A stretch of DNA of 64,000 nucleotides from Eledone cirrhosa. Taxonomy: Eukaryota. The stretch covers positions 38,750,001-38,814,000 of the forward strand of contig OZ024752.1 in NCBI GenBank assembly GCA_964016885.1, in the 5' to 3' direction. Positions within the stretch are counted from its first letter, which is position 1. Each line of letters begins with the position of its first letter. Positions 1 through 64,000 of this stretch are shown here, piece by piece. The notes beneath the pieces are model-generated. The model was not told the origin of the DNA and searched no databases. It saw only the letters and a list, made by a program, of their open reading frames with translations. The translations under genes and the position numbers were made by a program.

Positions 1-52
1 AATTTTAAAAATGATGTTAATGAGAACAAACTTCAGATATTACCTTTTACAG

Positions 53-145
53 ATTACTGTCAGAAACTCCTGTCTCACAACCTTGCTCAAAACAAGACCC
101 TTATTATGCAAACTTATCAACAAAGACAAAAAATCTTCACAAGAG
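53..145 (+). CDS. Mucin-like gene, internal exon (putative)
   Basis: ttttacag acceptor, 93 nt open in phase 0, GAG|gtatgt donor. Confidence 0.55.
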
Positions 146-965
146 GTATGTAGTCAGACAACAGAAACCAAAATCTGATCAATGAGCACTTCAATGGAAG
201 TCACAGATAGAATGCCAGAATCAGAATATCTGGCCGTTTATTGGCATAAATATCCAATCAATCATCTAGCCAGCGTTATGGTCTTCATTGGTTATTGATT
301 ACCAATCTACATTGATTACCTGCCATACCATATCCTCTGGATAATCTTCTCAACAAATAATCTTAAACACAGTTATATAAAGTTCCTTACTACATGTTTA
401 ATTATTAAACAAACATTTGGTAGGAATCTAGAAAAACCATTCTTTAAACTTCCATTCCTATTGACATAGGCATATCTAATTCTTGAAGTTTACATAACAT
501 TTTATTCTTTCTTGATTCTATTCTAGGATCAAATCATTATCCAAGCAGAGTTTTCTGGCAAATCATCAGTTATGATTAAACGAATATGGAATGGTAAGTA
601 ATTTAATTGGCACTACTATACACAACTAATTGGTTAATGATAGAATTATGAATCACAGGTGATGACATATGTTTCACAATTCTGGTTTCTACTATATTCT
701 ACTATATTGTATGAATACTTACTAGCGAGCTGTAAAATAAGGACTAATATGACTTCATGGAAGTTAGAGCATCTATCTGTAAAATATTTCCAAGCGTTTA
801 TTTAAATATCTAAATTTCATAAATCTCAACTGGATGTGAACATGGTGACTTAGTGAAGAAGTGTGAGAGAAAGGTATATTTTGTCTCATCAATTATGAAT
901 TTCTATCCTGATATAATATCAAAGTATTTCCTTTAACAACAAAAAAAGAAATCTTTCACTAACTC

Positions 966-1022
<57 letters not shown>

Positions 1023-1258
1023 GATATTAAATAAATGGAAACTATATTTAAAAAACCATATTTATTCTATTATATATATTTCAAGGGTACCAAAACTTTG
1101 GTACACTTTCATCAGATAAAATACAAAGTTTGTTTTTAAATATAGTTTCCATTTATTTAATATCATTGAATATTATACTCCAGAAAACTTGTTGAGTCCT
1201 CTGGATCAGTTATAAACATTTATATTTGTTGAATTACCAACAAATTCAATCCCTTTTG

Positions 1259-1303
<45 letters not shown>

Positions 1304-4300
1304 AACTAGGCGTTGACGAATGGCTTGTGAGGGCTATACAAGCCATGTATAAAGAAACAGTCAGCAAGGTTAGAATTAACAACGAATATAGTGAAGAGTT
1401 TAGCGTAAAAGTTGGCGTCCATCAGGGCTCTGTTCTCAGCCCCCTACTATTTATTATTGCCCTTCAGGCTATAACAGAGGAGTTCAAGACAGGCTGCCCA
1501 TGGGAACTCCTATACGCAGACGACCTGACACTCATAGCGGAATCAATGGCCGAGCTAGAGAAGAAATTCCAAACATGGAAGCACGGCCTAGAGTCAAAAG
1601 GACTTAAAATTAACCTGGCTAAGACCAAAGTTCTAGTTTGTAGGAAAGAAAACAAGGCGGCGGTCCCTTCTGGGAAATGGTCGTGCTCGGTGTGTAGGAA
1701 AGGCGTAGGTAGAAACTCCATTTTATGTCCTAAATGCAAAGTATGGGTGCATAAAAGATGTAGTGGGATCACAGGTAAGCTAACTAAGAACACAGATTTT
1801 ACATGTGGCCGGTGTTCTGGTGCAATAAGTAGCAGCAAGTGCCCACAAAATACTAGCTCTTTCAATTGTGCAGAGGGTTCTATAGAAATAGTGGACAGCT
1901 TCCGTTACCTGGGCGATAAAATCAGCAGTGGGGGAGGGTGCTCTGAAAGTACTGTAGCTAGAGTCAGAACTGGTTGGAAAAAGTTCAGAGAGCTTATACC
2001 ACTATTAGCTGCTAAAGGGTTCTCCCTAAAAATGAAAGGCAGGTTGTACGATGCCTGCATACGAACAGCAATGCTGCATGGCAGTGAGACCTGGGCATTG
2101 TGTGCAGAGGATATACGCAGACTAGAGAGGAACGAAGCTTGCATGCTCCGCTGGATGTGTAACAGTAATATACGTGAACGGCAAAGCATAAACGAACTAA
2201 GGAAAAAATTAGAGATAAGAGGGATCAGATGTTGTTTACTCGAGAGAAGGCTACGTTGGTATGGACACGTGATGCGCATGAAAGTCGATAGCTGTATAAC
2301 AAAGTGCAGGGCAATAAAGATAGACGGTAGTCACGGAATAGGCAGACCTAGAAAAACCTGGGACGAGCTGATAAACTCCGACATCACACACTTACACCTC
2401 TCCAAGACAATGTCACTGGACCGAGACCTTTGGCGGTACTCAGTAACAGAGAAGACCCGCCTTACCTAAATATATAGTAAAACCTACTCCAGCCAGTAGG
2501 CATCTCTAACAAAATACACCCCGTCCCACCACCACCATCCACACCACCCCGTTCTATGTAAAGTTATGTTGGTGCCGCGCCATCCAGGCCGAAACAAATG
2601 AGGTCGTGTAGGTGTCACGACAAAAGCCGAAACAAATGAGATCGTGTAGGTGTCACGACAAAAAAACACACAGTCCACGCTGTAATGTGGCCGTGTAGGC
2701 AACACGGTAAAAACCTCCCAGCCCCACACTGTAAATGTGGTTGGTGTTAGGAAGGGCATCCAACTGTAGAAAACCTGCCAGACAGTCCTATGCGAGCAAG
2801 ACAATCACTCTTGCCTCAAGTGGGACTACCCCCGTCCAAACCCATGCAAGCGTGGAACACGGACGTTAAACGTTGATGATGATGATGATGATGATGATAT
2901 ATATATATAGAGAGAGAGAGAGAGAGGCACATGGCTTAGTGATTAGAGCATTGGGCTTGCAATCAAAAGGTGGTGAGTTCAATTCTCAGACCGGGTGATG
3001 TGTTGTTTCCTTGAGCAAGACACTTTATTTCACATTGCTCCAGTTTACTCAGCTTTAGAAATGAGATGATAGGGACTGGGGTCTATATCATTCCACTGCA
3101 AAGTGGTCGTGGAGGTGCCACGGCAAAAAAGCACCCAGCTCACACTGTAAAGTGGACGTATAAGCGCCACGGCAGAAAAGCACCTAGCACTCACTGTAAA
3201 TGAGGTTGGTGTTAGGAAGGGCATCCAGCTGTAGAAATCAAGCCAGAATCAGTTCCCATCCCACCCTTGCAAGCAAATAAAAGCAGACGTAAAAGGATGA
3301 TGATGATGATGATATATATCATCATCATTTAACATCCACTCTCCCTGCTAGCAAGGGTTGGATGGGTATTCACAGGCCAAGTCAGTATTGAAGTGGGTTT
3401 ATTGACCTCCCAGACAGGTCAGGAGTCCACATCTTGTCTACGTATGGCCCCCACCTACTATGGAGTGCATTTTATAGTGACACCAACACTAGGTAGGTTG
3501 TTATGACTTTAACATAACTGAAGGGCCCTCTCAGCTCTTTCTATGGCTGGATACCCTTCCTATCACCAGCCACTTTACAGTGTGTACTGAGTGGGTTTAT
3601 CATATAGATCACTAACTCTAGAGAGGTTGTCATGTCGTTGACACAACTTAATTGTCCTCTTAATACTTTATTTGGCAAGTTTTCTATAGCTGGATGACAT
3701 TCCTAACACCAACAACCTTATAAGACAGGTTGTCGGTTATTATCCCAACTGAAGAGTCCTCTGTGCTCTGAAAACTTGAAAAAAAAATACCAGGATCAAT
3801 ATGAGGGCCTAGCATGGTCCAAATCTAGTGAGTGAAACTAGTAAAAGAGTAGCTTTGATTATTTCCATTTGCATTTGTATCATCAGACTTATTTCTAATT
3901 TCTCATTTCAGAAGATAAATCCAAAATAGAAGGAACTTGTCCACCACTTCCAACAACACCTGTGCCAACCACAACCACAACCACACCTGTGCCAACCACA
4001 ACCACAACCACACCTGTGCCAACTACAACCATAACAACACCTGTGCCAACCACAACCAAAACAACACCTGTGCCAACCACAACCACAACACCACCTGTGC
4101 CAACTACAACCACACCTGTGCCAACTACAACCACAACAACACCTGTGCCAACCACAACCACAACAACACCTGTTACAACTACAACCACACCTGTGCCAAC
4201 CACAACCACAACAACACCTGTGCCAACCACAACCACAACAAAACCTGTGCCAACTACAACCACAACACCTGTGCCAACTACAACCACAACACCTGTGCCA

Positions 4301-5296
4301 ACTACAACCACACCTGTGCCAACCACAACCACACCTGTGCCAACTACAACCACAACAACACCTGTGCCAACTACAACCACAACAACACCTGTGCCAACCA
4401 CAACCACAACAAAACCTGTGCCAACTACAACCACACCTGTGCCAACTACAACCACAACAACACCTGTGCCAACCACAACCACAACAAAACCTGTGCCAAC
4501 TACAACCACAACACCTGTGCCAACTACAACCACAACACCTGTGCCAACCACAACCACACCTGTGCCAACTACAACCACAACAACACCTGTGCCAACCACA
4601 ACCACAACAACACCTGTGCCAACCACAACCACAACAAAACCTGTGCCAACTACAACCACAACACCTGTGCCAACCACAACAAAACCTGTGCCAACTACAA
4701 CCACAGCTGTGCCAACCACAACAACACCTGTGCCAACTACAACCACACCTGTGCCAACCACAACCACAACAACACCTGTGCCAACCACAACCACAACAAC
4801 ACCTGTGCCAACTACAACCACAACATCTGTACCAACCACCAAGTCAACAACTACCCAAACAACAATTTCAGCAACAACACCAAAAAAGGCAACTCATATT
4901 TTTACAACTTTGACCCCTTCTAAAGCTATTTCAACAGTTTCTGTATTGGACATTGTGAACAATACAGATTTCAATATCATATCTTCTACATATAAATTAT
5001 TTACACAATCAACAACTAACAAACATAATAACACAAGTGAACACAAACAATATGAAACAACACTGAAGCCAATTTCAAGAACTATGTTCCATCCCACCAC
5101 AGAGAGCATCATAAACAAATTTGAAAAACTAAACAGTGATTTACAAAAGAGAAGAACAGTTATCCTTGCCTCTGTTTTTGGCACAGGAGGTATTTTAGCA
5201 ATCCTATTTGTGGTTTTGTGGAGCATACGAAGAGCAAAGAAACGTTCAAAATTAATGGATGAGATTCCCATTATGGATCTTGAAATAATGAACTGA
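53..5296 (+). CDS. Partial gene (5' end outside window): mucin-like type I membrane protein; join(53..145,527..593,3912..5296)
   Basis: Three AG/GT-bounded exons join in frame (phases 0,0,1): ITVRNSCLTTLLKTRPLLCKLINKDKKSSQE|DQIIIQAEFSGKSSVMIKRIWN-E|DKSKIEGTCPPLPTTPVPTTT... then a Pro/Thr repeat, a hydrophobic segment VILASVFGTGGILAILFVVLWSI, a basic stop-transfer RRAKKR, a short tail and TGA at 5294-5296. Confidence 0.75.
527..593 (+). CDS. Mucin-like gene, internal exon
   Basis: Pyrimidine tract plus ttctag acceptor, G|gtaagt donor; its phase 1 end fits the exon at 3912. Confidence 0.7.
1300..2897 (+). mobile_element. 5'-truncated RTE-clade LINE: RT ORF to 2469, long 3' UTR, (GAT)n tail
   Basis: [34 protein letters not shown] and GRPRKTW motifs in an uninterrupted frame; begins at a (TA)n tract inside the mucin-gene intron. 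Confidence 0.93.
2926..3313 (+). mobile_element. tRNA-derived SINE family A (CORE-like body, RTE-derived tail)
   Basis: A box TGGCTTAGTGATTAG, B box GAGTTCAATTC, CCTTGAGCAAGACACTT core, (GAT)n tail; this copy has two hairpin modules. Confidence 0.88.
3912..5296 (+). CDS. Mucin-like gene, terminal exon: Pro/Thr-rich stalk, transmembrane helix, short cytoplasmic tail
   Basis: tttcag acceptor at 3906-3911, in frame with ORF 3962..5296; about 290 aa of PVPT(3-6) repeats followed by unique sequence and a TM segment. Confidence 0.85.
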
Positions 5297-5406
5297 ATCA
5301 TTAATTACATTTAAGTGTGAGACTGTTTTCTGTAGACTAGTGGGATAGTTGTAAGGCTAATATAACATTAAGCTAATACTTTTATGTACTACTATATATA
5401 TATATA

Positions 5407-5519
<113 letters not shown>

Positions 5520-5599
5520 ATATATATATATATATATGTGTGTGTATAATATGTATATATATATATTTCGTTTCTGAATTTGTTTAGCAAGATTCTTTA

Positions 5600-6245
5600 T
5601 CTGAAATCGTGTGTTGAAACCGATATTGTTATACTTTGGGAGGGTCATGTTGCCAATAAGAAACACACGCACCAGTTGCTTTCACTTCAATTTATTATAT
5701 ATTTATAAATTTATAAATTTACAAATCTACAAACTTATAAATTTCTGGTTGGTTGGTTCCACAACCAGATAGTTGTTTATATATAGTCATAGTCCTTTCG
5801 TCACACACTCTGTGACCTCTTCAGTGACTGGGGATTCCTTTCTTTGTTTCTGTGCCTTTCCTTTCTTCTATCCTACGCCATTTTGTTTGTGTGTGTGTGT
5901 TGTGTGCTCAGTTTGCGCATGCGCCACATCCGGGTGTCTGTGTGTGTTTATGTTCATTTATTTATTTGTTTATTTACATGTTACTGGTTGGTTGTTTGTT
6001 CTATGTGTGTGTGTGTTTTCATTTTGTCTTTAATTGTAAGTTGTGATGTTGCTGTTCCACTCATATTTTCTATTTAATTTTGGTTGTAACTCTTTTATGT
6101 TTATTGCCTCTGTAATTTGTCTAAACATTGCGTCTTTTCTGTGTGTAGATATATATATATATATATTGTTATACTTGGGGAGGGTCATATTGTTGCAATA
6201 ATATTGCCACACACGATTTCATATCAAAAACCTCGAAAAACAAAT
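5600..6245 (-). mobile_element. Penelope-like element 3' remnant
   Basis: Minus-strand RQITEAINIKELQPKLNRKYEW resembles the GIY-YIG C-terminal motif of PLEs. Direct and inverted terminal pieces (TATTGTTATACT..GGGAGGGTCAT; GAAATCGTGTG/CACACGATTTC). Embedded in (TA)n. Related pieces at 7225-7300 and 37868-37965. Confidence 0.7.
5785..5829 (-). ncRNA. Minimal type I hammerhead ribozyme in the Penelope-like remnant
   Basis: Minus strand reads AGTCA CTGAAGA G GTCACA gagtg TGTGAC GAAA G GA C TA TGACT: 5-bp stem I, 6-bp stem II, very short stem III, CUA cleavage triplet. Confidence 0.7.
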
Positions 6246-6260
6246 ATATATATATATGAA

Positions 6261-6596
6261 GGCGCATGGCTTAGTGGTTAGAGCATTGGCCTTGCAATCG
6301 AAAGGTTGTGAGTTCAATTCTCAGACCGGGTGATGTGTTGTTTCCTTGAGCAAGACACTTTATTTCACATTGCTCCAGTTTACTCAGCTGTAGAAATGAG
6401 ATGATAGGGACTGGGGTCCCTATCATTCCACTGCAAAGTGGTCGTGGAGGTCCCACGGCAAAAAAGCACCCAGCACTCACTGTAAATGAGGTTGGTTTTA
6501 GGAAGGGCATCCAGCTGTAGAAATCAAGCCAGAATCAGTTCCCGTCCCACCCTTGCAAGCAGGGAAAAAAGCAGACGTAAAATGATGATGATGATG

Positions 6597-6597
<1 letters not shown>
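6261..6597 (+). mobile_element. SINE family A
   Basis: Near-identical to the other family A copies. Confidence 0.88.
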
Positions 6598-6633
<36 letters not shown>

Positions 6634-6689
6634 AATATATACATGTATATATATATTTACAAACTCTCTCTCTATATATATATATATAT

Positions 6690-7052
6690 CATCATCATCA
6701 TCATCATCATCGTTTAACGTCCATGTTCCACGCTTGCATGGGTTTGGACGGGAGTTTTCCCACTTGAGGCAAGAGTGGTTGTCATTGCTCGCATAGGACT
6801 GTCTGGCGGGTTTTCTACAGCTGGATGCCCTTCCTAACACCAACCACATTTACAGTGTGGGGCTGGGAGGTTTTTACCATGTTGCCTACACGGCCACATT
6901 ACAGTGTGGACTGTCTGGCGGGTTTTCTACAGCTGGATGCCCTTCCTAACACCAACCACATTTACAGTGTGGGGCTGGGAGGTTTTTACCATGTTGCCTA
7001 CACGGCCACATTACAGCGTGGACTGTGTTTTTTTGTCGTGACACCTACATGA
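6690..7052 (-). mobile_element. RTE LINE 3' UTR fragment with an internal duplication
   Basis: Reverse complement of about 2640-2890 with an (ATC)n tail. Confidence 0.8.
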
Positions 7053-7118
7053 TATATATATATATATATAGAGAAAGAGAGAGAGAGAGAGATATACATG
7101 TATATATATATTTACAAA

Positions 7119-7149
<31 letters not shown>

Positions 7150-7888
7150 GTTTTAATATAGATGAGATTCTACAGGACTAGAACTGTTTCATTCTTTAGA
7201 AATCATCATATATATATATATATATTTGTTTTGCGAGGTTTTTGATATGAAATCGTGTCTGGCAATATTATTACAACAATATGACCCTCCCCAAGTATAA
7301 TAGAGAGAGAGAGAGATAGATATATACATATATATATATATATATTTACAAACTCTCATACACCACGTGATAATACATGTGCAATCATTCAGCTTTTCAA
7401 TGTTAAGAATGTTTTCCAGATATCATGGCCATTTGTACCGTATGAATTAACCATTTTGTTATCAACCCGGCCAAAACTGGCTCTGATTTTATCAAATAAA
7501 AACGATTTTAAAGGTTTCCAACCGAAATTAAAATCTTCTCACATAATTTTATGTAAGAACTTTACATAGTGATAAAATAATTGATAATTTTAGTAAATCC
7601 CTCAAAATTCTTAATTAATTAATTTAAATAGAGTGTATTTCATTAGAAATGCAGTCATGAAAGGATTAAGGAGCTTCATTCTTTCACCAAGAATCTAAGT
7701 CCAGTGATATTCTCATCCAAGTGTTTTGAATAATGAATAATGAAATTATTGTGTACAGTGTACCTAGTTACCAACTCCAGTAAGACCCACACAACACCCT
7801 TTTCTTTTCCTGTCCTCTGCTACACAGAACCACCTAGTTATCACCTCCAGTCAGACCCACACAATTCCCATCTCTTTTCCTTTAATCA

Positions 7889-8102
7889 TTAACCCTTTAG
7901 CATTTAAACCAGCCATATCTGGCCAGAACTCTCTCAACCTCTTTCTGTTCAAACCAGCTGTAACTGGCCACTCATACTGATGTTAAGGTATTGTTCTCAA
8001 AATAAATGTTAAAATCTAATAGATTCGATATTATGTAAAGTAAGGACTTTACCGTAAGAATACAATAGTAAATATAGAGCAATATAAATGCTAAAGGGCT
8101 AA
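7889..8102. mobile_element. piggyBac-like MITE (about 230 bp family)
   Basis: TTAA-CCCTTTAGCATTTA ... TAAATGCTAAAGGG termini. Further copies near 15015-15450, 16102-16700, 21470-21669, 29240-29610, 34010-34232, 48020-48234, 50293-50496, 52800-53120, 53296-53523 and 55059-55245. Confidence 0.75.
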
Positions 8103-8520
8103 TCAGTTCTTTTGTATCTCACTCTCCAGCCCTTGCTCTAGCTACTTTACAATCCTTCCTCCCTGGGACATCAAGCAACTGGAATTCTCTCCCCACCAAT
8201 GCATTTTCTACAGACATTCAAAGTGAAGACTAACCATATTGTTTTTGATGATTATCATATTCAGAAGCAAGTTTATCTTTAAAGGTTTTACGATAATTTT
8301 AAATTATTTTTTTATCAGTAAAGAAAAGAGACAACAATTAACAGAATTCCAAAGTACCATTCAGTCTAAGAGGTCCACATGAAGTTAGACTTTAAACTCA
8401 TAATAATTTACAATGCTGACAGGGAACGGCTAGATACTATTTTAATCCATTCATAATTTAAGTGGTTAAGATTGTATATACTTCAAAGTAGCTTATCTGT
8501 AAATATAAATAACATGTGGA

Positions 8521-8840
8521 GGCACGTGGCTTAGTGGTTAGAGCATTGGCCTTGCAATCGAAAGGTTGTGAGTTCAATACTCAGACCGGGTGATGCGTTG
8601 TGTGCTTGAGCAAGACACTTTATTTCACATTGCTCCAGTTTACTCAGCTGTAGAAATGAGATGATAGGGACTGGGGTCCCTATCATTCCACTGCAAAGTG
8701 GTCGTGGAGGTGCCACGGCAAAAAAGCACCCAGCACTCACTGTAAATGAGGTTGGTGTTAGGAAGGGCATCCAGCTGTAGAAATCAAGCCAGAATCAGTT
8801 CCAGTCCCACCCTTGCAAGCAGGGAAAAAGCGGACGTAAA

Positions 8841-8879
<39 letters not shown>
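8521..8879 (+). mobile_element. SINE family A
   Basis: Full-length copy with a long (GAT)n tail. Confidence 0.88.
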
Positions 8880-8887
8880 TGATACTG

Positions 8888-10088
8888 ACCTTCTTCTTCG
8901 GCCGAGTTCACACTCGCAAAGATTCAGCACGCTTTCTCCAATCGCCCCGGTCGAGTATGATATTTCTCAGTTCATCGATTTTTATCAGTGTTGGCATCTC
9001 TCAGCAGGGTATCAATGAATGAGACGGCTTGTCTTCCCACGCTTCTTCGTCTGGCTGCAGGTTTCCAGAGCACAAGTTGTGAAGCTGTCTCTTCTGGATG
9101 ACAGATGCAGTGCCCAGCCAGTTTCATTCGTCTGCAGGCAACTATTTTTGAGATTTGTATAGTTCCTAGCTACGGAGTAGGCAGACCCAGAAAAACCTGG
9201 GACGACTTGATAAAATCTGACCTCACACACTTAGACCTCCCCAAAACAATGTCACTGGACCGAGATCGTTGTCGCTATGTAGTAATACAGAAGACCCGCC
9301 TTGCCCAGGGTATCAATGAATGAGACAGCTTGTCTTCCCATGCTTCTTCGTCTGGCTGCCGGTTTCCAGAGCACAAGTTGTGATGATGTCTCTTCTGGAT
9401 GACAGATGCAGTGCCCAGTTAGTTTCATTCGTCTGCAGGCAACTATTTTTGAGATTTGTATAGTTCCTTATTTGTCAGCTTCTGTTTCCAAGAAATGTTG
9501 AGAGCCATTCTCAGCATCCTCGTGTAACATCCGTCAAGTCTCTTGCATTATAGTTCCTTATTTGTCAGCTTCTGTTTCCAAGAAATGTTGAGAGCCATTC
9601 TCAGCATCCTCGTGTAACATCCGTCAAGTCTCTTGCATTATAGTTCCTTATTTGTCAGCTTCTGTTTCCAAGAAATCTTGAGAGCCATTCTCAGCATCCT
9701 CGTGTAACATCCGTCAAGTCTCTTGCATTATAGTTCCTTATTTGTCAGCTTCTGTTTCCAAGAAATCTTGAGAGCCATTCTCAACATCCTCGTGTAACAT
9801 CCGTCAAGTCTCTTGCATTATAGTTCCTTATTTGTCAGCTTCTGTTTCCAAGAAATGTTGAGAGCCATTCTCAGCATCCTCGTGTAACATCCGTCAAGTC
9901 TCTTGCATTATAGTTCCTTATTTGTCAGCTTCTGTTTCCAAGAAATGTTGAGAGCCATTCTCAGCATCCTCGTGTAACATCCGTCAAGTCTCTTGCATTA
10001 TAGTTCCTTATTTGTCAGCTTCTGTTTCCAAGAAATCTTGAGAGCCATTCTCAGCATCCTCGTGTAACATCCGTCAAGTCTCTTGCAT
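8888..10088 (-). mobile_element. Degenerate RTE-type LINE 3' end (second family) with a nested insertion and an internal tandem array
   Basis: Minus-strand DGCYTRMLRMALNISWKQKLTNKEL, RRMKLAGHC, LVLWKP..GRQAVSFIDTL, DRGDWRKR; (AAG)n tail at 8890. Confidence 0.75.
9461..10088. repeat. Tandem array, 7 x 90 bp
   Basis: TAGTTCCTTATTTGTCAGC recurs at 9461, 9551, 9641, 9731, 9821, 9911 and 10001. Confidence 0.95.
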
Positions 10089-10210
10089 AGCACTTGGTCA
10101 TATTGATGGTAACAATAAAATAAATCATATTCAAATTGTAAGAGCAATTTTTAATACGAGACAATCGTTTACAGAATGTTACTATATACAATATGGATGT
10201 GCATATATTA

Positions 10211-10726
10211 TAGACAAGTGTCAGCTGAAATATTCATAGGCTAAGATACTCTCATAGAACGACCAAATGAGGGTTATTTTTCAACATAGTCCCCGGAAAG
10301 AAGCAATGCAGTTATTGTAATAATTGTTTCTACTTTTGGCACAAGGCCAGCAATTACCCAGTGTATTACTGGTACTTTATGTTATCGACCCCCGTAAGGA
10401 TGAAATGCAAAGTTAACCTCGGCGGGATTTGAACTCAGAATGGCAAGGGCCGTAACTCTTTGCTGCAAAGCATGGTGTCCGACCCTCTACCGACACTGCC
10501 AATCCACCACCCTATTGTAATAATCCACCGGTTATTGTAATAATAATTGTTTCTACTTTAGGCACAAGGCCAGCAATTACCCAGTGCATTACTGGTACTT
10601 TATTTTATCGACCCTGTAAGGATGAAAGGCAAAATAAAAGTGTTAAAATTAATGCATGCTAGATTTCACAACTCTAGCATCATTCCTTTATAGTCATCCC
10701 ATGAACCATTCAACTGACTCTTGTAT
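10211..10726. mobile_element. Mariner-like MITE interrupted by two SINE family B insertions, immediately 3' of the NOSIP stop
   Basis: The halves at 10211-10318 and 10636-10726 match the element at 45141-46102; SINE B lies at 10320-10512 and 10545-10632. Confidence 0.65.
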
Positions 10727-10757
10727 GTGTGTATGTTTGTGGTATGTAGTCAAATGT

Positions 10758-10829
10758 CTATGCTTGCATAGAAGGTCTTATTTCTTTAGCATTCAACTGA
10801 ACTCCAGACGCAGAAAATCCACTTGCACC
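10758..10829 (-). CDS. NOSIP: NOSIP coding exon 9 (terminal)
   Basis: tag|[26 protein letters not shown]. Confidence 0.93.
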   Translation of the reverse strand, partial: GASGFSASGVQLNAKEIRPSMQA

Positions 10830-13800
10830 CTACAAAAAATAACAAACACTATTTTAAGACAATATATTTTTTTTAATAATTAACAAAAAAAAAAGGTTAT
10901 AACTTTCAGATGACATGACACAGATACCAGTTTATCATTTATGGTTATATATATGACATGACACAGATACCAGTTTATCATTTATGTCACCAATGTTATA
11001 TATATATGACATGACACAGATACCAGTTTATCATTTATGTCACCAATGTTATATATATATGACATGACACAGATACCAGTTTATCATTTATGTCACCAAT
11101 GTTATGTGTGGATTAAGGCAGGTATGTTGTATGGGTTAAGGCAGGTATGTTGTGTGGGTTAAGGCAGGTATGTTGTGTGGGTTAAGGCAGGTATGTTGTG
11201 TGGGTTAAGGCAGGTATGTTGTGTGGGTTAAGGTAGGTATGTTGTGTGGGTTAAGGCAGGTATGTTGTGTGGGTTAAGGCAGGTATGTTGTGTGGGTTAA
11301 GGCAGGTATGTTGTGTGGGTTAAGGCAGGTATGTTGTGTGGGTTAAGGTAGGTATGTTGTGTGGGTTAAGGTAGGTATGTTGTGTGGGTTAAGGCAGGTA
11401 TGTTGTGTGGGTTAAGGTAGGTATGTTGTGTGGATTAAGGCAAGTATGTTGTATGGGTTAAGGCAGGTATGTTGTGTGGGTTAAGGCAGGTATGTTGTGT
11501 GGGTTAAGGCAGGTATGTTGTATGGGTTAAGGTAGGTATGTTGTGTGGGTTAAGGCAGGTATGTTGTGTGGGTTAAGGCAGGTATGTTGTGTGGGTTAAG
11601 GCAGGTATGTTGTGTGGGTTAAGGCAGGTATGTTGTGTGGGTTAAGGCAGGTATGTTGTATGGGTTAAGGCAGGTATGTTGTATGGGTTAAGGCAGGTAT
11701 ATTGTGTGGGTTAAGGCAGGTATGTTGTGTGGGTTAGGGCTGGTATGTTGTGTGGGTTAAGGCAGGTATGTTGTGTGGGTTAAGGCAGGTATGTTGTGTG
11801 GGTTAAGGCAGGTATGTTGTGTGGGTTAAGGCAGGTATGTTGTGTGGGTTAAGGCAGGTATGTTGTGTGGGTTAAGGCAGGTATGTTGTGTGGGTTAAGG
11901 CAGGTATGTTGTGTGGGTTAAGGCAGGTATGTTGTGTGGGTTAAGGCAGGTATGTTGTGTGGGTTAAGGCAGGTATGTTGTATGGGTTAAGGCAGGTATG
12001 TTGTGTGGGTTAAGGTAAGTATGGTATGTGGGTTAACATAAGTATGGTGTGTGGGTTAAGGTAGGTATGGTGTGTGGGTTAACATAAGTATGCTGTGCGG
12101 GTTAACATAAGTATGTTGTGCGGGTTAAGGTAGGTATGTTGTGTGGGTTAACATAGATATGTTGTGTGGGTTAAGGTAGGTATGTTGTGTGGGTTAAGGT
12201 AGGTATGTTGTGTGGGTTAACATAAGTATGCTGTGCGGGTTAACATAAGTATGTTGTGTGGGTTAACATAGATATGTTGTGTGGGTTAAGGTAGGTATGT
12301 TGTGTGGGTTAACATAAGTATGCTGTGCGGGTTAACATAAGTATGTTGTGTGGGTTAACATAAGTATGTTGTGTGGGTTAACATAAGTATGTTGTGTGGG
12401 TTAACATAAGTATGTTGTGCGGGTTAAGGTAGGTATGTTGTGTGGGTTAACATAGGTATGTTGTGTGGGTTAAGGTAGAGGCAAAAAGTGAGAATGCAAG
12501 AACAGGGTGTTTATTGGAGGAAATGTAGCAAGAGTGAGTGGCAGAAGAGAATGATGTTTACTGATATTGTGGGATGCTGTCAAAAGAAAAAAAAAAAAAA
12601 ATAAGAGAGAAACATACAATGGAAAATAGTAACAGTCAGAGGCAAGGGTAAGGGAATACTATAGACACATATAGACATGCACACACATATATACAAATAT
12701 GTGATATACTCATGAAAAGAAAACAATCATTCTATATTAACCTTATCATTTTATATCATTTTACGTCCGCTTTTCCCTGCCTGCAAGGGTGGGACAGGAA
12801 CTGATTCTGGCTTGATTTCTACAGCTGGATGCCCTTCCTAACACCAACCTCATTTACAGTGTGGGCTGGGTGCTTTTTTGCCGTGGCACCTCCACGACCA
12901 CTTTGCAGTGGAATGATATGGACCCCAGTCCCTATCATCTCATTTCTACAGCTGAGTAAACTGGAGCAATGTGAAATAAAGTGACTTGCTCAAGGAAACA
13001 ACACATCACCCGGTCTGAGAATTGAACTCACAACCTTTCGATTGCAAGCCCAATGCTCTAATCAACTATGCCACGTGCCTCCTTATAATTTAAAAATGAC
13101 TAATATACAAGTCTGAGATATCTCCTCTCTTTCAGCAAGTCTTACTGCAATGTCACCATCACAGTCTCTCTCAGAAAAAAAGAAAAAATTAATATTTTGG
13201 GCTTTTTCAGACTGTTTAAGAATCACAAGTATGTTTGTTGTAAAAAAAATATTTAAGTTGTTAGCAGAAAAACTAAACAAAATATTGCTCTGAACTCAGT
13301 GGTATTGGCCAAAGAGGACAGGGAAGTAGCTTATACAAAACTGAATTATCATCACAAAAGATAGAAAAGAAAATCGAGAAAACGAGTTTCAAAGAGACCA
13401 GTTGTGGAAAAAAAAAAAAAAAAGGTGTGTGAGAGGGGGGAGGGGGGAGGGCATTATTGACCCTTTTGTCTGAAGACTGTCACCCTACTCCTGTCATAAA
13501 ATGTTGTCCAGCTCGTGGTCCTGGGCCGATAGAATGGAGAAGATATTGACCCTGAGGATGGCGAGGGAGACGTGCTGGAAAGTCTCTCCACCTCGTGGTC
13601 CTGGGGGGGATAGAATGGAGAAGATATAGACCCAGAGGATGGCGAGGGAGACGTGCTGGAACAGACACTCCACCTCGTGACCCTGGGGGGATAGAATGGA
13701 GAAGATATTGACCCTGAGGATGGCGAGGGAGACGTGCTGGAACAGACACTCCACCTCGTGACCCTGGGGGGGATAGAATGGAGAAGATATTGACCCTGAG

Positions 13801-16800
13801 GATGGCGAGGGAGACGTGCTTGAACAGACACTCCACCTCGTGACCTTGGGGGGGATAGAATGGAGAAGATATTGACCCTGAGGATGGCGAGGGAGACGTG
13901 CTGGAACAGACACTCCACCTCGTGACCCTGGGGGGGATAGAATGGAGAAGATATTGACCCTGAGGATGGCGAGGGAGACGTGCTGGAACAGTCACTCCAC
14001 CTCGTGACCCTGGGGGGGGATAGAATGGAGAAGATATTGACCCTGAGGATGGAGAGGGAGACGTGCTGGAACAGACACTCCACCCCGTGACCCTTGGGGG
14101 GATAGAATGGAGAAGATATTGACCCTGAGGATGGCGAGGGAGACGTGCTGGAACAGACACTCCACCTCGTGACCCTGGGGGGGATAGAATGGAGAAGATA
14201 TTGACCCTGAGGATGGCGAGGGAGACGTGCTGGAACAGACACTCCACCTCGTGACCCTGGGGGGGATAGAATGGAGAAGATATTGACCCTGAGGATGGCG
14301 AGGGAGACGTGCTGGAACAGACACTCCACCTCGTGACCCTGGGGGGATAGAATGGAGAAGATATTGACCCAGAGGATGGCGAGGGAGACGTGCTGGAACA
14401 GACACTCCACCTCGTGACCCTGGGGGGGATAGAATGGAGAAGATATTGACCCAGAGGATGGCGAGGGAGACGTGCTGGAACAGACACTCCACCTCGTGAC
14501 CCTGGGGGGGATAGAATGGAGAAGATATTGACCCAGAGGGAGACGTGCTGGCAGACATTCCACCTCGTGGGACTCGCACATATGGGCAGCCAACTCTGCT
14601 CCGATAGCAGTGAGTTGAGATGTGGTCCAGGGGCCAAGAATGCCGGAAGTCTCTATCACTATAGTTTTGACAAGAAGCCACTGCACCTCGCAAGGCTCAC
14701 ACTTGCAGGCAGCCTACTCCACTACGATAGCAGTGAGCAGAAAGTATCAGACAGTATGTTATTCGAAACATAGTTACTTCTTTTTAAATTTTTTAAAAAC
14801 CAAATTTACTAACCCTTTGCAACTGAATAATATCTTTCTCAGTCAATTTCTTTCCATTGATTGGATCAATCATGTCCTTCTTAATTATTTTGTCGATACA
14901 CTCCATTGTAACCACTTTGCCACTGTAATTACAAAAATATTTTATAATACAAAAACCATAACAGATTGTAGAGATAAAAAAAAGAACGAAAAGCAAAGTT
15001 GATCTCGGCATGATTTAACCCTTAAGCATTTACATTACTCTATATTTATTATTATATTTTCACGGTAAAGGCTTTACCTTATATAATTACCTCACATAAC
15101 ATTTACATTACTCTATATATACTATTATATTTTCATGGTAAAGGCTTTACCTCACATAACATTTACATTACTCTATATATGCTATTATATGTTCACGGTA
15201 AAGGCTTTACCTCACATAACATTTACATTACTCTATATATACTATTATATTTTCATGGTAAAGGCTTTACCTCACATAACATTTACATTACTCTATATAT
15301 GCTATTATATTTTCATGGTAAAGGCTTTACCTCACATAACATTTAAATTACTCTATATATGCTATTATATGTTCACGGTAAAGGCTTTACCTCACATAAT
15401 TATTTCACATATCAAATCTATGAGATTTTGATAACAATACCTTAACATCATCACTGTTTAACATCTATTTTCCATGCTAGCATAGGTTAATCGAGTTGTC
15501 CTCTTGTGAGACAAACTCAAATCAAGTTACCGTGTTTCTGGCTTGGTTTTTATAGCTGGATGCCCTTTCTAATGCCAACCACATTTACAGCATGGACTGG
15601 GTGCTTTTTATTATGGAACCAACACAACCACTTTACATGGTGGACCAGGTGCTTTTTGTCGTGTCACCAACACGACCACCATACAGTGAGGACTGGGTAC
15701 TTTTTATTGTCACCAACATAACCACCTTACAGGATGGATTAGGTGCTTATTGTTGTGTCACCAGCATGATCACATCACAGCATCAATTGGGTGCTTTTTA
15801 AAATGACTAACAAGATAAAGATAACAGAGAATGCAAAAAAAAAACCACTTACGATGTCTTCAAAGCAGCACATGGTACTGAGTTACCCAAAACATCATTT
15901 GAAACAGCGCATACATATCTAGCCTTGAAAAATATAGAAATTTATATATATATATATATAATTCAATTTAGGTAAAAACCAAAGATTATAGTTCAAATTA
16001 TCTTATTAAACCAAAGATCATAGTTCAAATTATTTTATTAATTTCTACGGCTGTTTTGATTTAACGAAATGTAATTGCAAACATCAATAATAATTTGCAG
16101 ATTAACCCATTAGCATTTACATTACTCTATATTTACTATTATATTTTCACGGTAAAGGCTTTACTTCACATAATTATCTCACATAATATCAAATCTATGA
16201 GATTTTGATACTGTTTATTTTGAGAACAATACCTTAACATTAGCGTGAGCAGCCGGTTACATCCGGTTTGAACAGAAAGAAGTGAGAGAATTCTGGCTGG
16301 ATACAGCCGATTTGAACAGAAAGAAGTGAGAGAATTCTGCCTGTATACAGCCAGTTTGAACAGAAAGAAGTGAGAGAATTCTGGCTGGATACAGCCAGTT
16401 TGAACAGAAAGAGGAGAGAGAATTCTGGCTGGATACAGCCAGTTTGAACAGAAAGAAGTGAGAGAATTCTGGCTGGATACAGCCAGTTTGAACAGAAAGA
16501 GGAGAGAGAATTCTGGCTGGATACAGCCAGTTTGAACAGAAAGAAGTGAGAGAATTCTGGCTGGATACAGCCAGTTTGAACAGAAAGAGGAGAGAGAATT
16601 CTGGCTGGATAGAGCCAGTTTGAACAGAAAGAAGTGATAAAATTCTGGCTGGATACAGCCAGTTTGAACAGAAAGACGTGAGAGAATTCTGGCTGGAGCA
16701 ATGTGAAATAAAGCGTCTTGCTCAAGGAAACAACACATCACCCGGTCTTAGAATTAAACTCACAACCTTTCGATTGCAAGGCCAATGCTCTAACCACTAA

Positions 16801-17544
16801 GCCATGTGCCTCCACATATATATATATATATATATATATAAGAACAAAAGATGGTTAAAAGAGTTCCATGTATTTTATTATGCGCATTTCAAAAACAAAT
16901 ATCATCATGCAATAATATTTGTGTTTTCATCAGATAAAACAGGAGGACATGATATGAAGGTTAAAAAACACTTGTGGATAGTTCAGTTTTAAATCAACAT
17001 ATGAGAAGTAGTTTTAGATTGATGTGTGATATTGGGAAAAATATTTTATTTAGAGGGGGGGGGGGCAAGGGTGAAAGAAAGGAGGAGATGAGAGTGAAGG
17101 TGGAGAGGGAGGAGTATAATGAGGAAGGATGAAATAGGAGGAGAGATGGGTGATAGAGAGAGAGAGATAGCTTTTATAACTGAGAAAGATATATTGTTTT
17201 ACATAGAGAGGTTGAAAACCGTTGGAAGATAATGTATAAATTAAAAGAATTTGAAAATTAAGAGAAAAATAATGTAAAGTTAAGGTTTGTATATTGAGGG
17301 GTTTGATGATATGTGCAAAGAAAAAGAAAGAGTTAATATGTATTGAGAATAATGAGTTAGATGAAGGGGAGAAAAGAATAATGAATTGGGGATGAATAAT
17401 CTAACGTCAAAAAAAATGTATGTTTACGAAGGGTTTTAACCATCTTTTGTTCTTATATATTATGTATACTCCAGTCCTACAAACTGTAGAGTGCTTCTTA
17501 TCCGATATCTGCATTGCTTTATTGTACTACAATAAATCTCACCT

Positions 17545-17615
<71 letters not shown>

Positions 17616-17639
17616 AAATATATATATATATATATGTAA

Positions 17640-17687
<48 letters not shown>

Positions 17688-18081
17688 GTATATATATATA
17701 TAATTATATATATATATATATGGAGGCATATGGCTGGGATGAAGGCATATGGCTTAGTGGTTAGAACATTGGCCTTGCAATCGAAAGGTTGTGAGTTCAA
17801 TTGTGTTGTTTCCTTGAGCAAGACACTTTATTTCACATTGCTCCAGTTTACTCAGCTGTAGAAATGAGATGATAGGGACTGAGGTCCATATCATTTCACT
17901 GCAAAGTGGTCGTGGAGGTGCCACGGCAAAAAAGCACCCAGCACTCACTGTAAATGAGGTTGGTGTTAGGAAGGACATCCAGCTGTAGAAATCAAGCCAG
18001 AATCAGTTCCCGTCCCACCCTTGCAAGCAGGGAAAAGCGGACGTAAAATGAAATGATGATGATGATGATATATGTATATAT

Positions 18082-18118
<37 letters not shown>

Positions 18119-21100
18119 TATTTTCATTAAAATGACAGGTGGTCGGACTGGTGAAGTTCCTATAAAGTTTTATTGTTTCAAAAACACTATATGTATTTCA
18201 ATGACCAGGTTACGCAAAATCCTGGCAACATCATAGTTCTATCCAGTGGTAAACCACCCAACTTAAATGCGTCTGTGAGTGTGTATATATATATATATCA
18301 TCATCATCATCAGGCCATCATGCTCCGTTGGATGTGCAGTGTAAATGTGCGTGAACGACCCAGCATAAATGTGTTGAGAGAGAAACTGTCTGAGAGGGAT
18401 AGAATGTAGTGTACGGGTGAGGAGACTGAGGTGGTATGGACATGTGATGCGCATGGAGGATGACCAATGGGTGAAGAAGTGCCAGGAAATGCCAGTTGAA
18501 GGAAGACGTGGTAGAGGTAGACCACGAAAAACATGGGCGGAGGTGGTGAGAACAGACCTCAGATCATTGAAGCTCACGGTGGAGATGACGAAGGACCGTG
18601 ACAAGTGGAAAGATGCTGTGCTGAATCAGACCCGTCCCACCCTTGCAAGCAGGGAAAAGCGGACGTAAAATGATGATGATGATGATGATGATAATGATAT
18701 ATATATTTTTTTTTTTAATGTATAGGAAAAACAAATACTAGGTGTGCAGTATAGAAAAAATGAAGACTTTTATCAAAAGTTTGTTCTTTAACATATGTTT
18801 CAATACAATATATGTCTACATAATGCTGGTTGCATAATATTACTCCGTGATCTTCCACCTGGATACTATAATTTGATCCCTCTTATTGGACTATTACTGT
18901 AACCTACAAGGACCATGTTGAGAAAAATACTTAGGTAAGCAATCTTTTTTTATTTTTGTTTGTACACTTATATACACAAACAAATTTTACTCGTACATTT
19001 ATTGATATATATATATATATCCCAAATTAAGATAAATTAAATGAATTTAATCTAAATCAAAATTATGGGTGTCATGCCAGAACGGCATGCGCCATATCAC
19101 CCGGAAAAATAAGCTCAAAGATTCTATCGAGTAGGTCCGAGCATTTTCTCCTTAATTGTAGAGCTAACTCTGTTGAAAGGAATCGGCTGCTGTTTCTAGT
19201 TGTCGATATCCCTATTCACGCCACTGAGACGAAGCTGCTATGATATGTAAATTCAACATGTGGTAATGGCCAGTTGCAGATTTGAACTCGCTGTGTAAAC
19301 ATGGATTGCTGGAAATTTTTCTTCCTTGTTGAAAATCCAAAAATATCCACTTCCGTGATTTACCATCTGATTAATTGGTGAAATCATCATCATCATCATT
19401 TTACGTCCGCTTTTCCCTGCTTGCAAGGGTGGGACGGGTCTTATTCAGCACAGCATCTCTCCACTCGTCACGGTCCCTCGTCATCTCCACCGTGAGCTTC
19501 AATGATCTGAGGTCTGTTCTCACCACCTCCGCCCATGTTTTTCGTGGTCTACCTCTACCACGTCTTCCTTCAACTGGCATTTCCTGGCACTTCTTCACCC
19601 ATCGGTCATCCTTCATGCGCATCACATGTCCATACCACCTCAGTCTCCTCTCCCGTACACTACATTCTATCCCTCTCAGACACAGTTTCTCTCTCAACAC
19701 ATTTATGCTGGGTCGTTCACGCACATTTACACTGCACATCCAACGGAGCATGCTTGCCTCATTTCTCTCCAGCCGTCGCATATCCTCTGCGGTTGCTGCC
19801 CATGTCTCACTACCATGCAGCATCGCGCTCCTCACACAGGCATCATACAACCGGCCTTTCGTACGCAGGGAGAAACCCTTCTTCGTCAACAGAGGAAGCA
19901 GCTCCCTAAACTTCTTCCAACCCGTCCTTATTCTAGATACTATGGCCTCGGAACACCCTCCTCCCATGCTAATCTGATCTCCTAGAAATATATACAGGGA
20001 AGATTAATCATATTATAAGGTATCTATTTTTGAAGTTCTAGTCAACTTTATTTAGTTACCTACCTAGCTATGTGTGGTTACACGCTTGTAAAAATTATCT
20101 CCTGTGATTATTCATGTTTATATATATGTTAATCAATTTCTAGTTATATATATATATATAGTTAACATTGACAGTAATACTATATATTGGAATATTCAAT
20201 GAAATAAAATAAATATTGTATATATGGCTGTGTAATTCCTAAAGTAGTTGTAGGGGTGTCGTATTGTCATACAATGTTTAAAGACCATTTTTAAATCCAG
20301 CAGAACCCATCTCTTCTCCAGGTTTGAATACAGTTACTAATAAGAAGAGTTGAAATTAATGCATGCAAGATTTCACAACTCTAGCATCACTCCTTCATAG
20401 TCAGCCTATGAGCTTTTCAGCCAAAAATATTTCAATTGAAAAAGCAAAAGCAAAATATTTACCTGTTTTGTAATAAGAGAAGTTTTTTTATCTCTATCAT
20501 TTATTGGTGTAAATGAAATATCAATGAGATCTTTCAACTTTATTGGCTTTCCACTCATTGGACAACGGACTTTTTCATCCTACAATGACAAATACTGGAC
20601 AGATTTACTGATATGAACATTTTAAACAGTTTGGATATCTCAGCTAAGAAAAATTTAATCTGATACTCTAGAAAAATGATTGTATTAAGTTTTCCAGAAA
20701 TTAATTGTTTCTACTTTTGGCACAAGGCCAGCAATTACCCAGTGCATTACTGGTACTTTATTTTATCGACCCCGTAAGGATGAAAGGCAAAGTTAACCTC
20801 GGCAGGATTTGAACTCAGAATGGCAAGGGCCGTAACTCTATGCGTCAAAGCATGGCGTCCTTCCAGAAATTAATGCAGGTTTATGTTTTTATTTGTTTCA
20901 ACAATTTTTTCAGAATAAAAACTCTCACAAGGTGTGTAAAATTACCCGTCATCTTAAAACTTCTTTTATGCTCTTTCGTTCTATATTATCCATTTTTAAT
21001 AGAAATAGCAGGTGATGTGTTGTTATGGAGTCCATCTCATGGAGCAAGAAACGCTGGTCGTCCCAAGAAGACATACGTCAAGCAACTTGAGGACGATACT

Positions 21101-24100
21101 GGATGCGCTGCGGAAGAACAGGCAAACGCTATGAGAGACAGAGATGGATGGAGGAAACGTGTCGTAGAAAGCCGAGCAAGCTCGACTTGATGATGATGAA
21201 TATAATTTGCCTTTTTGTCAATTTTCTAATTTTTGAAGATGTTGAAATAGGATTTTACCCAAATATATTTCAATGAGTTTAGGCTCGATCATAGAGCAGC
21301 ATAAATAGCTAGAAACATCAATGAATTTTGGGGGCAAGGGGCCAAGGAAATGGTAATGTGTGGACAGTATAATGTTCATTTCAAAAATGTTGTCATGGTG
21401 AATTCACTCTTGAAAATGGGGGGGGGGGGGGGGGCACAAGAAACGACCCATTTCTTGGTTGCATTGTGTTAAAATGGCTGTATCCAGCCAGAATTCTCTC
21501 ACTTTTTTCTGTTCAAGCTGGCTGCAACCGACTTCTCATACTGATGTTAAGGTACTATTCTCAAAATAAATAATATCAAAATCTCGTAGATTCGATGTTA
21601 TGTGAGATAAACCCTTTACCATGAAAATACAATAGTAAATATAGAGTAATGTAAATGCTAAAGGGTTAAAACCCTGCATTAATTTCTGAGCAACTTGATA
21701 ATTTTATTGGTTTTGCTGAAAAATGTTTGAGCAAGAAGAAAAGATAATACGTACAGGCTTAGCCATGACAGAGGCACTTGCACTGGGAGTTAGACAAGGT
21801 AACCAAAAGCTAGGTAAAGCTTTATCCTTTCCACGTTTCATGTTACTAATACTTGTGCTACAACTAGTGCTGGCTGACAAATAAAATAAACAAAATGAGA
21901 AATTAATAAATATGTAACTAAATAAATTAGCATCATTATTGTTTCAGTGTTTCTTGTCCCAAATTATTGTGGGTTTCACAGGTTTGTATTAAAGTCCTCT
22001 CTAAAAACATTATACCATGTTTGTGAAAGCCTTCAAAACCAGTAAGAACATCTCCATAACTAAGGTGACACCAGTCCACACTGTAAAGTGGTAGTGCTAG
22101 TGCCATAATAAAATGTACCCAGCCCACACTGTAAAGTGGTAGTGTTGGTGCCATAATAAAATGTACCCAGCCCACACTGTAAAGTGGTAGTGTTGGTGCC
22201 ATAATAAAATGTACCCAGTCCACACTGTAAAGTGGTAGTGCTGGTGCCATAATAAAATGTACCCAGCCCACACTGTAAAGTGGTAGTGTTGGTGCCATAA
22301 TAAAATGTACCCAGCCTACACTGTAAAGTGGTAGTACTGGTGCCATAATAAAATGTACCCAGCCTACACTGTAAAGTGGTAGTGTTGGTGCCATAATAAA
22401 ATGTACCCAGCCTACACTGTAAAGTGGTAGTGCTGGTGTCATAATAAAATGTACCCAGTCCACACTGTAAAGTGGTAGTGCTGGTGCCATAATAAAATGT
22501 ACCCAGTCCACACTGTAAAGTGGTAGTGCTGGTGTCGCAATAAAATGTTCCCAGCCTACACTGTAAAGTGGTAGTGTTGGTGCCATAATAAAATGTACCC
22601 AGCCTACACTGTAAAGTGGTGGTGCTGGTGTCGCAATAAAATGTTCCCAGCCTACACTGTAAAGTGGTAGTGTTGGTGCCATAATAAAATGTACCCAGCC
22701 TACACTGTAAAGTGGTAGTGCTGGTGTCATAATAAAATGTACCCAGTCCACACTGTAAAGTGGTAGTGTTGGTGCCATAATAAAATGTACCCAGCCTACA
22801 CTGTAAAGTGGTAGTGCTGGTGTCATAATAAAATGTACCCAGTCCACACTGTAAAGTGGTAGTGCTGGTGCCATAATAAAATGTACCCAGCCAACACTGT
22901 AAAGTGGTAGTGTTGGTGCCATAATAAAATGTACCCAGCCTACACTGTAAAGTGGTAGTGCTGGTGTCATAATAAAATGTACCCAGTCCACACTGTAAAG
23001 TGGTTGTGTTGGTGCCATAATAAAATGTACCCAGCCTACACTGTAAAGTGGTAGTGCTGGTGTCATAATAAAATGTACCCAGTCCACACTGTAAAGTGGT
23101 AGTGCTGGTGCCATAATAAAATGTACCCAGCCAACACTGTAAAGTGGTAGTGCTGGTGCCATAATAAAATGTACCCAGCCTACACTGTGAAGACATTCCA
23201 GCAGTGACCTCTCTCTACATCACCCTCATATCTGCTTCTCCCTCCCACCCTCCCCCCTCTCTCTCTCCTTCACTATCACCCTCCTTTCTCTACATCACCT
23301 TCATCTCTGCCTCTCTCCCACGCTCCTCCTCTCTCTCCTTCACTATCACCCTCAGCTCTGCCCCTTAGCTCTGCCCCTCTCTACATCATCCTCATCTCTC
23401 TCTATCTCACTCCTCACTCTCCTCTCATAATCTTCATACACAACACATAAATAAAATCAGAAGGAAGTGAAAGCACAAAAAAAAAAAAAAAACCAAGTGA
23501 CATAAATCCTGAACACATATCAAAAGAGAGAAATCTCTCATCTTCCACTTACCCTGTTCACTTGAGCTATTTATCATCTTCACAGGATTAGCTTCATTTT
23601 CCATAAATGCCTTCTTCAGGCTTTCAGCTTCTGCCTGACTAAGTTCTAATTGTTCAGCCTAAAATATTAATTACAAATATACAACAAATTGAATGATAAA
23701 CTCTCAGAAATTAATGTTTATTGTTTTACTAATTTCTGTCACTGGATTGAGACAATGCAAAAGGTTAACCGACCGTATCAACAATAGTAAGGTGATGAAT
23801 TAGCAGAGTCGTTGGAACGTCGGATAAAATCGTGGTAATCGTTCCAGCTCTGGCCTCAGAGCATCAGATACTATGGCCTCAGAGCATCAGATACTATGGC
23901 CTCAGAGCATCAGATACTATGGCCTCAGAGCATCAGATACTATGGCCTCAGAGCATCAGATACTATGGCCTCAGAGCATCAAATACTATGGCCTCAGAGC
24001 ATCAGATACTATGGCCTCAGAGCATCAGATACTATGGCCTCAGAGCATCAGATACTATGGCCTCAGAGCATCAAATACTATGGCCTCAGAGCATCAAATA

Positions 24101-27100
24101 CTATGGCCTCAGAGCATCAGATACTATGGCCTCAAAGCATCAAATACTATGGCCTCAGAGCATCAGATACTATGGCCTCAGAGCATCAGATACTATGGCC
24201 TCAGATACTATGGCCTCAGAGCATCAGATACTATGGCCTCAGAGCATCAGATACTATGGCCTCAAAGCATCAGATACTATGGCCTCAGAGCATCAGATAC
24301 TATGGCCTCAGAGCATCAGATACTATGGCCTCAGAGCATGAGATACTATGGCCTCAAAGCATCAGATACTATGGCCTCAGAGCATCAGATACTATGGCCT
24401 CGAAGCATCAGATACTATGGCCTCAGAGCATCAAATACTATGGCCTCAGAGCATCAGATACTATGGCCTCAGAGCATCAAATACTATGGCCTCAGAGCAT
24501 CAGATACTATGGCCTCAGAGCATCAAATACTATGGCCTCAGAGCATCAGATACTATGGCCTCAGAGCATCAGATACTATGGCCTCAGAGCATCAAATACT
24601 ATGGCCTCAGAGCATCAGATACTATGGCCTCAGAGCATCAGATACTATGGTCTCAGAGCATCAAATACTATAGCCTCAGAGCATCAAATACTATAGCCTC
24701 AGAGCATCAAATACTATGGCCTCAGAGCATCAAATACTATGGCCTCAGAGCATCAAATACTATGGCCTCAGAGCATCAGATACTATGGCCTCAGAGCATC
24801 AAATACTATGGCCTCAGAGCATCAGATACTATGGCCTCAGAGCATCAAATACTATGGCCTCAGAGCATCAAATACTATGGCCTCAGAGCATCAAATACTA
24901 TGGCCTCAGAGCATCAGATACTATGGCCTCAAAGCATCAGATACTATGGCCTCAGAGCATCAGATACTATGGCCTCAAAGCATCAGATACTATGGCCTCA
25001 GAGCATCAGATACTATGGCCTCAAAGCATCAGATACTATGGCCTCAGAGCATCAAATACTATGGCCTCAGAGCATCAGATACTATGGCCTCAGAGCATCA
25101 AATACTATGGCCTCAGAGCATCAAATACTATGGCCTCAGAGCATCAAATACTATGGCCTCAGAGCATCAGATACTATGGCCTCAGAGCATCAGATACTAT
25201 GGCCTTGAAGCATCAGATACTATGGCCTCAGAGCATCAGATACTATAGCCTCAGAGCATCAGATACTCTGGCCTCAAAGCATCAGATACTATGGCCTCAG
25301 AGCATCAGATACTATGGCCTTGAAGCATCAGATACTATGGCCTCAGAGCATCAGATACTATGGCCTTGAAGCATCAGATACTCTGGCCTCAGAGCATCAG
25401 ATACTATGGCCTCAGAGCATCAGATACTATAGCCTCAGAGCATCAGATACTATGGCCTCAAAGCATCAGATACTATGGCCTCAGAGCATCAGATACTATG
25501 GCCTTGAAGCATCAGATACTCTGGCCTCAGAGCATCAGATACTATGGCCTCAAAGCATCAGATACTATGGCCTCAAAGCATCAGATACTATGGCCTCAGA
25601 GCATCAGATACTATGGCCTCAAAGCATCAGATACTATGGCCTCAGAGCATCAGATACTATGGCCTCAAAGCATCAGATACTATGGCCTCAAAGCATCAGA
25701 TACTATGGCCTTGAAGCATCAGATACTATGGCCTCAAAGCATCAGATACTATGGCCTCAAAGCATCAGATACTATGGCCTTGAAGCATCAGATACTATGG
25801 CCTCAAAGCATCAGATACTATGGCCTCAGAGCATCAGATACTATGGCCTCAAAGCATCAGATACTATGGCCTTGAAGCATCAGATACTATGGCCTCAGAG
25901 CATCAGATACTATGGCCTCAGAGCATCAGATACTATGGCCTCAGAGCATCAGATACTATGGCCTCGAAGCATCAGATACTATGGCCTCAGAGCATCAAAT
26001 ACTATGGCCTCAGAGCATCAGATACTATGGCCTCAGAGCATCAGATACTATGGCCTCAGAGCATCAGATACTATGGCCTCAGAGCATCAGATACTATGGC
26101 CTCAGAGCATCAGATACTATGGCCTCAGAGCATCAGATACTATGGCCTCAGAGCATCAGATACTATGGCCTCGAAGCATCAGATACTATGGCCTCAGAGC
26201 ATCAGATACTATGGCCTCAGAGCATCAGATACTATGGTCTTGGAGCATCAGATACTATGGCCTCAAAGCATCAGATACTATGGCCTCGAAGCATCAGATA
26301 CTATGGCCTCAGAGCATCAGATACTATGGCCTCAGAGCATCAGATACTATGGCCTCAGAGCATCAGATACTATGGTCTTGGAGCATCAGATACTATGGCC
26401 TCAAAGCATCAGATACTATGGCCTCGAAGCATCAGATACTATGGCCTCAGAGCATCAGATACTATGGCCTCAGAGCATCAGATACTATGGCCTCAGAGCT
26501 ACAGATACTATGGTCTTGGAGCATCAGATACTATGGCCTTGAAGCATCAGATACTATGGCCTTAGAGCATCAGATACTATGGCCTCAGAGCATCAGATAC
26601 TATGGCCTTGAAGCATCAGATACTATGGCCTCAGAGCATCAGATACTATGGCCTCAGAGCATCAGATACTATGGCCTCAAAGCATCAGATACTATGGCCT
26701 CAGAGCATCAGATACTATGGCCTTGGAGCATCAAATACTATGGCCTCGAAGCATCAGATACTATGGCCTCAAAGCATCAGATACTATGGCCTCAGAGCAT
26801 CAGATACTATAGCCTCAGAGCATCAGATACTATGGCCTTGAAGCATCAGATACTATGGCCTCGAAGCATCAGATACTATGGCCTCAGAGCATCAGATACT
26901 ATGGCCTCAGAGCATCAGATACTATGGCCTCGAAGCATCAGATACTATGGCCTTGAAGCATCAGATACTATGGCCTCAGAGCATCAGATACTATAGCCTC
27001 AGAGCATCAGATACTATGGCCTTGAAGCATCAGATACTATGGCCTCGAAGCATCAGATACTATGGCCTCAGAGCATCAGATACTATGGCCTCAGAGCATC

Positions 27101-30100
27101 AGATACTATGGCCTCGAAGCATCAGATACTATGGCCTCGAAGCATCAGATACTATGGCCTCAGAGCATCAGATACTATAGCCTCAGAGCATCAGATACTA
27201 TGGCCTCAAAGCATCAGATACTATGGCCTCAGAGCATCAGATACTATGGCCTTGAAGCATCAGATACTATGGCCTCAGAGCATCAGATACTATAGCCTCA
27301 GAGCATCAGATACTATGGCCTCAGAGCATCAGATACTATGGCCTCAGAGCATCAAATACTATGGCCTTGAAGCATCAGATACTATGGCCTCAGAGCATCA
27401 GATACTATGGCCTCAAAGCATCAGATACTATGGCCTTGAAGCATCAGATACTATGGCCTCAGAGCATCAGATACTATGGCCTCAAAGCATCAGATACTAT
27501 GGCCTCAGATACTATGGCCTCAGAGCATCAGATACTATGGCCTCAGAGCATCAGATACTATGGCCTCAAAGCATCAGATACTATGGCCTCAGAGCATCAG
27601 ATACTATGGCCTCAGAGCATCAAATACTATGGCCTCAGAGCATCAGATACTATGGCCTCAAAGCATCAGATACTATGGCCTCAGAGCATCAGATACTATG
27701 GCCTCAGAGCATCAAATACTATGGCCTCAGAGCATCAGATACTATGGCCTCAGAGCATCAGATACTATGGCCTCAGAGCATCAGATACTATGGCCTCAGA
27801 GCATCAGATACTATGGCCTCAGAGCATCAGATACTATGGCCTCAGAGCATCAGATACTATGGCCTCAGAGCATCAGATACTATGGCCTCAGAGCATTTAG
27901 ATACTATGGCCTCGGAGCATCAGATACTATGGCCTCAGAGCATCAGATACTATGGCCTCAGAGCATCAGATACTATGGCCTCAGAGCATCAGATACTATG
28001 GCCTCAGAGCATCAGATACTATGGTCTCAGAGCATCAGATACTATGGCCTCAGAGCATCAGATACTATGGCCTCAGAGCATCAGATACTATGGCCTCAGA
28101 GCATTTAGATACTATGGCCTCGGAGCATCAGATACTATGGCCTCAAAGCATCAAATACTATGGCCTCAGAGCATCAGATACTATGGCCTCAGAGCATCAG
28201 ATACTATGGCCTCAGAGCATTTAGATACTATGGCCTCGGAGCATCAGATACTATGGCCTCAAAGCATCAAATACTATGGCCTCAGAGCATCAGATACTAT
28301 GGCCTCAGAGCATCAGATACTATGGCCTCAGAGCATTTAGATACTATGGCCTCGGAGCATCAGATACTATGGCCTCAAAGCATCAAATACTATGGCCTCA
28401 AAGCATCAGATACTATGGCCTCAGAGCATCAGATACTATGGCCTCAAAGCATCAGATACTATGGCCTCAGAACACCAGATACTATGGCCTCAGAGCATCA
28501 GATACTATGGCCTCAAAGCATCAAAAATACTATGGCCTCAGAACACCAGATACTATGGCCTCGGAGCATCAGATACTATGGCCTTGGAGCATATATAAAC
28601 AATATGTCCTGCAGCTACTCAGAAATTCAATGTGTGAACATTAATACCTTATTGAAAATTAGGTTGGCATGAGGAAAGGCATCCTGCCAGTCTTAGAATT
28701 ACATATAAGTACATACCTCTTTTTTAGACTTTTGCTTTTCATACTTTTTCAGTTTTAAAGCAATTTCTTTCTTCTTGTGAATAATATATTCCAGAATAGC
28801 TTCTTTATCATAAAGATCGCCATCAGGTCTAAAAGAAAGAATGGATTTGAAGAATTAAGTAATCTAAATAAAACATCATCATCATCATCGTTTAACCATC
28901 CATTTTCCATGCTAGCGTGGGTTAAATTTATCAAGATAAAATACAAATGACTTATATTTAGTTCTGCCAGAAGTTGCAACCGGTAGATAGTATCAGCAAT
29001 GAAAAGACAAGTGGAAACATTGATTCCTTGGTCCGATTTGATGAGTTCGACCCTACTTGGTAAACGAATGAGGTCTGGGAACTTGTTTATTGATTCGATC
29101 AATCAATATATTGGAAAGGCGTTTCTGGAGTGAGGAATATCACAGGAAAGTCAGAGGAGCCATTAAAGTTAACATGTAGAATTTTCAGGACAGTAGAAGC
29201 CATTAAATTTAACAGGTAGTATTTTCAGGAAAGTTGGAGCCATAAAGGCTTTATCTTACATGATTATCTTACATAATATCGAATCTGTGAGATTTTAATG
29301 TTATTTATTTTGAGAACAATACCTTAATGTCAGTATGAGTGGCTAGTTATGGCCAATTTCAACAGAAAGAGGTGAGAGAATTCTGGCCGGATATAGCCGG
29401 TTTAACCATTTTAGCATTTACATTACTCTATATATATTATTGTATTTTCATGGTAAAGGCTTTACGTCACATATCAAATCTGTGAGATTTGAATGTTATT
29501 TATTTTGAGAACAATACCCTAACATCAGTATGAGTGGCTAGTAACGGCCGGTTTGAACAGAAAGAGGTGAGAGAATTCTGGCTGGATATGGCCGGTTTAA
29601 ATGTAAATGCCACTGAAGAACTGAAGAATGCTGTGGTCGTTCAGGTGTCTCAACAAAAAACACCCAGTCCACGCTGCAAAGTGGTTGTGTAGGTGTCATA
29701 ACAAAAAGCACCCAGTCCACACTGTAATGTGGTCGTGTAGGTGTCACGACAAAAAGTACCCAGTCCACACTGTAAAGTGATCATGTAGGTGTCACGACAA
29801 AAAGCACCCAGTCCACACTGTAAAGTGGTCATGTAGGTGTCATGACAAAAAGCACCCAGTCCACGCTGTAAAATGGTCATGTAGGTGTCAACAAAAAGTA
29901 CCCAGTCCACACTGTAAAGTGATCATGTAGGTGTCACGACAAAAAGCACCCAGTCCACGCTGTAAAGTGGACATGTAGGTGTCACGACAAAAAGCACCCA
30001 GTCCACACTGTAAAATGGTCATGTAGGTGTCAACAAAAAGTACCCAGTCCACACTGTAAAGTGGTCATGTAGGTGTCACGACAAAAAAGCACCCAGTCCA

Positions 30101-33001
30101 CGCTGTAAAGTAGTCGTGTAGGAGACACAGCAAAAAGTACCCAGTCCACACTGTAAAGTGGTCATGTAGGTGTCACGACAAAAAGCACCCAGTCCACACT
30201 GTAAAGTGGACATGTAGGTGTCACAACAAAAAGCACCCAGTCCACGCTGTAAAATGATCATGTAGGTGTCAACAAAAAGTACCCAGTCCACACTGTAAAG
30301 TGGTCATGTAGGTGTCACGACAAAAAAGCACCCAGACCACGCTGTAAAGTAGTCGTGTAGGAGACACAGCAAAAAGCACCCAATCCACACTGTAAAGTAG
30401 TCTTGTAGGTGTCACGACAAAAAGCACCCAGTCCACGCTGTAAAATGATCATGAAGGTGTCAACAAAAAGTACCCAGTCCACACTGTAAAGTGGACATGT
30501 AGGTGTCACGACAAAAAGCACCCAGTCCACGCTGTAAAATGATCATGTAGGTGTCAACAAAAAGTACCCAGTCCACACTGTAAATGGTCATGTAGGTGTC
30601 ACGACAAAAAAGCACCCAGTCCACACTGTAAAGTAGTCGTGTAGGAGACAGCAAAAAGCACCCAGTCCACACTGTAAAGTAGTCGTGTAGGAGACAGCAA
30701 AAAGCACCCAGTCCACGCTGTAAAGTAGTCGTGTAGGCAACACAGCAAAAAGCACCCAGCACACACTGTAAATGTGGTTGGCGTTAGGAAGGGCATCCAG
30801 CCGTAGGAAACCATCCAGAAACAGTCATATACGAGCGAGACACAGTCACTCGAACAAACTTGCCTCAAATGGGACAAACCCGTCTAACCCATGCTAGCGT
30901 GGAAGAGACATTAAACGATGAAGATGTTCCCTACACCACTTAGAAACTGAAGGGCATTACTTACGTTATGACAGGGTTCCGACAAGGCTGAAGAGTCAAG
31001 GAACAGCAATCAAAATCCTACAAAATAAATATAATGGAATGTTGTCATTATTTTTCTATCAGCTTTTTTTTATGCTGGCATGGGTTGGACAGGATTTTTT
31101 GGCTGCTATTTCTAGCAGGTCAAGAGCCAGCAGCGAGGAGCCCTTGTTTGGTCCCACTAAATACTATCATTTAGTTTAATGTTCTTACAGTTCAACCAAC
31201 AGCATGTTACACTTGTATATGTTAGATCATATGTATTGTATGGACCCATAACTCCTGAGGGAGTCGTAGAGGCAACACATAGACATTCAGCGTTTCTAGG
31301 GCATTTTAAAACCTCTTGGAGCCCATGTCTTCTCCAGGATCTGTTACATTGCAAGTGATAAAAACAATACAGTGACTTGATATGATGACAAGGTAAATTG
31401 GCAGTATCGGTAGAGGGTCGGACGCCATGCTTTCCAGCATAGTTACGTCCCTTTACGATCTGAGTTCAAATCCCGCCGAGGTTGACTTTGCCTTTCATCC
31501 TTACGGGGTCGATAAAATAAAGTACCAGTAATGCACTGGGTAATTGCTGGCCTTGTGCCTAACGTAGAAACAATTATATACCAATATAGGCGGGGGATTG
31601 GCAGTATTGGTAGAAGGTCGTACGCTATGCTTTGCAGCATAGAGTTACACCCCTTTATGGTCTGAGTTCAAATCCCGCCGAGGTTAACTTTGCCTTTCAT
31701 CCTTACGGGGGTCGATAGAATAAAGTACCAGTAATACACTGGGTAATTTGTTGGCCTTGTGCCAAAAGTAGAAACAATTATATACCAATGTAATGCTTTC
31801 TGATTTAGACACAAGGCCAGCGTTTTTGCAGGAGGGGAAAGTCGATTAAATTCGTCCCAGTGCATTACTGGTATTTTATCGACACCGTAAAGATGAAAAG
31901 CAAAGCTAACCTAGACGGAATTTGAGATCAGAACGTAAAGGGATGTAACTCTATGTCACAAAGCATGGTATCCGACGCTCAACTGATACTGCCCTTTATA
32001 ATGGGATCAGGTTCAGTTTCCTTGTAAAATATAGATATTTTATTCATCATTATCAATAATGAACTGCTCATAGCCTTGAAGGAGCCTCTATGCAAACACA
32101 TGACATACTAGAAATAACAGCTAAATTTCATCAAATCATAACCTTGTTTTAAAGAGACAAGATAGTCAAGAGTTGTTTACCTTCAATCAGCGATCTACTG
32201 GATCAGGACTAAACACTAAAAACTGTTCACCGAATCTCTTTGTATAGTTTCATACTTAATCGTGTCAGCCATGTACTTTACATCGAGATCACAGCTCCAA
32301 TACTATGGGCATGTGTTTAGAATGTCTCAGGAAAGAATCGCTGGACAGATTTTACGGGCGAAACCAACCAGTAGGTGACCCAGGGGTAGGCTCATTCCAA
32401 GCAAGATGGTTGGATAACATCGATGAGCTTTGGCTTGGGGATCCAGCTGGATCAGTTGGAAATGGTTACTTCTGACAGGACTCGTTGGAGGGAGTGTTTG
32501 AGGTGTGCCTCTACGACCTTCTCAGGAATAAGTGGGCAAAGAAGATGTATTTCATATAATCAAATCATCATCACCATTTAACATCTAGTTTCTATGCTTG
32601 CATCATAGGCTAGACAGGTCACTTTATCAGGCTAAACGTGTCTAGTGACTACATCTTGCTCATGTGATCCATTTTTGGCTTGGTCTTTCCTTCTCCATGT
32701 CAACCACTTTTATAAGGTTTTTGTCATGTCACCAGCACAACCACTTAACAGGGTGGGCTAATCCAAACAGGATGAACCTGGCATCAACTAAGAACTTCTA
32801 TATATTTTGAGAAGGAAAATGAAATCATGAGCTTCACTTCAAAACCGTTAAAGGATAGCAAAAAAAATAATAATTTACCTTCACTGAATCTTTTCCAACA
32901 CGGATACTTTTGCTACCATAGCCAGATGTTGATGTATCTTTCTTGCGTTCATGATAGGTATATACAGTACCAGCTGTGCAATTTTTGGCATGTCTTGTCA
33001 T
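10758..33001 (-). CDS. NOSIP: Nitric oxide synthase-interacting protein, complete; complement(join(10758..10829,14814..14922,15853..15923,20463..20579,21755..21873,23553..23658,28717..28828,30965..31017,32879..33001)), 293 aa
   Basis: Nine GT-AG exons total 882 nt in frame. Recognisable NOSIP motifs: [89 protein letters not shown], ending RPSMQA*. Confidence 0.96.
10910..11105. repeat. Short tandem array, about 4 copies of ATGACATGACACAGATACCAGTTTATCATTTATG...
   Basis: Direct inspection. Confidence 0.85.
11105..12477. repeat. 23-bp G-rich minisatellite (GTTGTGTGGGTTAAGGCAGGTAT), about 60 copies
   Basis: Direct inspection; a variant unit (...TTAACATAAGTAT) dominates the right end. Confidence 0.97.
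12755..13082 (-). mobile_element. SINE family A
   Basis: Reverse-complement full-length copy. Confidence 0.88.
13450..14745 (-). mobile_element. Degenerate CRE/NeSL-like (restriction-like endonuclease) LINE 3' end with about 13 tandem copies of an 81-83 bp unit
   Basis: [11 protein letters not shown]...IGAELA...[18 protein letters not shown] resembles the ET.G..G / LFQR.S.AI.RGNA..IL terminus of RLE LINEs. Unit length varies with a G run. Confidence 0.65.
14814..14922 (-). CDS. NOSIP: NOSIP coding exon 8
   Basis: cag|[36 protein letters not shown]|gttagt. Confidence 0.93.
15040..15400. repeat. 60-bp tandem array inside a piggyBac-like MITE
   Basis: Lines 15121-15400 repeat with 60-bp period. 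Confidence 0.9.
15853..15923 (-). CDS. NOSIP: NOSIP coding exon 7
   Basis: aag|[23 protein letters not shown](S)|gtaagt. Confidence 0.93.
16262..16697. repeat. 44-bp tandem array (about 10 copies) inside a piggyBac-like MITE
   Basis: TTGAACAGAAAGAAGTGAGAGAATTCTGGCTGGATACAGCCAGT unit. Confidence 0.92.
17743..18068 (+). mobile_element. SINE family A
   Basis: Copy with a small deletion after the B box; a partial minus-strand copy lies at 16695-16812. Confidence 0.85.
18315..18692 (+). mobile_element. RTE LINE 3' fragment (short-tail subfamily)
   Basis: [10 protein letters not shown]...GRPRKTW...[12 protein letters not shown], directly followed by (TGA)n. Confidence 0.9.
19383..19985 (-). mobile_element. 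RTE LINE 3' fragment (same subfamily, inverted)
   Basis: 188-aa [26 protein letters not shown]...REKRT, (ATG)n tail. Confidence 0.92.
20463..20579 (-). CDS. NOSIP: NOSIP coding exon 6
   Basis: tag|[39 protein letters not shown]|gtaaat. Confidence 0.93.
21000..21199 (+). mobile_element. RTE-type LINE 3' fragment
   Basis: [24 protein letters not shown]...[11 protein letters not shown] with a (TGA)n tail. Confidence 0.8.
21755..21873 (-). CDS. NOSIP: NOSIP coding exon 5
   Basis: cag|[39 protein letters not shown]|gtacgt. Confidence 0.92.
22070..23189. repeat. 48-bp minisatellite (about 23 copies) derived from the RTE/SINE 3' module
   Basis: CCACACTGTAAAGTGGTAGTGCTGGTGCCATAATAAAATGTACCCAGT unit. 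Confidence 0.95.
23553..23658 (-). CDS. NOSIP: NOSIP coding exon 4
   Basis: tag|[35 protein letters not shown]|gtaagt; phases 0 and 1 fit the neighbours. Confidence 0.88.
23851..28592. repeat. 23-bp satellite (AGATACTATGGCCTCAGAGCATC), about 205 copies, filling NOSIP intron 3
   Basis: Direct inspection; contiguous units with point variants and no spacers. Confidence 0.98.
28717..28828 (-). CDS. NOSIP: NOSIP coding exon 3
   Basis: tag|[37 protein letters not shown]|gtatgt. Confidence 0.93.
29633..30925 (+). repeat. 46-49 bp module array (about 24 copies) ending in an RTE-type 3' tail
   Basis: CCACACTGTAAAGTGGTCATGTAGGTGTCACGACAAAAAGCACCCAGT units, then GTTGGCGTTAGGAAGGGCATCCAGCCGTAG...CCCATGCTAGCGTGGAA...GATGAAGATG. 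Confidence 0.92.
30965..31017 (-). CDS. NOSIP: NOSIP coding exon 2
   Basis: tag|[17 protein letters not shown](T)|gtaagt. Confidence 0.93.
31395..31780 (+). mobile_element. Two adjacent copies of tRNA-derived SINE family B
   Basis: A box TGGCAGTATCGG, B box GAGTTCAAATCCC, body GCCTTTCATCCTTACGGGGTCGATAAAATAAAGTACCAG (Meta/Nin-type domain from memory). Other copies near 20702, 35500, 35690, 39527, 49455, 55452, 56333, 58185, 59996 and 60575. Confidence 0.85.
32280..32548 (+). mobile_element. Old RTE-type LINE 3' fragment
   Basis: [15 protein letters not shown]...RGR remnant with stops; related pieces near 48720-48915, 50725-50945 and 59565-59620. Confidence 0.65.
32879..33001 (-). CDS. NOSIP: NOSIP coding exon 1
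   Basis: [41 protein letters not shown] followed by a gtaaat donor. Confidence 0.95.
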
Positions 33002-35143
33002 TGTGACGATAGTAAGAAAATTTTGATCTGGCCAACAAAGTTCTGTTAGAAGAATTAAAGCAAACAATTTTTGGAATGTTTAAAAATAGGAAATGATAAA
33101 AAATGAAAAACGAAAATAACAAATAAAAACAATCAACTTAGAGAAAAAACCCATCAATTAATTTAAACATCTTAGTCAAAACAATTTATTAGAGAAACAA
33201 ATTTTAGAAGAAAGAATGGAATGTAAAATAAAATATTTTTAAAAAAAGGGAAGGGAAAGGCAAGGGCTCTAGATAAGAATACATACATAGTGATTGAATC
33301 AAGGAAAAAATATGTCACAGGAGAAAAGACATTACATCACATGATCCATGACAGGTACAATGTGTCCGATACACGGAAGAGCTGAACTCCCACTGTCATT
33401 GCATCCATCTCTCTCACCCTCCACATCTCCCTGTATTGTGAGCAAATGGGGTCCTACATGCTGGCCACCCCACAACCCCGGTGGACAGAATGGAGAAGGC
33501 GTTTCCCCCCCGAGGATGGCAAGGGAGATGCCATTCCATCTCTAGTGTCACATAAGACTGAGGAGGGTGATTGTGCTCTGGGCCTAGGGCGTGGCTGTAA
33601 TGGGGCTGCGCCCTTCAGACAAGACCGCAAAAGCATTCCCAACAACAACTACAGCAACCCCACCTCGCGAGGCTCCTTCGTCAGATGGGCCACCAATGTT
33701 CCAATCTTGTGGAAGAGCTCAGCAGTGTGGGGTCCAAGTACGTCTGAAGTGCGAACAAGGGGCCTTTTACGTAGTTGCTCAACCTGTTAGAAATAGCAGC
33801 CAAATTTCCTCAAATTACACTGAACTGTTTTAAAAAGGATGAATAGATGCAAATTATTAAAAAAAGATAAAATAGTGGATGTAGTTCTCTAAACTTCTTC
33901 CATCTTATCCTTATTCTAGCTATTATGCTCTCAGAGCATCCTGTTTATCTAAAAACTTTCAATAATAATTTTATGAAAGAACCTGTGTTATATTTTTCCA
34001 AACACCACCTTAACCCTTTCACATTACTCTATATATATTATCGTATTTTTGTGATAAAGGCTTTATCTTACATAATTATCTCACATAATATCGAATGTGT
34101 GAGATTTCGATGTTATTTATTTTCTGAACAATACCATAACATCAGTATGAGCGGCCAGTTACGGCCGGTTTGAACAGAAAGAAGTGAGAGAATTCTGACC
34201 GGATATGGCTGGTTTAAATGCTAAATGGTTAATGATAAGACAGTTACTTATATTACTAAATCCCTAAATATGAGAAAGTTTGGTATGTTATTAAATATAT
34301 CCATATATTTTATTGTTTTCAAAATCATGTGGAAATGATTAGATAGTGGCTTTCATTAGATATGTGATAATGAAAAGGTTAATAAACATTTTGAAAATTG
34401 TGTCACGTAATAAAAATAACCAGCAACTGATAAATGACAATGCACAGACTTGAAAAATTATCGAATAGGCTATGTAGCCGGTAAACCGTAAAGGGACACA
34501 ACACACATCGCTATAGTGTTTCACCAGCCCCTTCCTTCTGTTGTCTGTATCTGTTTATATATTTACGTGTAGGTGTGTGTGTGTATAACTAAAGCGTAAA
34601 GTACGTTAAGAAATGGACGACTAAATGACTTTAACTTGTTTTTTTAACAATTGATGGTGGAAAATATTTCAAATTGTCTTAACTCGGGCCTCAACTTATA
34701 GTGTCTGACACTCTTAACGGCTACATAGCCTTTTCCTTTATAATTTCAAGCTATCTATATTATCATTTCAAATTGTCTTAACTCGGGCCTCAACTCATAG
34801 TGTCTGACACTCTTAACGACTACATAGCCTTTTCCTTTATAATTTCAAGCTAGCTATCTATATTGTCAGCATATTTGTTTAGGGGAAGAAATGTGAACTT
34901 TGCTATTATGTAAGTTCATCTACATCGTTTATTTCGATATAATAAAACAATATTCTTATTTTTAAAAAAGAAAAGAAGACATTTATTTTATCATAAATAT
35001 GCGAAAAGTTTGTCTACAATAACAACTTTCTATGAAACATTCGTTGGTAATTTCTATAATATAAATAACGATTCTACATACAATAATGTCATAAACATTT
35101 ACAATATTATAATAATTTGATGTAAATATATTTACAAGCTTAC

Positions 35144-35262
35144 CTAGAGTAACTTAATAGATTTTGTCAACAAAAATAAATTCAGTTTAAAGGTTTGCTA
35201 CCATACCGGAAGTTGTTTGTTTGGTCAGCTGACACGCCGACAAATACGAATTAGCCAATAAA
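35144..35262 (-). promoter_or_regulatory. Candidate NOSIP promoter and non-coding first exon
   Basis: Minus-strand donor TAG|gtaagc at 35144/35143. ETS-type CCGGAAGT at 35206-35213 with CAGCTG and CCAAT nearby. A matching acceptor (cag, exon start 33027) lies 26 nt upstream of the ATG. Inference only. Confidence 0.4.
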
Positions 35263-36544
35263 AATCAACGTTACAACATGTTTTTTTTTCATCCCCATCA
35301 GCTGTCGTCTGCTCTCATCAGGTTTAATAACGGTTTCTGATTTAGGCACAAGGTCAGCAATTTGGGGGGAGGGGAAGTCAATTAAATGGACTCCAGTACG
35401 TGACTGGTACTTTATTTTATCTCCCAAGTAAGGATGAAATGCAAAGTGTTCAGTGCTCAGGTGCACTACAACTCATCAAAGGTGCATGTATAGTACATAG
35501 AATAATTGTTTCTACTTTTGGCACAAGGCCAGCAATTATCTCAGTGCATTACTGGTACTTTATTTTATCGACCCCGTAAGGATGAAAGGCAAAGTTAACC
35601 TCCACGGGATTTGAACTCGGGATGTAAAGGGCCATAACTCTATGCTTTGCAGCATAGAGTTATGACCCTTTACGCTCTGGGTACATAGAATAATTGTTTC
35701 TACTTTTGGCACAAGGCCAGCAATTACTCAGTACATTACTGGTAATTTATTTTATCGACCCCGTAAGGATGAAAGGCAAAGTTAACCTCGGTGGGATTTG
35801 AACTTAGACCGTAAAGGGACGTAACTATGCTGGAAAGCATGGCGTCCGACTCTCTACTGATACTTCCAATCCACCGCCCTCTGGGTACATAGAATAATGT
35901 ACAAATGTCAGGAAAGTGAACAGTGTGTGAGTTATGATTTACACACAGATAAATGCATGCGTGTGTATGGAGGGGGAATATCAGGTGTAGTGTTGGTGAA
36001 TTTCGGGAAGCATGGAAGTTTTAATACCAATCCAGACTGTTTTAGACTGTTTGTACACAGGGCAGGATTTTGATGATGATGACAATGATGATCATGAAAT
36101 AAGACAATATCGGTCTGGTTAAGACAATCACTTCACAATCTAGTTCTTTCCTACTGTGTGGAATGTTAAGCAAATGTCTTCTACTAGAGACTAAAGCATC
36201 AAACAGATCAACAGCTTGCAAGATAAATTGACAGACAGAATCTGTACAAACCTGTTGCATGGGGTGAGGCGGGGGGAAAGCATATTTGTTTCTGTGTCTT
36301 CACTTTGTATTTGACACTGCTCAGGGGTAATATCTATTTATGTCCTACATAAATAGAACATCCTTCAACTCAGCAATTTGACGTACGAAATCAGTAGCTT
36401 ACTTTAAAAAAAAGACAAGTAAGAGTTGGCATCAGGTCGTAGCATACTACCGCAAAAACTCTCTTCCAACCCATACTAGCATAGAAAAGAAAATGGTTGT
36501 AATGAGATAAGCTCTGTCAGGTTTTTTTAAATGTTCTAGAAACA

Positions 36545-37185
36545 CTGTATGTCAATATGGTGGCACTCCTACAATTCCCTCAAGAGTTACAACACCATGT
36601 ATGCATGTTAATATGGCCCTCCTACAATTCCCTCAAGAGTTACGGCCCCTTGTATGCATGTCAATATGGCGCCCATACAACTCCCTCAAGAGTTACGGGA
36701 TGATGCATGCATGTCAATATGACGCTCATGCTACTCTCTCAAAAGTTACGGCACCATGCATGCATGTCTATACTGCGTCCCTACAACTCCTTCGGGAGTT
36801 ACGAAACTATGCATGCATGTCAATATGGCGCCCTACAACTCTCTCAGGGGTTACGGAACCATGCAAGTCTATATGACACACCTACAACTCTCTCAATGCA
36901 TATCAATATGGTGCTCACGCGGCTCTCTCGGGAGTTACGGGACGATGCATGCATGCAGGGCCTATGAAAAGAGGGTCCAGCCGGTACTTTTTTCCTGGGC
37001 TCAAGAGCTAAGAAAGCCCCACAGCAACCATGCAGCATCCATTTTGAGAAAAAATCTTTGCCTGTTTCGGGCTCCAAAGGGATCTTGTACCGCCTTGCAA
37101 AATATCTCTTAGAGGCCCTGCCTTCATGTCAATATGGCGCTCCTACAACTGCTTAAAGAGTTATGACACGATACACGCATGCATA
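36545..37185. repeat. Degenerate tandem repeat of about 55-60 bp (ATGCATGTCAATATGGCG..CCTACAACTCCCTCAAGAGTTACGG)
   Basis: About 8 diverged copies. Confidence 0.8.
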
Positions 37186-37630
37186 TTAAAGAAGACTTTC
37201 TCTGAAGTGAATAAAATCAATCTGTTGGAATATCTACCATTAGAAGAATCTAAAATACAGGTTCAATCAAGATATAAAAGATATGTTTATAATGTTTCCA
37301 AAATAAAACAGTTAGTTAAGCTTACCAGTGAAAATTGATATCTAGTAGTGCTTAACTGACACATAATATTCCAAAAAGCTATAAATCTATTTATTAGACA
37401 TAAAATAGTGGAAAGATTTATGAATTTACGAATCATTATCATCATCATCATCATCATCACCATTGTTTAACGTCCATTTTTCTAACTTAACATGAGTTAG
37501 ATAAATCGCCCCGTTGTGAGACAAGTCAGATTAGGTGACCGTGTCTTACTCATACAGAACTGTTTCTGGCTTGATTTCTACGGCTGGATGCCCTTCCTAA
37601 CGCCAACCAGCTTCCTGAAAGTTATCAGTC

Positions 37631-37694
<64 letters not shown>

Positions 37695-37696
<2 letters not shown>

Positions 37697-37853
37697 GAGT
37701 AAGTAAGACCCCGACGGCTGAGCTCAAGCCGTCGAAACGGCTTGAGCCCAGCCGTCGGGGTCTTACTTACTCCTATTACCCACTCTACTACCCTAAGTAT
37801 TGAGTACTTTGGTGCGTTATGGTCCACCTGGTTCCTTACCACTTTTCCCTCGC
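37695..37853. mobile_element. Hairpin-plus-tail element in (TA)n, copy 1
   Basis: About 38-bp inverted repeat followed by an about 80-nt tail shared with 38277-38472 and 44126-44314. Confidence 0.7.
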
Positions 37854-38052
37854 TATATATATATATAGTTATATTTGGGGAGGGTCATATTATTATAATA
37901 TTACCAGAAATAATTTTCTAAAAATTATTATTTCTGGCAATATTATAACAATATGACCCTCCCCTCTAGGGTTCTTATATATTTGATATATATTAATCCT
38001 TACCGAGACCTCTTTGGATTTTAGTCTTCACATTTATTATTATTACTATGTT

Positions 38053-38156
<104 letters not shown>

Positions 38157-38239
38157 CAAGGAGACTATTCAAATAGAACTTAAAACGATAAGTTCTTGTT
38201 TTTTGGATATGTCACTATTTATAAAACAACTAATTCCTT

Positions 38240-38276
<37 letters not shown>

Positions 38277-38280
<4 letters not shown>

Positions 38281-38472
38281 AAAAAGTATGACCCCGACGG
38301 CAGAGCTCAAGCCGTTTCGGCGGCTATTTCTGAGTCCAGAAATAGCCGTCGAAACGGCTTGAGCTCTGCCGTCGGGGTCATACTTTTTTCCTATTACCCA
38401 CTCTACAACTCTAAGTATTGAGTACTCTGGTGCGTTATGGTCCATCTGGTTCCTTACCACAATTCCTTCGTT
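38277..38472. mobile_element. Hairpin-plus-tail element in (TA)n, copy 2
   Basis: About 53-bp arms with a short loop and the same tail. Confidence 0.7.
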
Positions 38473-39074
38473 ATATATATATATATATATATACTAGCAA
38501 CTGAGCCCGGTTGCACCCGGAGCCACTTGTTATTATGTTAATAATTTGAAAAATATTATTGAAAGTTTATTATAAAGAAGCAGTATCAGGAAAAAAAACA
38601 GAAATATGCACTTGGGGTTGGACGGCGTACAATGAGAAGTGGAGCGACGTGAAAAGCGTTGTTTAACAGCGAAATAGAAATGTCAATGATATGTAAGTTT
38701 GAAATTGCAGATTATGAAGGTTTGTATGATAGTTTACACTTTGATTGCCCTGGTCAGCAAGAGGGGCCTCTATATATTAGACGTTTATTAGAAGAGGGGG
38801 AAATAACTAACCCCAGTATTAGAACAGGGGGGTTCGCAATATAAGGGTTTTATTTCTTTTGTTAGAAAACAGTGACCGTTTTCGGTTTGGCATTTCGTAA
38901 AATTCTACTGCAAAATCGATTTCATAAAACAGTACTGTATGATCGTTATATAAGTATTTAAATTTAATATAGAGCAACTGTAATTGAAAAATGAATGTAT
39001 ATATATATGAACGTGTGTGTGCGTGTGTGGAGAATCTGGTATCGGTCTTTTACATATCTATAATCTATATCTGT

Positions 39075-39379
39075 GGAGGCATGTGGCCTAGTAGTAAGGG
39101 TATTGGACTTACGATCATAATGTCGTGGGTTCGATTCCTGGGTGGTGTGTTGTGTTCTTGGGCAAAAAACACTTAATTTCATGTTACTCCAGTATACTCA
39201 GCCGAAAATGTGTACCAGCAACAGCTGGGGCTTTAACCCTGCGACGGACTGGCATCCTGTCCATGGGAGGGGGGGGGGGGGTTTATTATACTCAAGTCGC
39301 TTCACGCAATGAAACCAGGCTAAGCACCGACCAAATGAACCTTCAGGCTTAAGAGAGACTTTAGACTTTAGACTTTAGA
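39075..39379 (+). mobile_element. tRNA-derived SINE family C
   Basis: TGGCCTAGTAGTAAG and GGTTCGATTCC boxes, CORE-like TCTTGGGCAA..CACTTAA, a different 3' body and an (ACTTTAG)n tail. Confidence 0.75.
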
Positions 39380-39525
39380 TATCTATATCTATATCTGTAT
39401 CTGTAAATACACACACAGCTAGTTCCACAACAAATTAGAAAGCCATATTCGAGGACACGTGTTTCACAGCAGGGCCGTTCTTTGTTTGTCATTGTTTGTT
39501 GTTATTTCTCTTTGTTACTTGTTAA

Positions 39526-39700
39526 GGACGGTGGATTGGCAGTATCGGTAGAGAGTCGGACGCCATGCTTTGACGCATAGAGTTACGGCCCTTGCCATTC
39601 TGAGTTCAAATCCCGCCGAGGTTTACTTTGCCTTTCATCCTTACGAGGTCGATAAAATAAAGTACCAGTAATGCTGGCCTTGTGCCTAAAGTAGAAACGG
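39526..39700 (+). mobile_element. SINE family B with a 19-bp flanking direct repeat
   Basis: GTTATTTCTCTTTGTTACT at 39501-39519 and 39700-39718 (probable target-site duplication). Confidence 0.85.
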
Positions 39701-39865
39701 TTATTTCTCTTTGTTACTCCCTTTTTCTCCCAGATCCTATTCTCCCCCTCTTTCTCTCGCTGTCATCGTTGTAAACATTCTCTCTGATTTGTTTGTCATC
39801 ACATACGATATTACCAAATATATACCTCATACTCCTTCCTCTCTTACTTTCTTCAACTTGAACAT

Positions 39866-40830
39866 GCGCGTGTGTGTATGTGTATAGATATGTTTGTGTG
39901 CGAGTGTGTATGTGCGTCTGTGTGTATGTGTGCATGCGTGTGTGTGTATGTGTTTATGTGCATGTGTGAGTATCTAAGTGTGTGTGTGTGTGTGTGAATG
40001 TGTCTGTGTGTGTGTGTGCATATCTGTGTCTGCATCTGTGTGAGAGTGTGTATGTGCGTCTGTGTGCATAAGTGTGGGTATATCTGTTTGTGTGCATGTG
40101 TGAGTATCTAAGTGTGTGTGTGTGTGTGTGTGTGTGAATGTGTCTCTGTGTGTGTGTGTGACGATGTCAGTGTCTGTGTGTGCATATGTGTGTCTGTATC
40201 TGTGTGAGAGTGTGTGTGTACGTCTGTGTGTATGTGTGCATGTGTGTGTGTGTATCTGTTTGTGTGCATGTGTGAGTATCTAAGTTTGTGTGTGTGTGAA
40301 TGTGTCTGTGTGTGTGTGTGACGATGTCACTGTCTGTGTGTGCATATGTGTGTATGTATCTGTGTGAGAGTGTGTGTGTACGTCTGTGTGTATGTGTGCA
40401 TGCGTGTGTGTGTATATCTGTTTGTGTGCAGGTGTGAGTATCTAAGTTTGTGTGTGTGTGTGAATGTGTCTGTGTGTGTGTGTGTGTGACGATGTCAGTG
40501 TCTGTGTGTGCATATGTGTGTTTGTATTTGTGTGAGAGTGTGTATGTGCGTCTGTGTGCATAAGTGTGGGTGTATCTGTTTGTGTGCATGTGTGAGTATC
40601 TAAGTTTGTGTGTGTGTGTGTGTGTGTGTGAATGTGTCTGTGTGTGTGACGATGTCACTGTCTGTGCTGTGTGTGCATATGTGTGTCTGTATTTGTGTGA
40701 GAGTGCGTGTGTGTGCGTGTATGTGCATGTATATGTTTGTGGTGTGACTGGGTCTGCGTGTGTATTTGTTTGTGACATGTCTGTGTGTGTGCAAGCGTGT
40801 AATCCAATGTGCTTAACACGTGCGTGTGTG
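39866..40830. repeat. Complex (GT)n-rich microsatellite with higher-order repeats
   Basis: Recurrent GTGAGTATCTAAG, GACGATGTCA and GTGAGAGTGTG landmarks. Confidence 0.9.
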
Positions 40831-40872
40831 ACTCTACGTATACATCCTGTTTGCCTGACTGCCGGTCTTGCC

Positions 40873-40908
40873 TTTTAATAAGTATCTCTCATCCCGATTC
40901 GTTCAGTT
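40873..40908 (+). promoter_or_regulatory. Candidate core promoter for the PLP synthase gene
   Basis: AT-rich TTTTAATAAG about 30 nt before an Inr-like TCAGTT (40903-40908), roughly 90 nt upstream of the putative ATG. Inference. Confidence 0.25.
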
Positions 40909-40992
40909 CTGATGAAGCTAAGCAATCCAGGGCGACTCTCTTAGTTTCAGCTATATCCACCCTTTTATTGTCGCTGCCTTTAAACTCCTGAT

Positions 40993-41029
40993 ATGAGTGG
41001 ACAAACGATTGGTGCTAGTGTTACCACCG
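40993..41029 (+). CDS. PDX1: PLP synthase, putative first coding exon ([12 protein letters not shown])
   Basis: ATG followed by 12 codons and a consensus G|GTAAGT donor in phase 1, as required by the exon at 53206. No homology support. Confidence 0.5.
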
Positions 41030-43752
41030 GTAAGTGTTATAAAATAGCTACCACTTTTATTTTTGGTGTTGAAAATAATGTGCCCAGCTAGTTTATGTTA
41101 TAAATAGCTTTACCTTATTACTTTTATATATTAGCAACCTTAGAAATTCTCACCATTCATTCACACAATGTTAAAATTATATATAAGAAGATAATATGTA
41201 TATTCCCGAATTTTGTCGGCGGGTAGGAGTAACCACCGTTAAAAAAAGGGTACTCAATACAATTGGTAGAGTATAAGCATCATTGTTAATATATATATAT
41301 ATATAGTCATGTAGAAGTCATTTCTATATATGATAAAGATATATTTTTTAAAATATGAAGATGTAATGTCTATATAATAAATATGACATAGTAATCTTTG
41401 AAACCCTGGTAAGATCGTGATTCAAACATGTATTTGTGCGATATTCCATTACTTCAATAGTCTTTAGTGGTGCCCTAACGTACAACGGATTATAGGAAAC
41501 ACAAATTACAAACACACCAATACCTACATATGTATAAAGATCAGCATGGAACCAACTAAGTACCCGCTACGTGGTCTCTCAGCTATTTAGAAAAAAGCAG
41601 CCGAATTCCTCTTAAACAATACCCTACCATTGTAAAAAAGAAAGGGTACAATTTGGATAATCGTCAGAAATTAAATTAAGGTGTTCATGATTGGAATACT
41701 TTGATCATAGGTCTACTCAATTGGGATCGATACGTTGCTAAATACTAACTAACATATCAAATTGCCGTCTGAACTGATCGAAAATATCAGATCGAAAAAG
41801 TATAATTGACTATATATCTTGTATTGAGTACTTTTTCTTGTAGTCGTTATAAACATACATACGTGTATGTATGTATGTGTACGTGTATATATATATGCAT
41901 GAACCTATGTACGTGTGTGTGTGTATGTACGTATGTGAGTATGCATGAACGTGCGTATGTATGCATGAACGTATGTGTGTATGTAAATATTATGAACGTG
42001 TGTGTTTATGTATGCATAAGCGTATGTGTGTGTATGTATGTATGCATGAACGTATGTATGTATGTATGTAAGCATGAACGTATGTATGTGTGTATTAATG
42101 TTCTTGGTGTGTGGTGAATAAAGCAAAAAGTTGCTAACATGTGCAGCTGCAGCAGTAATTTGATGCTCTCTGCAATAGGATTTAATTCGGTCTCTGCTAC
42201 GCTCAAATGAAGAACAACAAACTCAAACTATTCCTTCCAGCCCTAGATCTACTTAAACAACATTCAACTGTGCTACACAACTCGACATTCAACTTCTACT
42301 ATATTTCCCTTTTCGCTACACATTTTCCTAAATTTTTGTGTAGATCCACTTAGGCCCTGATTGATCAGACTGATTATCAAAACCGTTCCAGCCGCGACCT
42401 TCTCGTATTCGTTTCTTTTGGAAATTATTATGTATCCAGTACTATGTTATCAAAAGTAGTTTTAGATATCTTGTTTAAGACGATATGTGCGATTTAAGGG
42501 AAATTTGGCTGCTATTTCTAGCAGGTCGTACGATCACATAAGTGGTTTGTGCGTTGACTAAGTATCGAGGCTGCACTCCTAGCAGGCAATAAGCAATGTA
42601 CATTAATGCTTATGTAATCATAACTTCAACAGTTGTGACAAATAAAGAAATCTATCTATCTATTTATCTATCTGTCTGACTGTCTGTCTATCCTTCCATC
42701 TATATATCCATTCATCCATCTATATCTATCTATCTATATTCCACCTATCTATATATGTATGTATGTATGTATGTGTCTATCTACCTAGCGATGTATCCAT
42801 CTATATATATGTATCTATCTATCTATCTACCTAGCTATGTATCCATCTATATATATGTATCTATCTATCTATCTATCTATGTTTGTTTTTATATTTTTTA
42901 CACGACTGTATGTAAAATCCCCGGCATGTCTTTGTATTGTCCCCTTTCTTGTTGCGCCCTTGTGGCTAATAAAGAAATCTATCTATCTATCTATCTATCT
43001 ATCTATTTAGATGAGGGTTGCACATTTTTTTTCGGGGGTATGTGTTACCCATATAAACTGTCTCCCTCTATTGGGGAAAATCGACTAACTTTTTAAATTC
43101 CATTTGTGATAACATTTTACACGTTTTTATTGTATGTAAACTTCCCCCTTTGTATTTGTCCCCTTCTTTTGTGCCCCTGTGGCTAATAAAGAAATATATC
43201 TATTTATCTATCTATCCATCTATCATACATACAATTCATCTACATCTCTCTGCAGTGGGATGACTAATACTTGTCCAAACTATTGTATCAATCTCGCACC
43301 GATTTGCATTGCTAACGAGTGGGGTTTTTTGTTTGTTTTGTTTTTCTTTAAAGGAATGTAGCTTTGACAAACATCTATTAGGATTCTTGTCGACCTCACC
43401 CCTTCCTCCAAATTCCTCTGATATCGACCTTAAAGCCCTACACTAGTTTACACGCAACACATTTTCTTCGTTGGGGCTAATTTTACACTCAATTATAAGG
43501 GTGACGTTTATCACTAGTTGTATTTTATTTATAAATAAATTTGAATAATCTTTACGAGTCGGGGAGGGGCGGGGGAGTACAACTCCTTCAAAACAAATCA
43601 TGTTGCGTGTAATCTCTTAGCAAATTCCTAAGTCCCGTTTAATAATTGCACTGCCGATAAAATTATACATAGTTTCTAGTCTTTTGCTCTTTTCCTCTCA
43701 TTTATTATATTTATAGTCCTTTCTAATACTGCTTTCTTTTTTCTGTATGTTT

Positions 43753-43819
<67 letters not shown>

Positions 43820-44057
43820 TTAGAAAGTGAACGACACAATATATAATTACTCCATTACCAAAGGTTTCGGGACACTAGAGGGGTTATGAAATATATAACC
43901 CCTCTGCCTGATGAACGAACTAGACGTATGTTAGTCCTGAAACTAGGGTCCTGAAACCTTTAATAATGGAGTAGTTATATTGTGTTGTTCACTTAAATAG
44001 CTCTGTTTTAGACATAGAGCACTCTTTTCTCCTTTGCTTTTTCTTCGGAAATATTTA

Positions 44058-44127
<70 letters not shown>

Positions 44128-44366
44128 CGAAGGAAATGTGGTAAGGAACCAGGTGGACCATAACGTACCAAAGTACTCAATACTTAGGGTAGTAGAGTGG
44201 GTAATAGGAATGAGTAGGACCCCGGCGGCTGAGCTCAAACCGTTTCGACGGCTAATTATGGACTAGCCGTCGAAAACGGCTTGAGCTCAGCCGTCGGGGT
44301 CCTACTCGTTCCTATATATATATATATATATATATATATAGGAACGAGTAGGACCCCTACTATATA

Positions 44367-44423
<57 letters not shown>

Positions 44424-47400
44424 GCTTATATTCTGTATTCGATAAACTCTTTAAGGCTTAAAGAATGTTGGTTGACATTAAATTACAATGCTTTTTTTTT
44501 TATCGAATTTCGGGTTTAGTCCTCAGTTCACATCTGATTATATATATATATAGGTTCAATTGTTGTTTAGCCCCGAGTCAACCTTGCCTGAACAGACCTA
44601 TGATCAAAGACGTTTCAATCATATCCAAACACTGTCTTTTTAGGTATTGTGTATATAAGAGTAAATTATATAATGTGTTCATTTTTAAGACAGTAGTAGG
44701 CTATGATTTGAAGGAGATTTGGCCGCTGTTTCTAGCAGGTAGAGTAACCATGTAGAGCTTCTTTCGTTGGCTCGGTGTTGTTGTTTAATCCCAGGTCAGC
44801 TCTGAAGGAGTTGATCTATGATCAAAGTATTCCAACTATAACAATTCCGGGGCAGGGGGTTCCGCCCTGTATGTGAGGAATCCGGGTTCATGTTATCTAA
44901 GGTGGCCTTTTTTAAGACCGTAAAGTATGGTTTGATGGAGATTTGGCTGTTGCTTCTAGCAGATCGAGCGACTACGTATTTAGAGGGTCCTACGTTCGTT
45001 CGTGTTCCACAATCAGTAGATTTCTCGTTAGCTGAAGAGAAATATGATACTTTCTTAAATGTTACTGTTGGGATATTTCCACCCTTTTGTTCATAATCTG
45101 TATCAGTTTATCTGAAGCTAATGTTCCACGCAAACGTATTTACAAGGGTATGCTGAAAAGTTCATATGCTAACTATGAAGGAGTGATGCTAGAGCCGTAA
45201 AATTTTGCATGCTTTAATTTCAACTCTTATTAGTAACTGCATTGTTTCTTTCCAAGGACTATGTTGAAAAATAAACTTCATTTGGTCATTCCATGAGAGT
45301 ATCTTGGTCAGCCTATGAAATTTTCAGCCGGCCCTCATATAATAACTGCATTGTTTCTTTGTAGGGGCTATGTTGAAAAATAAACTTCATTTGGTCATTC
45401 CATGAGAGTATCTTGGTCAGCCTATGAAATTTTCAGCCGGCCCTCATATAATAACTGCATTGTTTCTTTGTAGGGGCTATGTTGAAAAATAAACTTCATT
45501 TGGTCATTCCATGAGAGTATCTTGGTCAGCCTATGAAATTTTCAGCCGAACCTCATATAATAACTGCATTGTTTCTTTGTAGGTGCTATGTTGAAAAATA
45601 AACTTCATTTGGTCATTCCATGAGAGTATCTTGGTCGGCCTATGAAATTTTCAGCCGGCCCTCATATAATAACTGCATTGTTTCTTTGAAGGGGCTATGT
45701 TGAAAAATAAACTTCATTTGGTCATTCCATGAGAGTATCTTGGTCAGCCTATGAAATTTTCAGCCGGCCCTCATATAATAACTGCATTGTTTCTTTGTAG
45801 GGGCTATGTTGAAAAATAAACTTCATTTGGTCATTCCATGAGAGTATCTTGGTCAGCCTATGAAATTTTCAGCCGGCCCTCATATAATAACTGCATTGTT
45901 TCTTTGTAGGGGCTATGTTGAAAAATAAACTTCATTTGGTCATTCCATGAGAGTATCTTGGTCAGCCTATGAAATTTTCAGCCGGCCCTCATATAATAAC
46001 TGCATTGTTTCTTTGTAGGCGCTATGTTGAAAAATAAACTTCATTTGGTCATTCCATGAGAGTATCTTGGTCAGCTTACGAACTTTTCAGCCGACCCTCG
46101 TATTTATTACTAGTTATTTCGTTCTCGACTGCAATTTCTTTTGGCAACCAACTTTGTTTTATGCCTTTGTAGTGTCTATCACTACACCTTCTTTACCAGC
46201 ATTACACGTGTTCATACATTTAAAATAATCCGCATTTAAATTAAGCCCATCAGAAGCTTCTTAACTAAATCCAGTCCACGCTGTCTCTTTTCTTTCATTC
46301 TTTCTTTTTTTTTTTTTAATGTTCTATATAACATTTTCTTGGGATGTAACCTTTGCCGGGTAATTTGCTTTTCATCATCACATTTTAATACTTCATAATT
46401 ACATGTTTTTTATCAAGCAATTTTTATTGTTACATTTATTTTCTCAAACAAAAAAGGCAGGCAAAAGGGGTGGACAAACGAATCGCTACCAGAGCAAAAG
46501 ATAACAATATCGCGAGGAGCACTGGTAAACCTCTCTAATAATTTTTTAGGCAAACCAGCACATCTTGCAGCGTTACCTCGGCTGATGGTGAGGCCGATGC
46601 TCTGGAACAACCAAGTGCCCTCACGAGTATTTTATCTTTGAACACCTATGTTTAAAATAAAAACAGATCCGTTCTATAGTATGGCTCGAATAAATTTATT
46701 TGTTTATTTTAACTGACAATATCTATGTTGATTTACAATAGTAAATTGATGTTTATAATAGTAAAAACGATTTAATAGAAAAAGAAAAAAAAAGTTTTTT
46801 TTAGATTGAGAAGAAAGAATGGAATGTAAAATAAGGATTTTCTTTTTTAAACGGATGGAAAAGGAAGGAGAAGGCAATGGCTCAAGTGTCATGGAAGAAT
46901 GGGGGAAGGGGGTGATTGCGCTCTAGGCCGCCTAGGGCACGACGGTATGGGGCTGTGCTCTGCGGACAAGACCGCAAAAGCATTTCCTAGTGCCTTCCAA
47001 TTAACGATATACAATGGAACACGTCTATTAATTGCTACAGACCATCAATAGAAAATATTGTCTCCTTCACTTAGAACTCTATATATTCTATGATACAACA
47101 AACTCGGGGTATTTGTCTGTAAATACTGGAGAAGGACAGTTTTATGGACCTTACAAAAACAAGGCAGTTTGTGAGGAAAATAGGTATTAAAACAAGAGGT
47201 GGTATATTTATTATAACTATCAAAAACAATGGCGTAATTAGAGTGTGTGTGGTTCGGTGCAACCTTTGAGTTTTCCGCCCCGTCACCGGGGCTGCCACAT
47301 ATTTGCATATATACAATAGACCCAAAAGTGTCGCCTGTTGTGGATCGCCCCTTCTCACCTTCTCAGCTACGCTTCTGATTAAAAATAAAAATAAAACGAA

Positions 47401-48915
47401 GAGTTTGATTCAAATAAAGTGAAAGTAAAGATGATTAGTAAGTAAAGTACTAAGAGAACGTTTAACTTATTATTAGTGTTAGAGAAATGCCTACGGTGAA
47501 TGTTAAGTAAAATATGCAGGGCCGCCATATAAACTAGGTTAATCATCAAATAGGACGATAAGAGATATAGTGGAATAACAGACTAACTTGAGAATGAGAC
47601 ATTAAATTTACCACCTCGGCGTTTTGATGTGAAGAGTTCAATAGATCACGTTCTGTTATCTAGTTGACCCTGATAGCAGATATCCTAAGAAGTGTCAATG
47701 ACATATTCTGTCCCGTACGAGCCCCCCCCCCCCCTCCGCGCTGAAAAGTTAATAAGCTGACCAAGGTACTTTCATGGAATGACTAAATGAGGGTTTATTT
47801 TACAACATAGTCGCTGGAAAGATCGATAAAATAAAGTTAAAGTACCAAGGTCAGTTTGATTGACTAACCCCACCCCCAGCTTTCTGGCCTTGTGCCTTAG
47901 CCCTTTAGTTACCAAACTGACACAAACCGGCTCTGGTTCTATGAAATAAAGTCAACCATTTGAAAGGGTTCAAATTTAAATTAAAATCTTCCAACACAAT
48001 TTCTTATAAGAACTTTACATTAACCCTTTAGCATTTAAACTGGCCGTATCTGGCCAGAATCTCTCGCTTCTTTCTGTTCAAACTGGCCGTAACTGGTTGC
48101 TTATACTGATGTTAAGGTATTGTTCTCAAAATAAATATTATCAAAATCTCATAGATTCGATAGTATGTGAGGTAAAGTCTTAACCACAAAAATACAATAG
48201 TAAATATAGAATAATGTAAATGCTAAAGGGTTAAGTTATTATCTTAGTAATGAAATAATTAATAATTTTAGTAAATCCCTCAAAATTCTTTATTAATTAA
48301 TTAAAATAGAGTGTATTTTATGAAAGGGTTAAATGTATATTACAATTTTTCAATCTACTTTTGCATATTTAAAAAAGCTTTAGTCAATTTTATTTTAATA
48401 TTCTGTTTCTTCTAGAAATTCCAAATTGACAGTTAGGAGGAAAGTAATCCTTAGCAATTAGTCAATTTAAACTGCTGTTAAATATGGTAAGGTTTTAAAA
48501 TAGCATTAAGATATTTCATTTTCTCACGTTTAGCAAACATCTCCCTTGCTAAATGTGAGAAACTGACAGGATTGGACATTTTATGGCAAAAAATAACACA
48601 ACAAGGTCGAGAAATATGGTAGAAAAACTTTTTTTTAAAAGATGATAATTGCTGTACCATGTTTCTCTAATAAGTTCACATTTACTTTTAAATACTCAAA
48701 TACTTATATAAATTATCAGAACAATTTTACAGGCAAAAAACCAACAGGCAGGAGACCCAGGGGGTAGATCCTGAGCAAAATGGTTGGATAACATCCATGA
48801 ATTCGACTGGTCTCACTTGGGATCCAACCAGATCAATTGAAGGCAGCTGCTTCTGGCAGGACCCACTGGAAGGCATGTTTGGGGATTCTGCTCCCACAAC
48901 TCCCACGACTCTCAC

Positions 48916-48963
<48 letters not shown>

Positions 48964-51900
48964 TGTCGTTGGAACAATGGCCCTATTTATGAAATATAAA
49001 GTGGTTGTTTTTTTGTTGTGAGTCAGTTAGATATAGGTAGAGTGAAGCTGATATGATATGGAAATGTTTCTGATCTTAAAGCAAAATATGACACTTGCTA
49101 GACTTTGACTGAAAATGTTAAACCTTTAACCTCTGAGATAAACACAGTTAATTTATAATGTTATTTTTAACAATAACTGACATAAAAAAAAAAGATGATA
49201 GAAACCTAATATTGTTGTAATTGTAAACTAGTTTAGCTTCATAAATATGATGTTGGTATTGTATTAGCTTCATAAATATGATGTTGGTATTGTATTAGCT
49301 TCATAAATATGATGTTGGTATTGTATTAAAAAGGTTGTCATTCAGTGAGTACAAAGTAGATAAAATAAACAATTTCTTGATTGATCTCTAAAACAGAAGT
49401 TCTCAAATTTTTTGGGCCACCCTCTCCCCTCTCACGGCCACATAATACCCTCAGCCATTACCCCGAATTACTGGTACTTTATTTTATCGGCCCTGTAAGG
49501 ATGAAAGGCAATGTCAACCTTGATGGATTTGAACTCAGACTGTAAAGGGGCATAACTCTATGCTGCAAAGCATGGTGTCTGACCCTCTACCGATACTACC
49601 AATTTGATAGTTAATATACTATTATATCATCTCTGTTGCCCCCACAGCCCCATTAGGCTGCAGCACCCCCCTGGACCTTCTCAACGCCCCTTGGGGGGGC
49701 GGTAGCGCCCACTTTGAGAACCTTTGCTCTAAACCAGTGATTCTCAACGTGGTCCAGGTGGACCACCGGTGGTCCACATAGCATTTCTAGTGGTCCACAG
49801 AGAATTCGTAGCCATAAAAAAATTGTAGCCATTTCACAAAAATGTAACTAATATAATATTTTGTTTAATTACACACATGTCCATTATATTTGAAAATTTC
49901 GAGTTCACAGCTCTGATACTATGGGCATGAGGTTAGAATGTCTCTAGCAGTTCTATTACAAAAGATTTAAAAGTTTAGGTGGCCCACAGGAAAAAATTAC
50001 TTATTTTGGTGGTCCACAGCGAAAAAAAGGTTGAGAACCCCTGCTCTAAACCATAGCATTATATATGTATTCTATTGATGAGAACATGATCAGTATGTTT
50101 ACAGAAATGATTGAGGATATTTTTGTTAAATTTATATCTCAGTTTGTTGTTGATTGCTCCAGCCCAAATCCCTTGATTAAAATATGATGTTAATACTTTT
50201 CTGTTAGCTTTTAACAGTATTACTAAATTAGATTGGCTTTAATTGACTATCAACGCTACTCTTGTGGGACCTATTTGTTCAGGTTAGCAGTTTAACCCTT
50301 TAACATTTAAACTGGCCGTATCTGGCCAGAATTCTCTCACCTCTTTCTATACAAACCCTCTGTAACTGGTTGCTCATACTTAAGGTATTGATCTCAAAAT
50401 AAATAATATCAAAATCTCATAGATTCGATATTATGTTAGATAATTATGTGAAAATACAATAGTAAATATAGAATAATGTAAATGTTAAAAGGTTAACCTT
50501 TTTTTTTCATATCAAACCACTCCTGTTTGTTTTAAAGTGTTTACATTTATCTAAAACCTCTCATCACATCATCATTTTATATAAGATCCTTTCTTAATGT
50601 TCCAAACACCAGCATAATTATTTTGATACAAAACCGCTTGGAACTTCCCCTGTTTCTATGATACAAAGCTGTTAGCTTAAGTTAACAACTTCAATGAAGG
50701 TGTTTTGACTATGAAGGATAAAATAGATGGACAGATTTTATGGGCGAAACCAACAGATAGGAGACTCAGGGGTAGAACCCGAGCAAGATGATTGGATAAC
50801 ATACATGAGCTTAGATGGTCACGCTTGTGGATCCAGTTGAATCAGTTGAAGACGATTGCTTCTGACAGGACCTGCTGGAGGGAGTGTTTGAGGGCTCTGC
50901 CCCCACGACGCTCTCAGGAATAAATGGGCGAAGAAAAGAAGAAATGATAAATCCAATATGATTTTAGATGGGTTTGTATTACAAGGGTTAAATTAGGAGA
51001 CCTTTAAAATGGATGTTTTGTTTGTATGTTGTTGTTGTTGTTTTTTTACATAGAACTAGAGCCAGTTTTGGCCAGGTTGGTATCAAAGGGGAAGTTTTCT
51101 CTCTGGAACTTTCTCTCTGCAGGCTAAATTCAACTAAAACACTGCAAGTCAATAAAACACTCCTTCATTTTTAAAGTGTCATTGCTGTAAAAGTTGAATG
51201 TCTTTATTGCCTACACAATACAGCAATTTTTTAGTAGTAGGATACAAAGTCTTAAATATTTTTACTAGTTTTCTAGTATCCTATTAGTAGCTTCTGTGAA
51301 GCTCCTTCAATGCTGTAGTTAACATTTGTAATAAACTCTTCACTGTCTTAACCTTTTCGTTATATTTCTAATGAAAGACACTGTCCATGTTTCAAATAAT
51401 TTTGAAAATAGCCAAGAATTTAGATGGATTTAGGAAGATACCTAATTTTCTCATTATTAAACTCATTTTTGGAACATAACTTAACAAAGGCTCTTACATA
51501 AAATCAATGCGATACTCCAGCATGGCCAAAGTCCAATGAGTGAAACTAGTAAAAGAATAAAAGAACATAAACAGAATATGTGCATCTCCCAAAATGTGAA
51601 GCCATTGCTGCTTACCTCACTTGGGATTAACTAGGTGCCATTTAATACCAGTCCCTAACAATTCTATCATCTCTCCTCTCTCTCTCCCCTTCCTCATCTC
51701 TCTCCCCATCACTGTCATCCCCTCTCTCACCTACCTCTCCTTCCCCCTTTTTCTCTCTGTCTCTCCCATCCCCTTCCTCCTCTCTTCCTGCCCTTCACTA
51801 TCTCCCCCTTTTCTCTTTGTCTTCCCACACACCCTCCTCTCCCTGACATTTATGACACCCCCCCACCCCCCCACTGATGAGAACAAAATGTTTTCTGCTA

Positions 51901-54900
51901 ACATTCTTTTTTTTATTATTCATTTTTATTATTATCATTATTATTTTTTTAGTATTTGACAGCTGGAGTTGACATAAGTAATTCTATCATTTGCTGAATA
52001 GTGAAATAATTTTCTGTGTCATAAACTAGTCTCATTAAAATACTGCCACCCCCAACTCTAATATTTAATACAATTAAAAAAATTAAAAGAATTTGTAATA
52101 AAATAGTTTATAAACATAGTGCCCCAGCATGGCCTCAGTCTGCCCGGCTGAATCACGGAATAGTATAATCTTCTCTATTTCAGTCCACCAGGGATGTGGA
52201 GTGGCACCTGAAACCCCATTTGCTCATAATAGTGAGAGATGGGGGGGCGGGGGCAGTGGGAGTTTGGTTCCTCTGTGTTTGGACCTGGTGCACGTGTGTT
52301 GTCTGTAATCTTAGGATTGTGAACAAAAGGTGTCTTTCAACATTTGTTGAAGAAGCTTGAAAAGGTTACAAGTTGAAACTGGTTGAATAAACTAATATAC
52401 TACAAATATGTATAGTTCCTAAGACCCTTTTCAAATTTGAAACAAAACTTTGTTTCATATGACCAAAGTTGGTTTCATAACAAAAGAGTTAGCCTTTTAG
52501 CATTTAACCCTTTAATATATAATGAAATTATTGTGTACAGTGCTCAGGTGCACTACAACTCATCAAAGGTGCATGTATAGTACATAGAATAATGTACAAA
52601 TGTCAGGAAAATGAACAGTGTATGAGTCATGATATAATAATAATAATAATAATAATGAAATATTGTGTACAGTGCCCAGGTGCACCACAACTCATCAAAA
52701 AGTGCATGTACAGTACATAGGGCAATGCAAAAACATCAGGAAAATGAACAGTGCACGAGTCATGATACACACAAGTGTGCATGTGTATGGAAGGGGTACG
52801 TTCAAACCGACCAGAATTCTCTACCTCTTTCTGTTGAAAATGGCTGTAACTGGTCACTCAAACTGATGTTAAGGTATTATGTGAGGTAAAGCCTTTACCA
52901 TGAAAATATAATAGTAAATATAGAGTAATGTGAATGCTAAAGGGTTAAACCGGCTGTTTCCAGCCAGAATTCTTTCACCTCCTCCTGCTCAATCCAGCTG
53001 TAACTGGCCACTCATACTGATGTTAAGGTATTGTTCTCAAAATAAATAATATCAAAATCTCATAGATTCTGTGAAAACACAATAGTAAATATAGAGTAAT
53101 GTAAATTCTAAAGGGTTACAGGGTTAATATATTTTTTGTAAACCCTTTGAGTTCAATAAAGAAAATATTATGATTATTATTATAATTGTTTGCTTTTATT
53201 TCTAGATCCTGATGTAGTTGTTACCAATTTAACAGCTGTCAAGGATGAAAGTGCAGGAAGGAAAACTGGTGAGGTTTTACATTTTAATTCTCTTTTAACT
53301 CTTTAGCATTTAAACCAAACTTATCCGGCCAGAATTCTTTCACCTCTTTCTGTTCAAACCGGCTGTGACTGGCTGCTCATTCAGATGTTAAGGTATTGTT
53401 CTCAACATAAATAACATCAAAATCTCATAGATTCGATATTATATGAGATAATTATGTTAGATAAAACCTTTACCATGAAAATATAATAGTATATATAGAG
53501 TAATGTAAATGCTAAAGGGTTAATGTACAAATTCATAAAACTAGGTTTTAATGTACAGCTTCATAAAACTAGATTTTAATGTACAACTTAATAAAACTAG
53601 GTTTTAATGTACAACTTCATAAAACACTAGGTTTTAATGTGCAACTTCATAAAATTACGTTTTAATGTACAACTTCATAAAACTGTAGGTTGGTTTGTTT
53701 GTTAGTTGTTGGGGGGGGGGGGTTGTTGTTTTTTTTACATAATCTGTTCACAGCTCAAACAGTCTGTCATATTTTATTATTTTTTTATCATTTTTACAAG
53801 GTGTTATAGGAGTTGAGTGATGAAATTGTTCACCTACTGAACTTAAAGCTACTGTTCGCACTTCAAACCATGGCTACTAGCAGTTTGAATAAGATACATT
53901 GCCATTACTCTCATGTCTCAAATAATCACCCACCCCATACTGCTTATTAATTTTTGAGATTTTTTTTCCAATCCCCACCTCACCCCCTCACCCACCCCAT
54001 TGCTTTATTAAATTTTGCTAATCTATCTCCAGCAGAATTTTATTTTAAGTGGTAGTGTTCTTACTGCAATCAATTTTTTTTTATACATTAAAAATCATTA
54101 TACATGACAAAAAAAAGAATATTACAAAAAATCCCATACATTATAAAATAAATAGCATGGGTTGGGATCTCAATATATAAACTAAATGACTAATTCTGCT
54201 TGTTTTTGTTTTTTTAAATCAAGGGAGACAACCTAGAAAAATTATCGACTCCCCACCTCCTCCCCTATTATTTGGGACCCAAGAGTACTCAACTTGTATC
54301 AATCAGAAAAAAAAATTTAAATAGAATGGATTTTTTTTCTTTTTAATATAAACCAATAACTTTTTGCTTATATTAAAATAAGATTTTTTTAAATTCTTTT
54401 TTATTTTAGTCACTATCTTAAAATACCCTATGAATAAAAAGGATAAAGACTCCCTTCGGTCAAGAATGACCATACGATTTGCAACTAGAAAGTTTCTCTT
54501 CCGAGACAGAAGTCCAGGCAAAGTGTTTATGTGGAAGTCTAGCAGTTACCCATGTATACCAGTCTCCCCTCTCCACACCACTGATATTGTCCAAGGGAAA
54601 GGCAATGGCCAATACAGCTTGGCACCAGTGACGTCGCAACTCATTTCTACAGCTGAGTAAACTGGAGCAATGTGAAAATAAAGTGTCTGGCTCAACAACA
54701 CAATGCATCGCCTGGTCCAGGAATCGAACTCACAACCTCATGATTGTGGACCCTATGCTCTAACCACTAAGCCACACGCATTCACGCCATATGAGTACAG
54801 ACATGTTCTTTAATCTTCAGCATGCTGTCAGCGACAATAGAGTAATCTCCTTTTTATACATAAAACAGTATCAAGGGGGGCAATTCATAAAAAATTTCAG

Positions 54901-57900
54901 CGTGCTGAAGGTTAAACAATAGGTCCAAAGTTTAGAGCTGTATTTAGCCAATCTCTGCAATATGAAACAGAAATTGATATATAATAGATACAAAACTTCA
55001 TTCAGATGTCAAGACTATGAAATAATTATTTGTGAGGCAACTGATGAAATAGTTGCCTTAACCCTTTAGCATTAACATTACTCTATATATACTATTAGAT
55101 TTTCACGGTAAAGGCTTTATGTTACATTATATCGAATCTATGACATTTTGATATTATTTATTTAGAGAACAATACCTTAACATAAGTACAAGCAGCTGGT
55201 TACAGTCTGTTTGAATAGAAAGAGGTGAGGGAATTCTGGCCAGATAAATATGGTAGATCACTATTAATCTTAATAGATTTTTGTCTTTCTCCCCATAACA
55301 GTAAATAAACTAGATGTTGTTGTTATTAGGGACCTTCAAGGTCAAAGCTGGTATGGCACAAATGGCTAAAGGAGGAATCATTATGGATGTTACCAATGCA
55401 GGTGAAGCACGTATTGCTGAAGAAGCTGGAGTGAGTCTTTTTTTTTTCTTAATAATTGTTTCTACTTTTGGCACAAGGCCAGCAAATACCCAGTGCATTA
55501 CTGGTACTTTATTTTATCGACCCCGTAAAGTTAACCTCGGCGGAGTTTGAACTCAGAATGGCAAGGGCCGTAACTCAATGCGTCAAAGCCTGGCGTCCGA
55601 CCCTCTCCCGGTACTGCCACAATCCACCGCCCTTTTTCTTAATAATAACAGTTTCTGATTAAGGCAAAAGGCCAACAATTTTGTGGGGAGGGGAAAATCG
55701 ATTAAATTGACCCCAATGCATTACTGGTACTTTATTTTATCGACCTCTGTAATGATGAAAGGCTAAGATAACCTTGAGGGGATTTGAAGTCAGAACATAA
55801 AGGGATCGGGGTTGGATTTGTCAGGGAGTGGAGAGGGGGGGTGTTAAATGTTGATACACTGGAGTTAATTTAATATCTTATTCCAACCAATATAATTCAT
55901 GGGAGAAGAAAATCAGATTCCTGCAATGTAGGTAGAGCAGGTGTTAGATTAGTGACTTAGCTTGCTGAAAGGTAACCACAAATCTGGGATAAGAAATTCA
56001 TGCCATTTCTAACTAAACCCTAGAATTTCGACAGGGTCAGTTAGTTTATTTTTTATATCATAAATTTTTTTTTATTACACAGGCTTGTGCTGTAATGGCT
56101 CTTGAAAGAGTGCCAGCTGATATTCGCCTCCAAGGAGGTGTAGCCAGGATGACTGATCCTTTAGTAAGTAGCCTAATATCTTTAATTTGCTTAACATTGT
56201 ACTCTGTTACGTGTTCCAGCTGACTGGCTGTGGCCATGCTGAGGCACCACCATCATAATTGAATATTTTTCTTCTTTCTTTTGCTTTCTGGGGTTCTTCA
56301 AAATATTAACTAAGTCCTACTTTTAGTAATAAATAATTGTTTCTACTTTAGGCACAAGGCCAGCAATTACCCAGTGCATTACTGGTACTTTATTTTATCG
56401 ACCCCGTAAGGATGAAAGGCAAAGTCAACCTCGGCGGGATTTGAACTCAGATCGTAAAGGGACGTAACTATGCTGGAAAGCATGGCGTCCGACCCTCTAC
56501 CGATACTGCCAATCCACTTTTAGTAATAAATAATGTGTTGATTTATGATGGCAGATCTGTCAACTCTCCCCATCCGACAAGGAGATCTCCCACTTGCTTT
56601 GGGGTGGATGAGGGATGTCTTCTCTTGTGAAAATGAGTATAGCTTTCGTTATGTAAAATCTCCCCATTTTGGGGCATTTTTTTCATGTTATTCCCTGTTT
56701 GGGTTTTTAGAGGTTGGTAGGTAGATCTGTGATGGAGAGAGTGAATGTTTCCATGCACATGTAAAGTGGCCATTTAAAAAGATTCTTACATTTGTAAGAA
56801 TCTTTGTTTCTTTTTCGTAGAATTTAATTTTAAAATATTAATAGTTATCGCCACATAACTGATTTCAGAAACATTAGAAAGCCGATACAAATTAATGTTA
56901 CTGAGTTTTTTTTACTGAAATGAAATATTTTTTCCTTTGAAGAAAATTAAAGAAATCATGAATGCTGTTACAATACCAGTCATGGCTAAAACCCGTATCG
57001 GTCATTTTGCTGAAGCTCAGATCTTGGAAGCTTTGGGAGTGGACATGATCGATGAATCTGAAGGTAAATAAATCTCATTTTTTTCCATTTCTTAAGAGGG
57101 TTCTAAACCCCACTATCAAGCTAAAATTTCTTTACTCAAAAATATGGCAAATGCTTCTATTTTCTATTTCAAACTCGCTCGCTGTTTCAAAACAAACTTA
57201 TTTGTAAATATACAAGTGTTTAATTATAGGTTTTAGTCCTTATTCAGTGGAACCTCTATTCACGAATGCCTCTCATCATGAATAAATCGGTTCATAAACA
57301 ATTTTTCCGAACATAAAAATTCTCAGGTGACGAATAGTGTCTCGAGTAATGAACACGCAAGCCGGCAACAAGGGTTGGCAACAAGCTGGGAATATTGGCA
57401 GGAAAGTGTCACTTTCTGTGTAGTTAGGTACTATAGTGATATCTATGTCTTTCACACACACACACAGAGTCTCTCTCTCGCTGAATTTCCTTTGGGAAAA
57501 ATAGTCTCGATTTACAAACATTTTGGGTGACAAACAGCCTTCAGGAACAAATTAAGTTCCTGAACCAAGCTCCCATTGTATTTGATAACTTGTTTTTCTG
57601 TTTCTCTGATTAGAACCAGAATATTCTCAAACAAAGGGTTTTATTTCAACATGATTTATGTTGATCCAGGCCGAAACAAATGAGATCGTGTAGGTGTCAC
57701 GACAAAAAAACACACAGTCCACGCTGTAATGTGGCCGTGTAGGCAACACGGTAAAAACCTCCCAGCCCCACACTGTAAATGTGGTTGGTGTTAGGAAGGG
57801 CATCCAGCTGTAGAAAACCCGCCAGACAGTCCTATGCGAGCAAGACAATCACTCTTGCCTCAAGTAGGAAAACCCCCGTCCAAACCCATGCAAGCGTGGA

Positions 57901-58426
57901 ACACGGACGTTAAACGTTGATGATGATGATGATTCAAATATTAGCCAACCTCCTCTATTTTATATCTAAGAAATAGGTAAATATCCAAATGCCATTTATA
58001 AGCCAAGGCAGCTAATCAATACATTGTTTAGATGGCATATATAAGTTGAACACTCCATTTTACTATTGATTTTTTAGCCTATATTCAAGTATAAAATAAA
58101 GTACCAGTAATACACTGGGGGCGATTTAATCGACTCTTCCCTCCCCCAAAAATTGCTGGCCTTTTGTCTATAGTACAAACCATTGTGGATTGGCAATTTC
58201 TGTAGAGAGTCGGACGCCATGCTTTGCACGCATCGATTTATGGCCCTTTATGTTCTGAGTTCAAATCCCGCTAAGGTTAGTTTTGCCTTTCGTCCTTATG
58301 GGGGTCAATAAAATAAAGTACCAGTAATGCACTGGGATAATTGCTGCGATTCTGTCACAACACGTAAAGAGAGAGGAGTAGTTTGACTACCTCATACTAC
58401 TCCTCTCTCTTTACATCAGCTGCCTG

Positions 58427-58474
<48 letters not shown>

Positions 58475-60984
58475 GAAGGAAGGGAATGGTTAAAAAAACT
58501 GCTCTGTGTGTTTATGTAGATGTGTTCTAGTGCTCAACAAGAACATCAGTAACAACTTCTTTTGAATTATTCCATTCTAGTTCTCACTGCTGCTGACATT
58601 GACAACCATATTGACAAACACAAGTTTAAAGTTCCTGTTGTTTGTGGAGCACGTGACCTTGGGGAAGCTCTGCGTAGGATTTCTGAAGGTGCTGCCATGA
58701 TAAGGACGAAAGGAGAAGCTGGAACAGGTATAGTAGCTTTTAATATATTCAGTTTTGTTTGTAATATATATATGGATGGAAACCATATATATATATATAG
58801 TCGATGGAAACCGCGGAGTGGGGAGACCCAAGATGACCTGGGATGAGGTGATAAAAGCCGACCTTACCCAATTACACCTCTCAAAGGCGATGATACACGA
58901 CCGTGACCTCTGGCGTCACGCAGTAATACAGAGTACCCGACCTCCCATGGGTACAAGCTGAAGCATATAGACAATATGCCCCCCACACCCCCCACTGTAA
59001 GGTGGTCGTGGAGGTCACGGCAAAAAAGCACCCAGCCCACACTGTAAAGTGGACATGTAGGCGCCACGAAAAAGCACCCAGCACTCCCTGTAAATGAGGT
59101 TGGTGTTAGGAAGGGCATCCAGCTGTAGAAATCAAGCCAAATCAGTTCCTGTATGAGCAAGGCATGGTCAGCTGACCAGACACTGCCCACAACAGGACCA
59201 CCCATCTAACCCATGCTAGCGTGGAAGAACGGACGTAAAACGGTGATGATGATGATGATGATGATGATATATCTGTAATAGTACAAAACCAAATAGAAGT
59301 TTATCTTTTATTTCAAGAAATGAGAGGGGTGGGGATTATGAGTCAGTGGAGTGTCAGACAAATATTTCAAATTCCACCGTGATCTTTGTTATCTTTCATC
59401 CTTAAAATAAAATAAAGTACCAGTTATATACTGTGGAGCGGTATAATTGACTTTCCCCTTCCCCAAAATTGCTGGCCTTGTGCCAACATTAGAAAGAAAT
59501 ACTATATACATATATATACTTGAATATGATTGCAAATACAAATGGCCAAAATGGGGTTCCTCCTGGAAGGAGGGTTTGAGGACCCTGACCCCACGACCTC
59601 TCAGGAATAACTGGGAGGACAAGAACTCACCATCCAAGAGAAGCATTTTTTATCATGTTTATTTTTAAATGTTTTCCTTCGTTTTTTTTTTTTTTTCTTT
59701 CTTTGCAGGTGATGTCTCCCAAGCTGTACGACATGCTCGTACTATCAATCGTGAAATTAGAATTGCTCAAGCTATGGATTCAACAGAACTCTATGAGTAT
59801 GCTAAAAAACTACAAGTTCCAATAGAACTTTTGCGGAAAACTGCTGAGATGGGTCGACTTCCAGTAGTAAATTTTGCTGCTGGTGGTATTGGTAAGCCTA
59901 GCATTTGCTTTACATAAACCCCTGTGCTATATTATTCCTCGTTAGGATCAGCTCCAATTATGTATAGTTCTATTATAGAAACATAGACATCATCATTGGC
60001 AGTATCGGTAGAGGGTCGGACGCCATGCTTTGACGCATAGAGTTACGGGCCTTGCCATTCTGAGTTCAAATCCCGCCGAGGTTAACTTTACTTTTCATCC
60101 TTACGGGGTCGATAAAATAAAGTACCAGTAATGCACTGGGTAATTGCTGGCCTTGTGCCTAACGTAGAAACAATTATTTAATTTACTTTTCATCCTTACG
60201 GGGTCGATAAAATAAAGTACCAGTAATGCACTGGGTAATTGCTGGCCTTGTGCCTAACGTAGAAACAATTATTTAATTTACTTTTCATCCTTACGGGGTC
60301 GATAAAATAAAGTACCAGTAATGCACTGGGTAATTGCTGGCCTTGTGCCTAACGTAGAAACAATTATTTAATTTACTTTTCATCCTTACGGGGTCGATAA
60401 AATAAAGTACCAGTAATGCACTGGGTAATTGCTGGCCTTGTGCCTAACGTAGAAACAATTATTTAATTTACTTTTCATCCTTACGGGGTCGATAAAATAA
60501 AGTACCAGTAATGTATTGAGTAAATGCTGGCCTTGTGCCTAAAGTAGAAACAATTATTTAATTTACCATAGCAATGGATTGACAGTATCAGTAGAGGGTC
60601 GGACGCCATGCTTTGCAGTATGGAATTACAGTCCTTTATGGTCTGAGTTCAAATCCCGCCAAGGTTAACTCTGCCTTTCATCCTTACGGGGTCGTTAAAA
60701 TAAAGTACCAGTAATGCACTGAGGTAACGGCTGGCTTTGTGCCAAAAATAGAAACAATTATTTAATTTCCATTTTCCATGCTTGCACGGGTTAGGTGGGC
60801 TCTCACGTTATAAGACAAGGTGGGACCGGAGACAATGTCTTGTGTACACGGAGAATTCAGACTACTACTACTACTTCTACTAAATTCATCCACTTCTTTG
60901 TGGTGACATGATAAAACCTTTCCATCTCACACAATCTAACATTAACAGCCTCAGTTCTTCATCGGGCAATTCTGTATCTTCCTC

Positions 60985-61019
<35 letters not shown>

Positions 61020-63897
61020 CCGTTTTACGTCCGTTCTTCCGCGCTAGCATGGGTTAGACGGGTTGTCCTGTTGTGGGCAGTGTCTGGTCGGCTGACCATC
61101 CCTTGCTCATACAGGAACTGATTTGGCTTGAATTCTACAGCTGGATGCCCTTCCTAACACCAACCTCATTTACAGTGAGTGCTGGGTGCTTTTTCGTGGC
61201 GCCTACACGTCCACTTTACAGTGTGGGCTGGGTGCTTTTTTGCCGTGTCACCTCCACGACCACCTTGCGGTGGGGGGTGTGGGGGCATATTGTCTATATG
61301 CCTCAATGACACTCTTTAATGTCTTTGGAGGTCTTCTGTGTTTGCATTTCACATTAGTGGGCTCCCATAGTAAAGGTTTTGTAGCAGGTTTGTTGTCTCT
61401 CATGACATGACCTACAAGTAGAAGACATCTGCCATGGATGGTATAGCAGGAGGTTGCCGTAGAGAATTTTGTTTGTAACAGTCAAAAGGAATCAAACTAA
61501 ACATGTTTAATTACTTTTATCTGCTTCATCACTTTTTTATAGTCACTTTCTCCCTGCTAAATGTAACAGTCAAACCTCCTCAATTAATAATATATAATAA
61601 TGAAATTATTGTGTACAGTGCTCAGGTGCACTACAACTCATCAAAGGTGCATGTATAGTACATAGAATAATGTACAAATGTCAGGAAAATGAACAGTGTA
61701 TGAGTCATGATATAATAATAATAATAATAATAATAATGAAATATTGTGTACAGTGCCCAGGTGCACCACAACTCATCAAAAAGTGCATGTACAGTACATA
61801 GGGCAATGCACAAACATCAGTAAAATGAACAGTGCACGAGTCATGATACACACATGTGTGCATGTGTATGGAAGGGGTACATCAGGTGTAGCCTTGGCAT
61901 ATTTCGGGAAGCATGAGTGTCTTAAAGGATGCAGTGTCTCGGCAGCAAACATCTTACTCCCTTTAACATAATCCATATACTTTTCAATTTCCAAATTTTA
62001 ACAGGCCTCCTACAATATAAGGTATTTTAGCAACTAGGGAGTTATTAAAATATTATATTTGCATATCTAAAGTACTTGAACTATGAAGGTTTTAAGCATT
62101 TGTTTTGGCTACCTCGGTGTTAAAGGTTATTAGTTCAAGTAGAATTAATCCAAGTGACACAAAAATAAGAACACTTTACCTATGACTTGGTTGTCACCTC
62201 TACCCCACTCACACATTTTATGTTGTCTATCATATTATCATGTAGTTAATTAACCAAAGCAACATAAAATTAAGAACACTTCACCTATTACTTAGTTGTC
62301 CCCTCCCCCACACCTTTTATTTTAATTATTATGTTATCATGTAGAGTTAACCAATATATCACTTAGTTGTCACCCCCACCCCACACTCATACCTTTTATC
62401 ATGCTATCTCCTCATACTGTAAAGTGGTCATGTAGGTGTCACGACAAAAAGCACCCAGTCCACACTGTAAAGTGGTCATGTAGGTGTCACAAAAAAAAGA
62501 AGCACTCAGTCCACACTGCAATGTGGTCGTGTAGGTGTCAGGACAAAAAGCGCCCAGTCCACACTGCAATATGGTCGTGTAGGTGTCGGGACAAAAAGCA
62601 CCCAGTCCACACTGCAATGTGGTCGTGTAGGTGTCAGGACAAAAAGCGCCCAGTCCATACTGTAATGTGGTCATGTAGGTGTCGGGACAAAAAGCACCCA
62701 GTCCACACTGTAAAGTGGTCATGTAGGTGTCACGACAAAAAGCACCCAGTCCACACTGTAAAGTGGTCATGTAGGTGTCAGGACAAAAAGCACCCAGTCC
62801 ACACTGTAAAGTGGTCATGTAGGTGTCAGGACAAAAAGCACCCAGTCCACACTGCAATGTGGTCGTGTAGGTGTCAGGACAAAAAGCGCCCAGTCCATAC
62901 TGTAATGTGGTCATGTAGGTGTCGGGACAAAAAGCACCCAGTCCACACTGTAAAGTGATCGTGTAGGTGTCACAAAAAAAAAGCACTCAGTCCACACTGC
63001 AATGTGGTCGTGTAGGTGTCAGGACAAAAAGCGCCCAGTCCACACTGCAATGTGGTTGTGTAGGTGTCGGGACAAAAAGCACCCAGTCCACACTGTAAAG
63101 TGGTCATGTAGGTGTCACGACAAAAAGCACCCAGTCCACACTGTAAAGTGGTCATGTAGGTGTCACGACAAAAAGCACCCAGTCCACACTGTAAAGTGGT
63201 CATGTAGGTGTCACGACAAAAAGCACCCAGTCCACACTGTAAAGTGGTCATGTAGGTGTCACGACAAAAAGCACCCAGTCCATACTGTAATGTGGTCTTG
63301 TAAGTGTCACAACAAAAAGCACCCAGTCCACACTGTAATGTGGTCATGTAGCCAACATGATAAAAAGTACCCAGCTCACACTATAAATGTGATTGGCATT
63401 CAGCTGTAGAAACCAAGCCAAAATCAGTTCTGTGTCAGCAAATCAGGGTCCCCTGACCTGATCCCTCACAAAGGGACATCCTGTCCTACCCATGCTAGAG
63501 TGGAAGATGGATGTTAAATGATGATGGTGGTGATGAGCTCTGATATGTTAGTGAAACCAATGAACCTAGCTAAAACTATACTTTCTTTATTTCAGCTACT
63601 CCAGCTGATGTGTCTCTGTTGATGCAGCTCGGTGTTGACGGAGTGTTTGTAGGCTCTGGTATCTTCAAAAGTAGTTTACCGAAGAAACGTGCTAAAGCAA
63701 TGGCACAAGCTGTGACCCACTACAATGAACCTTCAGTCCTTGCTGAATTGAGTGAGGATTTGGGTGAAGCTATGTTTGGAATCCCACATTCTGATCAACC
63801 ACAACATAAAAGACGCGAAGGACCAATAGGAGAGGAAGTGAAGATTTGGAATGCCACTCTAAGCAATCAAAATTCTTCAACTAAAATAAGCAGCTGA
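40993..63897 (+). CDS. PDX1: Pyridoxal 5'-phosphate synthase, synthase subunit (PDX1/SNZ/PdxS family); join(40993..41029,53206..53268,55330..55430,56083..56163,56943..57063,58581..58727,59709..59891,63596..63897), about 344 aa
   Basis: Exons total 1035 nt in frame. Family motifs: [113 protein letters not shown]. This is the vitamin B6 enzyme, not the Pdx1 homeobox gene. The first exon is tentative. Confidence 0.93.
44126..44314. mobile_element. Hairpin-plus-tail element in (TA)n, copy 3 (inverted)
   Basis: Reverse orientation of the same family. Confidence 0.7.
45141..46102. mobile_element. Mariner-like MITE with its 3' 109 bp amplified 8 times
   Basis: TA-CAAGGGTATGCTGAAAAGTTC ... GAACTTTTCAGCCGACCCTCG-TA termini; 109-bp period from about 45232. 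Confidence 0.85.
49394..49726. mobile_element. hAT (Charlie/Buster-like) MITE 1 containing a SINE B insertion
   Basis: CAGAAGTTCTCAAA...TTTGAGAACCTTTG termini; flanks CTCTAAAA and CTCTAAAC. Confidence 0.75.
49735..50043. mobile_element. hAT (Charlie/Buster-like) MITE 2
   Basis: CAGTGATTCTCAAC...GTTGAGAACCCCTG termini with a perfect 8-bp TSD CTCTAAAC. Confidence 0.85.
52518..52800 (-). mobile_element. Dimeric LINE-like 3' tail fragment with (ATT)n
   Basis: Near-identical to 61595-61880; a related monomer lies at 35450-36020, split by SINEs. Confidence 0.6.
53206..53268 (+). CDS. PDX1: PLP synthase exon 2
   Basis: ttctag|(D)[20 protein letters not shown](G)|gtgagg; splicing gives [15 protein letters not shown], resembling PdxS N-termini. 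Confidence 0.75.
53520..53685. repeat. About 28-bp tandem repeat (TTAATGTACAACTTCATAAAACTAGGTT), about 6 copies
   Basis: Direct inspection. Confidence 0.85.
53906..54287. mobile_element. Old MITE with imperfect 21-bp TIRs
   Basis: TACTCTCATGTCTCAAATAAT versus reverse complement TACTCTTGGGTCCCAAATAAT. Confidence 0.5.
54515..54790 (-). mobile_element. tRNA-derived SINE with a family A head and a different tail
   Basis: Reverse-complement A/B boxes and CORE-like body followed by unrelated 3' sequence. Confidence 0.7.
55330..55430 (+). CDS. PDX1: PLP synthase exon 3
   Basis: [33 protein letters not shown]|gtgagt. Confidence 0.94.
56083..56163 (+). CDS. PDX1: PLP synthase exon 4
   Basis: cag|[27 protein letters not shown]|gtaagt. 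Confidence 0.94.
56943..57063 (+). CDS. PDX1: PLP synthase exon 5
   Basis: aag|[40 protein letters not shown]|gtaaat. Confidence 0.94.
57245..57578. mobile_element. Old pogo/Tigger-like MITE
   Basis: CAGTGGAACCTC left end and degenerate ..AAGCTCCCATTG-TA right end. Confidence 0.55.
57663..57932 (+). mobile_element. RTE LINE 3' UTR fragment
   Basis: Near-identical to about 2581-2890, with a (GAT)n tail. Confidence 0.88.
58581..58727 (+). CDS. PDX1: PLP synthase exon 6
   Basis: tag|[48 protein letters not shown]|gtatag. Confidence 0.94.
58797..59267 (+). mobile_element. RTE LINE 3' fragment with a modular 3' UTR
   Basis: [22 protein letters not shown]...[12 protein letters not shown] end, hairpin modules and a (GAT)n tail. 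Confidence 0.88.
59709..59891 (+). CDS. PDX1: PLP synthase exon 7
   Basis: cag|[16 protein letters not shown]...[13 protein letters not shown]|gtaagc. Confidence 0.94.
59996..60561 (+). mobile_element. SINE family B with its 95-bp 3' half repeated 5 times
   Basis: Units start at 60087, 60182, 60277, 60372 and 60467. Confidence 0.9.
60987..61305 (-). mobile_element. RTE LINE 3' UTR fragment, inverted relative to 58960-59267
   Basis: Reverse-complement match including the (ATC)n tail. Confidence 0.88.
62410..63534 (+). repeat. 48-bp module array (about 20 copies) ending in an RTE-type tail, just upstream of the last PDX1 exon
   Basis: Same unit as 29633-30770, then CAGCTGTAGAAACCAAGCC...CCCATGCTAGAGTGGAAGATGGATGTTAAATGATGATG. 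Confidence 0.92.
63596..63897 (+). CDS. PDX1: PLP synthase exon 8 (terminal)
   Basis: ttcag|[25 protein letters not shown]...STKISS-TGA. Confidence 0.93.
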
Positions 63898-64000
63898 TGA
63901 CAATCCATAACTGCACAGGCTGATGAAACGGTCCTTTTTTATAATGACAATTTTTAACCCAAATCCTGAAATTCTCGACAAATATTTTATTTTTTCTATT

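Follow-up and report, generated by a model that had tools for sequence, protein, structure and literature searches.

In the sponge Suberites domuncula, the SNZ and SNO genes reportedly lie head-to-head. These sponge genes were reportedly described by Seack et al. in 2001 (PubMed 11470156), and SNZ/SNO genes of Heterodera glycines are said to have been reported by Craig et al. in 2008. The sponge genes are cited in PMC7954711, and the SNZ/SNO pair of H. glycines (soybean cyst nematode) is cited in PMC5664098 as horizontally acquired. The statement of the first-pass annotation that vertebrates, insects and nematodes lack de novo PLP synthesis is hence not uniformly true of nematodes. In reviews, animals are considered unable to make vitamin B6, some sponges excepted (PMC7954711), and B6 enzymes are regarded as missing from most animals (PMC6071262); the accessible portion of PMC10192322 contains nothing on host B6 genes. 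The division of labour between the two subunits, Pdx1 and Pdx2, is covered in the available text of PMC11237949.

The PDX1 gene and its genomic setting

The window, i.e., the whole 64,000-nt stretch of DNA analysed, harbors eight exons which, when joined, make up a 1035-nt open reading frame (344 aa and a TGA stop codon; Table 1), interrupted by seven introns, all of the GT-AG type and 652–12176 nt long. Exon joining thus confirmed the eight GT-AG exons, the frame of about 344 aa and the retained Asp and two Lys residues claimed initially. The acceptor AG of exon 2 is located 14 nt upstream of the VTNL motif, likewise in three coral-like contigs, and the first AATAAA occurs 152 nt past the stop codon, just beyond the window end.

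Table 1. Features of the octopod PDX1 gene in the window and the location of PDX2. The basis for exons 1, 2 and 8 is gap-free colinearity with the Octopus bimaculoides protein; that for exons 3–7 includes a spliced contig of run X4.
Feature	Position	Strand	Content	Basis
PDX1 coding exon 1	40993..41029	+	start codon, residues 1-12, phase-1 donor	colinear with O. bimaculoides N-terminus
PDX1 exon 2	53206..53268	+	VTNL motif, common to molluscs and cnidarians	O. bimaculoides colinearity
PDX1 exon 3	55330..55430	+	N-terminal helix, catalytic Asp53 (MDV)	profile match, spliced X4 contig
PDX1 exon 4	56083..56163	+	ERVP...GGVARM	profile match, spliced X4 contig
PDX1 exon 5	56943..57063	+	catalytic Lys110 (VMAK)	profile match, spliced X4 contig
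PDX1 exon 6	58581..58727	+	LGEALRRI phosphate-site motif, catalytic Lys178 (IRTKG)	profile match, spliced X4 contig
PDX1 exon 7	59709..59891	+		profile match, spliced X4 contig
PDX1 exon 8	63596..63897	+	to stop codon; GVFVGSG, mollusc-type C-terminal tail	O. bimaculoides colinearity
PDX2 (2 exons)	G000:C22:31085594-31085941 + 31089645-31089983		glutaminase partner	genome search

Spliced transcripts, which had been proposed as a check, were represented in run X4 by a single 1308-nt contig holding PDX1 exons 3–7 end to end with the introns absent, and by an intron-free contig joining both PDX2 exons; these are assembled contigs of one run from one study, with the library type not on record. Contigs of runs X1 and X2 cross exon–intron borders, being DNA-like, and yielded no evidence of splicing. 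The Pfam SOR_SNZ cut-off was passed by five PDX1 exons, the sole matches in the 3.0-Gb assembly (five candidates, all five scored). PDX1 is thus carried by this octopod cephalopod in its nuclear genome as one copy, which is intact and spliced.

The gene sits on a 50.4-Mb contig. Repeats of its introns recur, according to blastn, to the left of position 40900, within the span of the neighbouring gene and in the PDX2 intron. This neighbour is presumably NOSIP, also judging by its motifs: one of its exons matches zf-NOSIP with an E value of 2.4e-4, under the curated cut-off, and the search for the Rtf2 family gave no match to it. The repeats common to the PDX1 introns and the NOSIP span, along with the size of the contig, bear out the earlier view of PDX1 as a host nuclear gene.

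Catalytic residues, the PDX2 partner and the likely function

All three catalytic residues of PDX1 are present, i.e., D53, K110 and K178, corresponding to D24, K81 and K149 by an ungapped offset of 29 in the alignment of the octopus orthologue P0001 with PDB 2nv2_A, the Bacillus subtilis enzyme; the residue mutated in 5LNT, K166R, falls at K178 in the alignment. Their spacing and motifs also agree with D41/K98/K166 of Arabidopsis Pdx1.3, where catalytic roles of Lys98, Lys166 and Asp41 are documented in the accessible part of PMC8827014. The phosphate-site motifs of the family, LGEAxRRI and GTG, named in the available portions of PMC11237949 and PMC8313854, appear as LGEALRRI and GEAGTG. The orthologue P0001, 93% identical to the window protein, passed the NCBIfam PdxS equivalog (472 vs. 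a cut-off of 395 bits); the PRK04180 and TIGR00343 matches are likewise those of P0001, through which the window protein was judged. Since P0001 also aligns over its full length to solved PDX1 structures (E about 1e-124), the octopod protein is expected to form a (beta/alpha)8 barrel assembled into a hexamer or dodecamer. In molluscs and cnidarians, position 305 near the C-terminus holds Phe, Ser or Leu instead of the Val found throughout the rows for sponges, annelids, copepods and tunicates, so the assembly or regulation of PDX1 may differ in these groups.

The first-pass annotation rightly saw no PDX2/SNO in the window; the genome search located PDX2 on another contig, C22. Its triad is intact (C96, H205, E207), its identity to O. 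sinensis PDX2 amounts to 90% over 214 columns, and its orthologue P0121 passed the NCBIfam PdxT equivalog (167.8 vs. a cut-off of 105.6 bits). By analogy with solved family members, PDX2 would hydrolyse glutamine with Cys96/His205/Glu207 and hand the ammonia to PDX1, where Lys110 would take ribose 5-phosphate, with Asp53 aiding dehydration; Lys178 would then make the I320 cross-link, and glyceraldehyde 3-phosphate would complete PLP.

Hence, judging from sequence, octopod PDX1 is very probably a PLP synthase subunit working with the spliced PDX2 to make vitamin B6 de novo. The earlier suggestion that this animal may make its own B6 is thereby supported as likely, both genes being intact and spliced and the catalytic residues retained. 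It is improbable that PDX1 has been kept without PLP synthesis in vivo, serving as PDX1.2 does in plants as a scaffold or pseudoenzyme, with B6 coming from the diet. The changed C-terminal residues, the extra tails and the unlinked position of PDX1 and PDX2 in the octopod genome are in line with such a role, but the full catalytic set and the intact, spliced glutaminase gene speak against it, and P0001 scores nearer to active PDX1.3 (419 bits) than to PDX1.2 (313 bits).

Animal ancestry of PDX1 and the grouping of molluscs with cnidarians

For PDX1, annotated orthologues exist among molluscs, cnidarians, annelids, copepods, tunicates and sponges; the window protein shares 319/344 residues with the annotated protein of Octopus bimaculoides and 321/344 with that of O. 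vulgaris/sinensis. Routine annotation of orthologues across molluscs, named at the outset as a finding that would remove the novelty, is indeed in place: the gene is already known, its octopus orthologues being named by automatic annotation. Intron positions, the comparison of which had also been proposed, turned out to be shared with other animals: metagenome contigs of animal-like character have an intron matching in both codon and phase, for intron 3 in all 18 testable, for intron 4 in 16/21, for intron 6 in 13/13 and for intron 7 in 9/11. For this count, 24 of the 26 contigs examined were used (L115 was removed as a chance match and L118 as bacterial-like), and intron 5 was excluded, its presence having been favoured by the search pattern. 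The contigs sharing introns are coral-, bivalve-, annelid-, tunicate- and copepod-like, their taxa being guessed from best matches, and several of the coral- and tunicate-like ones are near-copies. The shared positions place PDX1 in animals from an early stage of their evolution; together with the annotated orthologues, they mark it as an old animal gene, neither new nor microbial.

A recent origin from a bacterium, fungus or alga, comparable to that in cyst nematodes, or contamination is scarcely credible. The closest bacterial relatives (Chloroflexota) do reach 75% identity, but host repeats occur in PDX1 introns on a contig of 50 Mb, the introns are common to contigs of the diverse animal types listed above, octopod PDX1 nests among cephalopods (100/99), and all 29 species-named rows among the best 120 matches are animals. 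Recent microbial transfer of PDX1 was rejected, being contradicted by the tree position and by the animal intron positions. In the tree, animal PDX1s stand apart from the nearest bacterial genes with 86/79 (95/77 with five diagnostic columns removed), support for the animal clade itself being below threshold; the sequences included comprised no named fungal, plant or choanoflagellate one.

Within animals, molluscs and cnidarians formed one PDX1 clade (100/99), and they possess the same PDX1 sub-type. The proposal of ancestral retention rather than novelty therefore stands as regards retention within animals, but not as simple vertical inheritance following the species tree, a poor fit because mollusc PDX1 groups with that of cnidarians. 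Both the mollusc+annelid grouping (p-AU 0.0034) and the Bilateria constraint (p-AU 0.0062) were rejected, the test groups being based on the species tree but picked after the first tree had been seen. The same rule yielded five diagnostic sites for molluscs+cnidarians and none for molluscs+annelids against cnidarians+sponges. Without these five columns, the topology was (sponges, ((annelids, tunicates, copepods) 94/91, (molluscs, cnidarians) 98/92)). Both groups likewise have, outside the tree columns, a V[ST]NL motif near the N-terminus that is preceded by a phase-1 intron. In the PDX2 tree, molluscs again joined cnidarians (95/90), the mollusc+annelid alternative not being rejected in the topology test (p-AU 0.28, one named annelid).

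It is doubtful that this grouping is an artefact or convergence in a vertically inherited gene. In favour of an artefact, PDX1 offers few and strongly conserved positions (274 columns), its deeper branching shifts between trees (copepods are placed apart from annelids+tunicates in one and with them once the diagnostic columns are removed), the PDX2 test is non-significant and the PDX1 test groups were chosen late. Still, the clade persists without its diagnostic sites, branches are short and composition similar, the site count is five against none, and the motif with its intron lies beyond the columns that made the tree.

Somewhat less unlikely is an early transfer of the head-to-head PDX1–PDX2 pair, as DNA with introns, from a cnidarian to the mollusc stem, where it would have replaced the bilaterian copy. 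PDX2 adjoins PDX1 divergently in 5 of the 24 animal-like contigs, of which one resembles corals and four resemble copepods (one match being weak), so a single event could carry both genes; in the octopod, PDX1 and PDX2 are on separate contigs and the linkage is gone. One transfer and one loss would suffice; the column-stripped tree equals the species tree with only molluscs misplaced, the constraint tests and the PDX2 grouping agree, and mollusc–cnidarian PDX1 core identity (81.7%) approaches that within cnidarians (83.7%) and exceeds that of molluscs and annelids (77.9%). Against transfer, animal-to-animal gene transfers are generally rare, the PDX2 test leaves mollusc+annelid standing, and molluscs show no stable nesting inside Cnidaria, being sister to hexacorals, reciprocally separate or, in two trees, unresolved; named brachiopods, nemerteans, flatworms, echinoderms, placozoans and ctenophores were also absent from the tree set.

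On balance, an early duplication of the linked PDX1–PDX2 pair followed by reciprocal loss seems the likeliest of the histories behind the mollusc–cnidarian likeness. Against such hidden paralogy, no species with both sub-types was found among the orthologues surveyed, it would cost about five losses, and the octopod genome has one PDX1 copy. Literature searches, in a coverage lacking most subscription journals, gave no title or abstract on mollusc PDX1 or a mollusc–cnidarian PDX1 tree, and activity or complementation results for a mollusc enzyme did not turn up.

Implications and comparison with known systems

Many marine invertebrates probably synthesize their own vitamin B6. Given that the octopod has both pathway genes intact and that PDX1 is annotated in six groups of animals, B6 auxotrophy of vertebrates and insects looks like loss, and the B6 supply of molluscs and corals should not be credited by default to symbionts or feed. 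The mollusc–cnidarian grouping offers a clean case for separating hidden paralogy from animal-to-animal transfer, and the enzymes are small and readily testable. If transfer were true, it would represent an ancient move of an entire biosynthetic pathway from one animal lineage to another, with retention by chitons, snails, bivalves and cephalopods.

The closest counterparts are XP_052824270.1 of O. bimaculoides and XP_029636357.1 of O. sinensis (“Pyridoxal 5'-phosphate synthase subunit SNZERR”), both 344 aa and colinear with the window protein; these are predicted records from another species or population. In comparison with the solved two-subunit systems Pdx1/Pdx2 (PdxS/PdxT; PF01680, PF01174; PDB 2NV2, 5LNR, 2ZBT, 3FEM, 4ADS), all catalytic residues and motifs align, whereas octopod PDX1 has longer N- and C-terminal tails and Phe305 in place of Val; no animal entry was recognisable by name among the 32 matched solved sequences. 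The SNZ of Suberites domuncula, an animal PDX1 71% identical to that of the window, has neither the V[ST]NL extension nor the five mollusc–cnidarian residues, and the octopod genes reside on different contigs, in contrast to the head-to-head pair reported for the sponge. With its SNZ/SNO genes, Heterodera glycines is likewise an animal whose genome has genes for de novo B6 synthesis; unlike the nematode SNZ, octopod PDX1 belongs to the animal lineage, with intron positions shared across phyla.

The synthase gene and its partner

Scanning all six frames for motifs and searching the genome with Pfam located the exons of PDX1 (SNZ), the synthase subunit of vitamin B6 (PLP) synthase, where the first-pass annotation had placed them. 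As proposed there, the eight exons join into an open frame, here of 344 codons and a stop, with GT-AG borders at all seven introns. The product is identical to the annotated Octopus bimaculoides protein at 319 of 344 positions and colinear with it without gaps, so both small 5' exons are supported as well; it shares 321/344 residues with the O. vulgaris/sinensis protein. These matches mark the host as an octopod cephalopod. The gene itself, annotated already in related octopuses, is thus not new. It is a real vitamin B6 synthase gene and the sole SOR_SNZ locus found by Pfam in the 3.0-Gb assembly, where its contig spans 50.4 Mb.

Work on Arabidopsis Pdx1.3 assigns pentose binding to Lys98 and, as a proposal, acid catalysis to Asp41, and the I320 intermediate requires Lys166 (as described in PMC8827014). 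Their equivalents here, recognised from the motifs, the residue spacing and an alignment with PDB chains, are Lys110, Asp53 and Lys178, in agreement with the earlier claim that the catalytic Asp and two Lys are kept. The gene is likely functional.

The earlier suggestion to search the genome for the glutaminase subunit, PDX2 (SNO), led outside the window: the Pfam SNO search gave two matches from four candidates, both on contig C22. They make up an open frame of two exons, at least 228 aa long, that carries GGES, Cys96, His205 and Glu207 and is 90% identical to O. sinensis PDX2 across 214 columns.

Splicing was assessed on contigs of run X4, which, like all other runs checked, is not recorded as RNA. 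One of 1308 nt covers PDX1 exons 3, 4, 5, 6 and 7 at consecutive coordinates without extra letters, hence representing an intron-free transcript; by arithmetic only, its unaligned 200 nt upstream would match exons 1-2 plus a 100 nt leader, and its 475 nt downstream would match exon 8 and end ~20 nt past the first AATAAA. Another, of 1386 nt, joins both PDX2 exons and has an extra 101 letters 5', so the true N-terminus is possibly longer; an upstream exon of ~101 nt is implied. Thus, the genome carries the two genes of the DXP-independent pathway, one per subunit, and both are spliced.

Pdx2 frees ammonia from glutamine, and Pdx1 condenses this ammonia, ribose 5-phosphate and glyceraldehyde 3-phosphate (as outlined in PMC11237949). 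The octopus orthologues lie above the curated PdxS and PdxT cut-offs, and we infer the same activity in the octopod, where PDX2 would supply glutamine-derived ammonia to PDX1 for this condensation.

Features of the window, the PDX2 locus in the same assembly (G000; stretch L011) and linked gene pairs in metagenome contigs (L-numbers)
Feature	Position	Strand	Basis or location
PDX1 exons 1-4	40993-41029, 53206-53268, 55330-55430, 56083-56163	+	exon joining
PDX1 exons 5-8	56943-57063, 58581-58727, 59709-59891, 63596-63897	+	exon joining
PDX2 gene	G000:C22:31085594-31089983 (L011:5594-9983)		Pfam SNO matches, two-exon frame
NOSIP-like gene	~14800-33001	-	motifs; start codon at 33001
Tandem array, ~eight copies of 109-bp unit	~45230-46100		PDX1 intron 1
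Tandem expansions of interspersed-repeat pieces	~60090-60560, 62410-63400		PDX1 intron 7
Near-identical ~270-bp repeat, two copies	52533-52800, 61600-61880		introns 1 and 7
Head-to-head PDX1-PDX2 pairs	L094, L099, L103, L105, L107		coral-like and copepod-like metagenome contigs

The neighbouring gene, presumably NOSIP-like given its motifs, points away from PDX1, their start codons lying 8 kb apart, and has exons near 33000, 31000, 28800, 21800, 20560 and 14870. The first-pass annotation had it share SINEs with the PDX1 introns; the intron repeats do recur in the window's left part and in the PDX2 intron. The intron 7 expansions comprise a ~117-bp unit and an array of ~40-bp units. Relatives of the 109-bp unit occur near 10200 and 20300, and those of the ~270-bp repeat near 35400-35800. 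Rtf2-family exons lie elsewhere in the genome (G000:C18:30562850-30566408).

Shared introns and the mollusc-cnidarian grouping

Metagenome contigs were picked by a pattern demanding a donor at intron 5, which was therefore excluded from the sharing counts; 24 of the 26 returned bear PDX1 with introns (coral-, bivalve-, annelid-, tunicate-, copepod- and possibly sponge-like by best match). In the comparison proposed earlier, introns recur at the window's codon and phase in 18/18 (intron 3), 16/21 (intron 4), 13/13 (intron 6) and 9/11 (intron 7) testable contigs; these contigs are not independent of one another. The PDX2 intron donor has the same place in one coral-like and one copepod-like contig. 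The PDX1 gene structure is clearly common to several phyla, which rules out a recent microbial origin. Three coral-like genes (L095, L097, L119) have an apparent GC donor at intron 2, GT in the window.

The protein phylogeny called for earlier (54 proteins, 274 core columns) places the window PDX1 among cephalopods (support 100/99) and unites 14 mollusc with 6 cnidarian rows (100/99), leaving annelids, tunicates, copepods and sponges outside. Constraining molluscs with annelids (p-AU 0.0034) or all bilaterians together (p-AU 0.0062) was rejected; these groups match the species tree but were selected after an earlier tree had been seen. Five core sites set molluscs and cnidarians apart from other animals, and none sets molluscs and annelids apart from cnidarians and sponges; with the five columns removed, the clade persists (98/92, 38 rows). 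Outside the tree columns, both phyla have an N-terminal V[ST]NL motif, not seen in the annelid, sponge, copepod and tunicate rows examined. A splice acceptor precedes this motif by 14 nt in the window and in three coral-like contigs, and by 8 nt in two bivalve-like ones. In the PDX2 tree, molluscs, cnidarians and three unnamed rows group together (95/90), and a mollusc-Owenia constraint is not rejected (p-AU 0.28).

Artefact or convergence takes up most of the probability left by the two histories below. The chief limitation is taxon sampling: several phyla are absent by name, and the PDX1 trees include no sequence named as coming from a plant, fungus or choanoflagellate; rows <270 or >420 aa were left out of the first tree and the diagnostic-site set, with fusion proteins added to the former.

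PDX1 and PDX2 lie head-to-head in 5/24 contigs (one coral-like, four copepod-like; one match weak), most of the others carrying little upstream DNA. The two genes thus probably started out linked in early animals and have since separated in the octopod; a single event on a linked pair would account for both gene trees. Had the pair passed into stem molluscs from an early member of the Cnidaria, a single transfer and a single loss would suffice; this history fits both the shallow mollusc-cnidarian divergence and the lack of a sampled genome with both types, but such transfers are rare and the nesting of molluscs inside Cnidaria is unstable across trees, making it rather unlikely. Early duplication with reciprocal loss is somewhat favoured: it would require about five losses of an often-lost pathway and no unusual process.

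Distribution and known systems

Among the best 120 exon 8 matches, all 29 with a species name come from animals (20 mollusc rows, 4 cnidarian, 2 annelid and 3 sponge); querying with the annelid Owenia brought in named copepods, tunicates, more annelids and Amphimedon. PDX2 matches include sequences from cephalopods, a scallop, anthozoans and choanoflagellates, and additionally from Owenia and Tigriopus. The nearest prokaryotic PDX1 genes (best 80 of 557) are mostly from Chloroflexota, at no more than 75% identity. PDX2-PDX1 fusion proteins of 530-620 aa (P0193, P0202, P0210, P0214, P0218, P0220, P0222, P0228, P0240), one named from Prymnesium parvum, served as outgroup only. A 980-aa Batillaria model (P0025) joining PDX1 to a PF13837 domain is probably a gene-model fusion.

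A literature search, with most subscription journals outside its coverage, found nothing on mollusc PDX1. One review describes B6 synthesis as absent from animals, some sponges excepted (PMC7954711), another the enzymes as missing in most animals (PMC6071262), and a cyst nematode with a transferred B6 pathway is cited in PMC5664098. Beside the mollusc-cnidarian puzzle, a testable second source of interest, the interest lies in the gap between the textbook statement on animal B6 synthesis and these data.
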